Source of the DNA: a phage | Sequence record: QB031384.1 | Direction: 5' to 3' (one strand) | Length of the DNA stretch: 42,708 nt | Notes under the pieces: generated by a model | The model's input: the letters and a program-made list of their open reading frames with translations, nothing else | Databases searched by the model: none | What the model was told of the DNA's origin: nothing | In this document: positions 1 through 42,708 of the stretch, piece by piece | How positions within the stretch are numbered: position 1 is the stretch's first letter | How the letters are laid out: every line of letters begins with the position of its first letter | Made by a program: the position numbers and the translations under genes

Positions 1-2
1 TA

Positions 3-3000
3 TTACCCCTTATTATGTGCCAGCGATTTTACCTGCTCCTTTAGACGGGCAAGTTCTCTACGCTGGTACAGCATCTCAATGAAGAACATCTGATCAGGTC
101 GAATACCCCAACGACTACCTGCAGGAGTAACTACACTTACATTACCTTCCTCGTCATATTCCACCATCTCAGGGTACTCATCGTAGCACAGGAACCCGTA
201 CTTACATGAAGTAGCTTCAGGCTCCATAAGTCCGTTCGTAACGAGCACGTCACGTACCTGCTGTGCTATTACACCGAAGTGAGTACGAGCAGCATCCCCT
301 TTAGTAGCTAGACTGTCAAGCCACTTAAAGCTAATGATATGTACATCCTCCCAAGCATCTAACAGTGCCGATTCCACTTCCTCTGGAGCTGTTTTAAGAG
401 TACCGTCAGAAGTATTGATAGTGCCTGTAGCAGCGTACACCGTACTCCACCTATTAGATGCGCCTCCTAATGCTACAGAGGAGTCGTTATAAGGTAGCAG
501 GTTGTTTTGAGTGTAGACACCTCCCGTTGCGTACAGGACTGCCCTATTAGGCGTACTGTGATTAGATCCATAGAGTTGCACAATAGCGCCAGAGGCAGCG
601 GAGTTACCTGACCCTCCGCCCAGAATAAGCCGTTGCTGTGCTGGGTTATCAGTAGGCACTGACTTGTAAATCTGACCGTAATCCCCGTCCAGAAGTACTT
701 CAGACCGTACAGCAGGGATTCCGTTATGCCCAGTACCTGTAACACGCAAGGAGTTAACCTGTACGCTCTCATCAAAGACCATAGGCGCTGAAACATGACG
801 TAACCCATCTACCCCCATAGACACAGGTACAGTACGGTTAGGTGCTGCCCCGTATTTAAAGTCGCGAGACACATGCTGCTGCGGACCTACCTTAATACGG
901 TAGCTGTACAGGTCAGTAGGATGACCATCCTGCACGTACCAGCGCTTAGCAGAGTTACCTCCAATGGACCACGGGGATAAGAAATCCTCTCCGCCGAACA
1001 GATAGTACAGCCACCCATCCTTAACGCATACAGAACCTACCCCTACTGAGGAGTTAACTATGTTACCCTGATAAATCTGGTCGGTAACATTAAACCACTG
1101 CACCTCATCTAATGAGCTAGGCCAGTTACGGACGTTAACCTTGCACATAAAGGTGCGTGCGTAATTACCGTTGTAACGGTTATCAGGGGTATCCGCTTCC
1201 CACTCGTTTGCAGCCCGCTCACTCGAGAAGATATACAACTCGTCCCCCACCTTAGCAAAAGGTAGGTTACTGTTATGTACCTTGTTAGGGAAACGTAAGT
1301 ACTCCCAAGTCAAGCCTGAGTTAGTACTACGTGCCAAGGTAGAACCTGCGGAGGTGGCGGATGTTCCCCGAGTAGTAAGATACAACTCCCCGTCGTAATA
1401 GCGTATGCAAGGTTCGGAGGCATCGTTCGCGTACTCCTGAGACACTGTACGACGTTCAAATACTCCGGGATTGTTGTACACATCAGGGAAGTACAGGATA
1501 CCTAAACGTCTAGGAGAGACGTCACCGTTATGATAACCTACTGCAACTGCGTTACCTTCAAGGGCGGTAAAGCTATGGGTTTCAGTTACAGCTAAGTCAG
1601 CGTTAGTAGAGTATGCGATTCCCGGCAGTAAGGTCACTTCCCACTGGCAGTCCCAGAAACGTGTACCAAAGCTCCAAGTAACCCCGGCGTTGGTCAACGT
1701 TGAGGCAGCTGCGTTAGTTAAAGGTACTGTAATAGTATTAGCGTCAACTACGGTACGTACTACAGTATTACCTGAAACACCCGTAACCCCAGAGTTCGAG
1801 AAGTTAATAGTATCTCCTACCTTAAGCCCATGCATAGGAAGTACTACAGTAGCGAAGTTATCCCCAGCCACTGTGCTGATACCCCCAGTAGGCCTACGAG
1901 CATACGGCATTGGGCGCGACCACATCTCCGCCCGTACCATCCTAGCGTCAGATAGATTACGGGTCTCTACTAGCATGTACAAGCGGTTATTAGAAACACC
2001 CATGCTCATACAATGGTAGTTAACACCTGAGGCATAGTTAGGGTGGATAGGAGTAAGCCATTCTGGCATCGTCCACGTCTGACCATCGTCACCTGAACGT
2101 ACCCATGCTACATGCAGGTTCTGTACGCCATGCCGTTCACCTGCCATGAATGGTACGTATATTACATTATCATATACGAAAGACTTATCCTGAGTCCACG
2201 CATTGTAGAACGGGGTGTCTGTAATCTTAGTAAGACCTGCTTCGAAATAACCCTCCGATACATAAGTAAGAGGCTGACCCGCTAAGCGCTCATACTTAAA
2301 CGCGGCATTGCGGAAGCGGCTGAGGTCAGGTAAGGTAGTTACTTTAAAAGTTAAACCTTTACCGTCTATGTACTGATTATGGACCGCCGCTGCCAGCATG
2401 GCTTGAAGTGCTGCCGTATCATCCGTAACTGCATCACCTGCTACTCCCCATCCACGTACGTCAAAGGAATCTCTCCAATGAGGGCGGTAATACTCAGGAT
2501 TAACCTCAGGCCCGTCTATGCGAGTTAAGGCGTTACTCAGTGCAGCTAAACTCTCAGTAGTAGCATAACCTCCTTCCAGAACATCCTCACCTAGTCGCAT
2601 GAATACGTGAGTACCTGCGGGAACAGGGTCGGCTAGTATTACTGTATTGTCCCTAATGGTGTAACTGTACCCCGGAGTTTGACACACCCCGTTAATGTAC
2701 ACTGCTGCCTTTGTGAAGTTAAGGGCAATTCGGAACTCTTTAGTAGGTTCAGTAGTGTTGAAGTACATAGGGTAGCTGGAGGTAACACCGTTAAATGCAC
2801 CTTCGATGTTATCTACCCTGGTACTCACCTCATCCAGCTGTGACTTATTAACTGCATCCGTAGCGTCCTTACCTGCTGCCAGATTAATGATGCGGAAGCC
2901 GTTCATGTTGATAGTACCAAAGAAACCTTCGATACTGCGACCTTCTACCAGTTCCTGAGCTAAGTGCAGGAACTGGGTATTCTGAGTGTCTAAGTTCTCC

Positions 3001-3251
3001 TTAATAAAGGCAGCGCCTTCTGAGAACATGATGTAAAGAAACTCTTTAGCAGTGCGACGTACAATCAGTACAGTGCTCTCTGCATCGAGAGGCTTGTCAA
3101 AGCGGATGCGCGTATCACTGTCCCAAGTAAAATCAAATACCTCTTCACGGTTCACGTACAAGTAAATGTAGGAACGGTCGAGATAGTTGATCTCTACTGG
3201 GACAGTCTGTGCACCAGCTGGTAGAATTTGTTCTTGCCAGCTATAGGCCAT
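3..3251 (-). CDS. Tail fiber / tailspike: N-terminal T7 gp17-like adaptor, central Asp-box (BNR) beta-propeller glycosidase-like region, C-terminal intramolecular chaperone (peptidase S74-like)
   Basis: 1082-aa ORF. N-terminal region carries the tail-fiber motif FRIINLAAGKDATDAVNKSQLD. Central region has Asp-box-like motifs SGDDGQTWTM and STNSGLTWEY. C-terminus has TSDGTLK ... HFGVIAQQVRDVL, typical of autocleaving chaperone domains. Last gene of the structural module. Confidence 0.8.
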   Translation of the reverse strand: MAYSWQEQILPAGAQTVPVEINYLDRSYIYLYVNREEVFDFTWDSDTRIRFDKPLDAESTVLIVRRTAKEFLYIMFSEGAAFIKENLDTQNTQFLHLAQELVEGRSIEGFFGTINMNGFRIINLAAGKDATDAVNKSQLDEVSTRVDNIEGAFNGVTSSYPMYFNTTEPTKEFRIALNFTKAAVYINGVCQTPGYSYTIRDNTVILADPVPAGTHVFMRLGEDVLEGGYATTESLAALSNALTRIDGPEVNPEYYRPHWRDSFDVRGWGVAGDAVTDDTAALQAMLAAAVHNQYIDGKGLTFKVTTLPDLSRFRNAAFKYERLAGQPLTYVSEGYFEAGLTKITDTPFYNAWTQDKSFVYDNVIYVPFMAGERHGVQNLHVAWVRSGDDGQTWTMPEWLTPIHPNYASGVNYHCMSMGVSNNRLYMLVETRNLSDARMVRAEMWSRPMPYARRPTGGISTVAGDNFATVVLPMHGLKVGDTINFSNSGVTGVSGNTVVRTVVDANTITVPLTNAAASTLTNAGVTWSFGTRFWDCQWEVTLLPGIAYSTNADLAVTETHSFTALEGNAVAVGYHNGDVSPRRLGILYFPDVYNNPGVFERRTVSQEYANDASEPCIRYYDGELYLTTRGTSATSAGSTLARSTNSGLTWEYLRFPNKVHNSNLPFAKVGDELYIFSSERAANEWEADTPDNRYNGNYARTFMCKVNVRNWPSSLDEVQWFNVTDQIYQGNIVNSSVGVGSVCVKDGWLYYLFGGEDFLSPWSIGGNSAKRWYVQDGHPTDLYSYRIKVGPQQHVSRDFKYGAAPNRTVPVSMGVDGLRHVSAPMVFDESVQVNSLRVTGTGHNGIPAVRSEVLLDGDYGQIYKSVPTDNPAQQRLILGGGSGNSAASGAIVQLYGSNHSTPNRAVLYATGGVYTQNNLLPYNDSSVALGGASNRWSTVYAATGTINTSDGTLKTAPEEVESALLDAWEDVHIISFKWLDSLATKGDAARTHFGVIAQQVRDVLVTNGLMEPEATSCKYGFLCYDEYPEMVEYDEEGNVSVVTPAGSRWGIRPDQMFFIEMLYQRRELARLKEQVKSLAHNKG

Positions 3252-3253
3252 GT

Positions 3254-6200
3254 TTAATCTCCAAAGTTATTAATGATTGCACGGGTAGGCATGAACTCCT
3301 GCAAGAGCGGGAGACTACGGGACACGTCTTTAAGGTCTGCTTCTCCTGCTGCTACCTTCTGAATCAGTCCTAAGATGTTCATAGCATATCCAGTAGCGGT
3401 CAGGCTATGACGTGGGGACTGGTCGCTGAAGATATCAGTCACAAAGCTGAAGCCGCCTAGTATACTCATAGCTTTAACAGCTTCTGCGATAATCTTACCT
3501 TCTGATTCCTGCTTACCGTCAGCAGCGAAACGAGCTTGAGTAATAAGGTACATCAAAGGGAACTGATACGCAGCGAGATGGGCTAAGCCAATCCAGCCGT
3601 TATCACGGTATTCACGACGTAGAATCTTGTTAGTACCTGCTACAGCAAAGCTACCGTAACCAACTACTACGCGACCTACTGGACTGAACTGTGCAAAGTG
3701 AGAAGTCTCACCTACACGAATCTGCTGGATAACATGGTCCATTAGACGAGTACCAATAATCTCTAGCTGAAACTGTAAGTCATCTGGCAGTAAAGCATCA
3801 ACATCAGGACTAGCAGCAGCTTGCATACGCTTAGCAAGTTCAGGGTCAAGACCCCAACGCTGTAAACGCTTAGTAGCTTCTGCATCTCCGTTCAGCATGA
3901 GCTTAAGCTCATCCATTACGATACCTGCGTTAACGTTAGTCTGAAGACGATGCACCAGACCCATACCGTTTACGTGACGTGCAGCCTGACCGATGTTCTG
4001 AGTGATGTTAAACCAGCGGGAACTACGGGTAAGGTCTAAGTTATCATCAGCGTAAGAGTTCAACCAACGGAACCGAAGTTCCTTCTGAATGCTACCACGC
4101 AGGATAGAATCAAGACGAGCGGATTGACTAGCGTCTTTAGCGACAGCTGTAGCTTCCTTCCACCACTTTTCTTTCTTCATGCTGCGGAGTACTCGGGTCA
4201 TCCCGAACTCTTTCATAGCAAGCGCAGTATCTGCCAGCTGATACAAACCGGAGTTCTTAAGTACGGTGGCGTTGGCAAGGTTACCAGCAGCGCGGAATAT
4301 CTCCGGAACTTCTGAACCCTGAACAGGTGCGCCTACCATGAAGTCGATAGTATCATCTACATGCTTCTGATAACGGTCTGGGTCGCGTACTGTAGACTTA
4401 GCTGTGTTAATCATACCTTCCAGTGCATTCAAGTCAGTTACACCCGCGTATGCAAATGCTACACGACCTGATACACGGTTAGTATAACCTTGCATCTGCT
4501 TAGCTACGTCAGTATCCAGAATATCCGCCATACGCATAGCCTGGCCATTAACTATATACTCCTTCTGCAAGTCAAAGCGGTTACGAGTACGCAGGTTCTT
4601 AACCCGAGAAGTCTGAGTCGCTTCGCGTGCTACGTTAGTAGTAAGGAAGTTACGAATCTGGTCGTCTGCTACGCCTGCTGCACGCATTGCATCAACGATA
4701 ACTTCGTTGCCTACACCGCCCAGAATACTACGCCATGCCGGACCAGTCTGCTTAGACTTACCATCATAGATGCTTTCGAACATCTCACGAGCTACGCGAC
4801 CAGCAACCTCAGTTGTCATATCTGGGTAGATATCACGCAGGGCTTGACGGAACAGGTCGCGGTAGTCAGAAGCCTGACGCGCGCCAGTGTTAATCTGCTG
4901 ACGAATAGCATCGTAACTGTACGAGCGTGGGAAGTAGTAAGGACTACGCTTAATCTGAGAATCCACCTCAACCAGTCCAGACTTCTGGAGATGGTCATAC
5001 CATTTAGTAGCCCACTCAGAGTCTACATACGCCTTAACTAACGGGGCAATATCCTGAGGAGGGGTAGGAATCTCACGACCTGCTGTCTCCGCTGAGTATG
5101 CTTGGTCAAGGTATTGTGCAAGTTTAGACTCACGCTCACGACGAGCAGCTTTGAACTTGTTACGTTGCAAGAACGCATCCAGTAAACCAATACCATCTGC
5201 ACGCAGGGAATCAATAATGGCCTTCTCAACTACAGAGGCTGCACCATCAAGCTCTAACTGTAGGTTACGCTTATAGTCAGCTACAGAAGGACGACGTGCA
5301 CCTACTGCTGCGCCGTCAGCTACTAGCAGGTCTGCTAGGTCTTTAGAGCCTTCAGCAATGTTATCGTACAGGCTGAAGCTGCGAGCGAACGCCTTCTTAA
5401 AGCTATCTAACTGCTTAACTGCACCGTTAGCCGTATCGGCGAACTCACCATACTCAGATAATGCCTGAGACTTATAACGGGTAACACCACGCTCTTTAGC
5501 AGCTACATCCAGAAGCGCATCATAGGAATCAAGCACAGAGTTCAAGGCATTACCTTCTACCTTAGCACCTAATGCTTTAAGGATAGTTTGAGCAATACGA
5601 CGAATAGCACTAGCACCTTCTACTTCAGTATTACGCAGTAGCTTAACCAGACCTTTATCATCTGCAAGACCTGCAAGTAACTCTTCGTTACTGCTCAGGC
5701 TGTAGCGCATACGCGCATCAAGATTAGGACTAGTAAGAAGCTGCTCACGAATACGAGTAAGGTTAGTGGTAGCTTCCAATGCTTCTGGAGTACCAGACTG
5801 AATAGCGCGTACAGTAGCAGCATGTATAAGCTCATGCACAGCAATTTTAGCAGTATTAGAATCCAGGCCATTGATAGCATCTCCGTAGGTCTTCCAAGTA
5901 CGTGGGCCTTTCTTAGAGGCACGCAGGGTGACCGCATTGTTAACTAGGTTATAACGGCTAGAGATGTTAGTGTCACCTACGAGGTGTACAGGCACATCAT
6001 CTATGATACCGTCCAGTGAACGCAGCAATGCCTTCTGACCCTCATCCAGTACATCGCGTGCTAACAGGTTCTTAGTAACGTCACTTGCGCGTACACTTAC
6101 ACGAGCCTGCTGACCTTTCAGGATACGAATAGGTTTCTTAAGCGGGGTAGATTCTAAGGAATCAATCTTAGTAGTAAAGGCATCCGAGTCTGGAGCTGTA

Positions 6201-7024
6201 CGCTTAGTAGGAGCAGCTTCATCGAACTGCATTTCTGTACGAGTACTGCCACGAGTAGTACCAGTACTTGCATCTACAGCGTTACTAGCTGTGGTATCTG
6301 CTGCATCTTCCGTTGCACCTGCAACAGTACGCTGAACAGCACGGCTTGCATTAACTGCTTTGCGGATATCGAATAACTGGTCTACGCCTGATACTGCAGC
6401 TACTAATGCAGTGATACCTTCGGACTGTCCCAGCTGGTCCTGCGCATAGTACGCTGAACCTACGTCTGCTGCACGGATAGCTGAACGAACTGCTAAGCCT
6501 GCGCGACCTGCTACACCTGCGGCTGCAAACGGAGCTAACAGGGTAGGGGCGTCACCTAGAATAGAACCAGCGATACCAGACACGATGTTAGCGCTAGCAG
6601 TAGTATCACGCTCGCGCTGCTCCAGCATCTGTTCAATGCGGTAGTTATAATCATCCAAACTAACCGAAGTGCGTAAGTAATCAATTTCTTCCTGATTAGG
6701 GGTGTAAATTCTAGTCCGTGCATCTTTCTGGAGCATCTCCGTAGAGTTGAAGTCCAGGTCAGTTGGGAAGTCTGGAGAGAAAGCTTTGCGTAGACCTGCT
6801 GCGATAATACTGTTACCTGCACCAGCTATAAAGGACTGACCTGCAGTGATAGCAGCAGTACGAGCCTGGGCAGTATTAGATGCACGCTCAAGAGCGGAAG
6901 CACCTAAGTCTGTTGCATCACCCCAATTAACTGTAGCCTGAGGTTGTTGCACTTCAATGAGAGTATCTTGTTTAGCAGAATCCTTTATACCGGGACTAGC
7001 ATCTTGATTCAGGAACTGAGCCAT
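3254..7024 (-). CDS. Internal virion protein D-like (large ejection/core protein, T7 gp16 analogue)
   Basis: 1256-aa ORF between the gp15-like gene and the tail fiber. Size and position match T7/phiKMV synteny. No catalytic motif recognised by eye. Confidence 0.6.
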   Translation of the reverse strand: MAQFLNQDASPGIKDSAKQDTLIEVQQPQATVNWGDATDLGASALERASNTAQARTAAITAGQSFIAGAGNSIIAAGLRKAFSPDFPTDLDFNSTEMLQKDARTRIYTPNQEEIDYLRTSVSLDDYNYRIEQMLEQRERDTTASANIVSGIAGSILGDAPTLLAPFAAAGVAGRAGLAVRSAIRAADVGSAYYAQDQLGQSEGITALVAAVSGVDQLFDIRKAVNASRAVQRTVAGATEDAADTTASNAVDASTGTTRGSTRTEMQFDEAAPTKRTAPDSDAFTTKIDSLESTPLKKPIRILKGQQARVSVRASDVTKNLLARDVLDEGQKALLRSLDGIIDDVPVHLVGDTNISSRYNLVNNAVTLRASKKGPRTWKTYGDAINGLDSNTAKIAVHELIHAATVRAIQSGTPEALEATTNLTRIREQLLTSPNLDARMRYSLSSNEELLAGLADDKGLVKLLRNTEVEGASAIRRIAQTILKALGAKVEGNALNSVLDSYDALLDVAAKERGVTRYKSQALSEYGEFADTANGAVKQLDSFKKAFARSFSLYDNIAEGSKDLADLLVADGAAVGARRPSVADYKRNLQLELDGAASVVEKAIIDSLRADGIGLLDAFLQRNKFKAARRERESKLAQYLDQAYSAETAGREIPTPPQDIAPLVKAYVDSEWATKWYDHLQKSGLVEVDSQIKRSPYYFPRSYSYDAIRQQINTGARQASDYRDLFRQALRDIYPDMTTEVAGRVAREMFESIYDGKSKQTGPAWRSILGGVGNEVIVDAMRAAGVADDQIRNFLTTNVAREATQTSRVKNLRTRNRFDLQKEYIVNGQAMRMADILDTDVAKQMQGYTNRVSGRVAFAYAGVTDLNALEGMINTAKSTVRDPDRYQKHVDDTIDFMVGAPVQGSEVPEIFRAAGNLANATVLKNSGLYQLADTALAMKEFGMTRVLRSMKKEKWWKEATAVAKDASQSARLDSILRGSIQKELRFRWLNSYADDNLDLTRSSRWFNITQNIGQAARHVNGMGLVHRLQTNVNAGIVMDELKLMLNGDAEATKRLQRWGLDPELAKRMQAAASPDVDALLPDDLQFQLEIIGTRLMDHVIQQIRVGETSHFAQFSPVGRVVVGYGSFAVAGTNKILRREYRDNGWIGLAHLAAYQFPLMYLITQARFAADGKQESEGKIIAEAVKAMSILGGFSFVTDIFSDQSPRHSLTATGYAMNILGLIQKVAAGEADLKDVSRSLPLLQEFMPTRAIINNFGD

Positions 7025-7105
7025 TTATAAATCCTTAAAGGGTTGTGATAAAGAAGATAATAGAGCAGGGATACTGGAGGTGTATCCCGGCGCTGGAAGG
7101 GTTTT

Positions 7106-7134
7106 ATTATATCATGGATTTCATGATTCGTCAA
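7106..7134 (-). promoter_or_regulatory. Sigma70-like promoter (TTGACG - 17 bp - TGaTATAAT, extended -10) upstream of the gp16-like gene; copy A of an inverted duplicated element
   Basis: Minus-strand reading gives TTGACG (7129-7134), a 17-nt spacer, then TGATATAAT with -10 at 7106-7111. It sits in the 130-bp gap between gp15-like and gp16-like genes. About 40 bp is near-identical to 26624-26680 on the opposite strand. Confidence 0.4.
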
Positions 7135-7154
7135 ACCCTTTCTAAATATTTACA

Positions 7155-9851
7155 TTACTGACCAAGACGGACAGCTTGAACCGCTTGCCAATACTGAATC
7201 TCCAGGTACTGTTTACGCTTAGGTTGGGCTTGCTTATAAGCAGGCTGTTTCTTAAGTGTATCCAGCCCTACTAAAGACTGCGCTTGGAACGGGTCCTGCT
7301 GGTAGCCGTATGTCGCAGAGGAGCCTTGACCTTGTACTGATTTCAAGGTACGAAGAGCATCTGCTACAGGGGCGGAACTGCCGTTACCACCGTGATAGTT
7401 CAAGTCTACCAGAAGCTTCAGCCCAGAAGGGTCCTGAGTAATACCTTGCAGCTGTTTCTTAACCGCAGGGATGTACTGCTTCTCGAGAGAACCTTTCAAT
7501 ACCTCAATACCTTGTTCAGGAGTCAGGGATTCAGGAACTGGTAAGCCAGAGTTATCATGCAGACCAAAGCCTACGCTACCTTTCTTCTTAGTAGCACGGA
7601 AGCCTTCGAACTGAGCAGTAGTAGCTACGATGTCTGAGAAGAGGGCAGGTTGAATCCCAACACTGTTCTTGCCATTAACGTTCAGACTAATAGTACGTCC
7701 ATTATCAGCATCCCAGAATGTAGCAGGGCGAGAACCTACAGCCTTCTGACCAATCTCAATACCACCAGCTAGTGCTTCATCGTACCCAGCCTGAGCTAGC
7801 TGCTGAACCTGCTGCACGTCGATACTTACGTTCTGGTAGATACCGTCAGTAGTAAGGACAGAAGCAGTTAAGTTTTGACCCTGCGCACCAGCAGTACCTG
7901 CCTGCACGATTACACGGGAAACTTTAGAAGGGTCAGCTATGGCATCAACACTAGTTTGAATCTGCTGAGCAAGTGCAGTACGGAACTGTTCGGCATCCCC
8001 ACGATAAGAACCTTGAAGGTCTGCGAGTGTAGTACCAGCGGGAAGATAAACGTGACGCGGCTTACCTGATACTTCAACCTGCAACTGACGGGACTGGATA
8101 CGTCCCTTAAGAAGCGTGTTGATATCCTCCGGGGACTTACCTACCAGAAGTTCAGGGTTGCTACGGTACAACTGTTTATACTCTTCCTGTAATGCTACAC
8201 GTCCCTCCTGACGCTGCTGGTCCGCAGTATCACCAAAGCTAAACCAGTTAGCAGTAGACTCAGCATCAATAGCTGCTTCCGGAGGATTAGCTGGGAGGTT
8301 ATCATAGCGTCCGCTTGCACGGTTACGGGCTAAACGACGGATATCATCCAGAATGATATTACTAGCGTTAGACTGGCCCTGAGCAGCAGCACGTTGAATA
8401 ATACCACGGTACTCTTCAGGTACGTCACCGCTCAGTGCAATCTTATCTAAGTCACCGCCAGAGATGTACTGCTGTACCCAACCTGCGATAGCTGCGTTGT
8501 TCTCTGCACTAACTGTACCGTCCTCTGCGAGAGAGTCCAGCGAGGCTAAGGTGTTAGCCATTAAGCGTGAAGTACGCTGGTTAGCCTTCTGGATAAGTCC
8601 TGCATCTTTAGAGGTCTTACCGTACTGTAGAAGCGTAGCATTACCTACCGGAGTATCCGGGAACTGGTCCAAGATGAATTTCTGCGCTTTCTCTACATCC
8701 CCCTCGAACTGACCGGCAAGTACAGACGTAGGCTGACGATTATTAATCGCTATCTGCAACGCATACTTATCAGCTGCATCATCACGAAGCTTAGTAGCAC
8801 TGTTCCAGATATCAAGCTGAGTACCTGTGCTTAATACACCACTGCGCCCATACTGCTGTACTTGGGAGCGGATATTCTGTAAAGCTACTTCCTGCTGTTC
8901 CGGGGATGCACTACGGAGAGCTTCAAGCTGGTCAGCAATATCAAAGCGGACCTGTGCTTCCATCCGGGAGCCTGCACGCTTAAACTCAGTACGCAGTGCC
9001 TTAACGACATCTACAGAGTTAACACCGAGCTGCTCAGTTGCAATACGTTGAATACGGTCAATGACCAGAGGGTCAGTGGCATTCTGTGCAATAGATACAA
9101 GATAGTCCTGTACACGTGCAAACTTACTACTTTTATCGAGGTGCCCCGCACCTAGAATGGCACTCATACCAGATACTACAGCAGCGTCACCGGCAGGGAT
9201 ATTCCCGCTTTGGATATGGTTAAAGAACTCCTGACCGGAGGCACTTAAGTTCTGGTCTAATGCAGCATCTGCTCGCTGATTAGCAACTTTAGCGCGTCCC
9301 TCTTGGAAGGCGGCATAGTTAGCTGCGCTAGCTTGCTGCACCTGTGTAAGAGTAGCCGCAGCAGCCTGGCGGTCCAGCTGAGGTAGCCACTTGGATACTT
9401 GCTCAGAGAACTTAGCATTACCCTGTTGCTCTTGTAAACGAAACTCCTCATCAGACAAGCCTTGCGCTGCTGCGGAGTTAGCACGCTGAAGAGCGCCTAT
9501 ACGCCAGTCAGCAAGCTCACGACTTACTGCTGCGGAGGTGTAGCCTTGTGTATAAGAATCACGAAGGAATATGTTCTGCTGCTTAACCTTCTCATCTCTA
9601 GTAGCTTCTAAGTCGACAGCACCTTGAGCATCAAGCGCACCCTGTACAGCTGCCTTAGCGCCGTATACCTGGGCACGCTCAGAGAATCCTTCTACTGTTC
9701 CTTGAAGGAACTGACCAATAGCCTGACGCCTAGCTAATGCTGAGTCATCTACTGCTACTGCACCTACCGCCCCCTGTACTGCCTCAGTAGCCTGAAGCTG
9801 AACACCTTGAAGCTGCAAGCCTTGACGTTGTACACTTTGAGTAATAGGCAC
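7155..9851 (-). CDS. Internal virion protein C-like (T7 gp15 analogue)
   Basis: 898-aa ORF, Ala/Gln-rich and predicted helical, placed between gp14-like and gp16-like genes. Call is by synteny. Confidence 0.6.
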   Translation of the reverse strand: MPITQSVQRQGLQLQGVQLQATEAVQGAVGAVAVDDSALARRQAIGQFLQGTVEGFSERAQVYGAKAAVQGALDAQGAVDLEATRDEKVKQQNIFLRDSYTQGYTSAAVSRELADWRIGALQRANSAAAQGLSDEEFRLQEQQGNAKFSEQVSKWLPQLDRQAAAATLTQVQQASAANYAAFQEGRAKVANQRADAALDQNLSASGQEFFNHIQSGNIPAGDAAVVSGMSAILGAGHLDKSSKFARVQDYLVSIAQNATDPLVIDRIQRIATEQLGVNSVDVVKALRTEFKRAGSRMEAQVRFDIADQLEALRSASPEQQEVALQNIRSQVQQYGRSGVLSTGTQLDIWNSATKLRDDAADKYALQIAINNRQPTSVLAGQFEGDVEKAQKFILDQFPDTPVGNATLLQYGKTSKDAGLIQKANQRTSRLMANTLASLDSLAEDGTVSAENNAAIAGWVQQYISGGDLDKIALSGDVPEEYRGIIQRAAAQGQSNASNIILDDIRRLARNRASGRYDNLPANPPEAAIDAESTANWFSFGDTADQQRQEGRVALQEEYKQLYRSNPELLVGKSPEDINTLLKGRIQSRQLQVEVSGKPRHVYLPAGTTLADLQGSYRGDAEQFRTALAQQIQTSVDAIADPSKVSRVIVQAGTAGAQGQNLTASVLTTDGIYQNVSIDVQQVQQLAQAGYDEALAGGIEIGQKAVGSRPATFWDADNGRTISLNVNGKNSVGIQPALFSDIVATTAQFEGFRATKKKGSVGFGLHDNSGLPVPESLTPEQGIEVLKGSLEKQYIPAVKKQLQGITQDPSGLKLLVDLNYHGGNGSSAPVADALRTLKSVQGQGSSATYGYQQDPFQAQSLVGLDTLKKQPAYKQAQPKRKQYLEIQYWQAVQAVRLGQ

Positions 9852-9852
9852 T

Positions 9853-10404
9853 TTAGCCTCCTAAATAATTCTTCCACGCAGTTATAGTTGAACCTACTCG
9901 GCTTCCCCAGCTGTCGTAATCGAAGTCACCTAATACGCCATCAGCTGCTGCGGAGCCTGTAGAGGAGCCTACAGAGCCTAAGGCTGCGTTAAATATAATA
10001 TCCTGGCCTGACTGCTGAGAAGTATTGGCACGGGCATTATCAACCGCAGCTGTTGCTTGTTGGAAGAAACCTTCCTCACGAGCTGCTTGGTTTGCACGTA
10101 CACTTGCTTCAGCACGGCTGTTTACTACGTTGACTGTTGCGACTGCATCACGTACGGATGCACCTATAGTATCCGATGCCGCAGCTTGAAGGCCTACCTG
10201 CGATAAGGCTTGTTGCTTCTGCTGCCGCACGTTAAATAAGGCAGAGTTAGTAGCAGTACGGGACTGACTTCTCTGGAGGTTAATCTGACTAATGCCTTTA
10301 GCAAGCTGTGCCTGCGTAGCTTTAGATTGAGCTACATTAGCTTTAATCTGAGAGCCCGCCCCGAACAGCGATAGAGCGGCTTGAGCTGCTGCGAACTGCC
10401 ACAT
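9853..10404 (-). CDS. Internal virion protein B-like (T7 gp14 analogue)
   Basis: 183-aa ORF directly after tail tubular protein B. Call is by synteny and size. Confidence 0.5.
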   Translation of the reverse strand: MWQFAAAQAALSLFGAGSQIKANVAQSKATQAQLAKGISQINLQRSQSRTATNSALFNVRQQKQQALSQVGLQAAASDTIGASVRDAVATVNVVNSRAEASVRANQAAREEGFFQQATAAVDNARANTSQQSGQDIIFNAALGSVGSSTGSAAADGVLGDFDYDSWGSRVGSTITAWKNYLGG

Positions 10405-10417
10405 GGGCGGTCTCCTT

Positions 10418-12796
10418 TTAAATGCGTCTACGACGCTGATTGTAACGGAGGATATACGAGATATCCAGTATATTCATTTCCAACGTATCGTCAGTCATGA
10501 AAGTTACTTCTGTTGTACCTGAGTTAGTGCGGCAAGGTATAATTACGTTGCCAAGCTCATACCGAGGGGTAAGGCTCGGGGCTAAATCCTGAGAGTTCAG
10601 AATCAGTCCTGAGTAATCCCCTTCATTATTAACCCCGCGTGCCGTATCAAGTACCTGAACATTGAAGACACCAGACTTACGCGCAGCTACATCTAAACGC
10701 AGAAGACGTACATGTCCTGAGCCAACCAAGTTGTCGTTCTGGTCCTTAATCATTGGAGGGGTAATAGTGAATGAACTCGGAATACGGAAGCCACAATAAT
10801 ACAGGCCATCACGAACCCCGCGTACTACTGTACCTACGTCCCCGTCGTACGAGCGTACACCTACCGAGTCAGTTGCGATAGTAGAGGCCTCAGTAAAAGC
10901 TAATGCTAGCTTAGTACTGTAATCCCCACCCCGTAAGTGCTCTGGTACTGTGAACTTCCCGCCAGATACCTGCACAGCTATACGCGCATCCATATAAGGT
11001 ACGTCATACAACCCATCAGCTACGAAGCCCTCACGAGGGTCAATAGTCTGGACCTGTACTTGCCCTGAGCTAGGGTTACGTGTAAACAGGTACATTACCT
11101 CAGATTGACTATGTACGCTCAAGACTTCCTGCTGGAATGTCCACTGGTGCCAAGCAGCCTGTGACTTGCCTTCGTTATCCCATAAGTACTCATGCACAAG
11201 CAGCGCGTTACGATTACCGCTGTACTGGATAAATCCAATGTTAGTTACCGAGCTTAGTACCATCTTCATTATACGACCGGGTATATATCTAGGCAGGTGC
11301 GCTGTGGCATCTGTAGATGTATACTGCGATGACGTATAAGGACTTGGCACAAACTCAAGCACCCCTGCATAAGCAGAGTTGCGTCGGTTAGGGTAGAGGA
11401 TAGTCTGCCCTGCTACAATTGGCACAATCCGGCTATCACATGAGAATTCTGAGGTTAAGCTTACGCTAGCATTACTGGGAGTAAGGGCACCACTACCTGG
11501 AACTACTGCTTGCATACTATCACCGAAGACTACTAAGTCACGGTTGAACTGCAACGCTGTACGGAATACAGAATCCTGTGCAGATGCAGAAGCAATATCT
11601 ATACGGTCAGTATCGAGCAACGAGGTTACTGTACTGCGGTAGAACCTAGTGTACAAGCCGGACGCTGATAAGCTAATACCTGCACCTGATAGCAGTACAA
11701 GCCTGCCTTGGAATGCAGCAATACCAGTAAGGTACCCGTTATCTACAAAGTAAGGATTAGCGTTAGTATCATCGTCACCTGACAGACGTCCCTCGAAATC
11801 ACGTACAATGATGTTATCATCTGCTGCTAGTTCAAGCGGCATGTTAGAGATGCGGGAAATGCTATTATAACCGCCTACCTCTGTCCAAGCACGGGTGCTG
11901 TAATTGAACTGGTACCATGTACTATCTGAACCTGCGCGACCAACTGCGCATAGCGCCCCGTTAGCAGATGCAGGTAAGGATGCAGGAAGGTCAGATTCCT
12001 GACTTACTCGGGACTGGTTGGAAACAGATGCATATGTAGAGCCTGACGAAGTAGTTACTACACATCCCGGGAGGTTGTTGATAAAGATAGTCGTACCTGC
12101 GGCATCTATCTCTACAGTGCCACCAGCCGCTTCTACCCTACTACGAATACCTGCCACGGTCTGACCATCTACAGAAGATGCAGAACCATTTACCAGCAAC
12201 CCAATGATGCGACCAGAGGTAGCTTTGCTTGGGTCATCATTATTACCGGGTAAGGTGTACGAGGTAGATATAACCCCGCCGTTGTGAGTTACGGTAATAT
12301 TCCATTCCTTACCTGCAAGCACTGTCGTAATGAGACGGAAGAAACCACTGTTATTCGGATTCAGCTTACCTGTATTGTCACGGGTAATAACAGGCCGTTG
12401 CTCAGTATTCAGGATGTATGTCAATCCGCCTACGCTAGCTGTCTGGATAGATGTAGCGCCTATACTAGCCAGAAGGTATGCGTGATTGCCTGAGTTAACT
12501 ACCTGACCTGTATTCTTACCTAAAAGGTACCAATCGCCTGTAGCTGTATTAATTACGAGGTGACGCCCGTCAGTACCGCGCTCTACATAAGAGGTAAAGA
12601 GCTGACCTGATAAAGGTGCAGTGATACCTGTACTGTTATTAAGAAGAACAGCACCCGGGCGGCGTCGGATACTAGTTACAGGGTCAGAGAGCATGTTCAC
12701 CTGAGACCCTAATTGTCCCGGCTTACGCTCACGGGGAATCTGTTGCGATACTCCCTGCAATAAGCTAGGGATAGTTCCTTCCAAGGAATTAGCCAT
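10418..12796 (-). CDS. Tail tubular protein B (T7 gp12-like)
   Basis: 792-aa ORF (T7 gp12 is about 794 aa), immediately downstream of the tail tubular A-like gene with stop/start overlap. Confidence 0.7.
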   Translation of the reverse strand: MANSLEGTIPSLLQGVSQQIPRERKPGQLGSQVNMLSDPVTSIRRRPGAVLLNNSTGITAPLSGQLFTSYVERGTDGRHLVINTATGDWYLLGKNTGQVVNSGNHAYLLASIGATSIQTASVGGLTYILNTEQRPVITRDNTGKLNPNNSGFFRLITTVLAGKEWNITVTHNGGVISTSYTLPGNNDDPSKATSGRIIGLLVNGSASSVDGQTVAGIRSRVEAAGGTVEIDAAGTTIFINNLPGCVVTTSSGSTYASVSNQSRVSQESDLPASLPASANGALCAVGRAGSDSTWYQFNYSTRAWTEVGGYNSISRISNMPLELAADDNIIVRDFEGRLSGDDDTNANPYFVDNGYLTGIAAFQGRLVLLSGAGISLSASGLYTRFYRSTVTSLLDTDRIDIASASAQDSVFRTALQFNRDLVVFGDSMQAVVPGSGALTPSNASVSLTSEFSCDSRIVPIVAGQTILYPNRRNSAYAGVLEFVPSPYTSSQYTSTDATAHLPRYIPGRIMKMVLSSVTNIGFIQYSGNRNALLVHEYLWDNEGKSQAAWHQWTFQQEVLSVHSQSEVMYLFTRNPSSGQVQVQTIDPREGFVADGLYDVPYMDARIAVQVSGGKFTVPEHLRGGDYSTKLALAFTEASTIATDSVGVRSYDGDVGTVVRGVRDGLYYCGFRIPSSFTITPPMIKDQNDNLVGSGHVRLLRLDVAARKSGVFNVQVLDTARGVNNEGDYSGLILNSQDLAPSLTPRYELGNVIIPCRTNSGTTEVTFMTDDTLEMNILDISYILRYNQRRRRI

Positions 12797-13350
12797 TACA
12801 GTCTAAACCCTCTACGAATATTATGAGCGTTACGAGCACGCGTAGTACTGTAACGTTGATTACGAAGATGCTCACGCAATGTAAGAGCTTCGTACTGTCG
12901 TGCCTGAGCTTCCAGCACCTGGTAGTTAGCATCAGTACCTAAGTCGTTAGCATAGACCTGAGCAGCTGCTTCGTACGCAATCCATAAGGCTACGTGCTCC
13001 GGTAAGTCTTCGAAGTCGAAGTCCAGAATAACACGCAGAGTTACAGGATTCTCAAAGCGCTGAGTCTGCTCTACAAGGTCATATAAGTTACCATTGCGCT
13101 CACTGTACTTCTTACCATCCAAGCCATAGATAGCGACTTGCTTCCACGGAATAGTAATACGCTGTACAGTGCTCGGAGTAACTTCACGGGTAATAGTATT
13201 AAACCAGTAACCAGTACTAAGCGTCCCGCGACGGGTACGTTCAATAGCTGCTTTAGCTAGGCCCACTGAAGGGTTCTGGCTATTTAAATCAACAGCCCTA
13301 GATTCGCCCAGAGCTTCAAGTGTTACGTTTACAGCGTCGATGAGTCTCAA
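12796..13350 (-). CDS. Tail tubular protein A (T7 gp11-like)
   Basis: 184-aa ORF following the capsid terminator and preceding gp12-like gene. Call is by synteny and size. Confidence 0.65.
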   Translation of the reverse strand: MRLIDAVNVTLEALGESRAVDLNSQNPSVGLAKAAIERTRRGTLSTGYWFNTITREVTPSTVQRITIPWKQVAIYGLDGKKYSERNGNLYDLVEQTQRFENPVTLRVILDFDFEDLPEHVALWIAYEAAAQVYANDLGTDANYQVLEAQARQYEALTLREHLRNQRYSTTRARNAHNIRRGFRL

Positions 13351-13389
13351 CGTTTAGTCTCCTTTGTATTTTAAGCTCTGGGATAGAAC

Positions 13390-13420
13390 TTAAAAGACAA
13401 AGCCCCGCACAAGGCGGGGA
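13390..13420 (-). terminator. Rho-independent terminator downstream of the capsid gene (Tphi-like)
   Basis: On the minus strand: 6-bp GC stem (CCCCGC / GCGGGG, 13403-13408 paired with 13414-13419), 5-nt loop, then CUUUGUCUUUUAAGUU. Same position as the T7-group capsid terminator. Confidence 0.65.
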
Positions 13421-13424
13421 CAGT

Positions 13425-13619
13425 TTACTCAGCTTTCTTAGACTTAGTCTTTTTAACTTCTAAGTCTGTAGAGATGATTTCAATAACCGCTGGCAGAAGC
13501 TCAGCGGCTGTAATCTTATCATCAAAGTCATGGATACGACGCGCAACTTCTTTAAGGTTGCGCAGCACGATATCACGCGGGCCCTCAGGACCCGCAACTA
13601 CTTTAGCAATGATTGCCAT
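13425..13619 (-). CDS. Hypothetical small protein (64 aa) between capsid gene and terminator
   Basis: ORF starts 8 nt after the capsid stop, with an AAGGT SD overlapping the capsid stop codon, and ends just before the terminator hairpin. No recognisable motif. Confidence 0.4.
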   Translation of the reverse strand: MAIIAKVVAGPEGPRDIVLRNLKEVARRIHDFDDKITAAELLPAVIEIISTDLEVKKTKSKKAE

Positions 13620-13627
13620 TTTGTACC

Positions 13628-14620
13628 TTACGCAGTGGTGAAGCTAACGATAGCTGCGGTATCTGGACGACGGTTACCAACAGTATACATCGCATAGCAA
13701 TCCAGTACGTTAGCGAAGTTCAGTTCATCGTCCCAAATACGGGCGGTGAACGGTTGAGCTTCAACAGTTACCAGAGTCTTAGACTTGCTGAAGGTTACCA
13801 TACGGCACTTTGCATCAGCAGCAGTAACGGTATAAGCAGAACCCAGCGGATGCGGACCAGCGCCCGGGAACTCTACAGCCTCAACAACCGGGATACCGTT
13901 CATTACAACTACGCGACGCTGTTTGAAACCGTCATCGTTACTGTTACCAAAGTCACGGTCGAATAGTTTCGGGTGTTCCAGCAACTGAGAATAGATCTCA
14001 GTAGATACCAGAGTAACCATGTCAGACAGCGGAACCTTACGCTTAATCAGCTCGTCAACACCTTTACGGTGTGCTTCGTTGATTGCTACTGCGTTAGCTT
14101 CACGACCAGTTACGCCAACCGGGTTAGCAGTCAGCGAGGCAGCAATCTCAATACCATCAGAGAATGCAGGTTTCAGATGCTCAGGAGCAACCCAAGTACG
14201 GCCTTTAATCAGCTGAATCAAGTGTGCCTGGTCAAAGGTCTCTGCGAACTCATAACCGTTGTTCTGACCCATCTCGGTAAGGAAGTCTGGAGCAGTCCAA
14301 TCATCCTGATAGTCAATCGGGTTACGGATGTACAGCACGGTATCAACAACGATAATCATCTTATCGTTACGAACCGGAGTCGGAGCCAGAGCTTCACCAG
14401 ACTGACGGCCTTTAACTGAAGAAGTATTCAGGCGGTCAATACGATAAGTGTTAGACTGGTTCTGAGTAGAACGCTGAGAGGACAGGCCCAAGAACAGCGC
14501 TTGGTATTCGAAGCGAGAATCTACTTCTGATTGATACACTTCCAGATGGATGTCAGTATCAGACTGCGCGCCAGCCCAATGTGGCTTAGTTGAGTTACCA
14601 GTGTATGCAGTATTAGCCAT
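13628..14620 (-). CDS. Major capsid protein (T7 gp10-like)
   Basis: 330-aa ORF preceded by AGGAAA SD, located between the scaffold gene and the terminator. Call is by synteny and size. Confidence 0.8.
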   Translation of the reverse strand: MANTAYTGNSTKPHWAGAQSDTDIHLEVYQSEVDSRFEYQALFLGLSSQRSTQNQSNTYRIDRLNTSSVKGRQSGEALAPTPVRNDKMIIVVDTVLYIRNPIDYQDDWTAPDFLTEMGQNNGYEFAETFDQAHLIQLIKGRTWVAPEHLKPAFSDGIEIAASLTANPVGVTGREANAVAINEAHRKGVDELIKRKVPLSDMVTLVSTEIYSQLLEHPKLFDRDFGNSNDDGFKQRRVVVMNGIPVVEAVEFPGAGPHPLGSAYTVTAADAKCRMVTFSKSKTLVTVEAQPFTARIWDDELNFANVLDCYAMYTVGNRRPDTAAIVSFTTA

Positions 14621-14743
14621 GTTATGTATTTCCTATATATAGAGTGATTGAGAGTTTAAGTTTAGTTGCCGGAGGTGGGCAGGGAGTATTAAGCAGAAAG
14701 CCACACGGAGTGTACTGTGCTTCCACATCTCCAGCAGGTTTAA

Positions 14744-15568
14744 TTACAGCCCAGCACGCTTACCAGCAGCGCGACGGTCTAACAGGTCTTGGTAGCGACC
14801 AGCGAAAGCTTGAGACTGCAAGCTGCGGTTACCTACCTCTTTGCGAAGTTTAGAATATTCTTCGCTGAATGCCTTAGCACTAAGAGCACCAGCAGAGCCA
14901 GGTGCGCCTTGAAACTTAGGATTAATAGTCGCCATTACGCCGAGGCTTTGACAAGTCTCGATAACGAACTTAGCAGCCCCTGCGATATCGCCTGAATCGG
15001 CGAGTGCACGTGCAGCCTTACGGATGTGCTCGGGAGCCTTAGCATTAAATACCTGCGTCGCTGCATCCCATTGCTCTTTACCGCCAGCCATTTCATAAGC
15101 CGAATTAACTGCCTTCTGAACCCGACCTACTTGGTCTTCCAGATACGCCTTAGCTAGCATCTCTGCATATGCAGCATGTTCACCGAAACGTTCTTGGATG
15201 AATGCCTTATCAATTAAGTTAGCATCACCATACTCAATAGCCTTACCGATAGCACGGACCATGTCCGAGTCATTCAGTTTAGATACTTGTTTGAGCATAG
15301 CAATACCGGCATCAATTGCTGGATTACCTGTCTCTGCTAATTCAGTCTGAGCTGAAGCAGGAGTCGGAGCCTCTGATTTATTAAGTAGCTTAGACAGCGC
15401 TTCAATATCAAGCGTAGCAGGAGCAGGAGCTACTGCGACCTCAGGCACACCTTGCATGTTTGGTGCCTTAACGTTTGCGCCAGGGCCCGGAATCTTGGGG
15501 CCGTCGACATTCTCAACAACTATAGTTGCTGGAACTTCGCTTGGTACTGCTGAAATATCATCTGACAT
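14744..15568 (-). CDS. Scaffolding protein (T7 gp9-like)
   Basis: 274-aa Ala-rich, acidic, helical-looking ORF between portal and capsid genes. Confidence 0.65.
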   Translation of the reverse strand: MSDDISAVPSEVPATIVVENVDGPKIPGPGANVKAPNMQGVPEVAVAPAPATLDIEALSKLLNKSEAPTPASAQTELAETGNPAIDAGIAMLKQVSKLNDSDMVRAIGKAIEYGDANLIDKAFIQERFGEHAAYAEMLAKAYLEDQVGRVQKAVNSAYEMAGGKEQWDAATQVFNAKAPEHIRKAARALADSGDIAGAAKFVIETCQSLGVMATINPKFQGAPGSAGALSAKAFSEEYSKLRKEVGNRSLQSQAFAGRYQDLLDRRAAGKRAGL

Positions 15569-15577
15569 TTGTAACCC

Positions 15578-17134
15578 TTATTGAATTAAACCTAATTGTT
15601 GACCTGCTACAGTCGGGTCAGTAACTTGCAATAATGATTGCTGCTGCTGCTGGTCCTGCTGCTGCTGTGCTTGCTCTGCTTGCTGGCGTGCTTGCAATTC
15701 CTCTTCACTATAGAAGAAGGCACTGCTCTGAATGCCGAAGCTATCCATTACACTGTCAATCAAAGCATCAACGTTAGTACGTACAGTTGCCTGTTGCAGT
15801 ACCGGTACAATTAATTGAAGACTCTGTACTGCTTCAAGTAGTCTATCAGCCTGGGCTGACTTGTACAAGCTAGCGGTCCCTACCGTTACATCCAGCCCCA
15901 ATGCACCGAGCTCGAACATAGGTCGAATCTCAGGATACTTATTAAGAACGTACAGGTACGCGAGTTTACGAAGCCAATTATCTGCAAGTGTAGAGTAAGC
16001 GTCACCTAAGGCTGATTGTGCTTCTTGAGCATTCTGACGAATCTCATAAGCAGTTACACGCTCACCTTGACGAGTGTTACCGCCGTACATGAATGCACGG
16101 GATAGCTTCTGCTCGATAGTGCTAATCTCAGCTTGTAGCGCGGCAATCTTCTGAGCGTTCCCACCTTCATGGGACCATACTCCAGAACTGGTACCTGCGG
16201 GCTGGTTAGTCTGTACGAACTCACCTGTCTCTGCATCTTGCAATGCATCAATATCTACACCAGAAGCTGAGCTAACCATGTTAACTACTCTCGCTGCTTC
16301 CACCTCATACAAGGTTAAGCTACGGGAAAGCACAGATAAACGGGCGAAGTCACCAGCGTAATCCTCAACGAGGCTACGACCGTAGTGCTCACCATTAACA
16401 AGGTTCCATGCCAGTACTACGTACGGACATTGGTCCTCAGGATAATAGCTAGGCTCACCTACAGGGTAGGTTTCGACTTCCTGATATACTTTATATACAT
16501 AACCAAGCTCACGACGCTCACGCATAATTCCAGTAAATAAGCGCACATCATCGTACATCTCCTTATTGGAGAAGTGAGCTCGTCGGATATCATCTGGGAT
16601 ATCCGCAACGCTGATACGTTCACGTAGGATTGTAGTCAGTACGTTACCGGCTCCATCACGCTTAGTAGCATAATCGCGCACGCTGTATACGTAAGAACGT
16701 TCAGTTTCGGAGTCGAAGTATTCCAGAGCATTGCCAGTTACGAGTAATAGTTTAATAGCGCGTAGCTTTGCAGCATACCCGCCTTTAGTGAATACGATAC
16801 TAGATGCTACAGCTTCCATTTCAGCCTGAGCTGAGAAGACCGAACCTTGCAGACCTAATTGGTCAACAATCCCTGTAAGGTCAGCGGATGCCGCGAATCT
16901 AAAGAATGGACTGCCTTGTGGAAACAATGCATCTACAATCTTAGTAGCTGCTGAGTTGACAAGCAGCGCACCAGTACTCTGATAGTCATGCACCAGAGAA
17001 GTACGCTTACCGTCACTCGCTGTAATATCCTTAGTGAATACGTTAGGAAGTGTCCAGCGAGCGTATTGCTCAGCAGCGTCTAGTGTAGATGCATCCTTCA
17101 ATCGAACGAATAAATCTGCTAAACGCTTTTGCAT
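15578..17134 (-). CDS. Head-tail connector (portal) protein (T7 gp8-like)
   Basis: 518-aa ORF, first large gene of the structural module, with an acidic/Gln-rich C-terminus. Call is by synteny. Confidence 0.75.
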   Translation of the reverse strand: MQKRLADLFVRLKDASTLDAAEQYARWTLPNVFTKDITASDGKRTSLVHDYQSTGALLVNSAATKIVDALFPQGSPFFRFAASADLTGIVDQLGLQGSVFSAQAEMEAVASSIVFTKGGYAAKLRAIKLLLVTGNALEYFDSETERSYVYSVRDYATKRDGAGNVLTTILRERISVADIPDDIRRAHFSNKEMYDDVRLFTGIMRERRELGYVYKVYQEVETYPVGEPSYYPEDQCPYVVLAWNLVNGEHYGRSLVEDYAGDFARLSVLSRSLTLYEVEAARVVNMVSSASGVDIDALQDAETGEFVQTNQPAGTSSGVWSHEGGNAQKIAALQAEISTIEQKLSRAFMYGGNTRQGERVTAYEIRQNAQEAQSALGDAYSTLADNWLRKLAYLYVLNKYPEIRPMFELGALGLDVTVGTASLYKSAQADRLLEAVQSLQLIVPVLQQATVRTNVDALIDSVMDSFGIQSSAFFYSEEELQARQQAEQAQQQQDQQQQQSLLQVTDPTVAGQQLGLIQ

Positions 17135-17137
17135 AGT

Positions 17138-17368
17138 TTAAATCCCAAGTGCAGACGATGCTGCGCCTTGACGACGTCGCTTCTGGTCTGAGGTAATTGC
17201 AGTTGCAGATGCAGAGGCTGCGCCGCCTGAATCTACCTGAGTCAGGTTCTCACCAGAAGCATCGTTATCTAATGCAGCCTGTGCCGCGATGGCTTGCCGC
17301 TGTTGTTCAGCTGCTTTCTGCTGCGCTTCCAGTGCCGCAGTGTCAGTCAGTCCAACAAGGTCAGTCAC
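17138..17368 (-). CDS. Hypothetical protein (76 aa, GTG start)
   Basis: ORF-track ORF beginning with GTG (plus CAC at 17366-17368) and ending 3 nt before the portal ATG. Ala/Gln-rich, weak SD. Confidence 0.35.
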   Translation of the reverse strand: MTDLVGLTDTAALEAQQKAAEQQRQAIAAQAALDNDASGENLTQVDSGGAASASATAITSDQKRRRQGAASSALGI

Positions 17369-17427
17369 AGATGATAATGCTTTCTTAATCCCGCCGATGA
17401 TGCTACCCTCCGCCCGAAGGCTATATG

Positions 17428-17856
17428 TTAGTTGAGTTTGATTCCGCGCTGAAGATAGTCCTTATCCGACACCGCACGGGTGAGTATTAACCAGTCTGCA
17501 CCGTTCTCTCGAACAATACGTTTTAAATTCCTGTAGAGTGTAGCAACTGCCTGGGGATGATAAGGCTCAACTACCAAGAAGCCCGTAACCATACTCTTCC
17601 CAGGGTAATGTGAATTCTCTAGTAATTCAGGCAGGATACTTACCCCACCTACCAACTCATCTCCACTGAACACAGCTAAGACACTGTGCCCTTGTATCTC
17701 CTGGACAACCTTCTGGAAGTGCTCTTCCTCGTCCATACCTAGCTTAATGCCAATGCCCCAGATATGAAGCTGTTTTACAATCTTGATTATGTAATCACTG
17801 GAAGTATTCCAATTGTATAATCTAGTGTTGTAGAGAGTGTTGTTTTGTTTGCTCAT
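17428..17856 (-). CDS. Hypothetical protein (142 aa)
   Basis: ORF between the HNH gene and the portal region. A weak resemblance to an acetyltransferase-type fold (GFLVVEPYH...) is unverified. Confidence 0.5.
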   Translation of the reverse strand: MSKQNNTLYNTRLYNWNTSSDYIIKIVKQLHIWGIGIKLGMDEEEHFQKVVQEIQGHSVLAVFSGDELVGGVSILPELLENSHYPGKSMVTGFLVVEPYHPQAVATLYRNLKRIVRENGADWLILTRAVSDKDYLQRGIKLN

Positions 17857-17924
17857 GTTGGTTGCTACCCCTTACTATTACCTGTGGTTCCTCCATCCCA
17901 GAAATCGAACTACTGGGAGGAGAT

Positions 17925-18572
17925 TTAAGCTTCAGGTAAGTGATTGTATTTACCTAAGTAATGCCGTATATACTCGGCCCTTGCAGATAACATATCATCC
18001 GCTTGACCTAGATGTACTCCCGCTACTCGCACATAGAACTTACCTGCCGCGCTATTCCAAAAGAAACCTTTAGTTTGACCAGACTTACGATTCTGTGCAT
18101 TCTTAACTTGAGTAGATGCACGTAGGTTGGTTGGATTATTGTTTAGTGGGTTGTTATCTATGTGGTCGACTACCTCGGGCCAACTGCTATATGTCAGAAA
18201 GTACACCGCCCTACTAGCTGATAAAGTCTTGTTGAAAGCCCTGCCAGAATATGCTGTTCTCTGGCTACTCTGATACTTATGAGCACTAGTAACCTTACCT
18301 GACAGGGCAGGACTGCCTGCCTTAATCTTACTGGCAGGCCCGGTAGTCCCCACTAAAGGCCGTCTCCAGCTAACCCAGCTCTCAGAGGAAGCATCTACTT
18401 GAAGGTACACTGCAATAAGCTCTTCCGTAGATAGCCTGTTAAGCATTTCCTTATACTTAGGCATAGGTGGTCCCCAGTTATCTGGATTATCTAGGTACTC
18501 TTTTGTAGCATACTTCTGAACAGGAGGGTGCACGCACGCCATCCATATTTCCCAATCGGTCATCTTAGTCAT
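17925..18572 (-). CDS. HNH homing endonuclease with AP2-like DNA-binding domain
   Basis: 215-aa ORF. HNH-type motif VDHIDNNPLNNNPTNLR and AP2-like GFFWNSAAGKFYVRV...RAEYI. Free-standing between the RNAP gene and the structural module. Confidence 0.7.
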   Translation of the reverse strand: MTKMTDWEIWMACVHPPVQKYATKEYLDNPDNWGPPMPKYKEMLNRLSTEELIAVYLQVDASSESWVSWRRPLVGTTGPASKIKAGSPALSGKVTSAHKYQSSQRTAYSGRAFNKTLSASRAVYFLTYSSWPEVVDHIDNNPLNNNPTNLRASTQVKNAQNRKSGQTKGFFWNSAAGKFYVRVAGVHLGQADDMLSARAEYIRHYLGKYNHLPEA

Positions 18573-18581
18573 ATAACACCT

Positions 18582-21032
18582 CTAACAGAAAAAGAATCTG
18601 CTACCCAGTACCTGCTTAAGGTCCAAAGAACCTTTAGCTGGTAACTCCAGCCCTTCTAAGTCTGCCCCACAAGCTACTGCCGCATCAGTAATCTCCTGAA
18701 GTACGTCATGCTCTGTGTACAGACGTAGGAACTGTTCGCGGATAGCAGAATGCATTTCATCTACATCGCAAGCGTGAGTAGCTACCGAGTCGTGGATAGG
18801 CATAATGTCTCCTGAGAATGCAGAGATAGTCATACCTAAGTGAGTAGCGTCTAAGCTGTGCACCCAATTAGGGGAGATGCCTGACTTAGCCTTACGCTTG
18901 TTGTTTACATTGTAGTTACGGTTGTACACCAGCAGGTGTGTCAGGTTCATGCTCTTAACAGAAACCTTAGTCTCTTCTGATTCAGTGTATCGGTTGATAA
19001 CCAGCCCGCCTAACGGAGTCTTCCATTGAAGGTGGTTGGCTGCTGGTACACGATAGCACAGTGACTGTACATATTTCATCGCCTCAGTAGCTGCTGGGTT
19101 AGCGTCCTCTACTGCTGCCTTCATGCGAGTACTCAGATATCCTGCCAGCTTGAACAGGCTGTACTCTTCCGTTCCTTCGTAACCTTCTTCCTGTGCAGAC
19201 TGAAGGATGTACTCGGAGCAAGAGCGCACAGTAGCCGAGTATACGTGTGTCATGCATGGACGTTTAGCCATGCTGCGGGTAATCTCGTTCCCACGCCAGT
19301 AGTTAGCCTGCACTACGAAGTCAGGATTGTCCAGGTCCATGATGACCTTAGCATCAGTACGGCGCTTAACGTCCATGTACATATCTGCTTTCTCTTCGTT
19401 ACCCTCCCAGAACAGGTTAACTAAACGACCACCTACTGAGTCACGCAGTAACGCGGCGAAGTGCTGCTGCCCCGAGTTGGTTGCATCCATAGCCACCGGA
19501 ATGCGTGATTCGTATGTTTCCGGGCTGCCAGAGTCAATAGCAGCAACGAGGTCGATGCAGGCTGCCAGAAAACACCACGGGCTGTCTGCACTCCTGAAAG
19601 CTTCTGCATTAAACGGATTTGATGCGACAAGTCGAATCTGCTCGATATTAGCATCAGTCCAAGCTGCACGCTTTTCGAATAAGGCTTTATCATAACCATA
19701 GCAGGTAGCGACGTGTACCTTGAGCCAAAACAAACCCCGCTCTCCCAGAGGCTTTGCCCGACTGAAGGAGAGCAAAGCTTTCTGCATGTCAGGACCCTGA
19801 GGGTGCAGGCTTGATTTGAAGTACAGGCGGTAGCGCCAGTCAACGCAGGTTGGGAAGTACAGTTCTTTCTCATCCTTAAACTCCTCGCAGAGTTGAACCA
19901 GTGTCACCATGGAACGCAACTTACTTACGCGAGTACGCTCTTGGATGTACCAGTTACGCATATTCATCTTCCAAGTCTGGAAGTCATCCATCTGGCGCTC
20001 GGTGTAATCCTCTTTAGGTACACCGTCCAGATACCACTCAGGTCTAGGGGCTGGGTAGGAACTAGGCATACCTGTCGTTACACCTTCACGACGTGCTTGG
20101 TTAAGCAGATTAAGTACTTCCTTGTTGATAACGTAAGGCACTTCCTGCGCCTTGTTCAGCATATCCTTCAGTCCCTCTGCCTGCTTGAATGCCTCTGCTA
20201 CTTCACGTTTCATTGCACGAGTAATCTGGTGATTATGGTAAGTACCGCGCTTGCAAGTGCTGCTTAGAAGGTATCCACCTGAGAACATGTCTACATGCTT
20301 CTGCGGAGGTACAATCATTGGGGGTTTAATCTCTACGGTATCTGCGTCCAGTACTAAATCGCCTAGTACCTCAGCTAATACTTCAGACGGTGCCAAGTAT
20401 TGTAGCTGGGTTGCGTCAGTGCTCTTATCCCACGTGAACAGGCCTGTTTCCCACACAGGTTGTAGGATTAATTTACCTACTGCTACACACTGAGAAGCGG
20501 ACCAAGGTTCATGCCCGTAGTGCACGTTCTCTGCTGAAGCACGTAAGGTCTTCATAATATGCGACTGACTTGTAGTGTTACGTTCTTTCAAGTACTCAAA
20601 TACACGATTCATATATGCGGGTGCAACTACTTCTAGCTGTATGCTAAGGACCTCGGCTTGAACCTGGCGCCCTAGGTTAGCCAGCAAAGCTTGTGCAGAT
20701 GTACGGCTTCCACCAGACTCTTTAAGGAAGAGGGAGTCAATGCATTTAGTGAGTGCCATTACAGCGAGAACGTCAGTAGGGACCAGACGGATAATGCTGC
20801 GGTACTTACCGCCGACGCCTGCGGTCTTCTGTACCTTCATCTCGTCAATGCCTTGAGCAACAGTATCATAGGCTGCTGCAATCATGCGACTTACCTTAGG
20901 CAGGCTGCTTAAGTTACCTGCTGCCAGTGCCTTCTGCACCAGCTCACGCGACTTGTTCAAGCTGCGCGTACGGTAATCTTTCTCTAACTGTAACTGGCGT
21001 TCTACTTTCTGTTCTAATGTTTCGTGTTGCAT
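18582..21032 (-). CDS. DNA-directed RNA polymerase, single-subunit (T7-like)
   Basis: 816-aa ORF. Motif A DATNSGQQHFAALLRD, motif B RSMAKRPCMTHVYSAT, motif C IHDS. GAGGG SD 4 nt upstream. Sits directly before the structural genes. Confidence 0.9.
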   Translation of the reverse strand: MQHETLEQKVERQLQLEKDYRTRSLNKSRELVQKALAAGNLSSLPKVSRMIAAAYDTVAQGIDEMKVQKTAGVGGKYRSIIRLVPTDVLAVMALTKCIDSLFLKESGGSRTSAQALLANLGRQVQAEVLSIQLEVVAPAYMNRVFEYLKERNTTSQSHIMKTLRASAENVHYGHEPWSASQCVAVGKLILQPVWETGLFTWDKSTDATQLQYLAPSEVLAEVLGDLVLDADTVEIKPPMIVPPQKHVDMFSGGYLLSSTCKRGTYHNHQITRAMKREVAEAFKQAEGLKDMLNKAQEVPYVINKEVLNLLNQARREGVTTGMPSSYPAPRPEWYLDGVPKEDYTERQMDDFQTWKMNMRNWYIQERTRVSKLRSMVTLVQLCEEFKDEKELYFPTCVDWRYRLYFKSSLHPQGPDMQKALLSFSRAKPLGERGLFWLKVHVATCYGYDKALFEKRAAWTDANIEQIRLVASNPFNAEAFRSADSPWCFLAACIDLVAAIDSGSPETYESRIPVAMDATNSGQQHFAALLRDSVGGRLVNLFWEGNEEKADMYMDVKRRTDAKVIMDLDNPDFVVQANYWRGNEITRSMAKRPCMTHVYSATVRSCSEYILQSAQEEGYEGTEEYSLFKLAGYLSTRMKAAVEDANPAATEAMKYVQSLCYRVPAANHLQWKTPLGGLVINRYTESEETKVSVKSMNLTHLLVYNRNYNVNNKRKAKSGISPNWVHSLDATHLGMTISAFSGDIMPIHDSVATHACDVDEMHSAIREQFLRLYTEHDVLQEITDAAVACGADLEGLELPAKGSLDLKQVLGSRFFFC

Positions 21033-21071
21033 TTGATTCCCTCTAGCTAATCGTGGCTGTATGTGAGGTTA

Positions 21072-21191
21072 TTACTTGGACTCACGTCCCTTCCAAAACT
21101 GATAAAGCTCTTCGTAATCCTTAGCTGCTGCTGTGTCTCCCCGCTCAACAGCTTCTGACCACTTCTGCATTGCCCACTCTGACTGTAACAT
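21072..21191 (-). CDS. Small ORF (39 aa), not in ORF track
   Basis: ATG at 21191-21189, in frame after the upstream small ORF's stop; translation MLQSEWAMQKWSEAVERGDTAAAKDYEELYQFWKGRESK. Fills an otherwise empty gap upstream of the RNAP gene. Confidence 0.3.
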   Translation of the reverse strand: MLQSEWAMQKWSEAVERGDTAAAKDYEELYQFWKGRESK

Positions 21192-21194
21192 CAA

Positions 21195-21323
21195 TTACCC
21201 TTTTACAACTTTAATCATGAAGGTTGAAGTAATATCTAAATAGTAAGCTGCCCCATATTGCCATGCACGGTCTTCACTCTCAAACTCACCTACTACTTTA
21301 TGATTTACGATTAGTTTATACAT
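21195..21323 (-). CDS. Small ORF (42 aa), not in ORF track
   Basis: ATG overlaps the stop of the upstream gene as TAATG; translation MYKLIVNHKVVGEFESEDRAWQYGAAYYLDITSTFMIKVVKG. Confidence 0.3.
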   Translation of the reverse strand: MYKLIVNHKVVGEFESEDRAWQYGAAYYLDITSTFMIKVVKG

Positions 21324-21499
21324 TAGTGTAATATCTCCCCTGTAGACTCAGTACCTTCCATGAGGTAGAAGTCATAATCATGTTCTACTACGCCAGCTTG
21401 CTGCCCGGCCCAGAACAGGTCCTGCATGAACTCTTCAGCATAATCTAGGTCAGTAGTATCCAATTCAATAATTGCAATAATCTTATTAGGCTTATGCAT
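21323..21499 (-). CDS. Hypothetical protein (58 aa from internal start; the ORF track extends it to 21646)
   Basis: The 107-aa ORF-track ORF overlaps the upstream gene by 155 nt. The internal ATG at 21499 reduces this to an 8-nt overlap. Confidence 0.35.
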   Translation of the reverse strand: MHKPNKIIAIIELDTTDLDYAEEFMQDLFWAGQQAGVVEHDYDFYLMEGTESTGEILH

Positions 21500-21956
21500 A
21501 GCATTTATCCTTATGTTGTTCGAACAGCTCTTTGTAGAAATCGGCCTTCTTAAGGTCCTTCTCCATCGTAGCGAGCTCTGCTTTCTTACCAGCACGCAAG
21601 CGATATTTGAGCACGTTCCCCATGCAGAAGCCCTTGAACTCTGCATGTGTCATGCTGCGTGCAATAATCTCAATGCTCTCTACGTCAGGGAATACTTGGT
21701 AATGCGACGGCTTACGTACATCATCCGTAGAGCCCTTACTGCGTGCTTCCTCGTGAACCTCTTCTAATAGTTGCGCCTTCTCATCCAAATAACGGAAACC
21801 ACTATAAGTAGTAGCTTCCTTAATATGTGCTGCTGCCCTGTGCGGCGATAACCTAGTACTATTAGTGAGGCAATAAATTCCATCTTTATCGTAGATGTAC
21901 TCAAATACCCCACGTCCCCAAGTGTATTCACGATACATTTCTAAAGGATTACTCAT
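21492..21956 (-). CDS. Hypothetical protein, DUF3310-like
   Basis: 154-aa ORF with SHYQ ... GNVLKYRLRAGKK, recalled as characteristic of the phage DUF3310 family. Confidence 0.5.
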   Translation of the reverse strand: MSNPLEMYREYTWGRGVFEYIYDKDGIYCLTNSTRLSPHRAAAHIKEATTYSGFRYLDEKAQLLEEVHEEARSKGSTDDVRKPSHYQVFPDVESIEIIARSMTHAEFKGFCMGNVLKYRLRAGKKAELATMEKDLKKADFYKELFEQHKDKCYA

Positions 21957-22378
21957 TTCTTAATCTCCTTTGCTGCACGTTTAACTGCACGCTGCTTACG
22001 TGCCTTAGCGTTAGCTACTAGGCGCTTCTCTTCTTCGGTCTTATGCGTAGGGTAAATATACTCAGTGGGTTCACGGTCTAAGTAATCTGCCATATTGCGT
22101 AGAGCATTGGCGATAGCAGCACTACTACCCATGCTACCAACAATCCACCTACCACAAGCGGACGCCACTTTCCCCTCACCCCCATTGCATGACCTATGCA
22201 ATGCACCACGTATACGCCCATTATTATGGTCATGGTCACATACAACACTGTCACCTTTAGCCCCCTTAATTGAGAAATCTAGCGGCTTACCGCAGAGTAG
22301 GCAATTGCCACCCTGCTCCTTAGCAAGTTTCATTGTAATAGTTCTGAGCTGCGCTCTAGTAACCTTACGCATTACCAT
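21953..22378 (-). CDS. Recombination endonuclease VII (junction-resolving enzyme)
   Basis: 141-aa ORF with CLLCGKPL ... CDHDHNNGRIRGALHRSCNGGEG, matching the Cys/His-rich zinc-binding core of T4 endonuclease VII. Confidence 0.75.
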   Translation of the reverse strand: MVMRKVTRAQLRTITMKLAKEQGGNCLLCGKPLDFSIKGAKGDSVVCDHDHNNGRIRGALHRSCNGGEGKVASACGRWIVGSMGSSAAIANALRNMADYLDREPTEYIYPTHKTEEEKRLVANAKARKQRAVKRAAKEIKK

Positions 22379-22608
22379 AGGTCGAGTTCCTCGCCTTCAT
22401 CTAAATAGTGCTGCTCTGCAATCAAGTCCTCAAGCTGTACCTGCGCCTGCTTATACAATGCAGGGTCTTGCTTGTACAGCTCAGCCAGCTTGTCTTCCAT
22501 CTCTGCGAAGTTCTCTTGGAAGTACAGTTCAATTACTGCTTCTACTGCTGCGTTGAAAGTCGCCATGCCTTGTATTCCTCGTTGTATTGATGCAAGGCTT
22601 CCGCCCAT
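22372..22608 (-). CDS. Hypothetical protein (78 aa, acidic)
   Basis: ORF-track ORF overlapping the exonuclease 3' end. The true start may be the internal Met near 22566. Confidence 0.4.
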   Translation of the reverse strand: MGGSLASIQRGIQGMATFNAAVEAVIELYFQENFAEMEDKLAELYKQDPALYKQAQVQLEDLIAEQHYLDEGEELDLW

Positions 22609-23462
22609 TTCTGGAGGTCGCCCTCCAGTAGGGGGTGTATATAACTGAATGCCGAGTCATCTGGACTGCGACGAAGGAACAAGCATTCCATCTCAGCTAG
22701 GAAGTTCTGGTTAATCTCTGCGTAGGCCGCGACTACTTTGTTAGCCGCTCCCTTCTCCGTACTGCAATCCTTTAGGAACTCATACGCACCAGCTGGGCCT
22801 ATGTTCTTTCCCTTGTACTTAGTAAGTCCAGCAACGTGGTCAGCAGCGTCACCCATTAGCATCTGGGCGAACATGAAAGCTAAACCATGACCGACTACCT
22901 TACCTCTGGATTTATCGTACTCAATCCAGCCGTAAGCATCATCAATCGCATCTACAGTACCTAGCTCAGGGTTCCACTTAGGACCTCGGCAGAGGTTCAT
23001 ATCCTTATCGAAGCTACTTACTAGGCCTCGGTCACCGAAGGCCAAGCTGTCTGCAATAATGCAGTCGTCGGCTTCAGCTTGATAGTCGAAGATAATTTCA
23101 ATTCCTTGCACAGCATACTCGTGAGCATGCGCGATGAGATGAGCCTTAAGGGGTGCTTTGAGCGGTATCTCTTCTCGAGCTGCACGTTGGCCTTGGTACG
23201 GCTTAACGGTAGGCAGAAGGAACCTGCCGCATTTAAAGTTATCAGAAGGAGTAATGTATGCACGTACTTCCTTAGCGTTGCAGTAGAATTTCTCTTCGAG
23301 AACTAATTGATAGAAGCGCCGGACAGCTGTGTCCAAGCGCTTCACTGTACTCGCTGCCTTGTAGACTGCTTGGTCTGCGTCAAGCAGCAGCACAGTATCT
23401 GAAGGAGCAGGTGGCGCTAACTGAGCGCCAAGCTCATCTAAGTTAATGCCACCAATCTTCAT
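22542..23462 (-). CDS. 5'-3' exonuclease (T7 gp6-like, FEN/PIN-type)
   Basis: 306-aa ORF with an Asp-rich N-terminal active-site pattern (LLLDADQAVYKA, EADD). Position downstream of the DNA polymerase matches T7-group synteny. Confidence 0.65.
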   Translation of the reverse strand: MKIGGINLDELGAQLAPPAPSDTVLLLDADQAVYKAASTVKRLDTAVRRFYQLVLEEKFYCNAKEVRAYITPSDNFKCGRFLLPTVKPYQGQRAAREEIPLKAPLKAHLIAHAHEYAVQGIEIIFDYQAEADDCIIADSLAFGDRGLVSSFDKDMNLCRGPKWNPELGTVDAIDDAYGWIEYDKSRGKVVGHGLAFMFAQMLMGDAADHVAGLTKYKGKNIGPAGAYEFLKDCSTEKGAANKVVAAYAEINQNFLAEMECLFLRRSPDDSAFSYIHPLLEGDLQKWAEALHQYNEEYKAWRLSTQQ

Positions 23463-23834
23463 CTAGTAACCTGCTTCCTCAAGGATAAGGATTGTACCAA
23501 TCATCTCATTGATAACACCTACTGCGTGCAGGCCCTGCTCGATATCATAGATGATTGAAGCGATGTTGCTTACGTGAGCGAACAGACTACCAGTGATGCG
23601 AACATACACTAGCTCATCACCAGTCAGCTTACCAGCCTGGGCTGTAATGTCGTTGTTATCCTTCAGGACCTGTACGACCTCATCAGCCGTGATGCCAAAG
23701 TCTTCAGCGACTGCCCAGAGAGCAGCCTTAATATCACCTACGCCCAGACTTTCATCTGAGGTGTACAGGCTAACTACAAAGTCAGACACAGAGTTGCAGA
23801 GTTCAGTGTAATGGTTAAGTACTTTATCAGTCAT
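23463..23834 (-). CDS. Hypothetical protein (123 aa)
   Basis: ORF tightly packed between the 263-aa ORF and the exonuclease. No motif recognised. Confidence 0.5.
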   Translation of the reverse strand: MTDKVLNHYTELCNSVSDFVVSLYTSDESLGVGDIKAALWAVAEDFGITADEVVQVLKDNNDITAQAGKLTGDELVYVRITGSLFAHVSNIASIIYDIEQGLHAVGVINEMIGTILILEEAGY

Positions 23835-23848
23835 AGCCTAATCCTTAA

Positions 23849-24640
23849 TTAAAGTGCAGGAGGAACAACAGCGAATGTAGGTGCGGCTGGAGCTACTGGG
23901 GCTACTGGAGCAGTTGGGGCAGCAGGTGCAGCAGGTGCAGATACTGAGGCAGGTGCAGCCATAGCCGCCATGTCAGGAACATCGCCCATTAGCATCTGCT
24001 GAAGAGCCGAGCCTTCGAAGTTAACTGCGCTCAGAATGTCTTCCTGAATGAAGTTGTTCTTCTCAATATGCAGAGAACCCCAAGTTTCTTTAGTCGGGTT
24101 ATCAAACAGGAACAGACGAAGACCTGATTCGTCCAATGCTGGCAGCTCTACCGGAGCGCCAGTCTGCGGGTCAAACTTAGGTAGAGTACGCAGACTCAGG
24201 AAGTCGATGGTGTTAGAAGTCTTACCAGCCTTACTGGTGTACTGCTCAACCTCAAACATGAACGCTTGGCCTAGACGTTGTGCCATGTGCTTCAGCGTGC
24301 CGTCATAGTTCATCTTGTCGAAGACTTGTTTAAACTTAGCTTTCTCGAAGCTGCTAATGGCCATTGGGAACGGATTAATACGCTTGATAGAACCATCAGG
24401 GGTGTAAACGATGAAGCCTAAGCGCACGTTCATTACTGCTGGCTTGCCAGTCGGCTTACCCATGTGCATAGGAATCTTTTTACCTAACTCGATGTACTCC
24501 ATGAAGCGGCCGAAGTAGGTACCTTTTGGCAGCAGTACATCGGCGAAGTTACCGCCTGACTGCGTTACTGATTGGTCGATACCTTGCTCAGCTACAGTTG
24601 CGTTAACGAGGGAAGACAGTGCGCTCAGATTGATGGTCAT
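23849..24640 (-). CDS. Hypothetical protein (263 aa) with Ala/Pro-rich low-complexity C-terminal tail
   Basis: ORF in the replication module. The last ~45 residues are low-complexity (APASVSAPAAPAAPTAPVAPVAPAAP...). Confidence 0.55.
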   Translation of the reverse strand: MTINLSALSSLVNATVAEQGIDQSVTQSGGNFADVLLPKGTYFGRFMEYIELGKKIPMHMGKPTGKPAVMNVRLGFIVYTPDGSIKRINPFPMAISSFEKAKFKQVFDKMNYDGTLKHMAQRLGQAFMFEVEQYTSKAGKTSNTIDFLSLRTLPKFDPQTGAPVELPALDESGLRLFLFDNPTKETWGSLHIEKNNFIQEDILSAVNFEGSALQQMLMGDVPDMAAMAAPASVSAPAAPAAPTAPVAPVAPAAPTFAVVPPAL

Positions 24641-24667
24641 ATTTGAATCCTTATATAAGTTTAAGAG

Positions 24668-24832
24668 TTACTTAGAGATTAATGTATTAGCAATACCATA
24701 GAACGTGGCAAGCAATGCAATCAGTGCCATCCCTACTACAGCGACTTTACCATAGAGTTGTATAAGGCCTAGTATACTAAATCCTACCGAACTTAGTGCG
24801 GCTGTTAGGCCCACTACCTTTAGAGTGCGCAT
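24668..24832 (-). CDS. Small hydrophobic protein (54 aa), not in ORF track
   Basis: ATG at 24832-24830 with AAGGT upstream; translation MRTLKVVGLTAALSSVGFSILGLIQLYGKVAVVGMALIALLATFYGIANTLISK, consistent with 1-2 transmembrane helices. Lies in a 300-bp gap. Confidence 0.35.
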   Translation of the reverse strand: MRTLKVVGLTAALSSVGFSILGLIQLYGKVAVVGMALIALLATFYGIANTLISK

Positions 24833-24943
24833 AGTGAAATACCTTAGTTGGTTGATTCACGCAAGGGGAAATCCGTTTGGGGAAGAACCAGCTCGCGTGG
24901 CTAATGCAAAAAGAAGGTGTATATGTAGGGAGGTACGAAGAGA

Positions 24944-25924
24944 TTACTTCTTACGCCCTACCCAACGGCCGTCGGAATCCATCAGCATGGGGATGAGGCT
25001 CGGACAACCTTCGGTAATAGTCATGACACCTAAGATGGGCTTGTTACGTGAGAGCTTGCCGTATGCAAATGCCATTGCCTTATGATCAATCAAGCAACCT
25101 GCGTGTGCACCAAAGTACAGTGCTGTGCTGCTGGCCTTGTAAGTGATATCATACTTTCCATGCTCGTGGCCTATCACCATACTGGTACGTTCATGAGAGG
25201 CGTTCAGCATGAGGTCACCAGATACTTGATGCTGGAATCGTACAGGTCCGGTCGGAGTATTCAACACCCACGCATCCGACCAACTCCACTTCTTAGCCCC
25301 GTGCTCTGGGAACAGAATGTCACGGTACTTCTTAATGAATTGTACTGGTAAGCCATGTGCCTTAGCTCGACGATACACTAAGCTGCCGTGGTTGGAGTCA
25401 CACACCAGCAGGTTAGGGAAGAGGTCATGAATCTTAGCAAGATAAGCCTTAGCCTTCTCCAGTTCTACCCCCGCGCTATCTAGGTCAGGGTCAGAGTCGT
25501 GGAAGCTGATAGCGTGACCATCCGTCTCATCGCCTACCTGAACAACCATGTCAGGGCCGTAACTGTCTCTTACAGAACGAAGGAAAGCGAGAGCGTCAGG
25601 ATGTGTATAAGGAGCGTGCAAGTCTCCTACAACAAGGATGCGGTGGCACATATCAGGCACATTAGTATCGCCAATGTCGTCCGTAGGGGAAGGCTGAATA
25701 AGTTTACGAGCCTCGACCAAACCTTTGTTAGCTTTTGCTTTACTACCATTTGCGGCCTCATAAATTCTACGCCAGTACTTGACCAGCTGACGGTAAACTA
25801 CCGGCTCGCTCAGACCAGATGCTTCGTTATAAGCTGCTGCTGCCTCGACGTTAGATTTGTACTTGCTAAGAATCTCTTGATGTTGCTCTTTAGTGAACAG
25901 CTTAATAGCGTTAATGCGTGGCAT
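24944..25924 (-). CDS. Calcineurin-like metallophosphoesterase
   Basis: 326-aa ORF with metallophosphatase motifs in order: VVGDLHAPY, QVGDETDGH, CDSNHG, IGHEHG. Confidence 0.7.
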   Translation of the reverse strand: MPRINAIKLFTKEQHQEILSKYKSNVEAAAAYNEASGLSEPVVYRQLVKYWRRIYEAANGSKAKANKGLVEARKLIQPSPTDDIGDTNVPDMCHRILVVGDLHAPYTHPDALAFLRSVRDSYGPDMVVQVGDETDGHAISFHDSDPDLDSAGVELEKAKAYLAKIHDLFPNLLVCDSNHGSLVYRRAKAHGLPVQFIKKYRDILFPEHGAKKWSWSDAWVLNTPTGPVRFQHQVSGDLMLNASHERTSMVIGHEHGKYDITYKASSTALYFGAHAGCLIDHKAMAFAYGKLSRNKPILGVMTITEGCPSLIPMLMDSDGRWVGRKK

Positions 25925-26018
25925 TGTAATTCCTCAGTTGTCTGTGCCTAACGTTTCACTTCTACCCACCAAGTTTCACACTCAATGGAAGAAGTCAACA
26001 ATTTATTTAATTATTTGC

Positions 26019-26591
26019 TTACATTGCCCAATCAGGACGCTCACCCTTACCGCAGTAAAAGTCAATCAGGTCTAGTAAGCGCGGATAATACTTCAGCGAA
26101 CTCTTACCGTCCATTTCCGCAACCTGGCGCCTACTGAAGCTGCGCCACTCTGCTGCCGTATGCTGCTGACATCCTGCACGCACTATGTCCTTACAGATAC
26201 TAATGAAGTACGTTTCTCCGTATATAATGACAGTCTTGGCGCCGCGCAGGTCAGCGCGGCGCAGGTTAGCGCCGCGCAGGTCAGCGTAGCGCAGGTCAGC
26301 GTCGCGCAGGTCAGTACCGGTCAGGTCAGCGCCGCGCAGGTCAGCGATGCGCAGGTCAGCGTCGCGCAGGTCAGCGCCGCTCAGGTCAGCGCCGCGCAGG
26401 TCAGTACCGGTCAGGTCAGCGCCGCGCAGGTTAGCGTAGCGCAGGTTAGCGCCGCGCAGGTCAGCGTCGCGCAGGTCAGTGCTGCTCAGGTCAGCGTCGC
26501 ACAGGTCAGCGTCGCGCAGGTTAGCGCGGCGCAGGTCAACGCTGTGCAGTCTTCCTAACTTATATATTTCGCAGATTTCTTGATAGTTCAT
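26019..26591 (-). CDS. Pentapeptide-repeat protein 1 (about 21 tandem A(D/N)LxG-type pentapeptides plus 70-aa non-repeat C-terminal domain)
   Basis: 190-aa ORF with an unbroken run of [15 protein letters not shown] pentapeptides after the N-terminal cap [12 protein letters not shown]. Strand chosen because all flanking genes are minus-strand. Confidence 0.8.
26238..26549. repeat. Tandem array of about 21 copies of a 15-bp unit (CGCAGGTCAGCGNCG-like) encoding the pentapeptide repeats
   Basis: Periodicity is visible directly: gcgcaggtcagcg recurs every 15 bp, varying mainly at 2-3 positions per unit. Confidence 0.9.
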
Positions 26592-26623
26592 AGTTAACCT
26601 ATATGTAAAGAATTATTTATTAC

Positions 26624-26652
26624 TGGACAAATCCTGATATTCATGATATAAT
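26624..26652 (+). promoter_or_regulatory. Sigma70-like promoter on the plus strand (TGGACA - 17 bp - TGaTATAAT), antisense to all neighbouring genes; copy B of the inverted duplicated element
   Basis: Plus strand has TGGACA (26624-26629), a 17-nt spacer, then TGATATAAT with -10 at 26647-26652. Sequence is near-identical to the minus-strand element at 7095-7134. Confidence 0.35.
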
Positions 26653-26678
26653 AAAACCCTTCCTACGCAGGGCTACAC

Positions 26679-27182
26679 CTACTTCTCCACAACTTCATAC
26701 TCTCCATGATTAGGATGGAATCCATGTAACCGCTCGACAGCCTTTCTTGCTTTAACAGCAAGGGTAATATCTGTAAACAAGCCCAAGTGCATATAAATGC
26801 CATCTACCTTTATACGCGCACGCCACTTACCAGCATTCTTATCCCAGCCTACGCCGCATATGCCGCTGGTGTTGCTCGAGTGTAGCCTCATATTGCGGCT
26901 GTTAGTGCTTTGATTTACTAACCTTAGATTAATTAACCTATTATCATCTTTAATATGGTTAATATGGTCTATTTGCAAACCTGCCGGAATAGGTCCATTT
27001 ACCATCTCATAAATTATGCGATGTAATTTGTAAGTCTTACCCCTTACCATGACCTGCATGTAACCACGCTTGTTTAAGCAACCAGCTACCTCTCCTACCT
27101 TTGAAGCACTTCTAGGTAACCTAATCTTCCAAATCAAAGCCCCTGTATCTGGGCAGTAGTTGAATATACTATTCCAATCCAT
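26679..27182 (-). CDS. HNH homing endonuclease with AP2-like DNA-binding domain
   Basis: 167-aa ORF with HNH motif LQIDHINHIKDDNRLINLRLVNQSTNSRN and AP2-like GVGWDKNAGKWRARIKVDGIYMHLGLF. Second such gene in the genome. Confidence 0.7.
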   Translation of the reverse strand: MDWNSIFNYCPDTGALIWKIRLPRSASKVGEVAGCLNKRGYMQVMVRGKTYKLHRIIYEMVNGPIPAGLQIDHINHIKDDNRLINLRLVNQSTNSRNMRLHSSNTSGICGVGWDKNAGKWRARIKVDGIYMHLGLFTDITLAVKARKAVERLHGFHPNHGEYEVVEK

Positions 27183-27378
27183 AGTATTCCCCTTCTTCTA
27201 CTACAAGATATTCACAAGGTGCAAAAGTAAACTCCTCATCTTCATCTCCTAAATCAACCTCTCCTGTGTCAGGGAAGAACTCATATACTTCGTGAACACT
27301 GCCTACCGGGAATCTATCCATGTACTCGAACATCTCGCCTACACCATATGCACTGTAGTTAAGAATGCGAACTTTCAT
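27169..27378 (-). CDS. Hypothetical acidic protein (69 aa)
   Basis: First ORF downstream of the promoter-leader cassette at 27490-27638. Strongly acidic (DLGDEDEEF, VVEEGEYYGLE). Confidence 0.45.
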   Translation of the reverse strand: MKVRILNYSAYGVGEMFEYMDRFPVGSVHEVYEFFPDTGEVDLGDEDEEFTFAPCEYLVVEEGEYYGLE

Positions 27379-27489
27379 ATTGAATCCTCTTAAGTCTGCA
27401 ACCTCACCGCGAAGTTGCTTAACTAAGAGACTTCCTTAGCGAGTCTTATTTCTCTTAGACTCTCATCTGCATCGCACTGTATTACCTGT

Positions 27490-27638
27490 GCACGGGAGGA
27501 ACCGCTCAAGCTCGTACTATCTACCCAGAGCTTTCAGGAGGGCACCGGGATTAAAGTCCCCGGTGACTAACAAGCCGCTTTGCTATCTGCATCTCGTCTT
27601 GATGAAATGAATTCTACAGCATTCTAAAACTGTGTCAA
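27490..27638 (-). promoter_or_regulatory. Promoter-leader cassette R1: sigma70-like promoter (TTGACA - 16 bp - TAGAAT) plus conserved structured 5' leader
   Basis: -35 at 27633-27638 and -10 at 27611-27616. Downstream leader contains a hairpin (CACCGGG/CCCGGTG), GCCCTCCTGAA, a second hairpin with loop GGGTAGATA, and GAGCGGTTCCTCCCGT. Homologous to copies at 34406-34528 and 35943-36080. Confidence 0.55.
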
Positions 27639-27650
27639 CACTTATTTTAA

Positions 27651-28838
27651 TTAAATTACCTCTTCCTCTTTAAAGGATTTACCAATACCACATTCGGCGG
27701 GAAACTTAACTTCAGACAGTATGCCAAAGTTAGGCCACAACTGTAGCATCCTATCACGGGCTCCTTCCATAACGTTTTTGATGAGCTTACCCGCCTTACG
27801 GGCCGTCTCTTCGTCAGCACAATCTATGTACAAACAGTCATGGACGGTAACCAGCAAACACCATTTACCCCCCATCCAATTGTCAGCTATACCAGCCCTC
27901 ATAGCCATTCCGGTTGCAATAAGCATAAGCAGGGAACCTGATCCTTGAAACGGATAGTTAGCCATCTCTGTGGGCTTAAAGTCCATTACCTGCTTACCTT
28001 CGCGCCACACCGGCTTCTGACGGAAGCGGTAGCGAGTACCGCAAGGCGTAGTGAAGTAGCCCTCGCGATAGATACGCCAGCTGCCGTCATCTGCTTGTTC
28101 ACGGCGTATAGGCTCCAGCAGCGCAGTACGGTTTACTTCAGCTGCAATGACATCCCTGTACTTAATAGACTCAGGGAATAGTGCCTCCTCGTTAGCTAAG
28201 AACTTCTCAGCGTCGGCTAAGCTAGCACCTGAGGCGAACGCCAGTCCTTTAGCGGATGCTCCATATTGTGCTGCGAAGCTGAAGGTTTTGATGGCTGTTC
28301 GCTTCTTCTTCCATCCTTTATGGTCCGGTGCATCCGGGTTATGGCAAAGCTCGTAGACTTCTTCATAAGGCATACCTTCTTGGAATGCTAGACGATAGCA
28401 GTGCATATCCGTACCGGCTTCAAGCAAGCTCAGTAATTTCTTATCACCAGTGATTACACAGCCCATTACAACCTCCATAGCTGAGTAGTCACACTGTGCA
28501 ATCATACCCTGCTCACCATAGCGGCTACGCAGAATCTGCTTAACCTTAGACTCACGCGGCAGCTGCTGCATGTTCGGGTTAGATGTTGACAGGCGTCCGG
28601 TAGTAGTTGAGCAGTGATTCGACCTGTGGTGAATGATGCCAGAACCATCTGCTGATGTAGGGATGACGTACGGCAGCATGCCCGTCACCTTACGCAGACT
28701 GCCATCCTTATTAGTCTCACGTACTTCATAGAAGCCGAGGTCCTTCTGGCGTGTAGTCATTTCTTTGTATGCTTTGAAGAAGTCTGAAGCTAACTTAGCC
28801 ATCTTGTTCCATCCCAATAAAATAATGTGCAAGGTCAT
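27651..28838 (-). CDS. DNA polymerase, family A: polymerase (fingers/palm) part
   Basis: 395-aa ORF with TGRLSTSNPNMQQLP, motif A-like CDYSAMEV, motif B-like RTAIKTFSFAAQYG and motif C VHD. Overlaps the upstream exonuclease-domain ORF by 44 nt in a different frame. Confidence 0.85.
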   Translation of the reverse strand: MTLHIILLGWNKMAKLASDFFKAYKEMTTRQKDLGFYEVRETNKDGSLRKVTGMLPYVIPTSADGSGIIHHRSNHCSTTTGRLSTSNPNMQQLPRESKVKQILRSRYGEQGMIAQCDYSAMEVVMGCVITGDKKLLSLLEAGTDMHCYRLAFQEGMPYEEVYELCHNPDAPDHKGWKKKRTAIKTFSFAAQYGASAKGLAFASGASLADAEKFLANEEALFPESIKYRDVIAAEVNRTALLEPIRREQADDGSWRIYREGYFTTPCGTRYRFRQKPVWREGKQVMDFKPTEMANYPFQGSGSLLMLIATGMAMRAGIADNWMGGKWCLLVTVHDCLYIDCADEETARKAGKLIKNVMEGARDRMLQLWPNFGILSEVKFPAECGIGKSFKEEEVI

Positions 28839-29940
28839 TCATTGCGTCCGTTCCTGTGCTGTACACAGGGCTACCATCCGCTAATGTTTGAGCACCTTTG
28901 TATTCACCGCGGTCTCCGTACTTCTCACGTAGAGACTGAGGTAGGTCCTGAATATTAACCAGCCCGTCGAAGCGGTACAGGCGTTCACCCCACTTCATAG
29001 CTTGCTCGTCAGTGTCTACTTTTATGAACTTAGGCATACCCTTATTACGCCCAGACTTATACACCCCGTCCTGTACTTCCTTCTTAATGTATTTAGGTGG
29101 GTCATAAGGAACCTTGCACTTGTACTTAACCATGCCACCATACACTAAAGCGGACATATGATAACCGCTATTCCAGTTAAACTCGAAGCCCTCTGGCAAT
29201 TCTGGCAAGAATGTCTGAAGTAACTCCCGCAGATTCCGAATAGCGTCCTCCTGCTCCTTCTGGTTTACGCGTGCTGTAGGCATATCAACGTACACGCCAT
29301 TGAACTCACAGTATGCCAGAGCTGCGACTGCCTCCATCCTTTCCCAGACCATAGGCATCTGTCCACGTTCCGCAAATACTGCGCATTGCCCGTAGAAGCA
29401 CAGCGCTGTGTTGACTATGTCACCGTTAGGCCCTGTTAAGTATTCATGTAGTAGCATAGGGTCAATGTCTGCTGTCAGAACCCCTTGCTGCCATAGTAGC
29501 TTAACGCCGTCGACTTTGTGTGACCCGCCATACTTAGGGGCAGTCTCATCTAGTGACGGGTAAAGATTCTGGAAGTCGCTGGCAATGTACTCGCCCTGCA
29601 TAGTATCAAAGACTCGACCTCCTCGTCTAAGGAACGACTCGAACTGCTCACGGGCAAAGGTCAGCGCCCAGCTAATCTCGTACGCTGCGTTGTGCGCTAC
29701 GATTAACCACGTATCATCCTGAATAGGTAGCCACTGCTTAGGGTCAGCTGCTAAGAAATCAGTTCGGGATTCATAGCGTACACTCTGCACCTCGCTGCAC
29801 TGTACAGTCCCATCCGGCATAGTCCTATCAATGCGGAAGCCTGATTCTACGATGTAGTTATCAGGGCAGTACGGAGTTGCGACCCCGCCGTAGTACGGAT
29901 GATTTTGAGTTTCAATATCCCAAATTAGAATGCTACTCAT
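28795..29940 (-). CDS. DNA polymerase, family A: N-terminal 3'-5' exonuclease part (separate frame from the polymerase part)
   Basis: Exo I motif WDIET near the N-terminus. The ORF track starts it at a TTG (29946); the ATG at 29940 overlaps the upstream small ORF's stop as ATGA. Ends 44 nt inside the polymerase-domain ORF. Confidence 0.8.
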   Translation of the reverse strand: MSSILIWDIETQNHPYYGGVATPYCPDNYIVESGFRIDRTMPDGTVQCSEVQSVRYESRTDFLAADPKQWLPIQDDTWLIVAHNAAYEISWALTFAREQFESFLRRGGRVFDTMQGEYIASDFQNLYPSLDETAPKYGGSHKVDGVKLLWQQGVLTADIDPMLLHEYLTGPNGDIVNTALCFYGQCAVFAERGQMPMVWERMEAVAALAYCEFNGVYVDMPTARVNQKEQEDAIRNLRELLQTFLPELPEGFEFNWNSGYHMSALVYGGMVKYKCKVPYDPPKYIKKEVQDGVYKSGRNKGMPKFIKVDTDEQAMKWGERLYRFDGLVNIQDLPQSLREKYGDRGEYKGAQTLADGSPVYSTGTDAMNDLAHYFIGMEQDG

Positions 29941-30089
29941 TTCCAATTACTCCGACGTGATTTATTAATGGCTGCCCGTACAATCATCTCGCTACTGTCC
30001 AGCGTGTAGCGCCTAACCTGCTTACGATTGTTAGCAATTGCTCTGATGACTTCGTAGTCTGCCTCAGTAATATCACTTTGCTTTAGCAT
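29937..30089 (-). CDS. Small basic ORF (50 aa), not in ORF track
   Basis: ATG at 30089-30087 preceded by GGTGAGGTG; stop overlaps the DNA polymerase ATG. Translation MLKQSDITEADYEVIRAIANNRKQVRRYTLDSSEMIVRAAINKSRRSNWK. Confidence 0.35.
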   Translation of the reverse strand: MLKQSDITEADYEVIRAIANNRKQVRRYTLDSSEMIVRAAINKSRRSNWK

Positions 30090-30234
30090 TGTTATTCACC
30101 TCACCTTTAAGGCCAGCTAGATGGGATTTAAGGCACTCGACTAACTCAACAATAGTATCCTCATCCAGTTCGAACATTCCTGAATCCCCCTGCTCCAACT
30201 CTATTAATTTTAAAGCTGCTTCATGTAATGTCAT
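30073..30234 (-). CDS. Small acidic ORF (53 aa), not in ORF track
   Basis: ATG at 30234-30232 preceded by a near-consensus SD, AGGAGGT, at about 7 nt. Translation MTLHEAALKLIELEQGDSGMFELDEDTIVELVECLKSHLAGLKGEVNNNAKAK. Confidence 0.45.
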   Translation of the reverse strand: MTLHEAALKLIELEQGDSGMFELDEDTIVELVECLKSHLAGLKGEVNNNAKAK

Positions 30235-30287
30235 TGCCTTACCTCCTAGTTAGTTGACACTGCGCCCCTTGCGAGACGCAGTAGCTA

Positions 30288-31574
30288 CTACGCTAAGCCT
30301 TCTGAGAACCGACACGTACCTCCGTTAAACTCTACCTGAAATTGAACATACGCTGGACTGCCTGACAGTCCTAGCTTATTTTTTGGTGTCGAGATTCCAC
30401 GTACCGTAGCCATATCCGGCCTATCGTTAACATTCATGCGACCCATCATAATACACAAATCTAAAGCCCCTTGAATTCCTATCTTAGAACCTTTCAGCGC
30501 TGTCAGCGGGGGGTACATACAGTCATACCCTTCGACTGACAGCTGCACAGTTCCTAAGATTATACAGTCGTGTTCGCATCCTAAGATTCGTAACTGCTGC
30601 CACTTCTGCTCTAATGCCTGGTATTCAGATTCAGCGTTCCCGCCTTTGATGTTACTTACCATGTCCACCACCAGCACAGCCGGACGCATCTCTTCCAGAA
30701 GGGTAGAGATTTGCCCCAAGCTCATACTGTGGGCATCCTTAACGCGAATCTTATCCCACGTCCCGACCTTCTTCAGATACTTGTCCGCGAACTTACCTTC
30801 CTTATGCTGCTCAACAATCTGCTGCAACGTAAGCCCAGTAGCTGCTTGATAGATACGCGGAACAGTACGCTTAGCTAGTGATTCGTTCACTAACCAGAGT
30901 ATCGGTCTGTCAGAGTAGATGTCAGGGCTTTGATGCATCTGCTCTGCAAGCGAGACAACGGTAGCAGCAAGCAGACTCGTCTTTCCCGCGTCCACTGGCG
31001 CAGCAATAGCGACGCAATCACCACCACGCAGGCCGCGAATGTTCCGAGATAACTCAGAGAATACAGTAAGCTGTAACCCGCCGCTTTCATCAGTAGCTGC
31101 AAGGATATCATCTACACCTCCGTCTTCCCATTTCAATAATGAATCATTAGCAGCTGCTACGCCTGAGTACTTACGCTCAAGCGCTTTAGCTTCTTGTACG
31201 AAATCTATTTCCCCTCCTGCCTGATACTTACTTACAAGCGCAGCCATCTCACCTGAGTAAGCCAGCTCGTTCAGAGTCTTAACTGTACCAGCTACAAGCT
31301 CGTTAGGTACGTTCTGGATAGTCTTAAGCATATGCTTCAGGATATCCATCTGCTCTTTCTGAAGATGCGTACCGCGCATATCCAAGAGCGTATTCATCAT
31401 CTCAAAGTTAACTTCGTTAGAGTCAGGGTAAGTTGCAAAGTACAGTTGCAGCCAACCAATCATCGCTACTGTATCAGGTGCTAACAGAGACTTAGGTGTC
31501 TGCTCATACAACCTGTCCATTATCTTACGTTCACAGAAAGCGCGTAGTAAATTAAAGTCCATCAAGTGCTCCAA
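30288..31574 (-). CDS. Replicative DNA helicase (DnaB/T7 gp4 helicase-domain-like)
   Basis: 428-aa ORF with Walker A AAPVDAGKTS and Walker B-like VLVVDMV. Lies between primase and DNA polymerase. Confidence 0.8.
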   Translation of the reverse strand: MEHLMDFNLLRAFCERKIMDRLYEQTPKSLLAPDTVAMIGWLQLYFATYPDSNEVNFEMMNTLLDMRGTHLQKEQMDILKHMLKTIQNVPNELVAGTVKTLNELAYSGEMAALVSKYQAGGEIDFVQEAKALERKYSGVAAANDSLLKWEDGGVDDILAATDESGGLQLTVFSELSRNIRGLRGGDCVAIAAPVDAGKTSLLAATVVSLAEQMHQSPDIYSDRPILWLVNESLAKRTVPRIYQAATGLTLQQIVEQHKEGKFADKYLKKVGTWDKIRVKDAHSMSLGQISTLLEEMRPAVLVVDMVSNIKGGNAESEYQALEQKWQQLRILGCEHDCIILGTVQLSVEGYDCMYPPLTALKGSKIGIQGALDLCIMMGRMNVNDRPDMATVRGISTPKNKLGLSGSPAYVQFQVEFNGGTCRFSEGLA

Positions 31575-32322
31575 GTATTTGGCTGCATTGAGCAGCCTTT
31601 GGGTCTACGTTCAGATGTCTATCATGCACGGGCACGAAGGGCTTAAGTTGCTTAGTAATTGAAACCGTGCCGTTCCAACCTGCACGGTCATCGTCTAACA
31701 TACAGATTACTGGCTTACCTTCTTTAATAAGTTGGGCCTTAAGCCCAAGCGGAAGCTTCGTCCCAAGCAAAGCTATTGCCTGAGCAGTCTGTGAAGAATA
31801 CTTCTCCAAGACCTGCTGAACCTTCAGCGCTGAAAGGTAGTCCTCGGTCAGTATCGTTATGGTTCCAGTATTCCCAAGCTGCACCCACTGTAATGACTTC
31901 CCTAGCATCACCCACTTCGGATGCTGGTACTCGTGCAGTGCTCTTGCTATGTAACTTCCCGTTGATAATTTCCACACTAACCTCTTGTATTGTTCTGAGT
32001 AATAAACGTCGCCGACCATATCAGGCCAGATGCCTTTCTGTATTAAGAATCCGTATAGGAACTGCTGAAGCCCTACGTCCAGTTCAGGCAGCGGCTTCAG
32101 GTCCTGAGGGGCGGCTAACTCACGCCCCAGCACTTCTGGTACTGCTAATTGAGCGTACTGCTTACGCTCTGAATGATATGACTTGCATCTGAAGCAAGAG
32201 CAAGTCCACTTATCTGGCTCGTTCCTGATTACTGCTGCTGCTGTTTTACCGCAGCATCGGAATCTTTCAGTTTGGCCAACAGCCAATCTCTGTGCTGCTC
32301 TAAGCCATTGCTCGTTAGCCAT
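31552..32322 (-). CDS. DNA primase (zinc-ribbon + TOPRIM)
   Basis: 256-aa ORF with an N-terminal Cys cluster (CCGKT ... CSCFRC) and TOPRIM acidic motifs (LTEDYLSA, MLDDDRAG). Confidence 0.75.
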   Translation of the reverse strand: MANEQWLRAAQRLAVGQTERFRCCGKTAAAVIRNEPDKWTCSCFRCKSYHSERKQYAQLAVPEVLGRELAAPQDLKPLPELDVGLQQFLYGFLIQKGIWPDMVGDVYYSEQYKRLVWKLSTGSYIARALHEYQHPKWVMLGKSLQWVQLGNTGTITILTEDYLSALKVQQVLEKYSSQTAQAIALLGTKLPLGLKAQLIKEGKPVICMLDDDRAGWNGTVSITKQLKPFVPVHDRHLNVDPKAAQCSQILGALDGL

Positions 32323-32501
32323 GATTCTATTAACTCCTTAACGTTATCACTCGTAACGAATACCGTACTGCATGCAGGGTTATCCTCAAATCCGTGCAGC
32401 TGGTCTATACGGTAGATACTGCTACTCCCTGTCTTGATAGGGGAAATCTTTAAGTTGTGCTCAACGAAGTTCATTAGATACCTCTGTAGGATGTCTGCCA
32501 T
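32229..32501 (-). CDS. Hypothetical protein (90 aa)
   Basis: ORF-track ORF that overlaps the primase 5' end by 94 nt in another frame, which weakens the call. Confidence 0.35.
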   Translation of the reverse strand: MADILQRYLMNFVEHNLKISPIKTGSSSIYRIDQLHGFEDNPACSTVFVTSDNVKELIESWLTSNGLEQHRDWLLAKLKDSDAAVKQQQQ

Positions 32502-32803
32502 GCATAATACTCAATGCAAGCAGCCTTAAACGCCTGCTTAGCGCCTTCATACCCCAGCTGCTGCAACTGCCTTACTATATCGAAATTGATGCGTCGCAGG
32601 ACCTCTGAGGCCCTTTCAGCATCATACTTATAATAACCTACCAACAACCGCATACCTTCCTTAGTATCGTAGTCCCTGCACCATTTTAAAGGGCAGAGCT
32701 TACGCAGTTCAATCGGTACGTCCTTTAACGTCTTAAGGCCTAAGCTGCTCTGGCTCTCGAGCATACGCCAGTACTGCTCTGTTACTTCTTCTACTGGTAA
32801 CAT
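32474..32803 (-). CDS. Hypothetical protein (109 aa)
   Basis: ORF starting about 10 nt after the stop of pentapeptide-repeat protein 2. No motif recognised. Confidence 0.5.
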   Translation of the reverse strand: MLPVEEVTEQYWRMLESQSSLGLKTLKDVPIELRKLCPLKWCRDYDTKEGMRLLVGYYKYDAERASEVLRRINFDIVRQLQQLGYEGAKQAFKAACIEYYAWQTSYRGI

Positions 32804-32813
32804 GCCTAGCTCC

Positions 32814-33350
32814 TTAGATACTAACCCAATCAGCGACGCGCAGGTCAGCGTCGCGCAGGTCAGTGCCGGTCAGGTCAGCGCCGCGCAGGTTAGCGCCGCG
32901 CAGGTTAGCGCCAATCAGGTTAGCGTCGCGCAGGTTAGCGCCGCTCAGGTCAGTGCCGCGCAGGTTAGCGCCGCGCAGGTTAGCGCCGTGCAGGTCAGCG
33001 CTGCGCAGGTCAGCGCCGCTCAGGTCAGCGCCGCTCAGGTCAGCGATGTTCAGGTCAGCGTAGCGCAGGTCAGCGCCGCGCAGGTCAGCGCCGCTCAGGT
33101 CAGCGCCGCGCAGGTTAGCGCCAATCAGGTTAGCGTCGCGCAGCTTAGCGTCGCTCAGGTCAGCGACGCGCAGGTCAGCGTCGCTCAGGTCAGCGTAGCG
33201 CAGGTCAGCGCCGCTCAGGTCAGCGCCGCGCAGGTCAGCGTCGAGCAGGTTAGCGCGGCGCAGGTCAGCGCCGCACAGGTCAGCGCCGCACAGGTCAGCG
33301 CCTTCCAAGGATTCTAACTTGTATTTATTACAGATATTGTCATAAGTCAT
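32814..33350 (-). CDS. Pentapeptide-repeat protein 2 (about 32 tandem pentapeptides; paralogue of 26019-26591)
   Basis: Unbroken A(D/N)L(R/S/C)G-type run that ends at the stop codon. Preferred start is the internal ATG at 33350 (GAGGT SD 8 nt upstream; cap MTYDNICNKYKL matches [12 protein letters not shown] of protein 1). The ORF track extends it to 33401. Confidence 0.8.
   Translation of the reverse strand: MTYDNICNKYKLESLEGADLCGADLCGADLRRANLLDADLRGADLSGADLRYADLSDADLRVADLSDAKLRDANLIGANLRGADLSGADLRGADLRYADLNIADLSGADLSGADLRSADLHGANLRGANLRGTDLSGANLRDANLIGANLRGANLRGADLTGTDLRDADLRVADWVSI
32827..33302. repeat. Tandem array of about 32 copies of the same 15-bp unit (CGCAGGTCAGCGNCG-like)
   Basis: Same 15-bp periodicity and unit sequence as the array at 26238-26549, on the same strand. 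Confidence 0.9.
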
Positions 33351-33360
33351 ATTAGTAACC

Positions 33361-33597
33361 TCAGTTAATTTTAATATTAAAACGTGCACAATACCCTTCA
33401 AGGGTCATCCCTACTTTAGCTGCTTTAAGACTGTAAGCTAACTTAAGAGCTTCCTTAGCGTCATGCTCACGAGCCAGCTTCTCAATCGTTACTTCATCAT
33501 TACGCATCAGAATCATTTCGGGGTTCCGGTTAATCATTTCTGCATCTCCAGTTTGAAAAGGGCCATTGCAGCGTTCCAGGCGAAACGCGGGTTGCAT
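33361..33597 (-). CDS. Hypothetical protein (78 aa)
   Basis: ORF-track ORF in the early/middle region. No motif recognised. Confidence 0.45.
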   Translation of the reverse strand: MQPAFRLERCNGPFQTGDAEMINRNPEMILMRNDEVTIEKLAREHDAKEALKLAYSLKAAKVGMTLEGYCARFNIKIN

Positions 33598-33658
33598 TCA
33601 TTGTTAATCAGGAAAGTGTGATAAGCCTTAGCAATCTGCTGTGCTTTCTGTTGCTGTG

Positions 33659-33871
33659 TCATTCTAAATTCCTCTGTAAGTAATACATGTATACTTCACG
33701 AGCTCGCATTTTAGCGTAATCTTCGCAATGCCCTCTCTTAATCGCAGCAAGGTAAGTTTCGGTAGCCGCCTTCCGAGCGCATGTCTTTACATAAGAGTTA
33801 AACCAGTTATTAAAGCCCATCATTTTGTAATCCTCTGTAGAAGTAAGTTTGCTGACGCTGACGTTTCTCAT
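33659..33871 (-). CDS. Hypothetical protein (70 aa)
   Basis: ORF-track ORF. Its 5' end overlaps the SD-supported small ORF at 33800-33976, so the true start may be an internal Met near 33823. Confidence 0.4.
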   Translation of the reverse strand: MRNVSVSKLTSTEDYKMMGFNNWFNSYVKTCARKAATETYLAAIKRGHCEDYAKMRAREVYMYYLQRNLE

Positions 33872-33976
33872 TAAGGTAGGTGCTAGCTTCGTTAGCTGCC
33901 CCGCCTGTCAGGAATTCGAAAAGCTTGAACATCTCAGCTTCACGTTGACGCTCAACCTCAACTGTCTGGCTAGTTT
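33800..33976 (-). CDS. Small ORF (58 aa), not in ORF track
   Basis: ATG at 33976-33974 preceded by AAGGAG SD at 8 nt. Translation MVGQTSQTVEVERQREAEMFKLFEFLTGGAANEASTYLNEKRQRQQTYFYRGLQNDGL. Confidence 0.4.
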
Positions 33977-33985
33977 GACCGACCA

Positions 33986-34312
33986 TTATTTAACTCCTTT
34001 CGGTGTAGAAGACTTAGATTTAAAATAACTGTTAATGCGCTGGCAAGTCTTGCTACTAGGGCGGCAAGTGCGTTCACCACGTTCCTTGTACTCAGCGCTC
34101 TTAGCACTGCGCTGAGAGGCTTTATCTGACCAGTCATTACTAGGAATGGCTTCTGCTTTATAAGTATGCGTCATGAGCTTCTTAAGAGCTTTACGGGCCT
34201 CAGTACCCTCAGGCTTCTGTGCCAGCTGCACTAATTCACTACGATTAGCTTCTAACTTCTTAGCATCTTCAACAGAGATACCGAAACGACGTGCTTGAGC
34301 TTTAGCGTTCAT
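33986..34312 (-). CDS. Hypothetical basic protein (108 aa)
   Basis: First gene after promoter-leader cassette R2, with AAGGAG SD 6 nt upstream. Lys/Arg-rich, possibly nucleic-acid binding. Confidence 0.5.
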   Translation of the reverse strand: MNAKAQARRFGISVEDAKKLEANRSELVQLAQKPEGTEARKALKKLMTHTYKAEAIPSNDWSDKASQRSAKSAEYKERGERTCRPSSKTCQRINSYFKSKSSTPKGVK

Positions 34313-34405
34313 CTTAACTCCTTAGTGGTTTTATTAAAGCCCTCCGCAGAAGGCTTTGTAAAACTACTTTAGTTTCTTTCATCTCAGACCCACTGAATTA
34401 TCCGT

Positions 34406-34528
34406 GGACGGGAGGAACCGCTCGAGCCTGTTCTATCTACCCTAGGCTCTCAGAAGGGCAATCACTTAGCGTTGTTGATTAACGTCCTGCTATGAATCCA
34501 ACTATACTCCTATTTTATTTTGTGTCAA
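34406..34528 (-). promoter_or_regulatory. Promoter-leader cassette R2: sigma70-like promoter (TTGACA - 16 bp - TATAGT) plus conserved structured leader
   Basis: -35 at 34523-34528 and -10 at 34501-34506. Leader has a hairpin (AATCA/TGATT), GCCCTTCTGA, a GAGCC/GGCTC stem around GGGTAGATA, and GAGCGGTTCCTCCCGT. Confidence 0.55.
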
Positions 34529-34531
34529 CAC

Positions 34532-35197
34532 TTATTTTGAAATTCTTTCTGAAATATACACAAATCCCTTAGGAGTAAACTGCGCAGAGATGCGTGCAAC
34601 CTTTAATCTGTCAAAAGTAACCTTATGCTCCCCACGTTTAGCCTTTAGCCAGCCTGCACTGAATGTCCACGTACCATTCAATTTATACATATGCTTATTC
34701 TCTACCAGCCAACTTCTTACTTCAGCTTCAGTGTAAGATAAGAACTTACACATCTCACGGAAAGTCATAAGACCTGTAGTATCTACATAGTTACCTACGA
34801 ACTCAACCTTAGGCGCTGCTTCTTCTACCTTCTCTTGGAGCTTCAAGTTCTCTTCTGCGTAGTTCTGGAGAAGTCCCAGCAACTGCTTAGGGTCATGCAA
34901 GTTAATAGCAGGCTGACGTTGCTTACGCTCCAGCTCTTCCCAACGGTCAATGATACGGGCGCGCAGTTCTACATTGTAGCCAGAGATAATAAGTAATGTA
35001 TCACGTTTAGTTAAATGCCACTCGCGCTGTTGCTGATTATTATATCCGGCGTAAGTTACTGATTTACTTGATTGGCTCAAAACTGAGCCAATGCTTTCAA
35101 TGTCCCTAAGTACGTTCTTATGCAACTTACCAGTCAGCTCAGCAATCTCGCGGCTAGTCATGGTCTGTACATCAGTAGTAGTAGTTAAATCAAACAT
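34532..35197 (-). CDS. Rha-family regulatory protein with KilA-C/antirepressor-like C-terminal domain
   Basis: 221-aa ORF. N-terminal MTSREIAELTGKLHKNVLRDIESI matches the Rha signature as recalled. C-terminal half resembles antirepressor KilA-C domains. Confidence 0.55.
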   Translation of the reverse strand: MFDLTTTTDVQTMTSREIAELTGKLHKNVLRDIESIGSVLSQSSKSVTYAGYNNQQQREWHLTKRDTLLIISGYNVELRARIIDRWEELERKQRQPAINLHDPKQLLGLLQNYAEENLKLQEKVEEAAPKVEFVGNYVDTTGLMTFREMCKFLSYTEAEVRSWLVENKHMYKLNGTWTFSAGWLKAKRGEHKVTFDRLKVARISAQFTPKGFVYISERISK

Positions 35198-35448
35198 TAC
35201 ATAGTCCCCATAGAATCAACAAAGCAAGCAACAACGATAGTCTTATCTTCATAAGGCATAGCCTCGACACTGTTGAGAGTGTCTACAAGGTCCTTCAGCT
35301 CGATACCTTGTGTGTACGCCCACTTACCCCAGTTGCACAGCTCAATACTGTTAGGCGCTGCTTTAGACGGGTTACAGTACACCATAGCCGCAGTACCTAC
35401 CAGTGCCGCACAGAACCAGATTTTAAACGTATTCAGTTTCATATACAC
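35197..35448 (-). CDS. Small secreted/membrane-targeted protein (83 aa) with N-terminal signal peptide-like segment
   Basis: N-terminus MYMKLNTFKIWFCAALVGTAAMVYC is hydrophobic and signal-like. GAGGTG SD upstream. Confidence 0.45.
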   Translation of the reverse strand: MYMKLNTFKIWFCAALVGTAAMVYCNPSKAAPNSIELCNWGKWAYTQGIELKDLVDTLNSVEAMPYEDKTIVVACFVDSMGTM

Positions 35449-35543
35449 CTCAGGAGAACAGTTGAATTAAGCCGTAGATAGCTAAGAAAGGTGCTGCTAC
35501 CTGCAACAGCATTAAAGGGATGATGAATAGCATGTACAGTGTA

Positions 35544-35882
35544 TTACGCATTATGTGCATTCTCCTCACAATACTGCAACGCAAAGCGCAGCAATTCATT
35601 ATACAGCGAAGTAGTCAGAATCCCTTCATTGTAGTACTCAGCCTCATGCTTACGGAGAGTATCCTTAGCAGCGCATGCAACCTTCAAGCTGCACCCTGTA
35701 GCCTGCATAAGGCCGCGTACAAGCTGTGTATCCTTATAAGCTTTCTTAGCATGCCATTTAACAAAACTTACTGCTGCACCTACAACAACCATACCACCCA
35801 TCACGACAAAGCCAATTGCACTAGACATATCATATACCTTTAATTCTGTACCCTCGCAGCGAGGATACTTAACTAAAGACAT
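35544..35882 (-). CDS. Hypothetical membrane protein (112 aa)
   Basis: First ORF after promoter-leader cassette R3. Contains one clear hydrophobic helix (GFVVMGGMVVVGAAVSFV). Confidence 0.45.
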   Translation of the reverse strand: MSLVKYPRCEGTELKVYDMSSAIGFVVMGGMVVVGAAVSFVKWHAKKAYKDTQLVRGLMQATGCSLKVACAAKDTLRKHEAEYYNEGILTTSLYNELLRFALQYCEENAHNA

Positions 35883-35942
35883 CTTAGCGAAGCTCTTGTC
35901 TCTTCAATCTAGTGAGCTTCTCATCTATTCCCTCTGTATAAC

Positions 35943-36080
35943 CCGAGGACGCTAGGTAACGCTCAGAACCTGTTTATCTACCCCGATTCTTCAGGAGGGC
36001 AGCGGCTTTATGTTATCCGCTAACGTCTTGCTTATGTCTTGCTATGTGATGAAGTATACGCTTCAAAACAGGTAAGTCAA
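35943..36080 (-). promoter_or_regulatory. Promoter-leader cassette R3: sigma70-like promoter (TTGACT - 16 bp - TATACT) plus conserved structured leader
   Basis: -35 at 36075-36080 and -10 at 36053-36058. Leader has a hairpin (AGCGG/CCGCT), GCCCTCCTGAA, an AGAAUC/GGUUCU stem (one G-U pair) around GGGTAGATA, and a diverged GAGCG...CCUC segment. Confidence 0.55.
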
Positions 36081-36135
36081 CAACTATTTTCAATTATTTC
36101 ATTCAGCGTAGTAAAATCTCGCACTATTAATAACA

Positions 36136-36909
36136 CTAACAAACTTCAGTGTCCTTACCTACTGCCTCAGATTGTAAGCGGACTAGCTCAATCTCTATCT
36201 CCTCCCAACTCTTAGAAGAGTAATCAGAATCTTCATACTCATCGCTAGTCATCCACTTACTATAGCGCTTGATACCATACTTCGTACGCACTATAGGAGT
36301 AGTATCTAATCCTTCACAATGGTTATTAGGATACGCTACTGAGCAGTTTAACCCGCCTAAAGAACCTTCAGCTATATCTATAGCTAAGCCTAAGCGTGCT
36401 TCCTTACCTCCAACTATACCATCACTATAAGGATACTCTGCACCTGCATTAACAGTACGTATAAAGTTAAGCTCATAAGCCCATATCATGTCAGCAGCAG
36501 CGTAAGGTGCTATAACAGCAGCTACACTACGCAAAGCCTTACTGAGCCTCCTAGACTCTGTACCACTACAACTACAGTACTTCTTAATACTGGCAGGAGT
36601 ATAGTCTGGTAGAGTCTTAGAGAGCCATAGCAGTTGTTCTATCTTCCCAATGTCCTTACTACTCCAGTCCTTAGTAAGCGCTACGGCAGCTCCATATAAA
36701 GCAAGAACATCAGCAGGTACTGTATCTATATCCTTACCTGTAAGATACGCAGACAACAGCGTAGAGTCAGCCTGCCTGTACTCTCGCAGCTGCTTACGCT
36801 TAGCTGTTATCTCCTTAGAGCTTTGAACTACAGCACCAGTAACTTGATTAACCCAACCATTTCTTCCCTGCTTCCAGAGATTACCGTTTACATCTATCTT
36901 AGTAGCCAT
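36136..36909 (-). CDS. First early protein (257 aa from SD-supported ATG), function unknown; acidic C-terminus
   Basis: The ORF track starts at 36924, but the second ATG (36909) has a GAGGT SD 6 nt upstream. It is the first gene after the putative genome end; C-terminus is acidic (DEYEDSDYSS, EEIEIE). Confidence 0.55.
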   Translation of the reverse strand: MATKIDVNGNLWKQGRNGWVNQVTGAVVQSSKEITAKRKQLREYRQADSTLLSAYLTGKDIDTVPADVLALYGAAVALTKDWSSKDIGKIEQLLWLSKTLPDYTPASIKKYCSCSGTESRRLSKALRSVAAVIAPYAAADMIWAYELNFIRTVNAGAEYPYSDGIVGGKEARLGLAIDIAEGSLGGLNCSVAYPNNHCEGLDTTPIVRTKYGIKRYSKWMTSDEYEDSDYSSKSWEEIEIELVRLQSEAVGKDTEVC

Positions 36910-37093
36910 CCTATACCTCTGCATGTAGTAAAAACTCGCACTATATATATAACAGTACTTAGTTCATTGACTCACCTGATTGTTAAAGAACTACCTATAC
37001 TACCTATAATATCACAGCGCTAACCCTGCATCAAGCATTGCACAGCCTGGGAGCAAAAGAGGTAAGCCCGGAGGCATAGCAGCGGCATGCAGC

Positions 37094-37187
37094 AGAGATA
37101 CAGTAGAGATACAGTACTGAACAAGGTGCTGAACAAAATAGGCAAAAGCATCTCAGAGCATCTCCCTGTGCTCGACAAAATAGGCAA
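37094..37187. repeat. Cluster of short direct repeats in the non-coding putative terminal region
   Basis: agagatacagt is tandemly duplicated (37094-37115); ctgaacaa occurs twice; acaaaataggcaa occurs twice 42 bp apart; agcatctc occurs twice. Confidence 0.5.
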
Positions 37188-37354
37188 GACTAACCTCTCC
37201 CGCACCCTCAACAGAGAGCGCAGAGACAGCCAGCCAAGCCAGGTCCTGCCAGAGATACGCAGAGGCACCCCCTACCCTCCCTCCAGAAGATTCCCAGAGG
37301 CCGCCCCTACGGGGGGAACAGCGCGTTGGTCGGGTGAGGGAGGGCCTCGTGTGA

Positions 37355-37391
37355 GTATAATAAATTCAAGGTGCTTGTTTACACGAGCACC
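37355..37391 (-). terminator. Putative rho-independent terminator after the last gene (tailspike)
   Basis: On the minus strand: stem GGUGCU/AGCACC (37370-37375 paired with 37386-37391), 10-nt loop, then UUGAAUUUAUUAU. Stem is short and the U-tract is interrupted. Confidence 0.4.
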
Positions 37392-37416
37392 CTGATGCTT
37401 CTCAGGTACATCCCCT

Positions 37417-39162
37417 TTAGTTATTGCGTCCTGTAAGAAGTACTGCATGATCATACGTGTGCTGCACCCCATCCAGCTGCATGCACAGACCTATTAACTG
37501 ACCGTTACTGCTGCCGGAATAACTAGCAGGAGCATCAAACTGACCTGAGATACCGCGTCTATCCAGGGCATCTGCACGAGCAACCCAACTGTAGTTACCT
37601 GGAGCAGCACTACGCTGTACGCCCGACCCAGCGGGTAAAGTAAAGCTAAGCTGTTTAGGGAAGCTACAGCGTAAGTTCAGAGGAGGTGCACCGCCATCTT
37701 CGAAGAACAATGCATTCCCTGAGCTGGTAGCCCAGTTAGAAGGGAATACTTCTACAGTACAGTCGCTGAAGCTCGTGCCAGGACGAAAGTACATGAAGCT
37801 GTAAAGTTCTGAGCTAGGGTGGCGCATCCTGATACTGATGTTGCAGCGGGTCATGCTTGAGATACGTTGTGTTTCAAACAAGTTCAGTCCGGTACGAGTA
37901 CCAGTATTAGTATCGCCGATGATGTTACTTGCATCCCAATTGAAGCGTTCTACCTGAACAGTACGGGGAGACGGTAACTCCGAGACCATAGCTTGTTTAA
38001 CATCGAAGAAGTTATCCTGGAACACTATGCCCTGAATACTACCGTTCATAGTAATGGCTGCGCTCAGGCTACGGCTGCGGTCTACAATGAAGCTACAACC
38101 ACGTACAGTAACATCATTAATGAGATACTGGCTTGAGTCGGAGTTAGAGTCCTGAAAGAAGTCTACGAAGCTGCACATACCCGGGTGGTTACCTGAAGTG
38201 AACCGACAATTCTCTACAGTAAAGCCGTTAATATGCGTAGTAGCTACTGCATCTGGACCTGCTGCAAAGATAACAACCTGACCTGATACGTCCCCAGTTA
38301 CCCCGGACATAACAGAGTTGTAAAGGTACGTACCAGCACCCTCTGACTCTGCGCCGTGCAGTGCTACATAGCAGCCGCGGGTATATCCTGAAATGAAAGA
38401 ATCGCGATAGTACGTATTATGCTGGTGCAGTTCTACAGTAGCAGCAATTACACGTGCACGGGCAGAATTAGCCCGGAATGTACAGCCTGTGACACCACTA
38501 AATGGTGCGTTTACATATACAGTACTGTGGTCACGGTTTACATCGCTCTGAATCAGGTTAAGGAACCGGCAGTTACGTACATGCGTATCTGAGCCGTACC
38601 CGTTCCAGCCAATAGTAACGCCCCATGTAACGTCCCCGTTCTGGAAGGTAATGCCATCTACGCTACAGTTATACCCGCGTCCGAATGCGATACCATTGCG
38701 GAGATGCCCGGCGTTAGCGAAGTCGTAACCGCCAAAGTCAATAGTACCCTCGCCATAAATATGGCAGTTATCAAGGTTGCCCGAGTTAGCTGGGTTACCA
38801 TCAGTAAAGCCTACGAAGACTTGGAAGGAACTATTAGCTAAAGCAGGGCCTACTTTAATAGTACCGTCCAGTTTAATACTTACATTGCTTTTAAGCTGGA
38901 TAAGACCGCTATGCCCTGAAACTGGGCCAGTGCTAATGCTGTTCAGCGTCCATGTACCTTCCGGGATAACTAGTAAACCGCCACCTACTGACTCTATGTA
39001 ATCAATAGCTGCCTGCATACCTTCTCGGGCATCAGCTACGTCGGGAGTAATCCACTGGCGCAGGTTATACCCATTATCATTGAGGTAGGTGCTAAGCTGT
39101 AAACCTGAATGGTCTACATGCAGCGTATCCAGTTCGACTTCAACTAACTTTACTAAGGTCAT
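37417..39162 (-). CDS. Tailspike / polysaccharide depolymerase with right-handed beta-helix (pectate-lyase-like), no N-terminal particle-anchor domain
   Basis: 581-aa ORF with N-terminal REGMQAAIDYIESVGGGLLVIPEGTWTLNS, then Gly/Asn/Thr-rich repeats typical of parallel beta-helices. No gp17-like adaptor region. Last gene before the putative genome end. Confidence 0.7.
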   Translation of the reverse strand: MTLVKLVEVELDTLHVDHSGLQLSTYLNDNGYNLRQWITPDVADAREGMQAAIDYIESVGGGLLVIPEGTWTLNSISTGPVSGHSGLIQLKSNVSIKLDGTIKVGPALANSSFQVFVGFTDGNPANSGNLDNCHIYGEGTIDFGGYDFANAGHLRNGIAFGRGYNCSVDGITFQNGDVTWGVTIGWNGYGSDTHVRNCRFLNLIQSDVNRDHSTVYVNAPFSGVTGCTFRANSARARVIAATVELHQHNTYYRDSFISGYTRGCYVALHGAESEGAGTYLYNSVMSGVTGDVSGQVVIFAAGPDAVATTHINGFTVENCRFTSGNHPGMCSFVDFFQDSNSDSSQYLINDVTVRGCSFIVDRSRSLSAAITMNGSIQGIVFQDNFFDVKQAMVSELPSPRTVQVERFNWDASNIIGDTNTGTRTGLNLFETQRISSMTRCNISIRMRHPSSELYSFMYFRPGTSFSDCTVEVFPSNWATSSGNALFFEDGGAPPLNLRCSFPKQLSFTLPAGSGVQRSAAPGNYSWVARADALDRRGISGQFDAPASYSGSSNGQLIGLCMQLDGVQHTYDHAVLLTGRNN

Positions 39163-39171
39163 ACCTGTTCC

Positions 39172-39735
39172 TTATTTAGGCATAGCAGCTACTGCTGCTT
39201 GCATAGATTTAAATTCGTTGCCAATAGCTTTGGCTTCCCACTTACGGCGCTCCCAGAGCCCGTAGCAGACCTTATTAGGTTTACCCTTTACCAACATACT
39301 ACAGTCGTACTTAACCCCGTTACGGGTGATATAGCGCCAGCTAAGTACAGCCTTAGCTGCACCTTTAGTATCGCCTTGCATTAGCTTTCGCTTCGCGGTA
39401 CTGTTCTTGAAACCTGAGATACCGGTGTTATAGGTCATGTCCAAAGCACCAAGAATCTGTACGTCCGTAAGGGACATAGGAAGCCCGTCAAGAGCCTTAG
39501 CATGCTCCCCAGCTGATTGTATCAGTTGTTGCTTACACTGCGTCAGAGTGGCTGTATCGCCCATCCTAACGCCCTTAGTCTCACCATAGCAGATAGTAGG
39601 TACTCCGGCGGAGTCCTTGTATGCCTTAAGGGAGAGACCTTCGTTATGCTGTATCACCATAGCGATACTGGCGCCCAGCAGGGAAGTCCCTGCCAGCGCC
39701 GCCTTAACCTTGTTGCTTATGCTCATAGTATTCAA
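39172..39735 (-). CDS. Endolysin, lysozyme family (GH24-like) with N-terminal signal or signal-anchor-release segment
   Basis: 187-aa ORF with catalytic-region pattern EGLSLKAYKDSAGVPTICYGET (E ... D ... T) preceded by the weakly hydrophobic N-terminus KVKAALAGTSLLGASIAMVI. Confidence 0.8.
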   Translation of the reverse strand: MNTMSISNKVKAALAGTSLLGASIAMVIQHNEGLSLKAYKDSAGVPTICYGETKGVRMGDTATLTQCKQQLIQSAGEHAKALDGLPMSLTDVQILGALDMTYNTGISGFKNSTAKRKLMQGDTKGAAKAVLSWRYITRNGVKYDCSMLVKGKPNKVCYGLWERRKWEAKAIGNEFKSMQAAVAAMPK

Positions 39736-39952
39736 GGCCCTTCTCTAAGGCTCGCTCCTTGAGCTTGTACTCTTTGTGCCTGTAGTATGCGTTCCATGCA
39801 AAGGTCAGTACAGCTACAACCGTACCGACTATGAAGGAGATTGTCCCCCAGTTCCAAGACATTATGTTTGCCATCCAACCGCCGCCCATAGTAGCGACTG
39901 ACACATTCGTTCCTACACGGGTGATAGTTTCCCCGTTAATTGGTAGACTCAT
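39704..39952 (-). CDS. Putative holin (82 aa from SD-supported internal ATG; the ORF track extends it to 40027)
   Basis: Hydrophobic helix WGTISFIVGTVVAVLTFAW followed by a charged C-terminus, immediately upstream of the endolysin. The ATG at 39952 has AAGGA 9 nt upstream. Confidence 0.4.
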   Translation of the reverse strand: MSLPINGETITRVGTNVSVATMGGGWMANIMSWNWGTISFIVGTVVAVLTFAWNAYYRHKEYKLKERALEKGLEYYEHKQQG

Positions 39953-40361
39953 CGCTTTCGTCCTTAGTTCTTCCGAGTTTGCGGAACAACAGGACAATGA
40001 TGAGGATTGCGATTGGAACCGCTGCACCTGCCAGTCCTGCTAGAATTATGCTAGTACCGTCATTGTTAACAACCTGTACTCGCTCCGTGTTAATGGTTCC
40101 AGTAGTAACTGAACTGGACTGCTTCTTGGTAGAAGTATCCAGCGTGCCTACGTTAGAATCTTTAATTGATGTTTCATTGTCCGTGCTGGAGTCGGACTTG
40201 CCATTAAGGCCTACAGTTTGTTTCGTATTCTCTGCGCCAGCTTGCACGGACAGGTCTGGCTTAGAGCCAATAAGACCTGTCAATGCAGAGGTCGCTGAGC
40301 AGCCTACCAAACACCCTGTAAGAGCCGTAGCGAGGACTAACCCAGCGACCTTAGCCCGCAT
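39936..40361 (-). CDS. Lipoprotein with C-terminal transmembrane helix (unimolecular-spanin-like)
   Basis: 141-aa ORF. N-terminal signal with lipobox LTGC, a Ser/Thr-rich middle, then C-terminal TMD IILAGLAGAAVPIAILIIVLLF and a charged tail. Confidence 0.5.
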   Translation of the reverse strand: MRAKVAGLVLATALTGCLVGCSATSALTGLIGSKPDLSVQAGAENTKQTVGLNGKSDSSTDNETSIKDSNVGTLDTSTKKQSSSVTTGTINTERVQVVNNDGTSIILAGLAGAAVPIAILIIVLLFRKLGRTKDESDESTN

Positions 40362-40543
40362 CAGGCTGCTGCTTTAACGGCAGCGATAGCCGCTTCCAGA
40401 GCCGCTACTTTAGCATCGTATGCAGCGCCTACAGAGTTCACATCCAGAGGCTGGGTCATAATCTTATAAACCTCCTTAGCGTGAATAGTAAGTTGACGCT
40501 GAAGCTCAATCTTCTGAGCGGGGGTAGCTTTTGCAATTGCCAT
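40361..40543 (-). CDS. Hypothetical protein (60 aa, Ala-rich)
   Basis: ORF-track ORF between terminase large subunit and the lysis genes. No motif recognised. Confidence 0.4.
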   Translation of the reverse strand: MAIAKATPAQKIELQRQLTIHAKEVYKIMTQPLDVNSVGAAYDAKVAALEAAIAAVKAAA

Positions 40544-40569
40544 GTTATATCTCCTTAATTAATATTTAA

Positions 40570-42393
40570 TTAATATTTGATGCGTGCGCTCGCACCACGC
40601 TTGCGCTTGTGCACCATTGACTTCTTCCAGCCCATAGGGTTATCCATAAAGTCTAACGCCTTCTTAAGCTGGTCCTTCTCTGCTGCCTGCTTCTCATCCT
40701 CTACGAGGTGCGAGTTCAGTTCAGCTACGAGCATACTAATAGCGTCTGCCCGGTCATCCTTCGCTAGGCTACCACGGTCATAAGTAATACCAGATAACTG
40801 CTGGAACGCACTGTAAAGCCAGCGCTTATCACGACTGTACTGCATACAGTATTTGATATCGTCTTCCAGCGCCCTAGCGTGCACTACAAAGCGGTGACGA
40901 CGCGTAACAGGGGAGATAGTATCAATGATACGTTTCTCCTTCTGGGACGTGTTATAACCGCCCCTGACACCAATGCCGGGCATACTACGCTCACGCAGAC
41001 GGTTTATAATCAAAGATTCTACCGTGCCGTGACCCATGTTACGCTCGACAAAGATGTCAGTAATACCCATCTCGACCGCTAGGTCAATCAAGGTATCTAC
41101 GTTCTCTGTGCTAAGCCCACCCTGCAACCCGCCTACAGTAAAGAGGTGGATGTAAGAGCTAACTGCACCACCGGCTGCAAAGGATACTTCATCACCACCG
41201 TTACCAGCAGGGTCAAGTACCAGCAGCTTGTGCTTGTAGTTGAGCATATGCTCCCCTATGTGGCTCGGCACATACAGTTGCTGACCTCGAATACCTTCGT
41301 GTTCCTCTCCGTAGAGATAGCGCTTATCAGCCATGTAGTTCAGTCGGTCAGGTGCTGCATCATGCGAGCCAGTGTAAATCAAAGCGTCACTGAGTTTAAT
41401 CTTGGTACGTAGTGCATCGGACATGGTTGTGTCGAGCATATACTGTAATTGGAACCCTTCTGGGCCGAAGTCCAGTTCCTTCTCAATCAAGGCTTCCTCG
41501 TTATAACGTCCTTTATCGGTGCATTCACCTAACGTACCATCCAACCCAAAGCCTGTTTCTTTATACCCTGCGTCGATGAGGGTTTGAATATACGGGGCAA
41601 GGGTTTCTCCGTAACGCTCGCGCATCTCCTGATTAGGAATACGTCCAGGCCATACACGTACCTCGAAGCCACGACCCGGCAGTGTCTTGTAGATACTCTC
41701 CTTAGTCTGAGGAGTACCGAGGTACAGGGTATCACCGTGCGTACAGATAGCTGCAAAGTCTTTAGAGATGTTCAGTAACTGCTCACGCATTGTCTGCGTC
41801 AGGCCGTTCTTGGTTGTTTCAATATCGTCAGGAATCAGGAGGTCAGCACGTTTACCCTGAAGCTGCGCGGTAATACCAACACAAGCAATAGAGGCTGACT
41901 TATCCAGAGGTTTCAAATCGCAGTTAATGTCGTACCCTTCATAAGAGGTACGGTCACCACGGGTAGGGTCTGCTTTCAGGTAACAGAGCAGAGGCCACGT
42001 CTCAATCATACGAATGACAAGCGTAGCTACTTCGGATGCCTGCTTCTCACCGCCAGAGACGATAAGAATACGTGTACGCTGGTCTTGAATAAGCCGCCAT
42101 ACAGCGTACAGGGCAGCCAACGTGGATTTTGCTTCGCCTCGTTGTGCAGCTACCATGCGCTTACGCGGACCGTGCTGCATGAAGTCAGCAATATCACGCT
42201 GCATCTCCGTCAGGTCAAAGCCTAGGAACTTCATACCTAAGTATGCAAACTCCCGGAAGTCCTTCAGGGTAACAGCCATCATCAGTGCTACTTCCTCGCG
42301 CTGGTCCTTAGGGATAGTGCGGGGACTGTCATTCATTACTGTAGTGCGTTGAGATATTAGTTTCAATCGGTTCAGTGTAGTAGGACTAATCAC
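40570..42393 (-). CDS. Terminase large subunit (T7 gp19-like)
   Basis: 607-aa ORF (T7 gp19 is about 586 aa) with ATPase-like N-terminal half and nuclease-like C-terminal half, directly after the small-subunit gene. Confidence 0.85.
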   Translation of the reverse strand: MISPTTLNRLKLISQRTTVMNDSPRTIPKDQREEVALMMAVTLKDFREFAYLGMKFLGFDLTEMQRDIADFMQHGPRKRMVAAQRGEAKSTLAALYAVWRLIQDQRTRILIVSGGEKQASEVATLVIRMIETWPLLCYLKADPTRGDRTSYEGYDINCDLKPLDKSASIACVGITAQLQGKRADLLIPDDIETTKNGLTQTMREQLLNISKDFAAICTHGDTLYLGTPQTKESIYKTLPGRGFEVRVWPGRIPNQEMRERYGETLAPYIQTLIDAGYKETGFGLDGTLGECTDKGRYNEEALIEKELDFGPEGFQLQYMLDTTMSDALRTKIKLSDALIYTGSHDAAPDRLNYMADKRYLYGEEHEGIRGQQLYVPSHIGEHMLNYKHKLLVLDPAGNGGDEVSFAAGGAVSSYIHLFTVGGLQGGLSTENVDTLIDLAVEMGITDIFVERNMGHGTVESLIINRLRERSMPGIGVRGGYNTSQKEKRIIDTISPVTRRHRFVVHARALEDDIKYCMQYSRDKRWLYSAFQQLSGITYDRGSLAKDDRADAISMLVAELNSHLVEDEKQAAEKDQLKKALDFMDNPMGWKKSMVHKRKRGASARIKY

Positions 42394-42408
42394 CGCATAT
42401 TCCTTTTA

Positions 42409-42708
42409 TTATAAGATTCCAGCTAATGGGTCATCAGGGTCTGCACCAGCTTTCGCCAGTAGCCCCTGCGCCCGTGCCTTACGTTTCTCTGCTAACTCAT
42501 CTTGGAACTCATCACGTAGCTCCTGCATCTCCGTAGAGTCTGCATCTGCTGTAACGTCGTTGTCCTTAAGGAATTTAGCGATTACTGATTTGTCAGCAGC
42601 AGGCATAGGAAGCTCTTCATCCTGAGCCTGCTTTAATTCTGAGATGAGTACCTCGGTGAACATCTTGTGAAGTTCAGCGAGGCGACTCTTTGTAGCCGCC
42701 TTAGCCAT
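42409..42708 (-). CDS. Terminase small subunit-like protein (T7 gp18 analogue)
   Basis: 99-aa acidic, helical ORF immediately upstream of the large subunit. Its ATG is the last 3 nt of the window, so its SD would lie across the window junction. Confidence 0.55.
   Translation of the reverse strand: MAKAATKSRLAELHKMFTEVLISELKQAQDEELPMPAADKSVIAKFLKDNDVTADADSTEMQELRDEFQDELAEKRKARAQGLLAKAGADPDDPLAGIL

What the first reader, a model, noticed from the sequence alone, without database searches (positions are those of the whole stretch)
32814..33401. Second, longer pentapeptide-repeat paralogue immediately upstream of the replication module
About 32 pentapeptides with the same N-terminal cap as protein 1 (MTYDNICNKYKL versus [12 protein letters not shown]), but no C-terminal domain: the repeat runs straight into the stop codon. 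Two paralogues of different length suggest different targets or a dosage effect, and its place just before primase/helicase/polymerase suggests a role at the onset of replication.
Basis: partly seen in the sequence, partly recalled or inferred. Interest (0 to 1): 0.8.

Follow-up and report, generated by a model that had tools for sequence, protein, structure and literature searches.

The report
Bare pentapeptide-repeat protein in a coliphage
A real but optional phage gene encodes a short, acidic rod made almost only of 33 five-residue repeats; it is a tail-less relative of a widespread phage repeat-protein family whose function nobody has tested, so it is a modest lead, not a discovery.

Summary
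On the minus strand, 33350..32814 encodes a 178-aa protein: a 12-residue cap, 33 pentapeptides A(D/N)LXX, then the stop codon. The finding's coordinates (to 33401) are the mechanical TTG ORF. The true start is the ATG at 33350, which has a GAGG ribosome-binding site.

The window is a Slopekvirinae K1 coliphage, 98.5% identical to GenBank phage vB_EcoP_P64441. That record already annotates both genes as pentapeptide repeat-containing proteins.

- **Fold:** AlphaFold2 gives an uninterrupted eight-coil solenoid (pLDDT 91), acidic (pI 4.4, net -11), with no loops and no C-terminal helix.
- **Family:** It shares its cap and its exact repeat codon set with protein 1. Protein 1 belongs to a widespread phage family of cap, variable repeat array (4 to about 31 pentads) and a conserved 70-aa C-terminal domain. 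This protein lacks that domain.
- **Distribution:** It is an optional cassette, present in 2 of 7 related genomes and brought in by recombination.
- **Selection:** All 40 variant codons among its repeats are non-synonymous, so the surface appears to be under selection and the gene is not decaying.
- **Membership:** It fails the Qnr/MfpA tests.

Function is untested anywhere. My best guess, at low confidence, is an early DNA-like decoy against a host DNA-binding protein, probably a defence enzyme. Interest is moderate to low.

The parts
32814..33350 (-). PRP2 coding sequence: 178 aa plus TAA stop. It comprises a 12-aa cap, 33 pentapeptides and a terminal Ile.
   Evidence: Pfam PF00805 E=4.3e-58; AF2 pLDDT 91.4
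33315..33350 (-). N-terminal cap MTYDNICNKYKL (motif M-x-Y-x-x-I-C-x-x-Y), shared with protein 1 and five other phage or metagenome proteins.
32820..33314 (-). Array of 33 pentads (about 8.25 solenoid coils). The consensus unit is GCT GAC CTG CGC GGC. TRF places the 15-bp tandem repeat at 32830..33302.
33359..33362 (-). Shine-Dalgarno GAGG, 8 nt upstream of the ATG. It overlaps the TGA stop of the upstream DUF7267 gene (33363..33361).
   Evidence: read from the sequence
33361..33480 (-). Divergent 3' end of the DUF7267 gene, 51-60% identical to relatives against 86-96% just upstream. This is the left recombination junction of the imported segment that carries PRP2.
33361..33597 (-). Upstream neighbour, a DUF7267 / phrog_5136 protein. 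In five relatives it abuts the downstream neighbour directly.
32474..32803 (-). Downstream neighbour, a 109-aa phrog_6167 protein. GGAG precedes its ATG, 10 nt after the PRP2 stop.
34501..34528 (-). Best sigma-70-like promoter upstream (TTGACA-16-TATAGT, 11/12 matches). No terminator-like site lies between it and PRP2.
   Evidence: consensus match only; the overall count is not above the shuffles
26019..26591 (-). Protein 1 (PRP1), the paralogue: the same cap, 21 pentads and a 73-aa conserved C-terminal domain (phrog_37032).
32802..33317 (+). Antisense shadow ORF (171 aa, AQVSA repeats), not a gene. The equivalent ORF in PAS7 was mis-annotated as 'modular polyketide synthase'.

Best explanation
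**Shown**
- PRP2 is an intact accessory gene in the early/middle, host-polymerase-transcribed part of a Slopekvirinae coliphage.
- It encodes a rigid, acidic, uninterrupted eight-coil pentapeptide-repeat beta-solenoid, about 40 A long by textbook geometry.
- It carries the N-terminal cap of the phage 'cap - repeat array - C-domain' family but lacks that family's C-terminal domain.
- It lacks the C-terminal dimerisation helix of Qnr/MfpA-type proteins.
- It arrived as a recombination cassette.
- Its exposed residues are kept different from rung to rung while silent sites are homogenised.

**Inferred, low confidence**
- It acts as a protein-binding decoy early in infection.
- Its DNA-like negatively charged rod would occupy the DNA-binding site of a host DNA-processing protein.
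- The most probable target is a restriction or other DNA-sensing defence enzyme, so incoming and replicating phage DNA would be spared.
- On this reading it is optional and pays off only on hosts that carry the matching target.
For: - **Fold and charge:** pLDDT 91.4 with one strand every five residues from 14 to 174. Foldseek TM 0.87 to Np275/276. pI 4.41, net -11, against net -2 for PRP1.
- **Accessory status:** present in the window and P64441 only. It is absent from PAS7, an IMG/VR contig and three wastewater relatives, where the flanking genes abut.
- **Imported by recombination:**
- **Expression signals:** the GAGG ribosome-binding site, tight operon packing and an 11/12 sigma-70-like promoter 1.15 kb upstream.
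- **Selection on the surface:** 40 of 40 variant codons are non-synonymous (P = 3e-7; 16 distinct variant types). Ala and Leu core codons are invariant.
- **Neighbourhood of relatives:** P22-like orf232 lies between ral and gene 17 in the PL operon. PMBT5 gp09 lies two genes from a Lar-like restriction-alleviation gene. The Edwardsiella PVN06 homologue lies two genes from an orphan cytosine methyltransferase. Ralstonia Autographiviridae carry a pentapeptide-repeat gene in the early region before primase.
- **Precedent for the principle:** DNA mimicry by pentapeptide-repeat proteins is established for MfpA (review PMC8145042).
Against: - No experiment on any phage pentapeptide-repeat protein was found.
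- The text of a catalogue of 268 anti-defence proteins does not mention a pentapeptide or solenoid member.
- McbG and QnrB did not inhibit BREX (PMC7261183).
- The closest solved structures are cyanobacterial or designed consensus solenoids of unknown function, not DNA mimics.
- The ADLRG consensus places an acidic and a basic stripe on each face.
- The face and axial charge polarity is not statistically significant (permutation P about 0.1).
- The neighbourhood associations are three anecdotes, not a statistic.
- The family's conserved C-domain, presumably needed for its function, is missing here.
Confidence: 0.35

Rival explanations
1. Gyrase/topoisomerase IV modulator in the manner of Qnr, MfpA, AlbG or McbG. 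The solenoid would bind host gyrase, either to protect it from poisons (toxin-antitoxin toxins, microcins) or to tune supercoiling for phage replication.
For: Most pentapeptide-repeat proteins with a proposed biochemical target are reported to act on gyrase (reviews PMC8145042, PMC10886550). PRP2 is about the size of an MfpA monomer (eight coils), is acidic and sits just before the replication genes. Phages are known to encode small gyrase inhibitors such as Igy and Gip.
Against: NCBIfam Qnr scores 68 bits against a cut-off of 240, and MfpA 68 against 360. Identity to QnrB1 and MfpA is only about 25% and to AlbG about 16%. There is no C-terminal helix for the dimer that every gyrase-targeting member uses, and no Qnr loops. 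Five relatives replicate without the gene.
Confidence: 0.15
2. Partner or competitor of protein 1. Lacking the effector C-domain, PRP2 would bind the same target as the cap-array-C-domain family (the phage's own protein 1 or the orf232-type protein of a resident prophage) and so titrate or regulate it.
For: The two proteins share the cap and the repeat codon set. The only architectural difference is loss of the C-domain. PRP2 occurs only in genomes that also have protein 1 (window and P64441).
Against: The surfaces differ (net -11 vs about -3 on the solenoid). Co-occurrence rests on only two genomes. No target is known for either protein.
Confidence: 0.1
3. Functionless remnant: a truncated copy of a protein-1-type gene that happens to remain open because the repeat unit has no stop codon in two of three sense frames.
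For: It lacks the family's conserved C-domain. It is present in only 2 of 7 relatives. Repeat arrays slip and break, as in the frameshifted PAS7 orthologue. The nearest homologue is 98.9% identical, so there is no between-genome test of selection.
Against: The array stays in the A(D/N)LXX frame through all 33 pentads. It has its own ribosome-binding site and a tidy end. There are zero synonymous against 40 non-synonymous variant codons, with invariant core codons. The fold prediction is high-confidence.
Confidence: 0.1
4. Exclusion of competing phages or other host manipulation unrelated to DNA mimicry, with the repeat domain acting as a generic protein-binding scaffold as in HetL or PipB2.
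For: In phage L the family member lies in the PL operon between ral and gene 17. From my memory of the P22 map, not checked here, that is the slot where P22 carries its exclusion gene sieB. NCBIfam shows comparable partial matches to HetL and PipB/PipB2.
Against: The phage is virulent. There is no membrane or effector domain. No PADLOC defence model matches.
Confidence: 0.08
5. The 15-bp tandem array is a DNA-level element (iterons or an origin next to the replication genes) rather than a gene.
For: There are 31.5 tandem copies 0.5 kb upstream of the primase gene.
Against: Variation is codon-structured (30, 17 and 3 differences at codon positions 1, 2 and 3). Core codons are invariant. There is a cap, a ribosome-binding site and protein homologues. 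A second array lies inside protein 1. The array is GC-rich (65%), not AT-rich. Five relatives lack it.
Confidence: 0.02

Closest known systems
Protein 1 of this phage and its family (phrog_7713 + phrog_37032; Salmonella phage ST64T/L orf232, ST104 orf19, epsilon34 gp42; Edwardsiella, Acinetobacter, Rheinheimera and Caulobacter phages)
   Same: Both have an N-terminal cap followed by a consensus ADLRG-type array with lineage-specific single-codon usage, and both are phage-borne early genes. The Slopekvirinae members share the M-x-Y-x-x-I-C-x-x-Y cap and the identical 15-nt unit.
   Different: PRP2 lacks the conserved ~70-aa C-terminal domain (RAGCQxHT..EWR..MDG..FYPRLLDIIDFY.GKG.RP.W) that defines the family. 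Its solenoid is also much more acidic.
Np275/Np276 fusion (PDB 2J8K) and the designed 'beta1' solenoids derived from consensus repeats
   Same: These are the best structural and sequence matches: 45-51% identity, TM 0.85-0.87, with uninterrupted consensus-type coils.
   Different: They are cyanobacterial or synthetic proteins with helical caps and no known function, so they say nothing about mechanism.
MfpA / Qnr / AlbG / McbG / EfsQnr (topoisomerase-interacting pentapeptide-repeat proteins)
   Same: They share the right-handed quadrilateral beta-helix of about eight coils and an acidic character. This is the only family in which a DNA-mimic mechanism is established (PMC8145042).
   Different: Identity to QnrB1 and MfpA is about 25%, and lower still to AlbG and EfsQnr (13-17%). 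The family HMM scores are far below cut-off. PRP2 has no C-terminal dimerisation helix, no loops A/B and no bulge.
Eggerthella phage PMBT5 gp09
   Same: It is a small phage pentapeptide-repeat protein (161 aa, 22 pentads) with only a short tail after the array, uses the same codon set GCT GAC CTG CGC GGC, and lies near a Lar-like restriction-alleviation gene.
   Different: It has a different, helical N-terminal cap, is nearly neutral (net -4) and comes from an unrelated siphovirus of an actinobacterium.
Ocr (T7 gp0.3) and ArdA, the classical DNA-mimic anti-restriction proteins
   Same: Both are early, acidic, elongated and dispensable. Ocr holds the comparable early position in an Autographivirales phage.
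   Different: The folds are unrelated and there is no sequence similarity. Ocr and ArdA are far more acidic, with carboxylates arranged along a DNA-like helix. No such pattern was demonstrated here.

Membership tests
Pentapeptide repeat protein superfamily (Pfam PF00805) | Tandem A(D/N)LXX pentapeptides in one register | tested here: met
   33 pentads; position -2 is Ala in 30/33, position -1 is D/N in 31/33, and the centre is Leu in 32/33. PF00805 E=4.3e-58.
Pentapeptide repeat protein superfamily (Pfam PF00805) | Right-handed quadrilateral beta-helix, four pentads per coil | tested here: met
   AF2 model with pLDDT 91.4 and one strand per pentad. Foldseek TM 0.87, rmsd 0.8 A to 2J8K. This is a prediction, not a solved structure.
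Qnr / MfpA topoisomerase-interacting PRPs | Family HMM score above the curated cut-off | tested here: not met
   NF033086 Qnr scores 68.4 bits against cut-off 240. NF000349 MfpA scores 68.1 against 360.
Qnr / MfpA topoisomerase-interacting PRPs | C-terminal alpha-helix mediating the functional dimer | tested here: not met
   DSSP finds no helix in the model, and the protein ends six residues after the last canonical pentad. The feature is as described in PMC8145042.
Qnr / MfpA topoisomerase-interacting PRPs | Loops A and B (Qnr) or a bulge/kink interrupting the helix | tested here: not met
   The five-residue strand periodicity is uninterrupted from residue 14 to 174.
Qnr / MfpA topoisomerase-interacting PRPs | Binds gyrase or topo IV and alters poisoning or supercoiling | not testable with these tools
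   This needs biochemistry or multimer co-folding.
Phage cap-array-C-domain family (phrog_7713/phrog_37032; ST64T orf232 type) | N-terminal cap M-x-Y-x-x-I-C-x-x-Y of the Slopekvirinae branch | tested here: met
   M1, Y3, I6, C7, Y10 and L15 are invariant in seven sequences.
Phage cap-array-C-domain family (phrog_7713/phrog_37032; ST64T orf232 type) | Conserved ~70-aa C-terminal domain | tested here: not met
   phrog_37032 matches PRP1 residues 100-189 (E=3.9e-38) but matches PRP2 only within the repeats. PRP2 stops at ADWVSI, and only 10 nt separate it from the next gene.
DNA-mimic anti-defence proteins (Ocr/ArdA-like, by mechanism) | Elongated surface with a DNA-like pattern of negative charge | tested here: inconclusive
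   Net -11, pI 4.41; face nets are -6, -3, -6 and +3. The polarity is not significant by permutation (P about 0.1), and Arg stripes are present.
DNA-mimic anti-defence proteins (Ocr/ArdA-like, by mechanism) | Relieves a defence system in vivo | not testable with these tools
   No experiment on a phage PRP was found in the literature searches.

The most novel reading that the evidence does not exclude
PRP2 would be the first pentapeptide-repeat anti-defence protein: a monomeric or tail-to-tail bare solenoid that mimics about 12 bp (24 bp as a dimer) of DNA and blocks a host restriction or other DNA-sensing immune enzyme. The whole hyper-variable phage cap-array(-C-domain) family would then be a length-tunable DNA-mimic toolkit, evolving by repeat slippage plus selection on exposed residues.
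Probability: 0.2. Interest if true: 0.7.

Novelty: new member of a known kind. Interest (0 to 1): 0.35.

Why it matters
Pentapeptide-repeat genes matched in 465 of 50,697 phage records in the collection searched here. They sit in early, host-interaction regions, and I found no functional study of any of them.

This locus offers a clean natural comparison. Close relatives differ by presence or absence of the gene, and a paralogue with the C-terminal domain lies in the same genome. That could be used to find out what phage solenoids bind.

If the target proved to be a defence system or gyrase, it would add a new structural class to phage counter-defence or host-takeover proteins. It would also explain why array length varies so freely.

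If nothing is found, this is simply one more annotated repeat protein of unknown function in a phage whose near-twin is already in GenBank.

Tried and rejected
1. **Whole-protein homology search.** It was swamped by generic repeat proteins (7,904 hits, best only 57% identical), so it says nothing about orthologues.
2. **Strict cap DNA pattern in IMG/VR.** All 28 hits were chance matches, none followed by repeats.
3. **Relaxed cap-plus-first-pentads pattern.**
   - IMG/VR: 0 hits.
   - 100,044 species genomes: 0 hits.
   - JGI metagenomes: 4 contigs; the three that reach a stop or run past the array carry a C-terminal domain, and the fourth (L037) runs off the contig inside the array.
   - No second 'bare' cap-type protein was found.
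4. **Cap-profile protein search.** It returned only short fragments of 80 aa or less, mostly Salmonella prophage genes broken at contig ends.
5. **C-domain word-index search.** It found 2 proteins. The full HMMER scan was needed.
6. **What the C-domain is.** There was no Pfam hit at E <= 10 and no credible PDB sequence match; the TPR hits are summed sub-threshold repeats. The single-sequence AF2 model of protein 1 was poor in that domain (pLDDT 44-78), so I did not fold-search it.
7. **Higher-order repeat structure, or a recent segmental duplication between the two arrays.** Identity is flat at about 0.83 at all lags, within and between genes. Rejected.
8. **Face-specific and axial charge polarity as evidence for mimicry.** Not significant.
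9. **Origin from E. coli chromosomes or prophages.** No blastn match in 5,426 complete genomes.
10. **PADLOC defence models.** No hit.
11. **The plus-strand ORF 32802..33317.** Rejected as an antisense shadow.
Full report
**What the window is.** All long ORFs lie on the minus strand. The segment 30000-36000 is 98.5% identical over its whole length to Escherichia phage vB_EcoP_P64441 (PQ847473; Autographivirales, Autoscriptoviridae, Slopekvirinae). That record carries an endo-N-acetylneuraminidase tailspike, so it is a K1-capsule coliphage. It already annotates two 'pentapeptide repeat-containing proteins' at the positions of the two genes discussed here.

The gene order on the minus strand runs as follows:
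- small early ORFs from about 37400;
- a Rha/KilAC protein (35197..34532);
- more small ORFs, then PRP2 and two small ORFs;
- primase (32322..31552), DnaB-like helicase and a split DNA polymerase;
- protein 1 (PRP1), phosphoesterase, nucleases and RNA polymerase (21032..18582);
- the structural genes.

**Checking the observation.**
- The ORF tool lists 32814..33401 (195 aa, TTG start).
A GAGG lies 8 nt upstream (33362..33359) and overlaps the TGA stop of the preceding gene.
- Six homologues with the same cap all start M-N/T-Y.
- The protein is therefore 178 aa: MTYDNICNKYKL, 33 pentads, then Ile and the stop.
- The P64441 annotation uses the longer ORF and is probably over-extended.
- Position -2 is Ala in 30 of 33 pentads, position -1 is Asp or Asn in 31 of 33, and the centre is Leu in 32 of 33.
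- Pfam PF00805 gives E = 4.3e-58. Tandem Repeats Finder gives 31.5 copies of a 15-bp unit at 84% identity.
- Protein 1 (26591..26019, 190 aa) has the cap [12 protein letters not shown], 21 pentads and a 73-aa non-repeat tail.

The description is correct apart from two details:
- PRP2 is the shorter protein with the longer array.
- Two small genes separate it from the primase.

**Structure.**
- AlphaFold2 without an alignment gives mean pLDDT 91.4 and pTM 0.86.
- One beta-bridge falls every five residues from 14 to 174. There is no helix, loop or bulge.
- The best solved matches are the Np275/276 fusion (2J8K, 45% identity, TM 0.87, rmsd 0.8 A) and the designed beta1 solenoids.
- QnrB1 and MfpA follow at about 25% identity, and AlbG at about 16%.
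- The protein is acidic (pI 4.41; 31 acidic and 20 basic residues; net -11), whereas PRP1 is nearly neutral (net -2).
- Read in the four-pentad register, the faces carry -6, -3, -6 and +3, and the first five coils carry all of the net charge.
- Shuffling pentad order reproduces such polarity about one time in ten, so I treat it as description only.
- From the known 4.8 A rise per coil of this fold, eight coils are about 40 A long, roughly 12 bp of B-DNA. This figure is inference from textbook geometry, not measured on the model.

**Which family it belongs to.** PRP1's tail is a conserved domain: phrog_37032, with no Pfam family even at E = 10.
- A full HMMER scan of 1.84 billion representatives finds 186 clusters with this domain. 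It is almost always at the C-terminus of proteins of 120-240 aa.
- In the 40 sequences I read, the usual layout is an N-terminal cap, a pentapeptide array of very variable length, and the domain. The domain consensus is G-E-x-Y-F-I...V-R-A-G-C-Q-x-H-T-x-x-E-W-R...M-D-G...F-Y-P-R-L-L-D-I-I-D-F-Y-x-G-K-G-x-R-P-x-W.
- A few members are stand-alone domains, and one has a different beta-helical repeat.
- tblastn finds the architecture in 140 phage records: P22-like Salmonella phages (ST64T/L orf232, ST104 orf19, epsilon34 gp42), and Edwardsiella, Acinetobacter, Rheinheimera and Caulobacter phages.

The particular cap M-x-Y-x-x-I-C-x-x-Y is rarer.
- It occurs in PRP1, PRP2, the PAS7 orthologue, P0123, P0121, a 50-aa fragment (P0282, a variant with V for I) and four metagenome contigs.
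- The DNA pattern finds it nowhere in IMG/VR or in 100,044 species genomes.
- Apart from PRP2, every cap-bearing protein whose end is on record (one carries a frameshift) has a C-terminal domain; the fragment P0282 and contig L037 break off too early to tell.

**Is PRP2 a paralogue of PRP1?** Yes, but not a fresh duplicate.
- Within each array nearly every amino acid uses a single codon. PRP2, PRP1 and the PAS7 orthologue share the same unit, GCT GAC CTG CGC GGC, with AAC for Asn (and AGC for Ser in PRP2 and PRP1).
- Other lineages each use a different single set: phage L uses GCC/GGT, contig L036 uses AGA/AGT/GGT, and L038 uses GCA/TTG/CGT.
- This indicates concerted evolution within a lineage and places PRP2 in the Slopekvirinae lineage.
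- The first 45 residues of PRP2 are only 51% identical to PRP1 and 53-60% identical to the other cap-bearing proteins.
- In-register nucleotide identity is a flat 0.83 at every lag, within and between the arrays. No recent segmental copy is visible.

**PRP2 is an optional, imported cassette.**
- In PAS7, an IMG/VR contig (L034) and three wastewater assemblies (S.Kent 1-2-1, ECO104 4-5-2, LM 4-14-1), the DUF7267 gene is followed within about 3-20 nt by the phrog_6167 gene. No PRP2 lies between them.
- Only the window and P64441 carry PRP2.
- Identity to the three relatives compared (L034, PAS7, S.Kent 1-2-1) is 80-96% up to about 33480. It falls to 51-60% over the last 120 nt of the DUF7267 gene and returns to 75-85% immediately after the PRP2 stop.
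- The incoming piece therefore carried a foreign DUF7267 3' end together with PRP2.
- PRP1 is itself variable. It is missing from the expected stretch downstream of the polymerase in S.Kent 1-2-1.
- At the syntenic site, PRP1 has 4 pentads in a Logan contig, 21 here, and about 31 in PAS7, where the gene carries a frameshift inside the repeats.
- Published comparisons report the same plasticity: a 15-bp indel between phages L and ST64T (PMC8022706) and a 375-bp in-frame deletion in Caulobacter phage GB2A (PMC11053796).
- Length difference by itself is therefore not evidence for different targets.

**Is it functional or decaying?** No between-genome test is possible, because the only orthologue differs at three nucleotides. 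The array itself is informative.
- Relative to the consensus unit, 40 codons vary and all 40 changes are non-synonymous. Differences fall 30, 17 and 3 at codon positions 1, 2 and 3.
- About 31% of random single-base changes would be silent, giving binomial P = 3e-7.
- Counting each of the 16 distinct variant codon types once, my own calculation of 0.69^16 still gives about 3e-3.
- Core codons (Ala -2, Leu 0) are essentially invariant. Variation sits at the three outward-facing positions.
- PRP1 shows the same bias (24 non-synonymous against 2 synonymous, P = 0.005).
- The simplest reading is that homogenisation erases neutral differences while selection keeps specific surface differences between rungs. 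That argues for a working protein.
- The caveat is that variants spread by duplication are not independent events.

**Expression context.**
- The strongest sigma-70-like site in the region (TTGACA-16-TATAGT, 11/12) lies at 34528->34501. No terminator-like hairpin sits on the minus strand between it and PRP2.
- The total number of promoter-like sites is not above the shuffled expectation.
- The phage RNA polymerase gene lies far downstream. Transcription by host polymerase early or in the middle of infection is therefore the natural inference, by analogy with phiKMV-like phages. This rests on general knowledge and was not tested here.

**Comparison with known systems.**
- *Qnr/MfpA-type membership fails on every testable feature.* HMM scores are 68 bits against cut-offs of 240 and 360. 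There is no C-terminal dimerisation helix and there are no loops.
- *The one NCBIfam model exceeded (Alr5209, 209 bits against 125) is not meaningful.* It is reached by summing four stretches of a 113-residue repeat profile.
- *Membership of the phage cap-array-C-domain family is partial.* Cap and array are met; the C-domain is not.
- *I found no functional study of any phage pentapeptide-repeat protein*.
- *A catalogue of 268 anti-defence proteins does not mention the fold*.
- *BFVD lists dozens of viral examples, none with a function*.

**Mechanism.** What is shown is the architecture, the accessory status and the selection signature. The rest is inference.

Circumstantial features that point to a host-interaction or counter-defence role:
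- patchy presence among close relatives;
- location in a mosaic of small early genes;
- an acidic rigid rod;
- fast-evolving exposed residues;
- relatives sitting next to ral and gene 17 in P22-like PL operons, near a Lar-like gene in PMBT5, near an orphan cytosine methyltransferase in an Edwardsiella phage, and in the early region before primase in Ralstonia Higashivirus.

My estimates for each reading:

| Reading | Probability |
|---|---|
| DNA-like decoy against a host DNA-binding defence enzyme | about 0.35 |
| Gyrase modulation | about 0.15 |
| Interplay with PRP1 | about 0.1 |
| Inert remnant | about 0.1 |
| Exclusion or another scaffold role | about 0.08 |
| DNA-level element | about 0.02 |

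The remaining probability, about 0.2, goes to roles not listed here.

Points against the favoured reading:
- there is no precedent for this fold among anti-defence proteins;
- McbG and QnrB fail to block BREX;
- the basic stripes sit beside the acidic ones;
- the family's conserved domain is missing.

**Verdict.** The finding is real and accurately described, and its paralogy claim is supported. Its functional suggestions are untested. The gene is a new member of a known but unstudied kind and is already annotated in a near-identical GenBank genome. Its value is as a tidy experimental entry point, not as a surprise.

Noticed in passing
L031 (PAS7, OQ921331) 3001-3746: The PAS7 orthologue of protein 1 is split by a frameshift inside the repeat array. 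Frame 1 reads cap plus about 17 pentads and then LTCAA...; the C-domain is in a separate 75-aa ORF. The antisense shadow ORF is annotated 'modular polyketide synthase'. This is either a sequencing or assembly slip in the repeats or a real pseudogene.
   Followed up: partly
window 26019-26246 (-) and proteins P0123-P0165: The ~70-aa C-terminal domain of protein 1 defines a family of 186 clusters with invariant G, C, W, M and D and a near-invariant Y-P-x-L motif. It has no Pfam model and no PDB relative by sequence. It is fused to arrays of 4 to about 31 pentads or to another beta-helix repeat, and also occurs alone. It is an uncharacterised phage domain worth a structure prediction with a proper alignment.
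   Followed up: partly
L043 (Eggerthella phage PMBT5) 2439-2924: gp09 of a siphovirus infecting a high-GC actinobacterium uses exactly the same repeat codons (GCT GAC CTG CGC GGC, AAC, AGC) as the coliphage arrays. This explains an 85% megablast hit between unrelated phages. Whether it reflects horizontal transfer or convergence is unresolved.
   Followed up: partly
window 26239-26542 and 32830-33302: Two direct-orientation arrays with the same 15-nt consensus lie 6.3 kb apart and flank the primase, helicase and polymerase genes. Their longest shared exact run is 41 nt. Recombination between them would delete the replication module.
   Followed up: partly
window 29946-30288 vs L001 (P64441) 11407-11832: P64441 has an HNH endonuclease gene (426 bp) between helicase and DNA polymerase, and another next to the exonuclease. 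The window has only about 340 bp between helicase and polymerase, so it appears to lack at least the first homing-endonuclease insertion.
   Followed up: no
window 33660-34020: This stretch, holding small ORFs including the 70-aa ORF 33659..33871, has no counterpart in the IMG/VR relative L034 (0% aligned). It is a second variable slot just upstream of the PRP2 cassette.
   Followed up: no
proteins P0274-P0355: Dozens of 'partial' pentapeptide-repeat proteins of 60-79 aa from Salmonella enterica assemblies appear to be prophage orf232-type genes truncated at contig ends. Short-read assemblies appear to break at these repeat arrays, so the family is likely under-counted in draft genomes.
   Followed up: no
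L001 (P64441) 14355-14942: The GenBank CDS for the PRP2 orthologue uses the upstream TTG (588 nt), overlapping the DUF7267 gene by about 40 nt. The ATG with GAGG, 51 nt downstream, fits the conserved cap better.
   Followed up: yes

Follow-up and report, generated by a model that had tools for sequence, protein, structure and literature searches.

The stretch of DNA analysed here, referred to below as the window, comprises 42,708 nucleotides from a coliphage of the Slopekvirinae (Autographivirales), identical over the region of interest to Escherichia phage vB_EcoP_P64441 and also related to vB_EcoP_PAS7. Its annotated genes all lie on the minus strand, as does the promoter-leader cassette considered here, designated R2, whose leader runs from the promoter (34528-34501) to a start codon at 34312. 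The first early gene of the window, at 36136-36924, lies upstream of R2 and of the two other copies of the cassette, R3 and R1, the latter being found some 9.5 kb into the genome, past the genes for DNA polymerase. The gene for the phage RNA polymerase, at 18582-21032 (18.6-21.0 kb), is far from the early end near 37,000, so that the stretch between must be transcribed by the host RNA polymerase, as is the case for other phiKMV-like phages; the host-transcribed stretch upstream of that gene makes up roughly the first 40-45% of the genome, about 18 kb. The RNA polymerase gene is also late in phages phiKDA1 and Buco (18-21 kb).

The R2 promoter is of the sigma70 type and near consensus (11 of 12 matches), with an A-rich flank upstream of the -35 hexamer, extending up to 34538, that is the same as in R1; from its position, transcription would be expected to start at about 34493. 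Between 26.5 and 38 kb, the gene strand has its best three sigma70-type sites at 34528-34501, 27638-27611 and 36080-36053, with a copy of the leader behind each of them. (A fourth candidate promoter, at 30234, was set aside; it lies inside a small gene and is without a leader.) The original prediction, made from the letters of the sequence, described a promoter and structured leader repeated as a cassette, and this has been borne out: a search of the window with a covariance model built from 11 copies (alignment A1, below) gave exactly three copies, with E values from 1e-38 to 1e-41 and with 1.5 and 6.9 kb between them. The -35 flank AAAATAAGTGTTGACAC and the 3' block GAGCGGTTCCTCCCGT, both said to be identical in R1 and R2, do each occur exactly twice in the window, the former at 34522-34538 and 27632-27648 (0.13 occurrences expected by chance) and the latter at 34408-34423 and 27492-27507 (0.21 expected). 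The further proposal, that the whole cassette had been duplicated, holds for the -35 flank and the leader core, which are common to the copies, but not for the rest: the spacer and -10 region are only about 70% alike between copies (repeat family D12), and in R1 the P1 hairpin has been replaced and there is an extra upstream hairpin. The interval first assigned to the cassette, 34406-34528, contains a real cassette but is too short at both ends and cuts through the P3 hairpin (34407-34390); beyond it lie the -35 flank to 34538 on one side and, on the other, the conserved tail to 34376, a long hairpin at 34364-34328, and the Shine-Dalgarno sequence and start codon at 34324-34310.

R2 is the ancestral, orthologous copy and precedes a gp1-like gene for a small basic protein; the additional copies, R1 and R3, each follow a sigma70 promoter of their own. 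On the evidence of the sequences compared here, the cassette is a local triplication of a leader RNA that is conserved across phiKMV-like phages, not one private to the window. The coordinates are collected in Table 1.

Table 1. Features of the R2 cassette and of its two further copies, in coordinates of the window
Feature	Position	Strand	Description
R3 cassette	35918..36090	-	Promoter 36080-36053; leader core 36030-35918; covariance model 123.7 bits
R2 promoter	34501..34538	-	-35 TTGACA 34528-34523; 16-nt spacer; -10 TATAGT 34506-34501
R2 leader core	34376..34489	-	P1, pseudoknot, GAG junction, P2b, P3, conserved tail GUCUGAGAUGAAAG; covariance model 124.6 bits, E 3.5e-41
P1 hairpin	34459..34481	-	UAAUCA/UGAUUG; loop ACAACGCUAAG; compensatory changes in 4 of 6 pairs (11 copies)
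H-type pseudoknot	34424..34459	-	Crossing stems S1 and S2; covariation in 24 sequences
Pseudoknot S1	34459-34456 with 34442-34439	-	GCCC with GGGU
Pseudoknot S2	34449-34445 with 34428-34424	-	GAGCC with GGCUC; the stem around GGGUAGAUA
Pseudoknot loops	L1 34455-34450; L3 34438-34429	-	L1 UUCUGA; L2 UA; L3 AGAUAGAACA
3' block of the original prediction	34408..34423	-	GAG 34423-34421; P2b CGG-UUCCUC-CCG 34420-34409; linker U 34408
P3 hairpin	34390..34407	-	CCAC-GGAUAAUUCA-GUGG; mostly beyond the interval 34406-34528
P4, long imperfect hairpin	34328..34364	-	GUUUUAcAAAGCCuUC-UGCG-GAgGGCUUUaAUAAAAC; from the predicted fold
Shine-Dalgarno sequence and start	34310..34324	-	UAAGGAG 34324-34318; ATG 34312-34310
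Gene after R2	33986..34312	-	108 aa, pI 10.05, hydrophilic; phrog_9286 (unknown function in PHROGs)
R1 cassette	27460..27648	-	Promoter 27638-27611; leader core 27601-27460; covariance model 115.8 bits

Structure and covariation of the leader RNA

The core of the leader has, throughout the family described below, the layout P1, pseudoknot, GAG, P2b, U, P3, with stems of 3-7 bp, and is preceded by about 12 unpaired nucleotides ahead of P1. Both of the stems that had been predicted were recovered, namely that around GGGUAGAUA (GAGCC/GGCUC in R2, 34449-34445 with 34428-34424, and AGCUC/GAGCU in R1) and the upstream hairpin (AAUCA/UGAUU in R2, 34480-34476 with 34464-34460, and CACCGGG/CCCGGUG in R1). 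Absent from the earlier description were the identity of the GGGUAGAUA stem as stem 2 of a pseudoknot, the make-up of the 3' block as GAG plus P2b, the P3 hairpin, and the phiKMV-like family as a whole. An invariant CCC lying 5' of the GGGUAGAUA stem complements a GGG within that stem's loop, and this gives the H-type pseudoknot. Across the family, the spacer between S2 and S1 is absent or short, L1 has 5-6 nt (GCUGA or UYCUGA), and L3 is A-rich and 4-11 nt long. P2b covaries among relatives, reading CGG/CCG, CGU/GCG, ACCUG/CAGGU or CGGUG/CACCG, as does P3, with CCAC/GUGG, GCAC/GUGC, CCUC/GAGG, ACAC/GUGU and CCCUG/CAGGG. Counterparts of P4 are found, by inspection, ahead of the Shine-Dalgarno sequence in Koutsourovirus and Drulisvirus leaders.

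Other readings of parts of the leader were considered and dropped. P4 has the look of a terminator, but it is without a U-tract, CACUAAGGAG coming next, does not appear in the terminator scan, and is better taken as the long hairpin found in other genera. A mini-ORF after P3 (AUG AGA AGC UAA) has lost its start codon in the R1 copy of P64441, and its Shine-Dalgarno sequence is inconsistent. A hammerhead-like reading of the CUGA...GA motif fails in that the core misfits the CUGANGA...GAAA consensus, and the Rfam ribozyme models are silent.

Support for the structure comes from covariation, not from folding energy, the thermodynamic z-score being weak (-1.45 for the RNA strand and -1.92 for the opposite strand). 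Alignment A1 contains 11 distinct copies: the three of the window, two further ones from P64441, three from PAS7 and three from two IMG/VR contigs. RNAalifold finds in it four helices with 21 pairs, 13 of which show compensatory changes, in agreement with the original view that pairing has been kept while the sequence changed. A larger alignment of 24 sequences (A3) was padded by hand to fit the pseudoknot structure; all of its cells pair (451 of 451), and changes on both sides are seen in 19 of 23 pairs, with 6/6 in S1 and 6/7 in S2. None of 500 shuffles reached any of these measures, and sliding the partners by 1-3 columns gave only 32-48% pairing. Since A3 had been fitted by hand, the count was repeated on a model-fitted alignment (A4), the model having no knowledge of S1; there, 97.5% of the cells pair and double changes occur in 16 of 21 pairs, including 4 of the 6 in P1 (helix 1 of that alignment).

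S1 itself is invariant (GCCC/GGGU) within the window's own coliphage clade, and the case for its pairing there comes from relatives, whose 5' and 3' arms read GGUCC/GGACC in phiKDA1, GGCGU/GUGCC in KKP 3828, GGGGAG/CUCCCC in Peggy and PP16, GGGGC/GCCCC in KpV475, CCCGC/GCGGG in LAh4, GGGCAU/GUGCCC in BF25/12 and GGGU/ACCC in phiKMV. Among the relatives compared, the nucleotides just 5' of L1 always complement those directly after the 5' arm of S2. Two crossing stems, both supported by covariation, are thus present, as is required of an H-type pseudoknot.

These counts bear on whether the repeats might instead work as DNA -- as a protein-binding site or a replication origin -- or be a neutral duplication with no function as RNA. 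The occurrence of three repeats, together with a promoter, could be taken in that sense, but compensatory changes in 19 of 23 pairs and pairing in 100% of the cells, against 32-48% in the slid controls, make it highly improbable. Many of the A1 copies contain G-U pairs, which would be A-C mismatches on the opposite strand, so that the folded molecule must be the gene-strand transcript; also, the architecture has been kept over four subfamilies, the Krylovirinae, Slopekvirinae, Corkvirinae and Melnykvirinae.

Distribution among phiKMV-like phages

Beyond the window's clade, the A1 covariance model gave a weak match in Enterobacter phage phiKDA1 and, with filters off, matches in the early leaders of Salmonella phage KKP 3828, Enterobacter phage SDFMU_Pec, Klebsiella phage KpV475 and Cronobacter phage Peggy. 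BLAST with the KpV475 element found 194 phage records, with one place in each, among them Pectobacterium phage PP16 and Dickeya phage BF25/12 (Corkvirinae) and Aeromonas phage LAh4 (Melnykvirinae). A second covariance model adds Shigella phage Buco and Pseudomonas phage phiKMV, at 37-39 bits, and the phiKMV version of the element is present in 94 Pseudomonas phage records. By covariance models and BLAST the family totals about 290 GenBank phage records, with members in Drulisvirus, Koutsourovirus, Bucovirus, the Corkvirinae, Aeromonas Ahphunavirus and Pseudomonas phiKMV. Among the matches listed, the element is unannotated or is overlain only by short hypothetical ORFs, and in the annotated records inspected the leader of roughly 400 nt between the host-type promoters and the first gene is blank. 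An exact 16-mer scan of IMG/VR gave 24 loci, of which only two (L005 and L009) are genuine; a search of metagenome and genome contigs for CCCTYCTGA-N6-8-GGGTRGATA was discarded, its 160 loci being what chance gives and the nhmmer profile matching the pattern alone.

The family is absent from Rfam, and no paper describing it was found. Rfam 15 gave no match in the whole window at the gathering threshold, none in five relatives at E <= 1, and, for the R2 region at E <= 10, two partial matches at chance level, both outside the core; a tRNA/tmRNA search gave none. The literature on put, on KP34/Drulisvirus and phiKMV/LUZ19 leaders and on pseudoknots yielded no description of the element. Very probably, R2 is a sigma70 promoter plus a leader RNA whose core of ~115 nt belongs to an undescribed family of structured RNAs.

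Near-consensus sigma70 promoters always precede the element, at a distance of 15-260 nt, and the early genes follow it. The P64441/PAS7 clade has three copies, one per strong sigma70 promoter, and elsewhere there is a single one, at the head of the early operon; one of the PAS7 copies is separated from its promoter by about 260 nt and follows a small ORF. The phiKMV element, at 1365-1493, is some 100 nt beyond the last annotated promoter. Early transcription of LUZ19, a relative of phiKMV, comes from three sigma70-like promoters at 913, 1147 and 1248 (PMC3604761; also PMC10914365), and these mapped promoters sit just upstream of the position homologous to the element.

From the Pseudomonas and Aeromonas phages to the enterobacterial ones, the unpaired nucleotides are near-fixed -- L1 GCUGA, the GAG junction and P3 UCCAC-GGUUGUGCA-GUGGG -- over a range of phages whose RNA polymerase proteins are about 60-70% identical. 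That unpaired nucleotides should be fixed while every stem covaries points to a conserved host partner. Judging from the sequences, it is very likely that a covarying pseudoknot RNA has a function when its unpaired nucleotides have been kept over four subfamilies and several genera of hosts, and the RNA probably contacts a conserved host machine. The close relative ECO104 4-5-2, with an RNA polymerase 90% identical, has kept the promoter and the 3' part of the leader but has lost or replaced the pseudoknot, which must therefore be dispensable or replaceable. The family covariance model has no match in the first 3.2 kb of T7. No similar DNA was found in 5,426 E. coli genomes and 72,556 plasmids, so that nothing suggests a host RNA is being mimicked.

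Downstream genes and possible functions

The 108-aa protein encoded after R2 is homologous to its counterpart behind the element in Salmonella phage KKP 3828 (BLASTP 2e-10) and weakly similar to phiKMV ORF1 (0.003). Another small, very basic protein (phrog_6352) occupies this place in Drulisvirus, PP16, BF25/12, Peggy and Buco; comparison of phrog_9286 with phrog_6352 by hhalign gives a probability of 9.8% (P 0.003). The protein behind the element is thus small, very basic and hydrophilic (pI 10-11.3, GRAVY about -1) in R2, PAS7, KKP 3828 and phiKMV, and likewise in Drulisvirus, PP16, BF25/12, Peggy and Buco. The downstream basic protein has no Pfam family, no match to a PDB chain and no detectable similarity to N. 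The genes after the three copies of the window are unrelated, encoding the basic 108-aa protein, an acidic protein of 69 aa (after R1) and one of about 94-112 aa that may be a membrane protein. The core occurs with two different 3' modules, one consisting of the long hairpin, the Shine-Dalgarno sequence and the basic gene, the other of three short hairpins and other genes (R1, R3 and phiKDA1; ECO104 keeps this module), and its distance from the start codon ranges from about 47 to 175 nt.

A small, very basic gene after the element in many phages, and a long hairpin and then a Shine-Dalgarno sequence behind the core, are features that one would look for in a cis-regulatory leader of the next gene, either a riboswitch-like aptamer for a small molecule or an operator through which the downstream basic protein regulates itself. 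Invariant nucleotides in the loops and junction of a pseudoknot are what one typically sees in aptamers, and operators have precedents in the T4 gene 32 leader pseudoknot and the lambda N-leader. Such a role is nonetheless doubtful. The same core serves two downstream modules and unrelated genes (R1, R3, phiKDA1), its distance to the start codon is unconserved, no shared expression platform is evident, and no Rfam riboswitch or leader family matches. The basic proteins have diverged beyond secure recognition while the RNA loops are fixed, the opposite of what is expected for a co-evolving RNA-protein pair, and element and gene may merely both mark the start of the early operon.

P4, as modelled, could be an RNase III processing site; this long imperfect hairpin follows the core at the place where the RNase III sites lie in T7 early RNA. 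The core might be cut out at the downstream hairpins and accumulate early as a trans-acting ncRNA, sequestering or redirecting some conserved factor of the host, for example RNA polymerase, Rho, RNase E, Hfq or a defence protein. The position behind the strongest promoters, the three copies in this clade, which would raise the dose, and the conservation of the loops across hosts would all suit such a molecule, and two uncharacterised ncRNA candidates derived from 5'UTRs have been reported for LUZ19 (PMC10914365). We think it unlikely, however, as neither a defined 3' end nor a terminator behind the core is in evidence, leaders of the R1 and R3 types have only short hairpins downstream, and nothing similar is found in E. 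coli genomes or plasmids.

Early RNAs of the T7 group are processed at structured intergenic sites, and the element occurs in the leader of every sigma70 transcript of the clade; it might accordingly be thought to serve in mRNA processing or stability, by protection from RNase E or by RNase III cleavage, as at the T7 R0.3 to R1.3 sites. This is rather improbable. RNase III sites are irregular duplexes of about 20 bp or more, and the 3-7 bp stems of the core fall far short of such a substrate; with about 12 unpaired nucleotides ahead of it, P1 is not a 5'-terminal protective hairpin, and one copy, in PAS7, is internal, behind an ORF. Also, a mere stabiliser would need neither invariant loops nor a pseudoknot kept over four subfamilies.

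The reading preferred here, to which we assign a probability of roughly one in three, is by analogy that of a cis-acting signal on the host RNA polymerase, giving processive antitermination or anti-pausing. The element would fold in the nascent transcript of the host enzyme and, once folded, would affect the elongation complex in cis, unaided like HK022 put RNA or together with a phage or host protein; the polymerase would then resist pausing and Rho-dependent or intrinsic termination. By analogy with T7, the host enzyme may also pull early-region DNA into the cell. One copy per promoter, varied 3' modules and fixed loops together point to a function of the transcript or the enzyme rather than of one gene, and to a conserved host partner, while the occurrence of the element in phages with a long host-transcribed region, and its absence from the first 3.2 kb of T7, suggests a put-like modification of host RNA polymerase in cis. 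The sequences show the promoter consensus, the covarying structure, the distribution and the genomic context of the element; from these we infer transcription from the R1-R3 promoters in this phage, binding to RNA polymerase and any effect on termination.

Several observations count against antitermination. There is no similarity to put and neither boxA nor boxB (see below); terminator-like sites downstream are no more frequent than in shuffles (6 where 7.6 are expected, and 5 where 7.0 are); ECO104 4-5-2 is without the pseudoknot; and the first early gene precedes every copy. Cis-regulation of the small basic gene that follows would account just as well for the conserved position.

It is possible, though we put it forward with still more reserve, that the family forms a new class of antitermination or anti-pausing RNAs in virulent phiKMV-like phages, unrelated in sequence to put and nut. 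Such a class would reprogram the host RNA polymerase, alone or with the basic gp1-like protein, enabling it to read the entire early and middle region as far as the phage RNA polymerase gene, in phages of Pseudomonas, Klebsiella, Escherichia, Pectobacterium and Aeromonas, with the DNA perhaps being dragged into the cell.

The phiKMV-like phages (phiKMV, LUZ19, KP34 and their relatives) are model systems and are widely used for phage therapy, and their pseudoknot leader is probably an undescribed regulatory RNA that acts on host transcription of the phage. If the conserved machine is RNA polymerase, RNA-mediated antitermination would have been invented a second time, independently, and this would account for the ability of the host enzyme to deal with about 18 kb of foreign DNA; should the element prove to be a riboswitch, an operator or a decoy RNA, it would still be a new class of regulatory RNA, with about 290 natural variants. 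Promoter and leader together make a portable expression cassette, which the phage itself has used three times.

Comparison with known RNA elements

A ToxI-like RNA of a type III toxin-antitoxin system, with its tandem direct repeats of about 36-45 nt beside the gene of an endoribonuclease toxin, was considered and dropped; the copies here are not in tandem, and no toxin gene is annotated nearby. The gene 32 leaders of T4, T2 and T6 resemble the present one in that an H-type pseudoknot lies close to the 5' end of the leader, in an early or middle mRNA of a phage. That pseudoknot is single-copy and gene-specific and nucleates binding of the protein encoded downstream, whereas the core described here also precedes unrelated genes and has three extra hairpins. 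With the early leader of T7 it shares membership in the Autographivirales and a long structured untranslated stretch from strong host-type promoters to the first early gene, but the RNase III sites behind the T7 A1-A3 promoters are long irregular duplexes and this element is a pseudoknot.

The order of parts in the lambda N-leader is PL, nutL, RNase III hairpin and N gene. The R2 type of leader has the same order -- promoter, RNA element, long hairpin, Shine-Dalgarno sequence, and a gene for a small (64-108 aa), very basic, hydrophilic protein -- and, as with nut, further copies of the RNA element stand behind other promoters. Unlike nut, the element is without boxA or boxB, and the basic protein is unlike N. 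Among 16 leaders searched for boxA (CGCUCUUA or GCUCUUUA), a site with one mismatch was found only in copy a of PAS7, the other 15 having at least two mismatches, and about 9% of shuffled leaders reach one mismatch; the PAS7 site, GCUCUUAGUUAAG, was rejected as a lambda boxA, being unconserved among the leaders. A boxB, taken as a 15-nt hairpin with a 5-bp stem and a GNRA-like pentaloop, to which N binds through an arginine-rich motif, was not seen on inspection of R1, R2 and R3.

Both early promoters of HK022 are followed by a put RNA, which needs no protein for its action on RNA polymerase, and put contains a base triplex (PMC9378689). The putL and putR sequences, read from the HK022 genome, have no similarity to the element in sequence or structure, and the family covariance model has no match at E <= 1 in the HK022 immunity region; likeness to put and nut is an analogy of mechanism only, the element being a member of neither family. 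Within that analogy, both are structured RNAs of about 70-115 nt in the nascent transcript, placed just past early promoters of the host type. Each early transcription unit has a single copy, which is the arrangement observed here; one copy is promoter-proximal, and another can be about 260-270 nt downstream. Where put has its base triplex, this element has an A-rich loop crossing pseudoknot stem 1. The put RNA consists of two long stem-loops in a V shape, and this element of an H-type pseudoknot with one hairpin before it and two short ones after it; put is found in temperate lambdoid phages, and the family described here, known from sequence, in virulent phiKMV-like podophages.

Details of the leader RNA

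The three copies in the window of the sigma70 promoter and its pseudoknot leader RNA (R1, R2 and R3) share a core in which stem S2 of the pseudoknot lies between a 5'-UGA and a GAG-3' in almost every family member in the alignment (window 34450-34452 and 34421-34423 in R2, and the equivalent positions elsewhere). As judged from the alignment, these flanking trinucleotides could form tandem sheared G-A pairs that extend S2, in the manner of a K-turn or loop E motif. The predicted first transcribed nucleotides, AUAGCAAGACG (window 34493-34483), are kept from the Pseudomonas phage phiKMV (about 1268-1278 in its record) to the window coliphage, and in R3 this start segment is duplicated (window 36046-36026).

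Directly 3' of hairpin P3, a conserved AGAUGA opens a mini-ORF (window 27469-27458 in R1 and 35926-35906 in R3), which reads AUG AGA GUC UAA in R1 and AUG AGA AGC UAA in copy a of both the relative PAS7 and the IMG/VR contig L009. It was considered as a coding sequence, but is probably non-coding, since AUA stands in place of its start codon in R1 of the related phage P64441.

Other features of the window

A non-coding stretch separates the tail-fibre gene from the first early gene, and probably represents either the physical end of the genome or a terminal repeat. The DNA polymerase occupies two overlapping ORFs here and is likewise annotated as two CDS in P64441 and PAS7; the gene may be split or may use a programmed frameshift. 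The counterpart in P64441 of the 1082-aa ORF is annotated as an endo-N-acetylneuraminidase, which suggests a phage with specificity for capsule type K1 (polysialic acid). In the repeat scan of the window, family D1, with its period of 15 nt, arises from the two pentapeptide-repeat protein genes.

Coordinates of the additional features in the window
Feature	Position	Strand	Remarks
1082-aa ORF	3-3251	(-)	
Pentapeptide-repeat protein genes (two)	26019-26591, 32814-33401	(-)	
DNA polymerase (two overlapping ORFs)	27651-28838, 28795-29946	(-)	
Non-coding stretch, about 480 nt	36925-37416	(-)	G+C-rich, internal repeats

Related phages and their records

The close relative ECO104 4-5-2 retains the promoter along with the 3' leader module (L191 39053-39300 and 40971-41049); in one of its leaders the pseudoknot is replaced by a nested stem whose internal loop is the same GCUGA, and another is without any pseudoknot. 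Across L191 (OR844702), L192 (OR850875), OR846985 and OR848265, GenBank UNVERIFIED_ORG records titled as Listeria and Salmonella phages share their RNA polymerase gene with the coliphage-like record ECO104 4-5-2, with 90.2% identity to that of the window in every case. The host labels look doubtful.

Compared with P64441 (PQ847473), the window shows 100% identity across R2, but this falls to 85% across R3 (35900-36100), so that, on the evidence of its sequence, it is a mosaic relative and a different isolate rather than the P64441 isolate itself.

Follow-up and report, generated by a model that had tools for sequence, protein, structure and literature searches.

Introduction

Genes annotated as 'antirepressor/Rha' serve as a marker of a temperate lifestyle in the screening of phages for therapy (PMC8879740). 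One such gene, encoding a protein with a Rha and a KilAC domain, lies in the early region of a phage genome that appears strictly lytic, and the question arises whether it is a sign of hidden or lost temperateness, an antirepressor with targets outside its own genome, or a native regulator of the lytic lineage. In the present study the locus was analyzed with regard to domain structure, expression context, orthologues and resemblance to known systems. The window referred to below is the whole stretch of DNA analyzed (42,708 nt, sequence record QB031384.1); coordinates of all features are compiled in Table 1.

Genome type and lifestyle

The window, ~42.7 kb in size, represents the entire genome of a podophage, and the minus strand carries all of its genes. 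Across most of its length its sequence agrees to 98-99% with that of Escherichia phage vB_EcoP_P64441 (Autographivirales; Autoscriptoviridae; Slopekvirinae; P64441 in the following), in which the orthologue of the Rha/KilAC protein, sharing 98.6% of its amino acids, is annotated as 'DNA binding protein'. The early region shows 77-84% nucleotide identity to PAS7, a more distant relative that was described as lytic (PMC11522302) and that serves as the type of Cepavirus, a proposed genus. Pfam assignments comprised a single-subunit (T7-type) RNA polymerase, a DnaB-like helicase and a split family-A DNA polymerase among the genes for replication and transcription, as well as endonuclease VII, a T7-type terminase, lysozyme, endosialidase and a second tailspike. 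Genes of a lysogeny module (integrase or transposase, immunity repressor, excisionase, plasmid-partition genes) were not found: the annotation of the near-identical P64441 lists neither an integrase nor a CI/Cro-type repressor, an excisionase or a partition gene, and Pfam scans of the early ORFs and of the segments differing from P64441 detected none of these either. Judged by its gene content the genome is of a lytic type, that of the Cepavirus-like Slopekvirinae, and the description as apparently strictly lytic, which the original prediction had founded on the lack of a visible integrase, repressor or excisionase, stands.

Domain structure of the Rha/KilAC protein

The 221-aa protein matches Phage_pRha (PF09669; E=1.1e-16, 61.6 bits) at aa 13-91 over the full profile (positions 1-91 of 91), and ANT/KilAC (PF03374; E=1.5e-13, 51.5 bits) at aa 122-220 over positions 2-106 of 108. 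Both scores exceed the Pfam gathering cut-offs of 29.9 bits for PF09669 and 25.3 bits for PF03374, so that the domain search which had been named beforehand as able to overturn the Rha/KilA-C assignment upheld it. The protein furthermore matches PHROG 63, 'anti-repressor Ant' (E=1.6e-46), and scores 31.4 bits (E=1.6e-07) against NCBIfam TIGR02681 phage_pRha, under the curated cut-off of 45.95 bits; by these profile scores the Rha domain is divergent and falls outside the narrower TIGR02681 subfamily. The domain keeps its helix-turn-helix core SREIAELTGKxHxxVxRDI and is hypervariable in the wing (aa ~27-75).

In the AlphaFold2 model the Rha domain reaches a pLDDT of 86-89, with the elements H15-22, H26-35, E45-50, E56-62 and H64-71, and the KilAC domain a pLDDT of 83-93 with an HTH-plus-beta-hairpin topology; between them a linker helix (103-127) is predicted with lower confidence. 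The model predicts a winged-helix fold, and the protein is a putative two-domain DNA-binding regulator. Searching solved structures by sequence yielded nothing relevant, Foldseek against the PDB returned weak generic winged-helix matches alone (E>=0.076), and none of the solved antirepressor-repressor complexes is related to the protein by sequence or fold. PADLOC reported no defence-system match for the protein and its neighbours.

The start codon is supported by the conservation of residues 1-12 across all orthologues in addition to the Shine-Dalgarno site. As read from the sequence, TAATG joins the stop of the upstream 83-aa ORF to the start of the Rha/KilAC gene, an overlap which suggests translational coupling.

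Table 1. Positions of the Rha/KilAC gene, its domains and the surrounding early-region features in the window.
Feature	Position	Strand	Remarks
CDS, Roi/Rha-KilAC family protein, 221 aa	34532..35197	minus	ATG at 35197, TAA at 34534-34532
Phage_pRha domain, N-terminal, aa 13-91	34925..35161	minus	Pfam; winged helix-turn-helix
Helical linker, aa ~92-121, reaching ~134	34835..34924	minus	Slot-allele alignments
ANT/KilAC domain, C-terminal, aa 122-220	34538..34834	minus	Pfam
Translation initiation region	35195..35209	minus	GGGGA Shine-Dalgarno 7 nt upstream of ATG; TAATG overlap
Gene body replaced in PAS7	34557..35153	minus	blastn, window against PAS7
ORF, 112 aa	35544-35882	minus	First of block after cassette ~36080; no Pfam or PADLOC match
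ORF, 49 aa (orf49)	35450-35599	minus	Kept in relatives; no Pfam or PADLOC match
ORF, 83 aa (orf83)	35197-35448	minus	Kept in relatives; PHROG 19819, function not assigned there
Sigma-70-type promoter TTGACT-16-TATACT	36080-36053	minus	Scan, 10/12 consensus positions; presumed 'R3'
Sigma-70-type promoter TTGACA-16-TATAGT	34528-34501	minus	Scan, 11/12 consensus positions; cassette after the Rha/KilAC gene
Sigma-70-type promoter TTGACA-16-TAGAAT	27638-27611	minus	Remaining one of the three cassettes
Leader RNA copy 1	35921..36024	minus	Covariance model 108.7 bits; between promoter 36080-36053 and 112-aa ORF
Leader RNA copy 2	34379..34483	minus	Covariance model 118.7 bits; downstream of the Rha/KilAC gene, leader of next block

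Promoter cassettes and expression context

Three homologous cassettes occur on the minus strand, in each of which a sigma-70 promoter close to consensus precedes a conserved leader; the AAAATAAGTGTTGACACA context of promoter 34528-34501 recurs at 27638-27611. The cassette at ~36080 is third in plus-strand order and hence presumably the one that had been called 'R3', with the Rha/KilAC gene as the last gene of its transcription unit. The gene is indeed the fourth and last ORF between this cassette and the one at 34528-34501, behind three small ORFs without Pfam or PADLOC matches. That it ends a unit is less certain: the -35 box of the following promoter begins 3 nt past the stop codon and no intrinsic terminator was predicted between the gene and that cassette, which makes read-through into the next block likely; on sequence grounds the block probably does not form a closed transcription unit. 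The gene's final codons (..ERISK*) extend into the upstream part of the following cassette, and it is probably this overlap that keeps them conserved.

The cassettes themselves are unlikely operators of the Rha/KilAC protein, as PAS7 keeps them (promoter and leader 77-85% conserved) together with a slot protein unrelated by BLAST. The genome yielded no candidate operator.

Orthologues, selection and origin

A metagenome protein collection contained a graded series of full-length relatives with 100, 89, 88, 77 ... 50% identity. Three contigs encoding orthologues of 65%, 56% and 50% amino acid identity were fetched, from assemblies of about 40-45 kb, and all carry the gene in the same slot as the window, with the 83-aa ORF upstream and a 108-aa ORF, DUF7267, a 109-aa ORF, primase, helicase and split polymerase downstream; in one of them T7-type tail fibre, terminase and lysis genes follow further upstream across the genome end. 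Against these three syntenic orthologues dN/dS (NG86) amounts to 0.22-0.30, values that are approximate with dS near saturation, and this estimate of about 0.25 indicates purifying selection on the gene. A PHROG-63 protein occupies the slot in every examined member of the Cepavirus-like lineage. The sister genus represented by phiKDA1 possesses the flanking genes and lacks the Rha/KilAC gene, which is therefore regarded as dispensable for the basic lytic programme.

Outside the lineage the best match among 50,697 phage records was 51% identical over 70% of the protein, and typical matches, mostly in temperate phages, reached 30-40%. An IMG/VR scan with the single protein gave no match, and a scan with the alignment gave relatives at <=41% identity and nothing above, so that the metagenome protein collection was the sole source of close orthologues. 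No DNA-level relative of the gene exists in 5,426 complete E. coli genomes, and recent exchange with E. coli prophages was therefore rejected. A literature search on Rha or antirepressor genes in Autographivirales found nothing relevant. From synteny and sequence divergence the gene is best described as an accessory early gene native to a lytic lineage, neither a remnant nor a sign of lysogeny.

This leaves little room for the gene being a recently captured temperate gene, i.e., a moron or decaying remnant without a role, or a mark of cryptic temperateness. Most database relatives at 30-40% identity do occur in temperate phages, G+C drops slightly, to 0.43-0.44 locally as compared with about 0.48, and lifestyle-prediction tools treat antirepressor/Rha as a temperate marker (PMC8879740). 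However, the low G+C spans the whole early region and not this gene alone, no temperate phage record holds a homologue above 51%, and the genome is without lysogeny genes. The graded series of syntenic orthologues in a lytic lineage, purifying selection, the intact ORF, its Shine-Dalgarno site and the stop/start overlap with the upstream ORF likewise contradict decay, so that capture without function is largely refuted and, in our view, hardly credible.

Plasticity of the slot

The slot protein is 50-65% identical as compared with 89-94% for helicase, 73-88% for primase and 72-89% for orf108; on these values the slot diverges or is replaced much faster than the neighbouring genes. Variation is unevenly distributed within it. 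The first ~25 residues (MFDLTTTN.VQTMTSREIAELTGK) are nearly invariant among slot alleles, and the linker motif RARIIDRWEELE..PAINLHDPKQLLGLLQNYAEENLKLQEKVEEAAPKVEFV (also RARIIDRWEELE...PKVEFV) is almost unchanged, most of the closest orthologues keeping 81-100% identity in the linker, including those whose adjoining modules drop to 20-50%. The Rha wing module (aa ~27-78), in contrast, forms at least 10 sequence clusters among 34 slot proteins, and the KilAC core divides into two or more subtypes (sharing >=81% or ~50% of residues with the window), which are combined independently of the type of N-module. Thus P0004 and P0006 possess an N-module 94-98% identical to that of the window with a C-module at 53-55%, P0005, P0011 and P0033 an N-module at 15-44% with a C-module at 85-87%, and in P0035 and P0115 (ECO104 4-5-2 type) a Rha N-module is joined to a PAS7-type C-module. 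The pattern in the alignments is one of N- and C-modules reassorting between conserved junctions, namely the first ~25 aa, the linker and the last codons.

The most extensive replacement was seen in PAS7. In blastn two segments aligned, 35154-35197 (82%) and 33983-34556 (77%), and the stretch separating them gave no alignment; alignable parts of the PAS7 gene are therefore its first 44 nt (15 codons) and its last ~25 nt together with the downstream cassette. BLASTP identity of the PAS7 slot protein (251 aa) to the window protein is limited to aa 1-15, and it still matches PHROG 63.

Over the lineage as a whole, alleles and modules are exchanged at this early-region slot of Cepavirus-like phages to an extent that marks it as a hot spot.

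Comparison with known systems

A named protein of the same build is Roi of phage HK620, annotated as 'DNA-binding protein'. It contains PF09669 and PF03374 in the same order (240 aa versus 221 aa here) and is significantly similar in sequence (BLASTP E=4e-22, 33% identity over aa 13-168, a stretch that takes in the linker motif AAPKVEF), so that the protein is of Roi type by domain order as well as by similarity. In addition, the alternative N-module of the slot alleles P0011, P0023 and P0115 resembles the Roi N-module (KRDSIVVVAQ..PEFTARLVDRW). Clerget & Boccard (1996) reportedly described Roi of HK022 as a site-specific DNA-binding protein whose site lies within the roi gene, adjacent to an IHF site; Roi is also said to confer an IHF-dependent phenotype, lytic growth being blocked in IHF mutants. 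The genomic setting differs: Roi is encoded in the delayed-early nin region, between P and Q, of temperate phages (HK022, HK620, H-19B, Stx phages), whereas the gene analyzed here belongs to the immediate-early region transcribed by host RNAP in a lytic phage of the T7 supergroup.

A counterpart in a phage of a genus described as lytic is provided by the Jerseyvirus SETP3, whose ORF20 ('regulatory protein', 223 aa) shows the same architecture of PF09669 and PF03374 and is 39% identical over aa 1-146 (E=5e-29), the KilAC halves being too diverged for BLASTP alignment. SETP3 belongs to the Guernseyvirinae and thus to another virus family, and its gene adjoins tail genes, followed by an annotated terminator. 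Matches to the protein at E<=1e-8 occur in 272 Salmonella phage records, and many of these records are, like SETP3, 41-43 kb long; taxonomy was checked for SETP3 alone, and the assignment of the others as Jerseyviruses follows from names and sizes. Jerseyviruses have been described as lytic (e.g. PMC10113451). By this match a gene combining Rha and KilAC in a lytic genome is already on record, and the usual association of these domains with temperate phages, from which the original prediction started, was overstated. Since the gene is moreover a syntenic resident of the whole Cepavirus-like lineage and not a recently captured temperate gene, its being 'repurposed', as had been supposed, is not shown.

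Single domains are shared more widely. The Rha proteins of P22 and phi80 have the Rha domain in common with the 221-aa protein, P22 Rha (178 aa) being without KilAC, and P1 Ant/KilA has the KilAC domain in common with it (Pfam; for domain history see PMC9043618).

Possible function

With moderate confidence we regard the product as an accessory regulator of Roi type that is expressed early by host RNAP, binds DNA and has different targets in different hosts. It would be made within the first minutes of infection and bind DNA through its Rha domain, as reported for the homologous lambdoid Roi, while the KilAC domain might provide a second contact to DNA or protein; it would modulate transcription, or a regulatory circuit of host or prophage, in a host-strain-specific manner and without being essential. 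A target differing between hosts is suggested by the discrete, shuffled alleles. The role in host takeover or transcription modulation that had been proposed at the outset is plausible, and the sequence does not separate it from antirepressor-like or SOS-modulating activity.

An antirepressor in the true sense would act in trans by binding and inactivating the repressors of resident prophages or satellites, waking the prophages or neutralising repressor-dependent immunity or exclusion, and its shuffled modules would track repressor diversity. The family name and the PHROG 63 annotation point in this direction, as do the extreme discrete variation and conserved recombination junctions expected of a specificity determinant and the abundance of relatives with 30-41% identity in temperate phages and prophage-derived contigs. 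Yet classical antirepressors (P22 Ant, P1 Ant1/Ant2) act on the repressor of their own phage, and the genome encodes no such partner, a cognate CI/Cro/C1-type repressor or immunity region being absent from the window and from P64441. Roi, the characterised member with both Rha and KilAC, is reported to bind DNA, and we know of no Rha+KilAC protein that binds a repressor. As the protein also lacks a sequence relationship to any solved antirepressor-repressor complex, and the 5,426 E. coli genomes gave no sign of prophage exchange at the DNA level, a true antirepressor appears unlikely.

A different activity is known from Listeria phage AriS, whose KilAC domain alone suppresses SOS induction when over-expressed (PMC9043618). 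By analogy KilAC would here damp the host SOS response, probably via RecA, at the time when the phage breaks down and replicates DNA, and Rha would regulate phage genes. AriS-like proteins place alternating N-terminal domains (AntA/AntB, Bro-N, pRha) before KilAC (PMC9043618); the pRha-KilAC arrangement of the window protein fits this architecture, and such exchangeable domains follow the same modular logic as the slot alleles. The phage encodes an exonuclease and endonucleases, which would generate SOS signals. The relationship to the tested proteins, however, exists at the level of Pfam families: AriS and A118 gp42, both from Listeria comK prophages and said to be 77% identical, carry AntA/AntB at the N-terminus in place of pRha, and A118 gp42 shows no significant pairwise similarity to the 221-aa protein (BLASTP E=0.24). 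Both come from temperate phages of a Gram-positive host, unlike the lytic E. coli podophage analyzed here, and AriS was active in that host only on over-expression (PMC9043618). PAS7 and ECO104 4-5-2 have, in place of KilAC, to which the activity would be tied, a C-terminal module that is barely related to it, and we judge a dual function of this kind improbable.

Beyond the preferred reading as a Roi-like accessory regulator, the slot could be seen as encoding a rapidly diversifying specificity factor whose Rha-wing and KilAC modules are matched to strain-variable host regulators, a bolder view that we hold only tentatively and consider rather doubtful. Its targets might be prophage or satellite repressors, regulators of defence systems or the SOS machinery, and alleles would be exchanged at built-in recombination points, namely the conserved leader at the N-terminus, the linker and the 3' junctions. 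If so, the outcome of infection by lytic capsule-specific podophages would depend on the prophage and defence content of the host. Exchange hot spots usually hold host-interaction factors, which makes the slot gene a reasonable candidate for strain-specific infection success.

The combination of Rha and KilAC in a lytic phage is already known, from at least one genus of lytic phages, and the present gene is no sign of hidden lysogeny; it is not unexpected enough to alter current views. It does call for caution in reading 'antirepressor' as a lysogeny marker, for by the antirepressor/Rha marker the K1-capsule-specific phage analyzed here would be wrongly flagged as temperate.

A structured leader RNA in the promoter cassettes

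Apart from the Rha/KilAC gene, the leaders of the three promoter cassettes were found to form a covarying structured RNA of ~105 nt, each copy beginning roughly 30-50 nt downstream of the sigma-70 -10 box. For nine leader copies from four phages RNAalifold gave 25 pairs in three stem-loop structures, with compensatory double changes in 14 of the 25. Paired cells amount to 95.6% as compared with 79% in shuffles and 26-42% with partners slid, and the observed covariation was reached by none of 500 shuffles. With the covariance model three copies each were detected in the window, P64441 and the metagenomic relative L004, two each in the fetched parts of PAS7 and L003 and in the IMG/VR contig L090, and one in the IMG/VR contig L089; the relatives L006 and ECO104 4-5-2 yielded no copy. 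Rfam contained no match to the leader RNA even at E<=1. Kinship with the put antiterminator RNAs of HK022 was considered and found unsupported, the only match to the covariance model, of 16.3 bits, lying in the right half of HK022, ~2 kb from the expected PL. As a conjecture, the RNA might act in cis on the processivity, processing or stability of the transcript; it looks more novel than the Rha/KilAC gene.

Structured leader RNA of the promoter cassettes

Downstream of each of the three sigma-70 promoter cassettes in the window lies an RNA element of about 105 nt that is conserved and structured; it is predicted to fold into three stem-loop structures with 25 pairs. Compensatory changes were detected in 14 of these pairs, none of 500 shuffles attained the covariation observed, and the single-stranded motifs UGCCCUYCUGA, GGGUAGAUA and GAGCGGUUCCUCCCGU are invariant. 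Comparison with Rfam yielded no match. Copies are also present in Escherichia phage vB_EcoP_P64441 (P64441), the more distant PAS7 and several metagenomic relatives, and none was found in the relatives ECO104 4-5-2 and L006. As a conjecture, this leader could act in antitermination, in processing or in stability.

Features of the phage genome and of metagenome contig L088
Feature	Position	Strand	Remarks
Endosialidase (K1 capsule)	3-3251	-	receptor-binding protein; T7 tail-fibre N-terminus
HNH endonuclease gene	17925-18572	-	
Pentapeptide-repeat protein	26019-26591	-	190 aa
HNH endonuclease gene	26679-27182	-	
Structured RNA copy	27463-27567	-	sigma-70 cassette; promoter 27638-27611
Family-A DNA polymerase	27651-28838 and 28795-29946	-	two ORFs
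Pentapeptide-repeat protein	32814-33401	-	195 aa
Structured RNA copy	34379-34483	-	sigma-70 cassette; promoter 34528-34501
Structured RNA copy	35921-36024	-	sigma-70 cassette; promoter 36080-36053
Direct repeats bracketing first early ORF	36108-36132 and 36925-36949		25-30 nt
First early ORF	36136-36924	-	262 aa
Second tailspike	37417-39162	-	receptor-binding protein; 581 aa
L088 antirepressor-type genes	5679-6404, 10001-10762, 14146-14718, 16854-17234		

Segments differing from P64441

Two receptor-binding proteins are encoded in the window, an endosialidase and a tailspike, and the gene of the latter lies inside a segment without match to P64441, which amounts to a host-range module swap between the two near-identical phages. 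The first early ORF, for which no family match was obtained, is flanked on both sides by the repeat TGTTAT(A)TA(T)ATAGTGCGAG(A/T)TTTTACTAC, and its place is taken in P64441, elsewhere 98% identical, by a different ORF of 244 aa; the early region thus appears to open with another exchangeable cassette, the second one. The segments holding both HNH endonuclease genes are likewise missing or different in P64441, consistent with mobile homing-type insertions. The split of the family-A DNA polymerase is shared by relatives.

Pentapeptide-repeat proteins and antirepressor-type domains

The two pentapeptide-repeat proteins, resembling genes of which are present in Ralstonia and Eggerthella phages, may be DNA mimics. 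The gene of the longer one gives rise to a DNA repeat with a 15-nt period and, at 32802-33317 on the plus strand, to a long ORF that is spurious.

The metagenome contig L088 (56 kb) belongs to a phage unrelated to that of the window and encodes a DNA ligase and an endonuclease VII. It carries four different proteins with antirepressor-type domains (AntA, Rha, Bro-N and ORF6N), its Rha wing module is about 81% identical to that of the Rha/KilAC protein in the window, and no lysogeny genes were visible within the 20 kb examined. The contig is a further sign that such domains circulate among phages whatever their lifestyle.

Follow-up and report, generated by a model that had tools for sequence, protein, structure and literature searches.

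The window (QB031384.1, the whole stretch of 42,708 nucleotides that was analysed) carries all of its long open reading frames on the minus strand, and its record is circularly permuted. Its BLAST neighbours are the Escherichia phages vB_EcoP_P64441 and vB_EcoP_PAS7, the former being 96.5% identical across cassette R1, one of three promoter-leader cassettes described below. The genus Cepavirus has been proposed with PAS7 as its type phage, in the Slopekvirinae of the T7-like group, and promoters go unmentioned in the paper that describes PAS7 (PMC11522302). Judged by its sequence, the window is a Cepavirus-like Slopekvirinae podophage. A terminal-repeat-like region with the leftmost early promoter occupies ~37400-36950 and the gene for a single-subunit RNA polymerase lies at 21032-18582; hence some 16 kb have to be transcribed by host RNA polymerase before any phage enzyme can be present. 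The leftmost early promoter (TTGATG-17-TATTAT with TG; 37034-37006, minus strand) is followed by an rrn-type boxA, GUUCUUUAACAA, at 36991-36980 on the same strand, and no structured leader was found after this promoter (36980-37034). A boxA (GCUCUUUAACAAUCAGG, GCUCUUUAACAA) that is perfect or has one mismatch stands ~20 nt past the leftmost promoter in 11 of the 11 clade sequences covering the site. The first early transcript thus carries a Nus-factor loading site and, judging from this motif, phages of the clade seem already to make use of the Nus antitermination machinery of the host, while the conservation of boxA makes it more likely beforehand that control of elongation is important to them.

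Cassette R3 begins ~950 nt downstream of this boxA, as a separate element. Its sigma-70-type promoter (minus strand) comprises the -35 hexamer TTGACT at 36080-36075, a 16-nt spacer and the -10 hexamer TATACT at 36058-36053, with an A/T-rich stretch upstream at about 36103-36081. In the promoter scan it matches at 10 of 12 positions and those of cassettes R1 and R2 at 11 of 12 each, and these three are the top three minus-strand sigma-70 sites between 26.5 and 37.5 kb. The motif AAAATAGTTGTTGAC of the R3 promoter is also found at the orthologous promoters of relatives. Transcription is predicted to start at about 36047-36045. The conserved initial transcribed sequence, CAUAGCAAGAC...GUUA, covers 36023-36046 (minus strand), and the start region of the window's R3 contains a short tandem duplication, AGCAAGAC-AUA-AGCAAGAC, that P64441 does not have. 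The R3 leader itself, of ~120 nt, spans 36036-35917 on the minus strand. The earlier note on this DNA, made from the letters alone, had placed a promoter-leader cassette at 35943-36080; a sigma-70 promoter (36080-36053) does stand ahead of a leader there, but the element is larger, with a leader that extends to 35917 and a second module that continues towards the start codon at 35828. That note put forward no mechanism. It had described the downstream unit as encoding a membrane protein, a small secreted protein and a Rha-like regulator, which agrees with the genes found, all on the minus strand: a 94-aa first protein with an N-terminal hydrophobic segment (35544-35828), an 83-aa protein with a signal-peptide-like N-terminus (35448-35197) and a 221-aa Rha + ANT/KilAC protein (35197-34532). 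To these is added a hydrophobic ORF of 33 aa (35550-35449, minus strand), absent from the note. A terminator-like hairpin at 35511-35492 was dismissed because it falls within this ORF.

Two paralogous leaders are present on the minus strand, R2 at 34494-34375 (129.3 bits; promoter 34528-34501) and R1 at 27582-27459 (123.8 bits; promoter 27638-27611), the latter with P2, the first leader hairpin, replaced by a different one. The three belong to one 85-nt repeat family in which R2 is 78% and R3 62% identical to R1 (100%), so that R3 is indeed, as had been noticed, the most diverged copy. With a covariance model derived from relatives, the window copies score 124-129 bits (E about 1e-34), and the window contains no further match beyond R1, R2 and R3. 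R3 is nearly identical in at least seven phage sequences; these comparisons mark it as a stable orthologous lineage, not a drifting copy. Furthermore, paralogues within one genome are less alike than orthologues between genomes. In PAS7 a 56-aa ORF lies between the promoter and the R3 leader, which is displaced by about 270 nt, and the leader can thus work as an internal RNA element, like putR of phage HK022 (PMC9378689) and nutR. Just one clear intrinsic terminator was found downstream of a cassette, at 26674-26655, after the R1 unit; it is conserved in Salmonella phage S.Kent 1-2-1, PAS7 and P64441, and a fresh promoter comes next. Near R1 there is also a conserved, near-consensus antisense promoter (26624-26652, plus strand) that points towards R1.

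The leader copies were aligned, 11 of them and later 19 distinct ones, from eight sources (the window, PAS7, P64441, two IMG/VR contigs and three Logan contigs). Unguided RNAalifold returned four hairpins, P2, P3, P3b and P4. Over the 19 copies and 21 pairs, 95.7% of the cells are standard-paired, compared to 30-39% when the partners are slid by 1-3 columns; compensatory double changes occur in 13 of the 21 pairs, and the observed covariation score was reached by none of 500 shuffles. G.U pairs recur in the sense orientation, which would be A.C mismatches on the opposite strand, indicating that the folded molecule is the transcript. The folding energy of single copies compared with shuffled sequence displays no extra stability (z about 0), hence the leader structure rests on covariation and not on energy.

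In R3 (all on the minus strand) hairpin P2, UAGCGG/CCGCUG at 36000-36022, has double changes in 4 of 7 pairs, and its loop reads AUAACAUAAAG where most copies have AACGAUAAG. It is followed by the single-stranded junction CCCUCCUGA at 35991-35999, or GCCCUCCUGA with G36000 included; the pattern GCCCU.CUGA before P3 is invariant in all 19 copies. Hairpin P3 (35965-35990) is 100% paired, with compensatory double changes in all six pairs. As had been seen from the letters, R3 keeps the loop GGGTAGATA at 35983-35975 between AGAATC (35990-35985) and GGTTCT (35970-35965), and the stem, AGAAUC/GGUUCU, includes one U.G pair; the complete P3 loop is 14 nt long, GGGGUAGAUAAACA, at 35984-35971, and includes GGGUAGAUA. 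The mini-hairpin P3b, GCGU/GCGU with the loop UACCUA (35949-35962), is paired in 100% of cells; R1 and R2 have the stem GCGG/CCGU and the loop UUCCUC, and at alignment pair 82-89 13 copies have G-C while six have U-G. This bears on the C-rich block, GAGCGTTACCTAGCGTCCTC (in RNA GAGCGUUACCUAGCGUCCUC) at 35964-35945, which had been taken as the diverged part of R3. It does differ from its counterpart GAGCGGTTCCTCCCGT in R1 and R2, but it contains the P3b hairpin loop, whose stem is preserved by the change from G-C to U.G, and the region is thus under structural constraint, not relaxed. Hairpin P4, CCUC/GAGG with the loop GGGUUAUACA (35931-35948), is 100% paired and has double changes in two of its four pairs, one found as C-G, G-C and A-U, the other as A-U and U-A. 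The conserved 3' tail GAAUAGAUGAGAAG occupies 35917-35930, and its pattern A.AU.A.A is common to all leader types, including that of Koutsourovirus. The remaining unpaired positions that never vary lie in the P3 loop (GGGU.GA.A), after P3 (GA), in parts of the P4 loop and in the tail (A.AU.A.A). The GCCC of the junction and the GGGU of the P3 loop probably form an H-type pseudoknot, by their complementarity. This GCCC/GGGU pairing never varies among type A copies, the type to which those of the window belong, and the analogous pairing covaries between the two copies of another type, D, in contig L045 (GGCAA/UUGCC vs GGCGA/UCGCC). Similarly, the GA of the junction and the GA at 35964-35963 can form tandem sheared G.A pairs, predicted at the base of P3.

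Several other features were considered and dropped. A closing helix, 5' CAUC/3' GAUG, has just 3-4 invariant base pairs and is missing in PAS7 R3, where the leader is internal. A leader peptide was set aside because the ORFs that start at the AUG in AGAUGAGA are 3, 6 and 22 codons long and lack a conserved Shine-Dalgarno (SD) sequence, and the hammerhead core CUGANGA fits R3 only and not R2. Mimicry of CRISPR I-E / I-F repeats amounted to a likeness of 6-8 nt whose structural context is wrong. Pairing of the P3b loop as an anti-SD with the SD fits the window and fails in L006 and PAS7, and a phage-RNA-polymerase promoter in the GACTCGCTAAG block or in the P4-tail block was abandoned as both blocks are confined to cassettes.

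No match to the Rfam 15 curated covariance models was obtained at the gathering threshold over the whole window, and at E up to 10 the three cassettes gave chance-level matches (CyaR, 15.7 bits; snoRNAs, 14-16 bits). The leader has no match in E. coli genomes. In a phage collection the type A leader was found in PAS7, P64441 and fragments only, IMG/VR pattern scans for it returned two near-identical relatives and no others, and nine matches in a metagenome scan are due to chance, being without the flanking stem and the downstream motifs. A full-text literature search for the leader motifs returned no relevant paper. R3 belongs to a new family of structured leader RNAs, whose types are matched to those of a protein (below).

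A second 5'-UTR module follows the leader on the minus strand (35838-35920), reaching on towards the start codon at 35828. It contains the hairpins P5 (35920-35889), P6 (35887-35873; CUAAG/UUUAG in R3, generally CUAAG/CUUAG) and a variable P7 (35868-35848), all on the minus strand. An alternative long-range helix between CUUUAG (35878-35873) and UUAAAG (35843-35838) buries the SD and makes, together with P7, a two-tier hairpin with an internal loop. With nine sequences from four phage groups, RNAalifold prefers this long-range helix, which pairs CUCUUAG with UUAAGAG across P7, and double changes are observed in 15 of 24 pairs of the module. R3 has its own compensatory change in the SD helix, C-G to U-A (CUUUAG/UUAAAG). 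The predicted geometry is a lower SD helix of 7-10 bp, a roughly 4x4 internal loop and a P7 of 7-9 bp. The module is present at R3 and R1, absent from type A R2, and its range extends to Koutsourovirus. An IMG/VR scan for this downstream module gave three true loci beyond those of L005 and L006, the 19 other matches being chance. In the predicted fold the module looks like a switchable or RNase III-type platform. Its anti-SD strand has a loose likeness to boxA.

The type A leader is not the only one at these positions. A type B leader occurs at the same three positions in sister phages, S.Kent 1-2-1 and several contigs, which belong to the same clade as the window with DNA polymerases about 90% identical. 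It starts with CUGAAG and continues through a hairpin carrying a GAUAACCAAGA loop, a linker, a second hairpin of 4 bp and the CCUC/GAGG hairpin to GAAGCAAUGAG. The type A model gives 21 strong matches (111.9-140.1 bits), in the window, P64441, PAS7, L005, L006, L044, L049 and L051 only, and the type B model 15 (76-111 bits), in S.Kent, L025, L046, L047, L048 and L050 only; cross-matches between the two models do not exceed 15 bits. This modifies the proposal that the conserved loop marks the parts under strongest constraint. Indeed, GGGUAGAUA is conserved inside type A but gives way to other sequences in sister phages with type B or type D leaders, and from this distribution the loop seems to determine specificity rather than to form a core common to all.

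The leader types correspond to the classes of a protein. Directly downstream of leader R2, on the minus strand, lies the gene of a basic orphan protein of 108 aa (MNAKAQARRFGIS...; 33986-34312), whose homologues fall into a 108-aa class A, a 139-aa class B and, in L045, a class C of 112 aa. Classes A and B have their C-terminal ~88 residues in common (about 77% identity) and basic N-termini that are unrelated. The N-terminal class of the protein and the leader type co-segregate perfectly in seven type A vs six type B genomes, these 13 being related and non-independent, and the sole class C protein accompanies the third leader variant, in which P3b and P4 are kept while the junction and the P3 loop are replaced. 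Helicase and DNA polymerase genes, which lie between the leader copies, recombine freely across types. Thus PAS7 (type A) and L048 (type B) are 98% identical in helicase and 96% in the C-terminal part of DNA polymerase, compared to 88% and 87% between PAS7 and the window, both of type A, and on such a mosaic backbone the leader-protein matching is not simple common descent. Gene conversion cannot explain it either, since the paralogues have diverged more than the orthologues. Among 21 early/middle ORFs the 108-aa protein displays the clearest split by type (A-A 83%, B-B 81%, A-B 61%), and the small gene after R1 a weaker separation (77/59/54%). As the 108-aa gene abuts R2, part of the association is linkage, and the informative part is the co-segregation with R1 and R3. 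The simplest reading of these comparisons would be epistasis, in which each of the three dispersed leaders has to fit the other two as well as a trans factor, the adjacent 108-aa protein being the best candidate for that factor. Another co-segregating factor in its place, for example an RNA, is possible. The 262-aa first early protein was also considered as the trans factor and dropped, not being conserved even in P64441. The 108-aa protein has no match in Pfam, NCBIfam or PDB sequences, matches only PHROG families of unknown function and shows no sequence or profile similarity to lambda N. AlphaFold models it with low confidence (pLDDT 66, pTM 0.33), and its N-terminus is only modestly arginine-rich.

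The reading that we favour, tentatively and at somewhat less than even confidence, takes the leader to be a nut-like RNA site for the 108-aa protein, acting on host RNA polymerase. Host polymerase would transcribe the ~120-nt cis-acting leader from a sigma-70 promoter that heads an early or middle operon, and the RNA would fold into P2, P3, P3b and P4, joined by the invariant single strands and completed by the pseudoknot and the tandem G.A pairs. The 108-aa protein would then recognise this RNA as the functional analogue of a nut site, its variable N-terminal region reading the type-specific parts, that is the 5' junction and the P3-loop motif GGGUAGAUA, while the shared P3b, P4 and tail and the conserved C-terminal part of the protein would act on the host elongation complex. 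The outcome would be processive read-through of the long early/middle region up to the phage RNA polymerase gene. We are led to this reading because the leader is a real sense-strand structure that begins at or near +1 and switches type in concert despite a mosaic backbone, and because the N-terminus of the protein is variable and its C-terminus conserved, with class C matching a variant junction and P3 loop. From these features we tentatively infer the binding of protein to RNA, the action on the polymerase and the direction of the effect, antitermination and not Nun-like arrest or shut-off. Like a nut site, the R3 leader lies shortly downstream of an early host-polymerase promoter (36080-36053). 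Against the nut-like reading stand the lack in the leader of a boxA and of a hairpin with a boxB-like GNRA pentaloop. A boxA (CGCUCUUA / GCUCUUUAACAA) was sought within the leader and was absent, the only good one being at 36991-36980, and no GNRA-like pentaloop was seen, P3 having a 6-bp stem and a 14-nt loop and the other hairpins loops of 6 to 11 nt. Moreover, the terminator at 26674-26655 and the fresh promoter after it suit an insulated short unit equally well.

The nut-like reading has to be weighed against others. It is rather unlikely, though deserving of serious consideration, that the leader and P5-P7 instead set the translation of the first gene of each unit, with the 108-aa protein or co-transcriptional folding choosing between P6, which leaves the SD free, and the SD-burying helix. 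In a variant of this reading RNase III cuts the two-tier hairpin as at the early R sites of T7, freeing the SD and releasing the leader, and T7-like phages classically process their early mRNA with this enzyme. The position of the protein's own gene after R2 would give autoregulation. Both the SD helix and the alternative P6 are backed by covariation, with the compensatory change of R3 among it, conservation of the module reaches Koutsourovirus, and a translational regulator would account for the co-segregation of leader and protein as well as an antiterminator would. However, type A R2 has a leader without the P5-P7 module, so that the leader has a function that does not depend on this platform, 90-130 nt separate the end of the leader from the SD downstream, and RNase III cleavage is not predictable from sequence. 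A translational role is also compatible with a nut-like one. Lambda has both together, N repressing its own translation via nutL with an RNase III site between. We consider it improbable that the nascent leader binds host polymerase directly and suppresses pausing and termination without a phage protein, as the put RNAs of HK022 do, despite similar copies just past early sigma-70 promoters, near +1 (the PAS7 orthologue being displaced by ~270 nt), and a -10-like AACGAT in the P2 loop of most copies, at about +22 to +27. In HK022 such a -10-like element may aid the folding of putL, and put consists of two long stem-loops with a triplex in about 70 nt (PMC9378689), compared to four hairpins in about 120 nt here. 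The R2 leader of the window is without AACGAT, and an invariant host polymerase gives no reason why three copies and a protein should be matched by type on a recombining backbone.

That the leader senses a host metabolite or ion in the manner of a riboswitch, or that processing releases a small RNA with a trans-acting or decoy role, is very unlikely. Some ~45 unpaired nucleotides that never vary, within a fold of several helices that probably includes a pseudoknot, are aptamer-like, and a switchable SD platform comes after the leader; a small RNA could have as its target a host defence factor or the antisense RNA from the conserved plus-strand promoter that faces R1 (26624-26652). Against this, neither Rfam search gave a true match, there is no E. 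coli homologue, and three different 'aptamers' (types A, B and D) at the same sites and in the same host range are hard to reconcile with a single ligand. An element acting as DNA, be it an operator of the Rha-like regulator, a set of DnaA-box-like sites, a replication origin or a PeSL-like recombination cassette, is barely credible. Repeated promoter cassettes could favour modular shuffling, and the GAUAA-containing loops loosely resemble the DnaA box TGTGGATAA, at 8 of 9 positions in two copies but at 6-7 of 9 in most. However, compensatory changes preserve the four hairpins and the G.U pairs work on the sense strand only, which argues for selection on an RNA, and the orthologous copies are stable and not homogenised.

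Going beyond the nut-like site itself, we would suggest, with a little more reserve, a new form of RNA-protein elongation control in T7-like phages of the Slopekvirinae (Autographiviridae), in which a pseudoknotted four-hairpin leader, small basic proteins of a new family and boxA reprogramme E. coli RNA polymerase. It would employ swappable N-terminal specificity domains in at least three matched types and would result in read-through or in a Nun-like early shut-off. Such control is unexpected in this phage group. If true, it would bring to light a structured RNA family and a family of RNA-binding proteins, both new, with orthogonal specificity types that occur naturally, and the leader-protein pairs could become parts for synthetic transcription control.

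Among known systems, the resemblance to the RfaH ops element, GGCGGTAGnnTG on the non-template strand with a C3-G8 pair, is limited: the leader loop reads (N)GGGTAGATA, in which GGTAG is common to both, G stands at C3 and the downstream TG is missing, and 6 of the 19 distinct copies read GGGTGGATA in this region. The PeSLs of T4 are short promoter-plus-terminator repeats thought to act through recombination, and the cassettes resemble them as repeated early-promoter units flanking variable small ORFs; they differ in a leader fold that is under purifying selection with compensatory changes and in copies that are not homogenised. As in the boxB-boxA-boxC arrangement of the E. coli rrn operons (NusB/NusE), GCUCUUUAACAA follows the leftmost early promoter, but here boxA is separate from R3 and the leaders themselves are without it. 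T7, of the same wider phage group, has RNase III sites (R0.3, R0.5, R1, R1.1, R1.3) that are likewise repeated structured elements before early genes. A T7-type site consists of a coaxial helix of about two helical turns with an internal loop by the gene start, and the predicted P7 two-tier hairpin, with its internal loop directly upstream of the start codon, may be similar. This likeness is limited to the P5-P7 module, as the leader hairpins, at 4-7 bp, are too short as substrates.

Two systems come closer. The putL and putR RNAs of HK022 are also paralogous structured RNAs right after early sigma-70 promoters (PMC9378689), and the leaders are similar in that one copy is able to sit further downstream and that most carry a -10-like element. 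Put is V-shaped, with its triplex in stem I, and acts without a phage protein (PMC9378689). The leader, with four short hairpins in its covariation fold, does not have this architecture, and it differs from put in co-varying with a phage protein. The N/nut system of lambda likewise has several cis RNA copies per genome just downstream of early host-type promoters, and a small, basic, partly helical protein encoded directly after one of them, here R2. The lambda order is pL-nutL-(RNase III site)-N, and in type B genomes an SD-burying hairpin (P5-P7) similarly lies between the RNA element and the basic protein gene. Furthermore, RNA type and protein N-terminal class co-vary here as N and boxB do among lambdoid phages, and the genome carries a boxA (36991-36980). 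The differences are a 120-nt four-hairpin fold in place of the 15-nt boxB hairpin, and a virulent T7-like podovirus with an RNA polymerase of its own. To our knowledge, RNA-guided modification of the host polymerase (N/nut, put) is confined to lambdoid phages, and the textbook escape of T7-like phages from host transcription control is through their own RNA polymerase. A leader-protein pair together with boxA, if true, would explain how the long transcription by the host enzyme is secured.

The leftmost early promoter (37034-37006, minus strand) lacks a structured leader, and ~15 nt past its -10 an rrn-type boxA, GUUCUUUAACAA, is found at 36980-36991 (minus strand), with one mismatch to GCUCUUUAACAA and with UCAGG directly 3' of it in the window. 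The same boxA, either perfect or with one mismatch, is found at the equivalent position in the Escherichia phage PAS7, in the Salmonella phage S.Kent 1-2-1 (S.Kent) and in 8 contigs. The first early gene (36136-36924, minus strand) encodes a 262-aa protein without a family match, which lacks conservation even in P64441, an Escherichia phage that is 96-99% identical. The position of this gene is a hypervariable slot, and one that would be expressed first.

Within the transcription unit of R1, the first of the three paralogous structured leader RNAs, a 167-aa HNH endonuclease ORF (Pfam HNH_3) lies within 26679-27378 (minus strand) and seems to be an insertion into the 3' end of the small acidic gene downstream of R1. 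In P64441, PAS7 and S.Kent this small gene is intact and closes with ...YEVVEK* and the terminator, and the HNH ORF of the window has the same ending. The R1 unit is closed by this conserved intrinsic terminator, AGCCCUGCGUAGGAAGGGUUUUAUUAUA (26655-26674, minus strand), into which a near-consensus extended -10 promoter on the opposite strand, TGGACA-17-TGATATAAT (26624-26652, plus strand, antisense), is directed back. A second occurrence of TGATATAATAAAACCCTTCC is located at a sense-strand promoter of the late region (7107-7135, minus strand), after which comes a terminator-like hairpin, and both this site and the terminator/antisense-promoter site are kept in PAS7, P64441 and S.Kent. Furthermore, a fourth promoter (25971-26010, minus strand) carries the cassette-like AAATAAATTGTTGACTT upstream together with the -35 signature, while its leader is only ~55 nt long and the structured element is absent; S.Kent retains an equivalent promoter.

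The first transcribed bases of the leader R3 in the window (36025-36045, minus strand) hold a short tandem duplication, AGCAAGAC-AUA-AGCAAGAC, which is missing from P64441 and the other R3 orthologues. In PAS7 (L003) a 56-aa ORF (875-1045, in the region 800-1075) separates the R3-type promoter from the R3 leader, so that the leader is internal to the transcript. Further along the R3 unit, a previously unlisted and very hydrophobic 33-aa ORF, MRNTLYMLFIIPLMLLQVAAPFLAIYGLIQLFS (35449-35550, minus strand), sits between the 94-aa and 83-aa genes, and a terminator-like hairpin (35511-35492) falls within it.

Two pentapeptide-repeat proteins are encoded on the minus strand, at 26019-26591 (Pfam Pentapeptide) and at 32814-33401 (annotated as such in P64441). 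Both coding sequences contain long arrays with a 15-nt period, which a repeat search returned as the largest direct-repeat family; neither protein is present in S.Kent. The DNA polymerase is split into two overlapping ORFs of 383 and 395 aa (27651-29946, minus strand), and PAS7 and P64441 share this arrangement. Some relatives have the region broken up by an HNH gene, whereas in Koutsourovirus the polymerase is one gene of 799 aa.

Koutsourovirus also has the conserved second 5'-UTR module, made of hairpins P5, P6 and P7, which occurs twice in the window (35838-35920 and 27387-27467, minus strand) and in which the Shine-Dalgarno sequence is sequestered in a long-range helix that shows covariation. 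The two-tier hairpin formed by this long-range helix and P7 recalls the RNase III sites of T7.

Follow-up and report, generated by a model that had tools for sequence, protein, structure and literature searches.

The first gene of this phage genome encodes a member of a new, tiny and unannotated protein family restricted to its phage clade, and it lies in a slot whose contents have been exchanged between close relatives. Our reading of the protein, which we put forward tentatively, is that of a dispensable early accessory effector, serving host take-over or counter-defence, in which a constant N-terminal handle is joined to an exchangeable C-terminal domain. The window is the whole stretch of 42,708 nt (~42.7 kb) that was analyzed, a circularly permuted genome; all positions refer to it, and the minus strand carries all of its genes.

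The phage is a Slopekvirinae podovirus of the phiKMV/KDA1-like kind. Its nearest GenBank relatives, S.Kent 1-2-1, P64441, PAS7, and phiKDA1, are likewise Slopekvirinae; the genus Cepavirus was founded on PAS7, and Koutsourovirus is its neighbor genus (PMC11522302). The window also encodes a T7-type terminase and lysis genes. The original prediction had reasoned from the T7 group, yet the phage does not belong to that group proper: its single-subunit RNA polymerase (18582 to 21032, minus strand) adjoins the structural genes, and it is phiKMV/KDA1-like rather than T7-like in the narrow sense.

The gene is the first after the left-end non-coding region, and on this point the earlier proposal was right. 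Its open reading frame (ORF) is separated by 492 nt of non-coding DNA from the last late gene, which encodes the tailspike (37417 to 39162, minus strand). The phiKDA1 record is linear, with an annotated left terminal repeat of 267 bp, and the positional counterpart of the gene starts there at nt 512. In the long contigs L001 and L006, the gene comes after a terminase-lysis(-tailspike) block and a non-coding gap, and in the short metagenomic contigs L003 and L009, the assembly ends just 5′ of it. By analogy with other autographiviruses, we infer that the genome end bearing the gene enters the cell first.

A sigma70-like promoter candidate with the form TTGATG-17-TATTAT and a TG element lies ~95 nt upstream of the start codon (37006 to 37034, minus strand). 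L001 and P64441 keep it as TTGACG-17-TATGCT (alignment A5), and it is the probable promoter of the first gene. The genome's three best promoters of the sigma70 type, at 36080, 34528, and ~27640, are all located downstream. Thus, the gene does not stand behind the main early promoters but upstream of the first of them, the near-consensus sigma70-type promoter P1 (TTGACT-16-TATACT; 36053 to 36080, minus strand), which forms the downstream boundary of the slot. Expression of the first gene may therefore be low. Farther upstream, the left-end non-coding region (37040 to 37400, minus strand) is highly conserved between the window, P64441, and L001, and is probably the terminal-repeat or packaging region. 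Within it are a G+C-rich stretch, CCCTCCCTCACCCGACC...GGAGGGAGGGTAGGGGG, another promoter-like sequence (TAAACA-16-TATACT, 37381 to 37354), and three copies of CTT[AG]CCT[AC]TTTTG; in phiKDA1, the annotated terminal repeat has this last motif at its inner edge.

In the ORF list, the reading frame runs from an ATG at 36924 to the stop at 36136 (minus strand) and encodes 262 aa. Every homolog, however, starts at the second ATG (36909; MATK...). Since an AGAGG ribosome-binding site also stands 6 nt 5′ of this codon, and since the relative L009 has ATA where the first ATG stands, the start is likely at 36909, which gives a coding sequence at 36136 to 36909 (minus strand) of 257 aa plus the stop. 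The predicted length of 257 to 262 aa matches these two alternatives. The ORF is a genuine gene and evolves under purifying selection: ten homologous clusters exist, and dN/dS against four relatives is 0.13 to 0.24 where synonymous sites are unsaturated. Its GC content is 43%, versus 48% for the window, and the GC minimum of the window (0.413) falls at 36001 to 37000.

The protein had been described as uncharacterized, and the database searches agree. A tblastn search of 50,697 GenBank phages gave zero matches, and searches of IMG/VR and of 185,579 GTDB species genomes found no relative. Neither the window protein nor any family member matches an entry in Pfam, PHROGs, NCBIfam, PADLOC, or the PDB sequences. 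For the 11 members, Pfam and NCBIfam gave nothing even at an E value of ≤10, including Ocr, ArdA, or any other mimic family, and no defence-related profile was found in PADLOC, a collection of defence rather than anti-defence proteins. Homologs were found in a 5.8-billion-protein collection, which holds eight clusters with 55 to 96% identity, and by an exhaustive phmmer search of 1.84 billion representatives, which added two clusters with 45 to 46% identity. Overall, these homologs are 43 to 96% identical to the window protein over at least 170 aa, with E values of 1e-39 to 1e-163; together with it, these homologs (P0001 to P0010) make up the new family. A further phmmer match, P0011 (1364 aa, 8 stretches), was rejected as spurious: it is a eukaryote-like repeat protein that matches only LP.YxP...C....LLK, with a score inflated by repetition.

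The family-specific core spans residues 38 to 210 (36280 to 36798, minus strand; alignments A1, A2, and A4). The family alignment has 49 invariant columns, and the window protein contains the core motif REY..AD..L...L..(x)..LY.AA.ALT.DW...QL..LSK.L..Y.P..I..YC.C..E..RLS.ALRS...PY...W. The core is mostly alpha-helical, with a Gly-rich segment and a near-invariant EQLLWLSKTLPDYTPASIKKYCSCSGTESRRLSKALRS that may resemble a helix-turn-helix, and AlphaFold2 (AF2) models it as all-helical with a pLDDT of 51. The profile and structure-based homology searches that the original prediction called for have been run, and they gave no profile match and no meaningful fold match. Because the AlphaFold models are of low confidence (pLDDT of 48 to 51), the fold searches are uninformative, and for the same reason, reading the product as a binding protein is a default.

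The comparison with P64441 shows how the gene is replaced. The two genomes are 97% identical at 34384 to 36089 and 84% identical at 37009 to 37384. Between these conserved flanks, the segment at 36090 to 37008 (minus strand) is unrelated, and P64441 carries there an unrelated 244-aa gene, whose product is homologous to phiKDA1 ORF2, and two small ORFs. The cassette has thus been exchanged by recombination between the flanks. Since a near-identical phage lacks it, the cassette is dispensable, and its swapping between near-identical phages is what would be expected of an accessory gene for host interaction or counter-defence. The family itself is new, and it belongs to a known kind, the early accessory ORFans of variable slots.

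Other occupants of the slot are the phiKDA1 ORF2/P64441/Entb_48 proteins, PAS7 gp1 and its S.Kent counterpart, and the proteins of SDFMU_Pec, KKP 3828, and IMG/VR L016/L017. They are 181 to 244 aa in size, are annotated as “hypothetical,” and have no match in Pfam or PHROG. These unannotated first-gene proteins of sister phages are the closest relatives of the window protein in every sense, as they occupy its slot, are of similar size, begin with the same kind of basic module (~35 aa), and have a 5′ leader akin to its own. In contrast, their C-terminal 150 to 220 aa are unrelated to the window protein by BLASTP and hhalign.

The shared part is a basic N-terminal beta-module, residues 1 to 35 (MATKIDVNGNLWKQGRNGWVNQVTGAVVQSSKEIT; 36805 to 36909, minus strand), delimited with AF2, BLASTP, and hhalign. 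It is the sole part modeled with confidence, as three beta strands (pLDDT of 77 to 86 over residues 1 to 30), and at least six first-gene proteins of the clade, otherwise unrelated, begin with variants of it. BLASTP matches among these proteins are limited to the N terminus (48 to 77% identity over 20 to 45 aa), where pairwise E values within this small set are 1e-6 to 1e-17. Similarly, when the window family is compared with the KDA1 family by hhalign, the N-terminal part alone aligns. P0010 and PAS7 have 11 of their first 13 residues in common and differ at 9 of 39 nt; since the DNA differences are synonymous, the module is conserved at the protein level.

At the start of the first gene, the module follows the consensus [KR]..[IV].G..[KR].N[YG][YW].[DN]..TG.E or a GYLV.GEFY.TK.EA variant, and three types can be told apart. 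Type 1, that of the window protein (KIDVNGNLWKQGRNGWVNQVTG), carries a WKQG insertion there and is also found on the 92-aa P0012, with 54% identity over 46 aa. Type 2, K.ID/QGKR.N.Y.V.G..Y.TK.EA, heads P0005 to P0009 of the window family as well as the phiKDA1 ORF2 family. Type 3, MAV[IV]RKQRRV.GKK.NYW.D..TG.E, heads P0010 of the window family and the proteins of PAS7 (gp1), S.Kent, SDFMU_Pec, KKP 3828, and L016/L017. Type 1 aligns in register with type 3 (alignment A11), and on this alignment it is plausible that it is akin to types 2 and 3. Types 2 and 3 thus occur both within the window family and in unrelated families. Because module types do not track the families of the C-terminal domains, the parts have been shuffled.

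The three-stranded beta prediction is the only resemblance of the module to a WW domain. This identification was rejected, as hhalign gave a probability of 1.1% for alignment A11 against six WW sequences. A profile search of the 5.8-billion-protein database with the N-terminal module alone returned nothing, the query being too short.

An early effector of this kind could act as follows. Host RNA polymerase would probably transcribe the gene from its weak conserved promoter once the leading DNA end is inside the cell. The product consists of three parts: the basic beta-module of ~35 aa, which in sister phages is joined, at the same place in the genome, to at least five other unrelated C-terminal domains; the strongly conserved, mainly helical core specific to the family; and an optional acidic/aromatic tail. 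The constant module would dock to a common partner, be it a nucleic acid or a host or phage machine, and the exchangeable domain would neutralize a variable host factor by binding it through protein-protein or protein-DNA contacts, a mode of action other than DNA mimicry. Alternatively, the constant module could serve expression, stability, or localization instead of docking to a target.

A broader proposal, which we consider possible but doubtful, is that the left-end slot of KDA1/PAS7-like Slopekvirinae is a polymorphic early effector system, with the window protein as a new effector type. The constant 5′ leader and the module of ~35 aa would then be a docking or delivery handle for at least six C-terminal domains, each of which would neutralize a different host defence or host function. 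Polymorphic effector architecture is known from Rhs, CDI, and similar systems. As in such toxin/effector loci, a constant N-terminal part is combined here with exchangeable, unrelated C-terminal domains and with shuffling by recombination. Yet the constant part is only ~35 aa long, and the protein is an intracellular early protein of a phage rather than a secreted one. The slot yielded neither a toxin domain nor a consistent downstream “immunity” ORF, and our literature search found no description, for this phage group, of a short constant N-terminal module with exchangeable C-terminal domains. Other systems are comparable in position and exchange: conjugative plasmids have anti-defence genes in their leading region, and phage T5 has pre-early genes. 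These genes are accessory, are the first to enter, and are exchanged between close relatives, but they are not homologous to the window gene.

ORFan genes of this swap-prone kind at the ends of phage genomes can instead act in superinfection exclusion or regulation, or be selfish. In this regard, an accessory role of another sort is somewhat unlikely for the first gene, whether in superinfection exclusion, in protecting or handling the entering end, or as a selfish cassette kept by its linkage to the end. Such a role would suit a gene that is dispensable, prone to swapping, restricted to a clade, and first to enter, and the neighboring tailspike body has been exchanged as well. Against it, strong purifying selection on the core and the 49 invariant columns point to a selected activity, not a passenger. 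The tailspike body (37417 to 39151, minus strand), next to the genome end, is a second exchanged module: the window and P64441 show no similarity across it, and 88% identity returns from 39152. As this body has also been exchanged, genome ends are general recombination hot spots.

The gene is bracketed by a direct repeat of 19 to 25 nt with the consensus ATAGTGCGAG[T/A]TTTTACTAC. The upstream copy (TATATATAGTGCGAGTTTTTACTAC; 36925 to 36949, minus strand) abuts the ORF, and the downstream copy (TATTAATAGTGCGAGATTTTACTAC; 36108 to 36132, minus strand) follows 4 to 10 nt after the stop codon. Exact 19-mers of this repeat (family D9) occur twice, compared with a mean of 0.04 in 100 shuffles. No gene lies between the downstream copy and promoter P1 in the window; in relatives, a small gene usually comes next after the second copy. 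L009, L003, L006 to L008, and P64441 have two-copy brackets of their own sequence, alike within a phage and different between phages. The upstream copy resembles a −10 element (TATAGT) followed by a 5′ leader, and the elements TGAGGACA and TTTACTAC recur in phages with different C-terminal domains. These sequences indicate that the 5′ leader also belongs to the constant front end and that the bracket is probably a duplicated compact promoter/leader unit, composed of TATAGT or TATAAT and a 5′ untranslated region.

On the opposite strand, the bracket (CTCGCACTATA) resembles T7/EM1-type promoters; the EM1 promoter is TCAGAAGTCACACTATAA (PMC9596486). It was rejected as a promoter for the phage RNA polymerase: in this orientation it would point away from the genes, and its match to EM1, with 5 mismatches, ties with three chance matches. 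CACTATA is absent from the sense strand of the genome, and two extra antisense copies within the ORF are due to conserved codons, such as those for YPYSDG. When intergenic regions were searched de novo for phage promoters, only a weak CTAAAGTAG motif emerged.

The repeat bears on a second alternative, namely, that the protein is a sequence-specific DNA-binding regulator whose N-terminal module and core helix-turn-helix bind the bracket or the early promoters, possibly tuning early transcription or shutting off that of the host. This is quite unlikely. The nearly invariant PASIKKYCSCSGTESRRLSKALRS is predicted to form a helix, a 3-residue turn with Gly, and a helix; the N terminus is basic; and the direct repeat brackets the gene here and, with a diverged sequence, in relatives. 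Nevertheless, no helix-turn-helix family was found in any member even at an E value of ≤10, and the idea has no fold support. The putative recognition helix is almost invariant, whereas the bracket is strongly variable between phages. Moreover, brackets of the same kind surround unrelated first genes, as in P64441, so that the bracket belongs to the slot.

Downstream of the slot, the genome encodes three copies of a structured RNA leader of ~117 nt, one behind each of the strong early promoters, which have the form AAAATAAGTGTTGACAC-N16-TATAGT/TATACT/TAGAAT. The leader after P1 lies at 35916 to 36032 and the other two at 34375 to 34491 and 27459 to 27579 (all minus strand). The RNA folds into four hairpins with the conserved loops AACGATAA and GGGGTAGATAAAC. 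Across ten copies from five phages, 13 of the 19 base pairs have compensatory double changes; paired cells make up 98%, compared with 30 to 44% in slid controls; and none of 500 shuffles reached the covariation score. The copy at 35916 to 36032 has no match in Rfam even at an E value of ≤1, and nothing in the window reaches the Rfam gathering threshold. With covariance model R1, the leader is found only in the window, P64441, PAS7, L001, and L009, with a weak hit of 23 bits in phiKDA1. Among the loci, it is present in L001, L004, L005, and L009, is weak in L006 (E = 0.16), and is undetected in L003, which includes 5.7 kb of the early region. The leader may be a put/nut-like antitermination element, a processing element, or an element that modifies RNA polymerase.

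The early genes behind P1 include small ORFs of 112, 49, and 83 aa (35197 to 35882, minus strand) whose hydrophobic stretches suggest products that are secreted or lie in the membrane; the ORF of 83 aa has a match to PHROG 19819, a group of unknown function. Next to them, a Rha/KilAC protein of 221 aa, similar to the anti-repressor Ant, is encoded at 34532 to 35197 (minus strand) and matches Pfam PF09669 and PF03374 and PHROG 63; it stands in the early region of a podovirus of strictly lytic type.

Lambda N and similar first-expressed early regulators have arginine-rich N-terminal arms. In a lambda-N-like scenario, the basic module would bind the RNA leaders and make host RNA polymerase processive. 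The first-gene position, the basic N-terminal arm, and the three covarying leaders placed directly after near-consensus promoters, here and in PAS7, P64441, L001, and L009, all recall such a system. We regard it as very unlikely, however. L003 and L006 carry the family and the module with no clear leader, and the leader in phiKDA1 is the weak one; the gene lies upstream of all three leaders; and six unrelated C-terminal domains are hard to square with a single conserved interface to RNA polymerase or Nus factors. The window protein also differs from lambda N in being much larger, with a conserved folded core.

The original prediction drew attention to an acidic C terminus and to DNA mimics such as Ocr, the product of T7 gene 0.3. 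An acidic C-terminal stretch is indeed present, but it is modest and is missing or replaced in distant homologs. The last 45 aa contain 12 D/E versus 6 K/R (charge of about −6 at pH 7), and 25-residue sliding windows across the tail go down to a net charge of −6. The acidic/aromatic tail itself (WMTSDEYEDSDYSSKSWEEIEIELVRLQSEAVGKDTEVC; 36139 to 36255, minus strand) comprises the last 39 aa and is an optional module: P0009 and P0010, which are the most distant members of the family, lack it, and the extreme C termini of P0003 to P0008 are variable, being neutral or basic. The 257-aa protein as a whole has 33 D+E versus 31 K+R (13% versus 12%), a net charge of −2, and a pI of 5.66, and its first 60 aa are basic (pI 10.4). 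Ocr, in contrast, has 34 D+E and 6 K+R in 117 aa (29% and 5%) and a net charge of −28. Since the whole protein is charge-balanced and its tail is missing or replaced in distant homologs, the DNA-mimic reading fails, and it is extremely unlikely that the protein presents an acidic, DNA-like surface that titrates out type I restriction-modification or BREX enzymes in the manner of Ocr, an anti-restriction and anti-BREX dimer of 117-aa subunits that mimics the shape and charge of DNA (PMC7261183).

The likeness to T7 gene 0.3 is one of position only. Each is the first gene at the first-entering end of an autographivirus genome and is probably transcribed by host RNA polymerase, and the product here does have an acidic stretch. 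However, the two proteins differ in size and have no sequence similarity, zero Pfam matches means none to Ocr or ArdA, and the window gene lies upstream of the main early promoters, whereas the Ocr gene lies behind them. Pentapeptide-repeat proteins, among which DNA mimics such as Qnr and MfpA are known, are encoded elsewhere in the window. One (26019 to 26591, minus strand) has 190 aa and matches Pfam PF00805 with an E value of 3e-37; the other (32814 to 33401, minus strand) has 195 aa and a pI of 4.6 and matches PF00805 with an E value of 8e-58. These two proteins are better candidates for DNA mimics in this phage than the first-gene product.

Finally, there is next to no chance that the protein has a late or structural function as an adaptor for the neighboring tailspike, its gene being expressed in concatemers by read-through from the late operon. 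The circular map does place the gene after that of the tailspike, this tailspike has no N-terminal anchor region, and a constant N-terminal module with a variable C-terminal domain is also the build of receptor-binding proteins. However, the phiKDA1 slot is at the left end with the terminal repeat between it and the late genes, the L006 tailspike is not adjacent, L001 pairs the same first-gene family (58% identity) with an unrelated tailspike, and no structural-protein profile matches. As to the tailspike itself, the match to its PHROG family begins only at profile position 180 of 721, so that the usual N-terminal anchor is missing.

A main source of new anti-defence and host-shut-off proteins is the set of early genes at the end by which a phage genome enters the cell, and the first-gene protein described here has no relative of known function and no recognizable fold. 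Our results correct the tempting rule that a first gene with an acidic product is Ocr-like. The constant N-terminal module is a small, testable unit. If the proteins of this slot are effectors, the slot would provide a ready-made catalog of candidates, with near-isogenic phages that differ only in the cassette as a built-in control.

Follow-up and report, generated by a model that had tools for sequence, protein, structure and literature searches.

The window analysed here, meaning the whole stretch of 42,708 nucleotides of phage DNA, carries all of its long ORFs on the minus strand. It is 97-99% identical in DNA to Escherichia phage vB_EcoP_P64441 (P64441) across most of its length and ~80% identical to vB_EcoP_PAS7 (PAS7), the exemplar of the genus Cepavirus; both phages belong to the Autographivirales, subfamily Slopekvirinae. 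The two ends of the window are joined in P64441 (window 39152-42708 and then 1-5766 correspond to P64441 33638-42960), and the assembly is therefore complete and circularly closed, having been opened at the start codon of TerS. The window is the whole genome, closed and permuted, of a Slopekvirinae (KP34/phiKMV-like) podophage of E. coli. Its minus-strand gene order is phiKMV/KP34-like: the RNA polymerase gene (18582..21032) comes late within the early/middle region and is followed by the structural genes and then by a 1082-aa fibre, TerS, TerL, the lysis genes and the terminal tailspike. The 1082-aa protein (window 3-3251, minus strand) lies in a block 99% identical in DNA to P64441, where its homologue is annotated as an endo-N-acetylneuraminidase, so that, with the terminal tailspike, the phage has two receptor-binding or depolymerase proteins. 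The DNA polymerase appears as two adjoining minus-strand ORFs (27651-28838, 395 aa, and 28795-29946, 383 aa), and P64441 likewise annotates two DNA polymerase CDSs.

TerL contains the T7 terminase RNaseH-like domain PF22530 (3.4e-28) and TerS matches PF11123 (2.6e-19), with 74% and 66% identity to maturases B and A of KP34, respectively. Judged by sequence, the two make up a T7-type terminase related to that of KP34, and for this reason the T7 packaging scheme is the most likely one for this phage.

Between the tailspike gene and the first early gene there is a region of 492 bp (36925-37416), bordered by:

37417..39162, minus strand: tailspike gene (phrog_20900, E 7.5e-284)
36136..36924, minus strand: first early gene (from the ORF list)

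The true start of the first early gene is probably its second ATG, at 36909, which has GAGG upstream. The first-pass annotation had set the region between the terminal tailspike and the first early gene, and both the ORF list and the phrog_20900 match bear this out. Its description of the region as the only long one without a convincing ORF was slightly overstated: this is the longest noncoding stretch of the window once three mechanically called ORFs are disregarded (two on the minus strand, of 82 and 66 aa, the shorter of which overlaps the end of the tailspike gene, and one of 102 aa on the plus strand). The next-largest gaps measure 290, 272, 253, and 219 bp, and there is a further gap of 341 bp (29947-30287) where the relative P64441 has small genes.

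The tandem and dispersed short direct repeats noticed in the same annotation are real, repeated 8-, 9-, and 10-mers covering more bases than in any of 500 dinucleotide shuffles. Genome-wide, the repeat content of the region ranked just after that of two pentapeptide-repeat genes. The main repeats are:

36990-37007: tandem direct repeat, ACTACCTAT x2
37090-37116, plus strand: 11-bp tandem repeat, CAGTAGAGATA x2.5
37126-37145 and 37168-37187: 20-nt direct repeat pair
37253-37275 and 37288-37310: 23-nt direct repeat pair

Read on the minus strand, the 11-bp tandem is GTATCTCT(A/G), which recurs at 37258->37250. It is missing from P64441 and is therefore a variable, slippage-type repeat. Slippage-type repeats have been reported in T7-like Yersinia phages, within and just inside the terminal repeats, and more generally for T7-like phages in the stretch that separates the terminal repeat from the first promoter (PMC5923468); the 11-bp tandem and the doubled ACTACCTAT behave like these. 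The two pentapeptide-repeat genes themselves (26019-26591 and 32814-33401, minus strand; 190 and 195 aa) are made up mostly of 15-bp tandem arrays, with ~20 and ~31 copies, and their P64441 homologues are annotated as pentapeptide-repeat proteins. In this small podophage, they may be DNA mimics or anti-defence factors.

Predicted left end and the elements around it

A sensitive blastn search with the region matched 189 phage records. Window positions ~37298-37395 aligned to the annotated terminal repeats of KP34, KpV41, KpV475, SAA231, KPPK108.1, and AttikonH1, the matched Drulisvirus features being labelled right or left direct repeat, LTR, or short direct terminal repeat. The window also aligned to the repeat of fHe-Kpn01, for which restriction analysis, ligation of fragments followed by Sanger sequencing, and PhageTerm showed blunt termini and a repeat of 222 bp (PMC7291057); both boundaries match those of fHe-Kpn01 and KP34. 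Five of these seven annotated or experimental direct terminal repeats (DTRs) start with CCTCACCC, that of KP34 starting one base earlier and that of KPPK108.1 one base later, and the sequence ...TTATTA(G/T)ACTCAC... is found upstream of the seven starts. By this motif, the left end of our phage maps to 37339 (range, 37338-37340). The motif occurs once in the genome, and the left-end and right-boundary motifs are both contained in one unit of DTR size. The features at this side of the region are:

37395->37366, minus strand: imperfect palindrome or terminator-like hairpin, just past the tailspike stop (-19.5 kcal/mol, z = -3.5)
37366->37340, minus strand: conserved junction element AATTTATTATACTCACACGAGGCCCTC, directly upstream of the predicted left cut
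37339->37332, minus strand: predicted left end, CCTCACCC
37314->37304, minus strand: palindrome CCCCGTAGGGG, within TTCCCCCCGTAGGGGCGG, ~25-35 nt inside the left end

A terminator-like hairpin had been claimed for the region, and the RNA fold at 37395->37366 confirms that one is present. Its core, GTGTAAAC, is invariant among the E. coli-type relatives, and in 13/13 Slopekvirinae junctions the distance between a palindrome core (GTGTAAAC, GTCTATAC, or GTGTATAT) and the CTCACCC of the left end is exactly 46 nt, also where an extra gene separates the tailspike from the repeat. In a covariation test, 73% of cells were paired, a value equalled in 46-61 of 500 shuffles. The tail of the hairpin, TTGAATTTATTAT, falls below the T-run criterion of our scan for an intrinsic terminator, and the stem is broken in P64441, with the breakpoint of a tailspike swap at 37384. 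The constant spacing and the invariant "loop" sequence speak for an element that is recognised as DNA; a terminator acting purely as RNA is less likely.

The junction element AATTTATTATACTCACACGAGGCCCTC is single in the window at ≤3 mismatches and has been kept in Klebsiella Drulisvirus and in the E. coli-type relatives, and we consider it a candidate terminase recognition or positioning signal. In phiKMV and SP6, a AATTTTGATAT box resembling that of the junction element precedes the left end by 25-29 nt. The junction motif TTATTATACTCAC, which resembles the core of the T7 promoter, was ruled out as a general phage RNA polymerase promoter since it is present in a single copy in the window, P64441, and KpV475; the nearest partial match, at 17480, has only 10 nt in common with it.

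Inside the left end, the folding energy of the CCCCGTAGGGG palindrome was not significant (z = 0.16), nor was that of the right-boundary region. An element of the form TCCCCC-R-TAGGG, ~25 nt inside the left end, is common to the window, T7, SP6, phiKMV, and KP34, and the window thus holds both conserved left-end elements, this one and the CTCAC at the end itself. The elements on the two sides of the left end compare as follows:

AT-rich box upstream of the left cut: window, AATTTATTATA, 27 nt; KP34, AATTTATTAGA, 27 nt; SP6, AATTTTGATAT, 25 nt; phiKMV, AATTTTGATAT, 29 nt
Element ~25-40 nt inside the left end: window, TTCCCCCCGTAGGGG; KP34/fHe-Kpn01, CCCCCATAGGGGG; T7, CCCCCATAGGGGG (positions 26-38); SP6, TCCCCATAGGG; phiKMV, TTCCCCCGTAGG

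Some Drulisvirus junctions carry additional genes. In five IMG/VR contigs (L018, L020, L021, L025, and L026), an ORF starts (ATG...) right after the junction motif TTATTAGACTCACGCGAGG, ~7 nt before the repeat start position of the other junctions. In SAA231 (L006), a gene annotated as an HNH endonuclease separates the tail fibre from the repeat; there and in fHe-Kpn01 (L029), the repeat is preceded, with the 46-nt spacing retained, by a diverged version of the junction element, AAATTATTATACTCACCCTTGGGCCTC. Together, the junction-associated ORFs or HNH gene and the divergent element look like a homing cassette targeting the packaging junction.

Predicted right boundary and the TTGCCT-type motifs

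In six of the seven Drulisvirus phages (fHe-Kpn01, KP34, SAA231, KpV41, AttikonH1, and KpV475), the annotated repeat stops 1-3 nt before a CTT(G/A)C(C/T)TATTTTG-type motif, CTTRCYTATTTTG. The exception is KPPK108.1, annotated with a repeat of 244 bp where the motif implies ~331 bp. In this record (L012/L007, OK583892) the annotated end lies ~87 bp short of the boundary motif and the flanks are nearly identical to those of SAA231; the annotated repeat may be too short. The boundary motif is identical in the E. coli-type relatives PAS7, ECO104 4-5-2, and P64441 and near-identical, ending in TATTTTT, in the metagenomic contigs L033 and L032. The 414-bp repeat of phiKMV also stops 1 nt before such a motif, ending in ...GGTGCGGGAGTGGCTAG, followed by CCTTGCCT. 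The corresponding stretch of the window, GGTGCGGGAGAGGTTAG and then TCTTGCCT, shares 22/25 bases with the phiKMV boundary. By the Drulisvirus rule, the repeat in the window would end at 37192, and by the alignment with phiKMV, at 37190. Copies of the motif were found at four places:

37188->37176, minus strand: first copy, CTTGCCTATTTTG, abutting the predicted right boundary and invariant in four E. coli-type relatives
37146->37134, minus strand: second copy, TTTGCCTATTTTG, within the 20-nt repeat pair 37126-37145/37168-37187
37066->37054, minus strand: third copy, CTTACCTCTTTTG, inside the conserved block GGCTTACCTCTTTTGC
36076->36064, minus strand: fourth copy, CTTACCTGTTTTG, in the next intergenic gap, overlapping the sequence TTGACT-16-TATACT

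The pattern TT[GA]CCTnTTTTG has only these 4 minus-strand sites in the window (37187, 37145, 37065, and 36075), all in one orientation and all within left-end noncoding DNA. The first copy stands where the motif is also found in Drulisvirus and phiKMV, and in phiKMV three TTGCCT copies come immediately past the repeat. The signals found right after the repeat boundary are:

Window, CTTGCCTATTTTG
KP34/fHe-Kpn01, CTTRCYTATTTTG
T7, ATCTGTT (repeat of 160 bp)
SP6, ATCTGTT (repeat of 174 bp)
phiKMV, CCTTGCCT

ATCTGTT is the strictly conserved heptamer of the class II pause site at concatemer junctions. It has four sites in the window and none within 36900-37450, and the T7 heptamer was accordingly rejected as the boundary signal here. 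The class II pause site has been described (bioRxiv 10.64898/2026.02.12.705533), and in the literature searched we found no report of conserved terminal-repeat boundary motifs in phiKMV-like phages. The TTGCCT-type motif might be the counterpart of ATCTGTT, acting in pausing or positioning and marking the end of the repeat, with the palindrome at 46 nt and the AT-rich box setting the left cut. We put forward this two-signal rule tentatively and with considerable doubt; the actor at the TTGCCT-type site could be the phage RNA polymerase or the terminase. If true, it would predict repeat boundaries from sequence alone in phiKMV-like and KP34-like phages.

Candidate promoters of the first early gene

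Several promoter-like or conserved sites lie between the motif copies and the first early gene, and one lies beyond that gene:

37034->37006, minus strand: predicted sigma-70 promoter, -35 TTGATG (37034->37029), 17-nt spacer, TG-A, -10 TATTAT (37011->37006)
36988->36969, minus strand: conserved block CTTTAACAATCAGGTGAGTC, downstream of this promoter, in 6/6 full-length E. coli-type junctions
36954->36942, minus strand: extended -10 candidate TGTTATATA (36954->36946), overlapping TATAGT (36947->36942)
36080->36053, minus strand: TTGACT-16-TATACT, in the gap past the first early gene

Of these, the site at 37034->37006 is the best candidate for the role of first early promoter. It scored 9/12 plus TG in the consensus scan, and its -35, spacer, and extended -10 keep their positions in P64441, ECO104 4-5-2, L033, and L032 and, less strongly, in PAS7. 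From these data, it is most likely the first early host (sigma-70) promoter. The first-pass annotation had proposed TGTTATATA for this role. The sequence is indeed present at 36954->36946 on the minus strand, but it is unconserved as such in relatives, and the promoter scan missed it because of its poor -35, the site at 37034->37006 being better. L033 and L032 carry a TATAGT-like hexamer ~25-35 nt before the first gene, and P64441 has it as AATAGT. A second promoter at TGTTATATA/TATAGT, close to the first gene and weaker than that at 37034->37006, is possible. For the conserved block CTTTAACAATCAGGTGAGTC, no promoter geometry, RBS, or Rfam match fits. Near the left end, no sigma-70-like site scores higher than TTGACT-16-TATACT (10/12).

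Predicted placement of the physical ends

On the minus strand, the layout runs from the tailspike stop (37417) through the hairpin (37395->37366) and the junction element (37366->37340) to the predicted left end at 37339, then through the predicted repeat to 37190-37192, the TTGCCT-type motifs and slippage repeats, and the promoter at 37034->37006 to the first early gene. The repeat itself is:

37339->37190/37192, minus strand: predicted direct terminal repeat in a single collapsed copy, ~148-150 bp (by homology to Drulisvirus and phiKMV)

The physical ends of the genome very probably lie in 36925-37416, which would make this region the concatemer junction in a podophage of the T7 supergroup (Slopekvirinae) whose genome was assembled as a circle. 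The first-pass annotation had suggested that the ends lie here, together with a single collapsed direct terminal repeat, and it gains support from the homology to annotated and experimental DTRs and from the T7-type terminase. A right boundary at 37190-37192, to within a few bases, seems rather likely. The ends are predictions from homology, motif positions, and terminase type in a collapsed assembly; the precise bases cut in this phage, like the functions of the flanking motifs, are inferred. In related podophages, homology of the repeats is an accepted basis for assigning termini (PMC6775973). Several deposited boundaries may have been set by homology to KP34 and so would not be fully independent. 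A search for contigs of the same phage ending at its termini gave no match on record for the first early protein, and TerS was found only on a 2-kb contig. The P64441 and PAS7 records are circular and carry no terminal-repeat annotation, and the PAS7 paper has nothing on termini.

The predicted 148-150 bp is shorter than the annotated Slopekvirinae repeats examined (214-268 bp) and near the 160 bp of T7. Applied to the relatives, the same boundary logic gives ~148 bp for P64441, ~146 bp for L033, ~200 bp for PAS7 and L032, and ~227 bp for ECO104, the differences among E. coli-type relatives being due to insertions inside the repeat.

A close parallel is found in the Drulisvirus repeats (KP34, 216 bp; fHe-Kpn01, 222 bp; SAA231; KpV41; KpV475; AttikonH1), which likewise lie between the last tailspike and the first early gene. 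Shared with them are the left end CCTCACCC, the upstream TTATTA(G/T)ACTCAC, whose palindrome core stands at a distance of exactly 46 nt, CCCC-N3-GGGG ~25 nt inside the end, CTTRCYTATTTTG just past the right boundary, and a homologous terminase. However, the Drulisvirus repeats are longer and the middle of the repeat cannot be aligned, the distance from repeat to first gene is ~270-280 bp here and ~1,060 bp in KP34, and our phage has E. coli as its host and belongs to a lineage closer to Cepavirus/PAS7 and P64441.

With phiKMV (Krylovirinae), the window shares the right boundary, GGTGCGGGAG(T/A)GG(C/T)TAG and then (C/T)CTTGCCT, with a TTGCCT array following. In phiKMV, TTCCCCCGTAGG also lies ~24 nt inside the left end, and an AT-rich box ~27-29 nt upstream of the left cut. 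The phiKMV repeat is, in contrast, nearly 3x longer, its left end begins with TCCCGACTCC, and it comes from another subfamily and host. The likeness to T7 extends to repeat length, to (T/C)CTCAC at the extreme left end, to CCCCCATAGGGGG at positions 26-38, to same-orientation short repeat arrays just inside the repeat (CCTAAAG in T7), and to a short conserved signal right after the repeat boundary, with host promoters next. Where T7 and SP6 have ATCTGTT at the boundary, the window has the TTGCCT-type motif in its place, and the phage RNA polymerase promoters that flank the T7 junction (phiOL/phiOR) have no identified equivalent here.

The repeat could also be longer than predicted, with the same left end and a right end past the second or third TTGCCT-type motif (~37130 or 37050), which would give 190-290 bp. 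Such a length would suit the annotated Slopekvirinae repeats, the window does have three motif copies in series, and the annotated boundary of KPPK108.1 breaks the first-copy rule. Yet SAA231, which also has two motif copies, has its annotated boundary at the first, the 22/25 match with phiKMV falls on the first copy as well, and insertions inside the repeats of PAS7, ECO104, and L032 explain the difference between 148 and ~202-229 bp with the boundary unmoved. We therefore regard a longer repeat as improbable.

Two other explanations would remove the termini from the region altogether. It might be an ordinary regulatory intergenic region, with a terminator and early promoters, in a phage that uses headful packaging or whose ends lie at another place, and its likeness to terminal repeats would then be merely inherited. 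The terminator-like hairpin and the promoter-like sites would fit this, as would the circular records of the relatives, but "circular" in deposited records is an outcome of assembly and not of experiment. Considering further that the terminase is of the T7 type and shares 74% identity with the enzyme of phages whose repeats have been demonstrated, and that elements at both repeat boundaries keep a fixed spacing across subfamilies, this explanation is very unlikely. That the gap codes for small proteins or for a structured RNA instead of holding termini is scarcely credible. It does contain the mechanical ORFs of 82, 102, and 66 aa, and one Drulisvirus record annotates hypothetical proteins within its repeat; but the 82-aa ORF is GTG-started, low-complexity, and Leu-rich, an alignment of four relatives across the gap is rich in indels, the three ORFs had no family match in PHROG, and their coding potential was rejected on this basis, as was a structured RNA on the basis that the gap had no match in Rfam at E≤1.

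With the ends placed at 37339 and ~37190, packaging would proceed by analogy with T7. Replication would give head-to-tail concatemers with one repeat copy per junction, and the TerS/TerL terminase would recognise the conserved flanks of the repeat and yield blunt ends at these two positions. The repeat would be duplicated at maturation, so that each virion would have a copy at both ends and a predicted DNA length of ~42,857 bp. After injection, the host RNA polymerase would begin early transcription from the promoter ~160 bp inside the left repeat.

A collapsed terminal repeat and an early control region are ordinary for KP34/phiKMV-like phages, and none of these results alters what is known of T7-like DNA packaging. 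They do show where to open and annotate this genome and those of its close relatives P64441 and PAS7. Conserved from the Slopekvirinae of Klebsiella and E. coli to Pseudomonas phage phiKMV, the boundary motifs offer a sequence-only rule for placing ends and concrete targets for work on concatemer processing beyond T7.

A comparison of the window with P64441 also showed that the entire tailspike gene (37385-39151) and the first early gene or genes (36090-37008) have been swapped. The breakpoints of these swaps lie on either side of the conserved terminal-repeat block (37157-37384), where the two phages share 97.8% identity.
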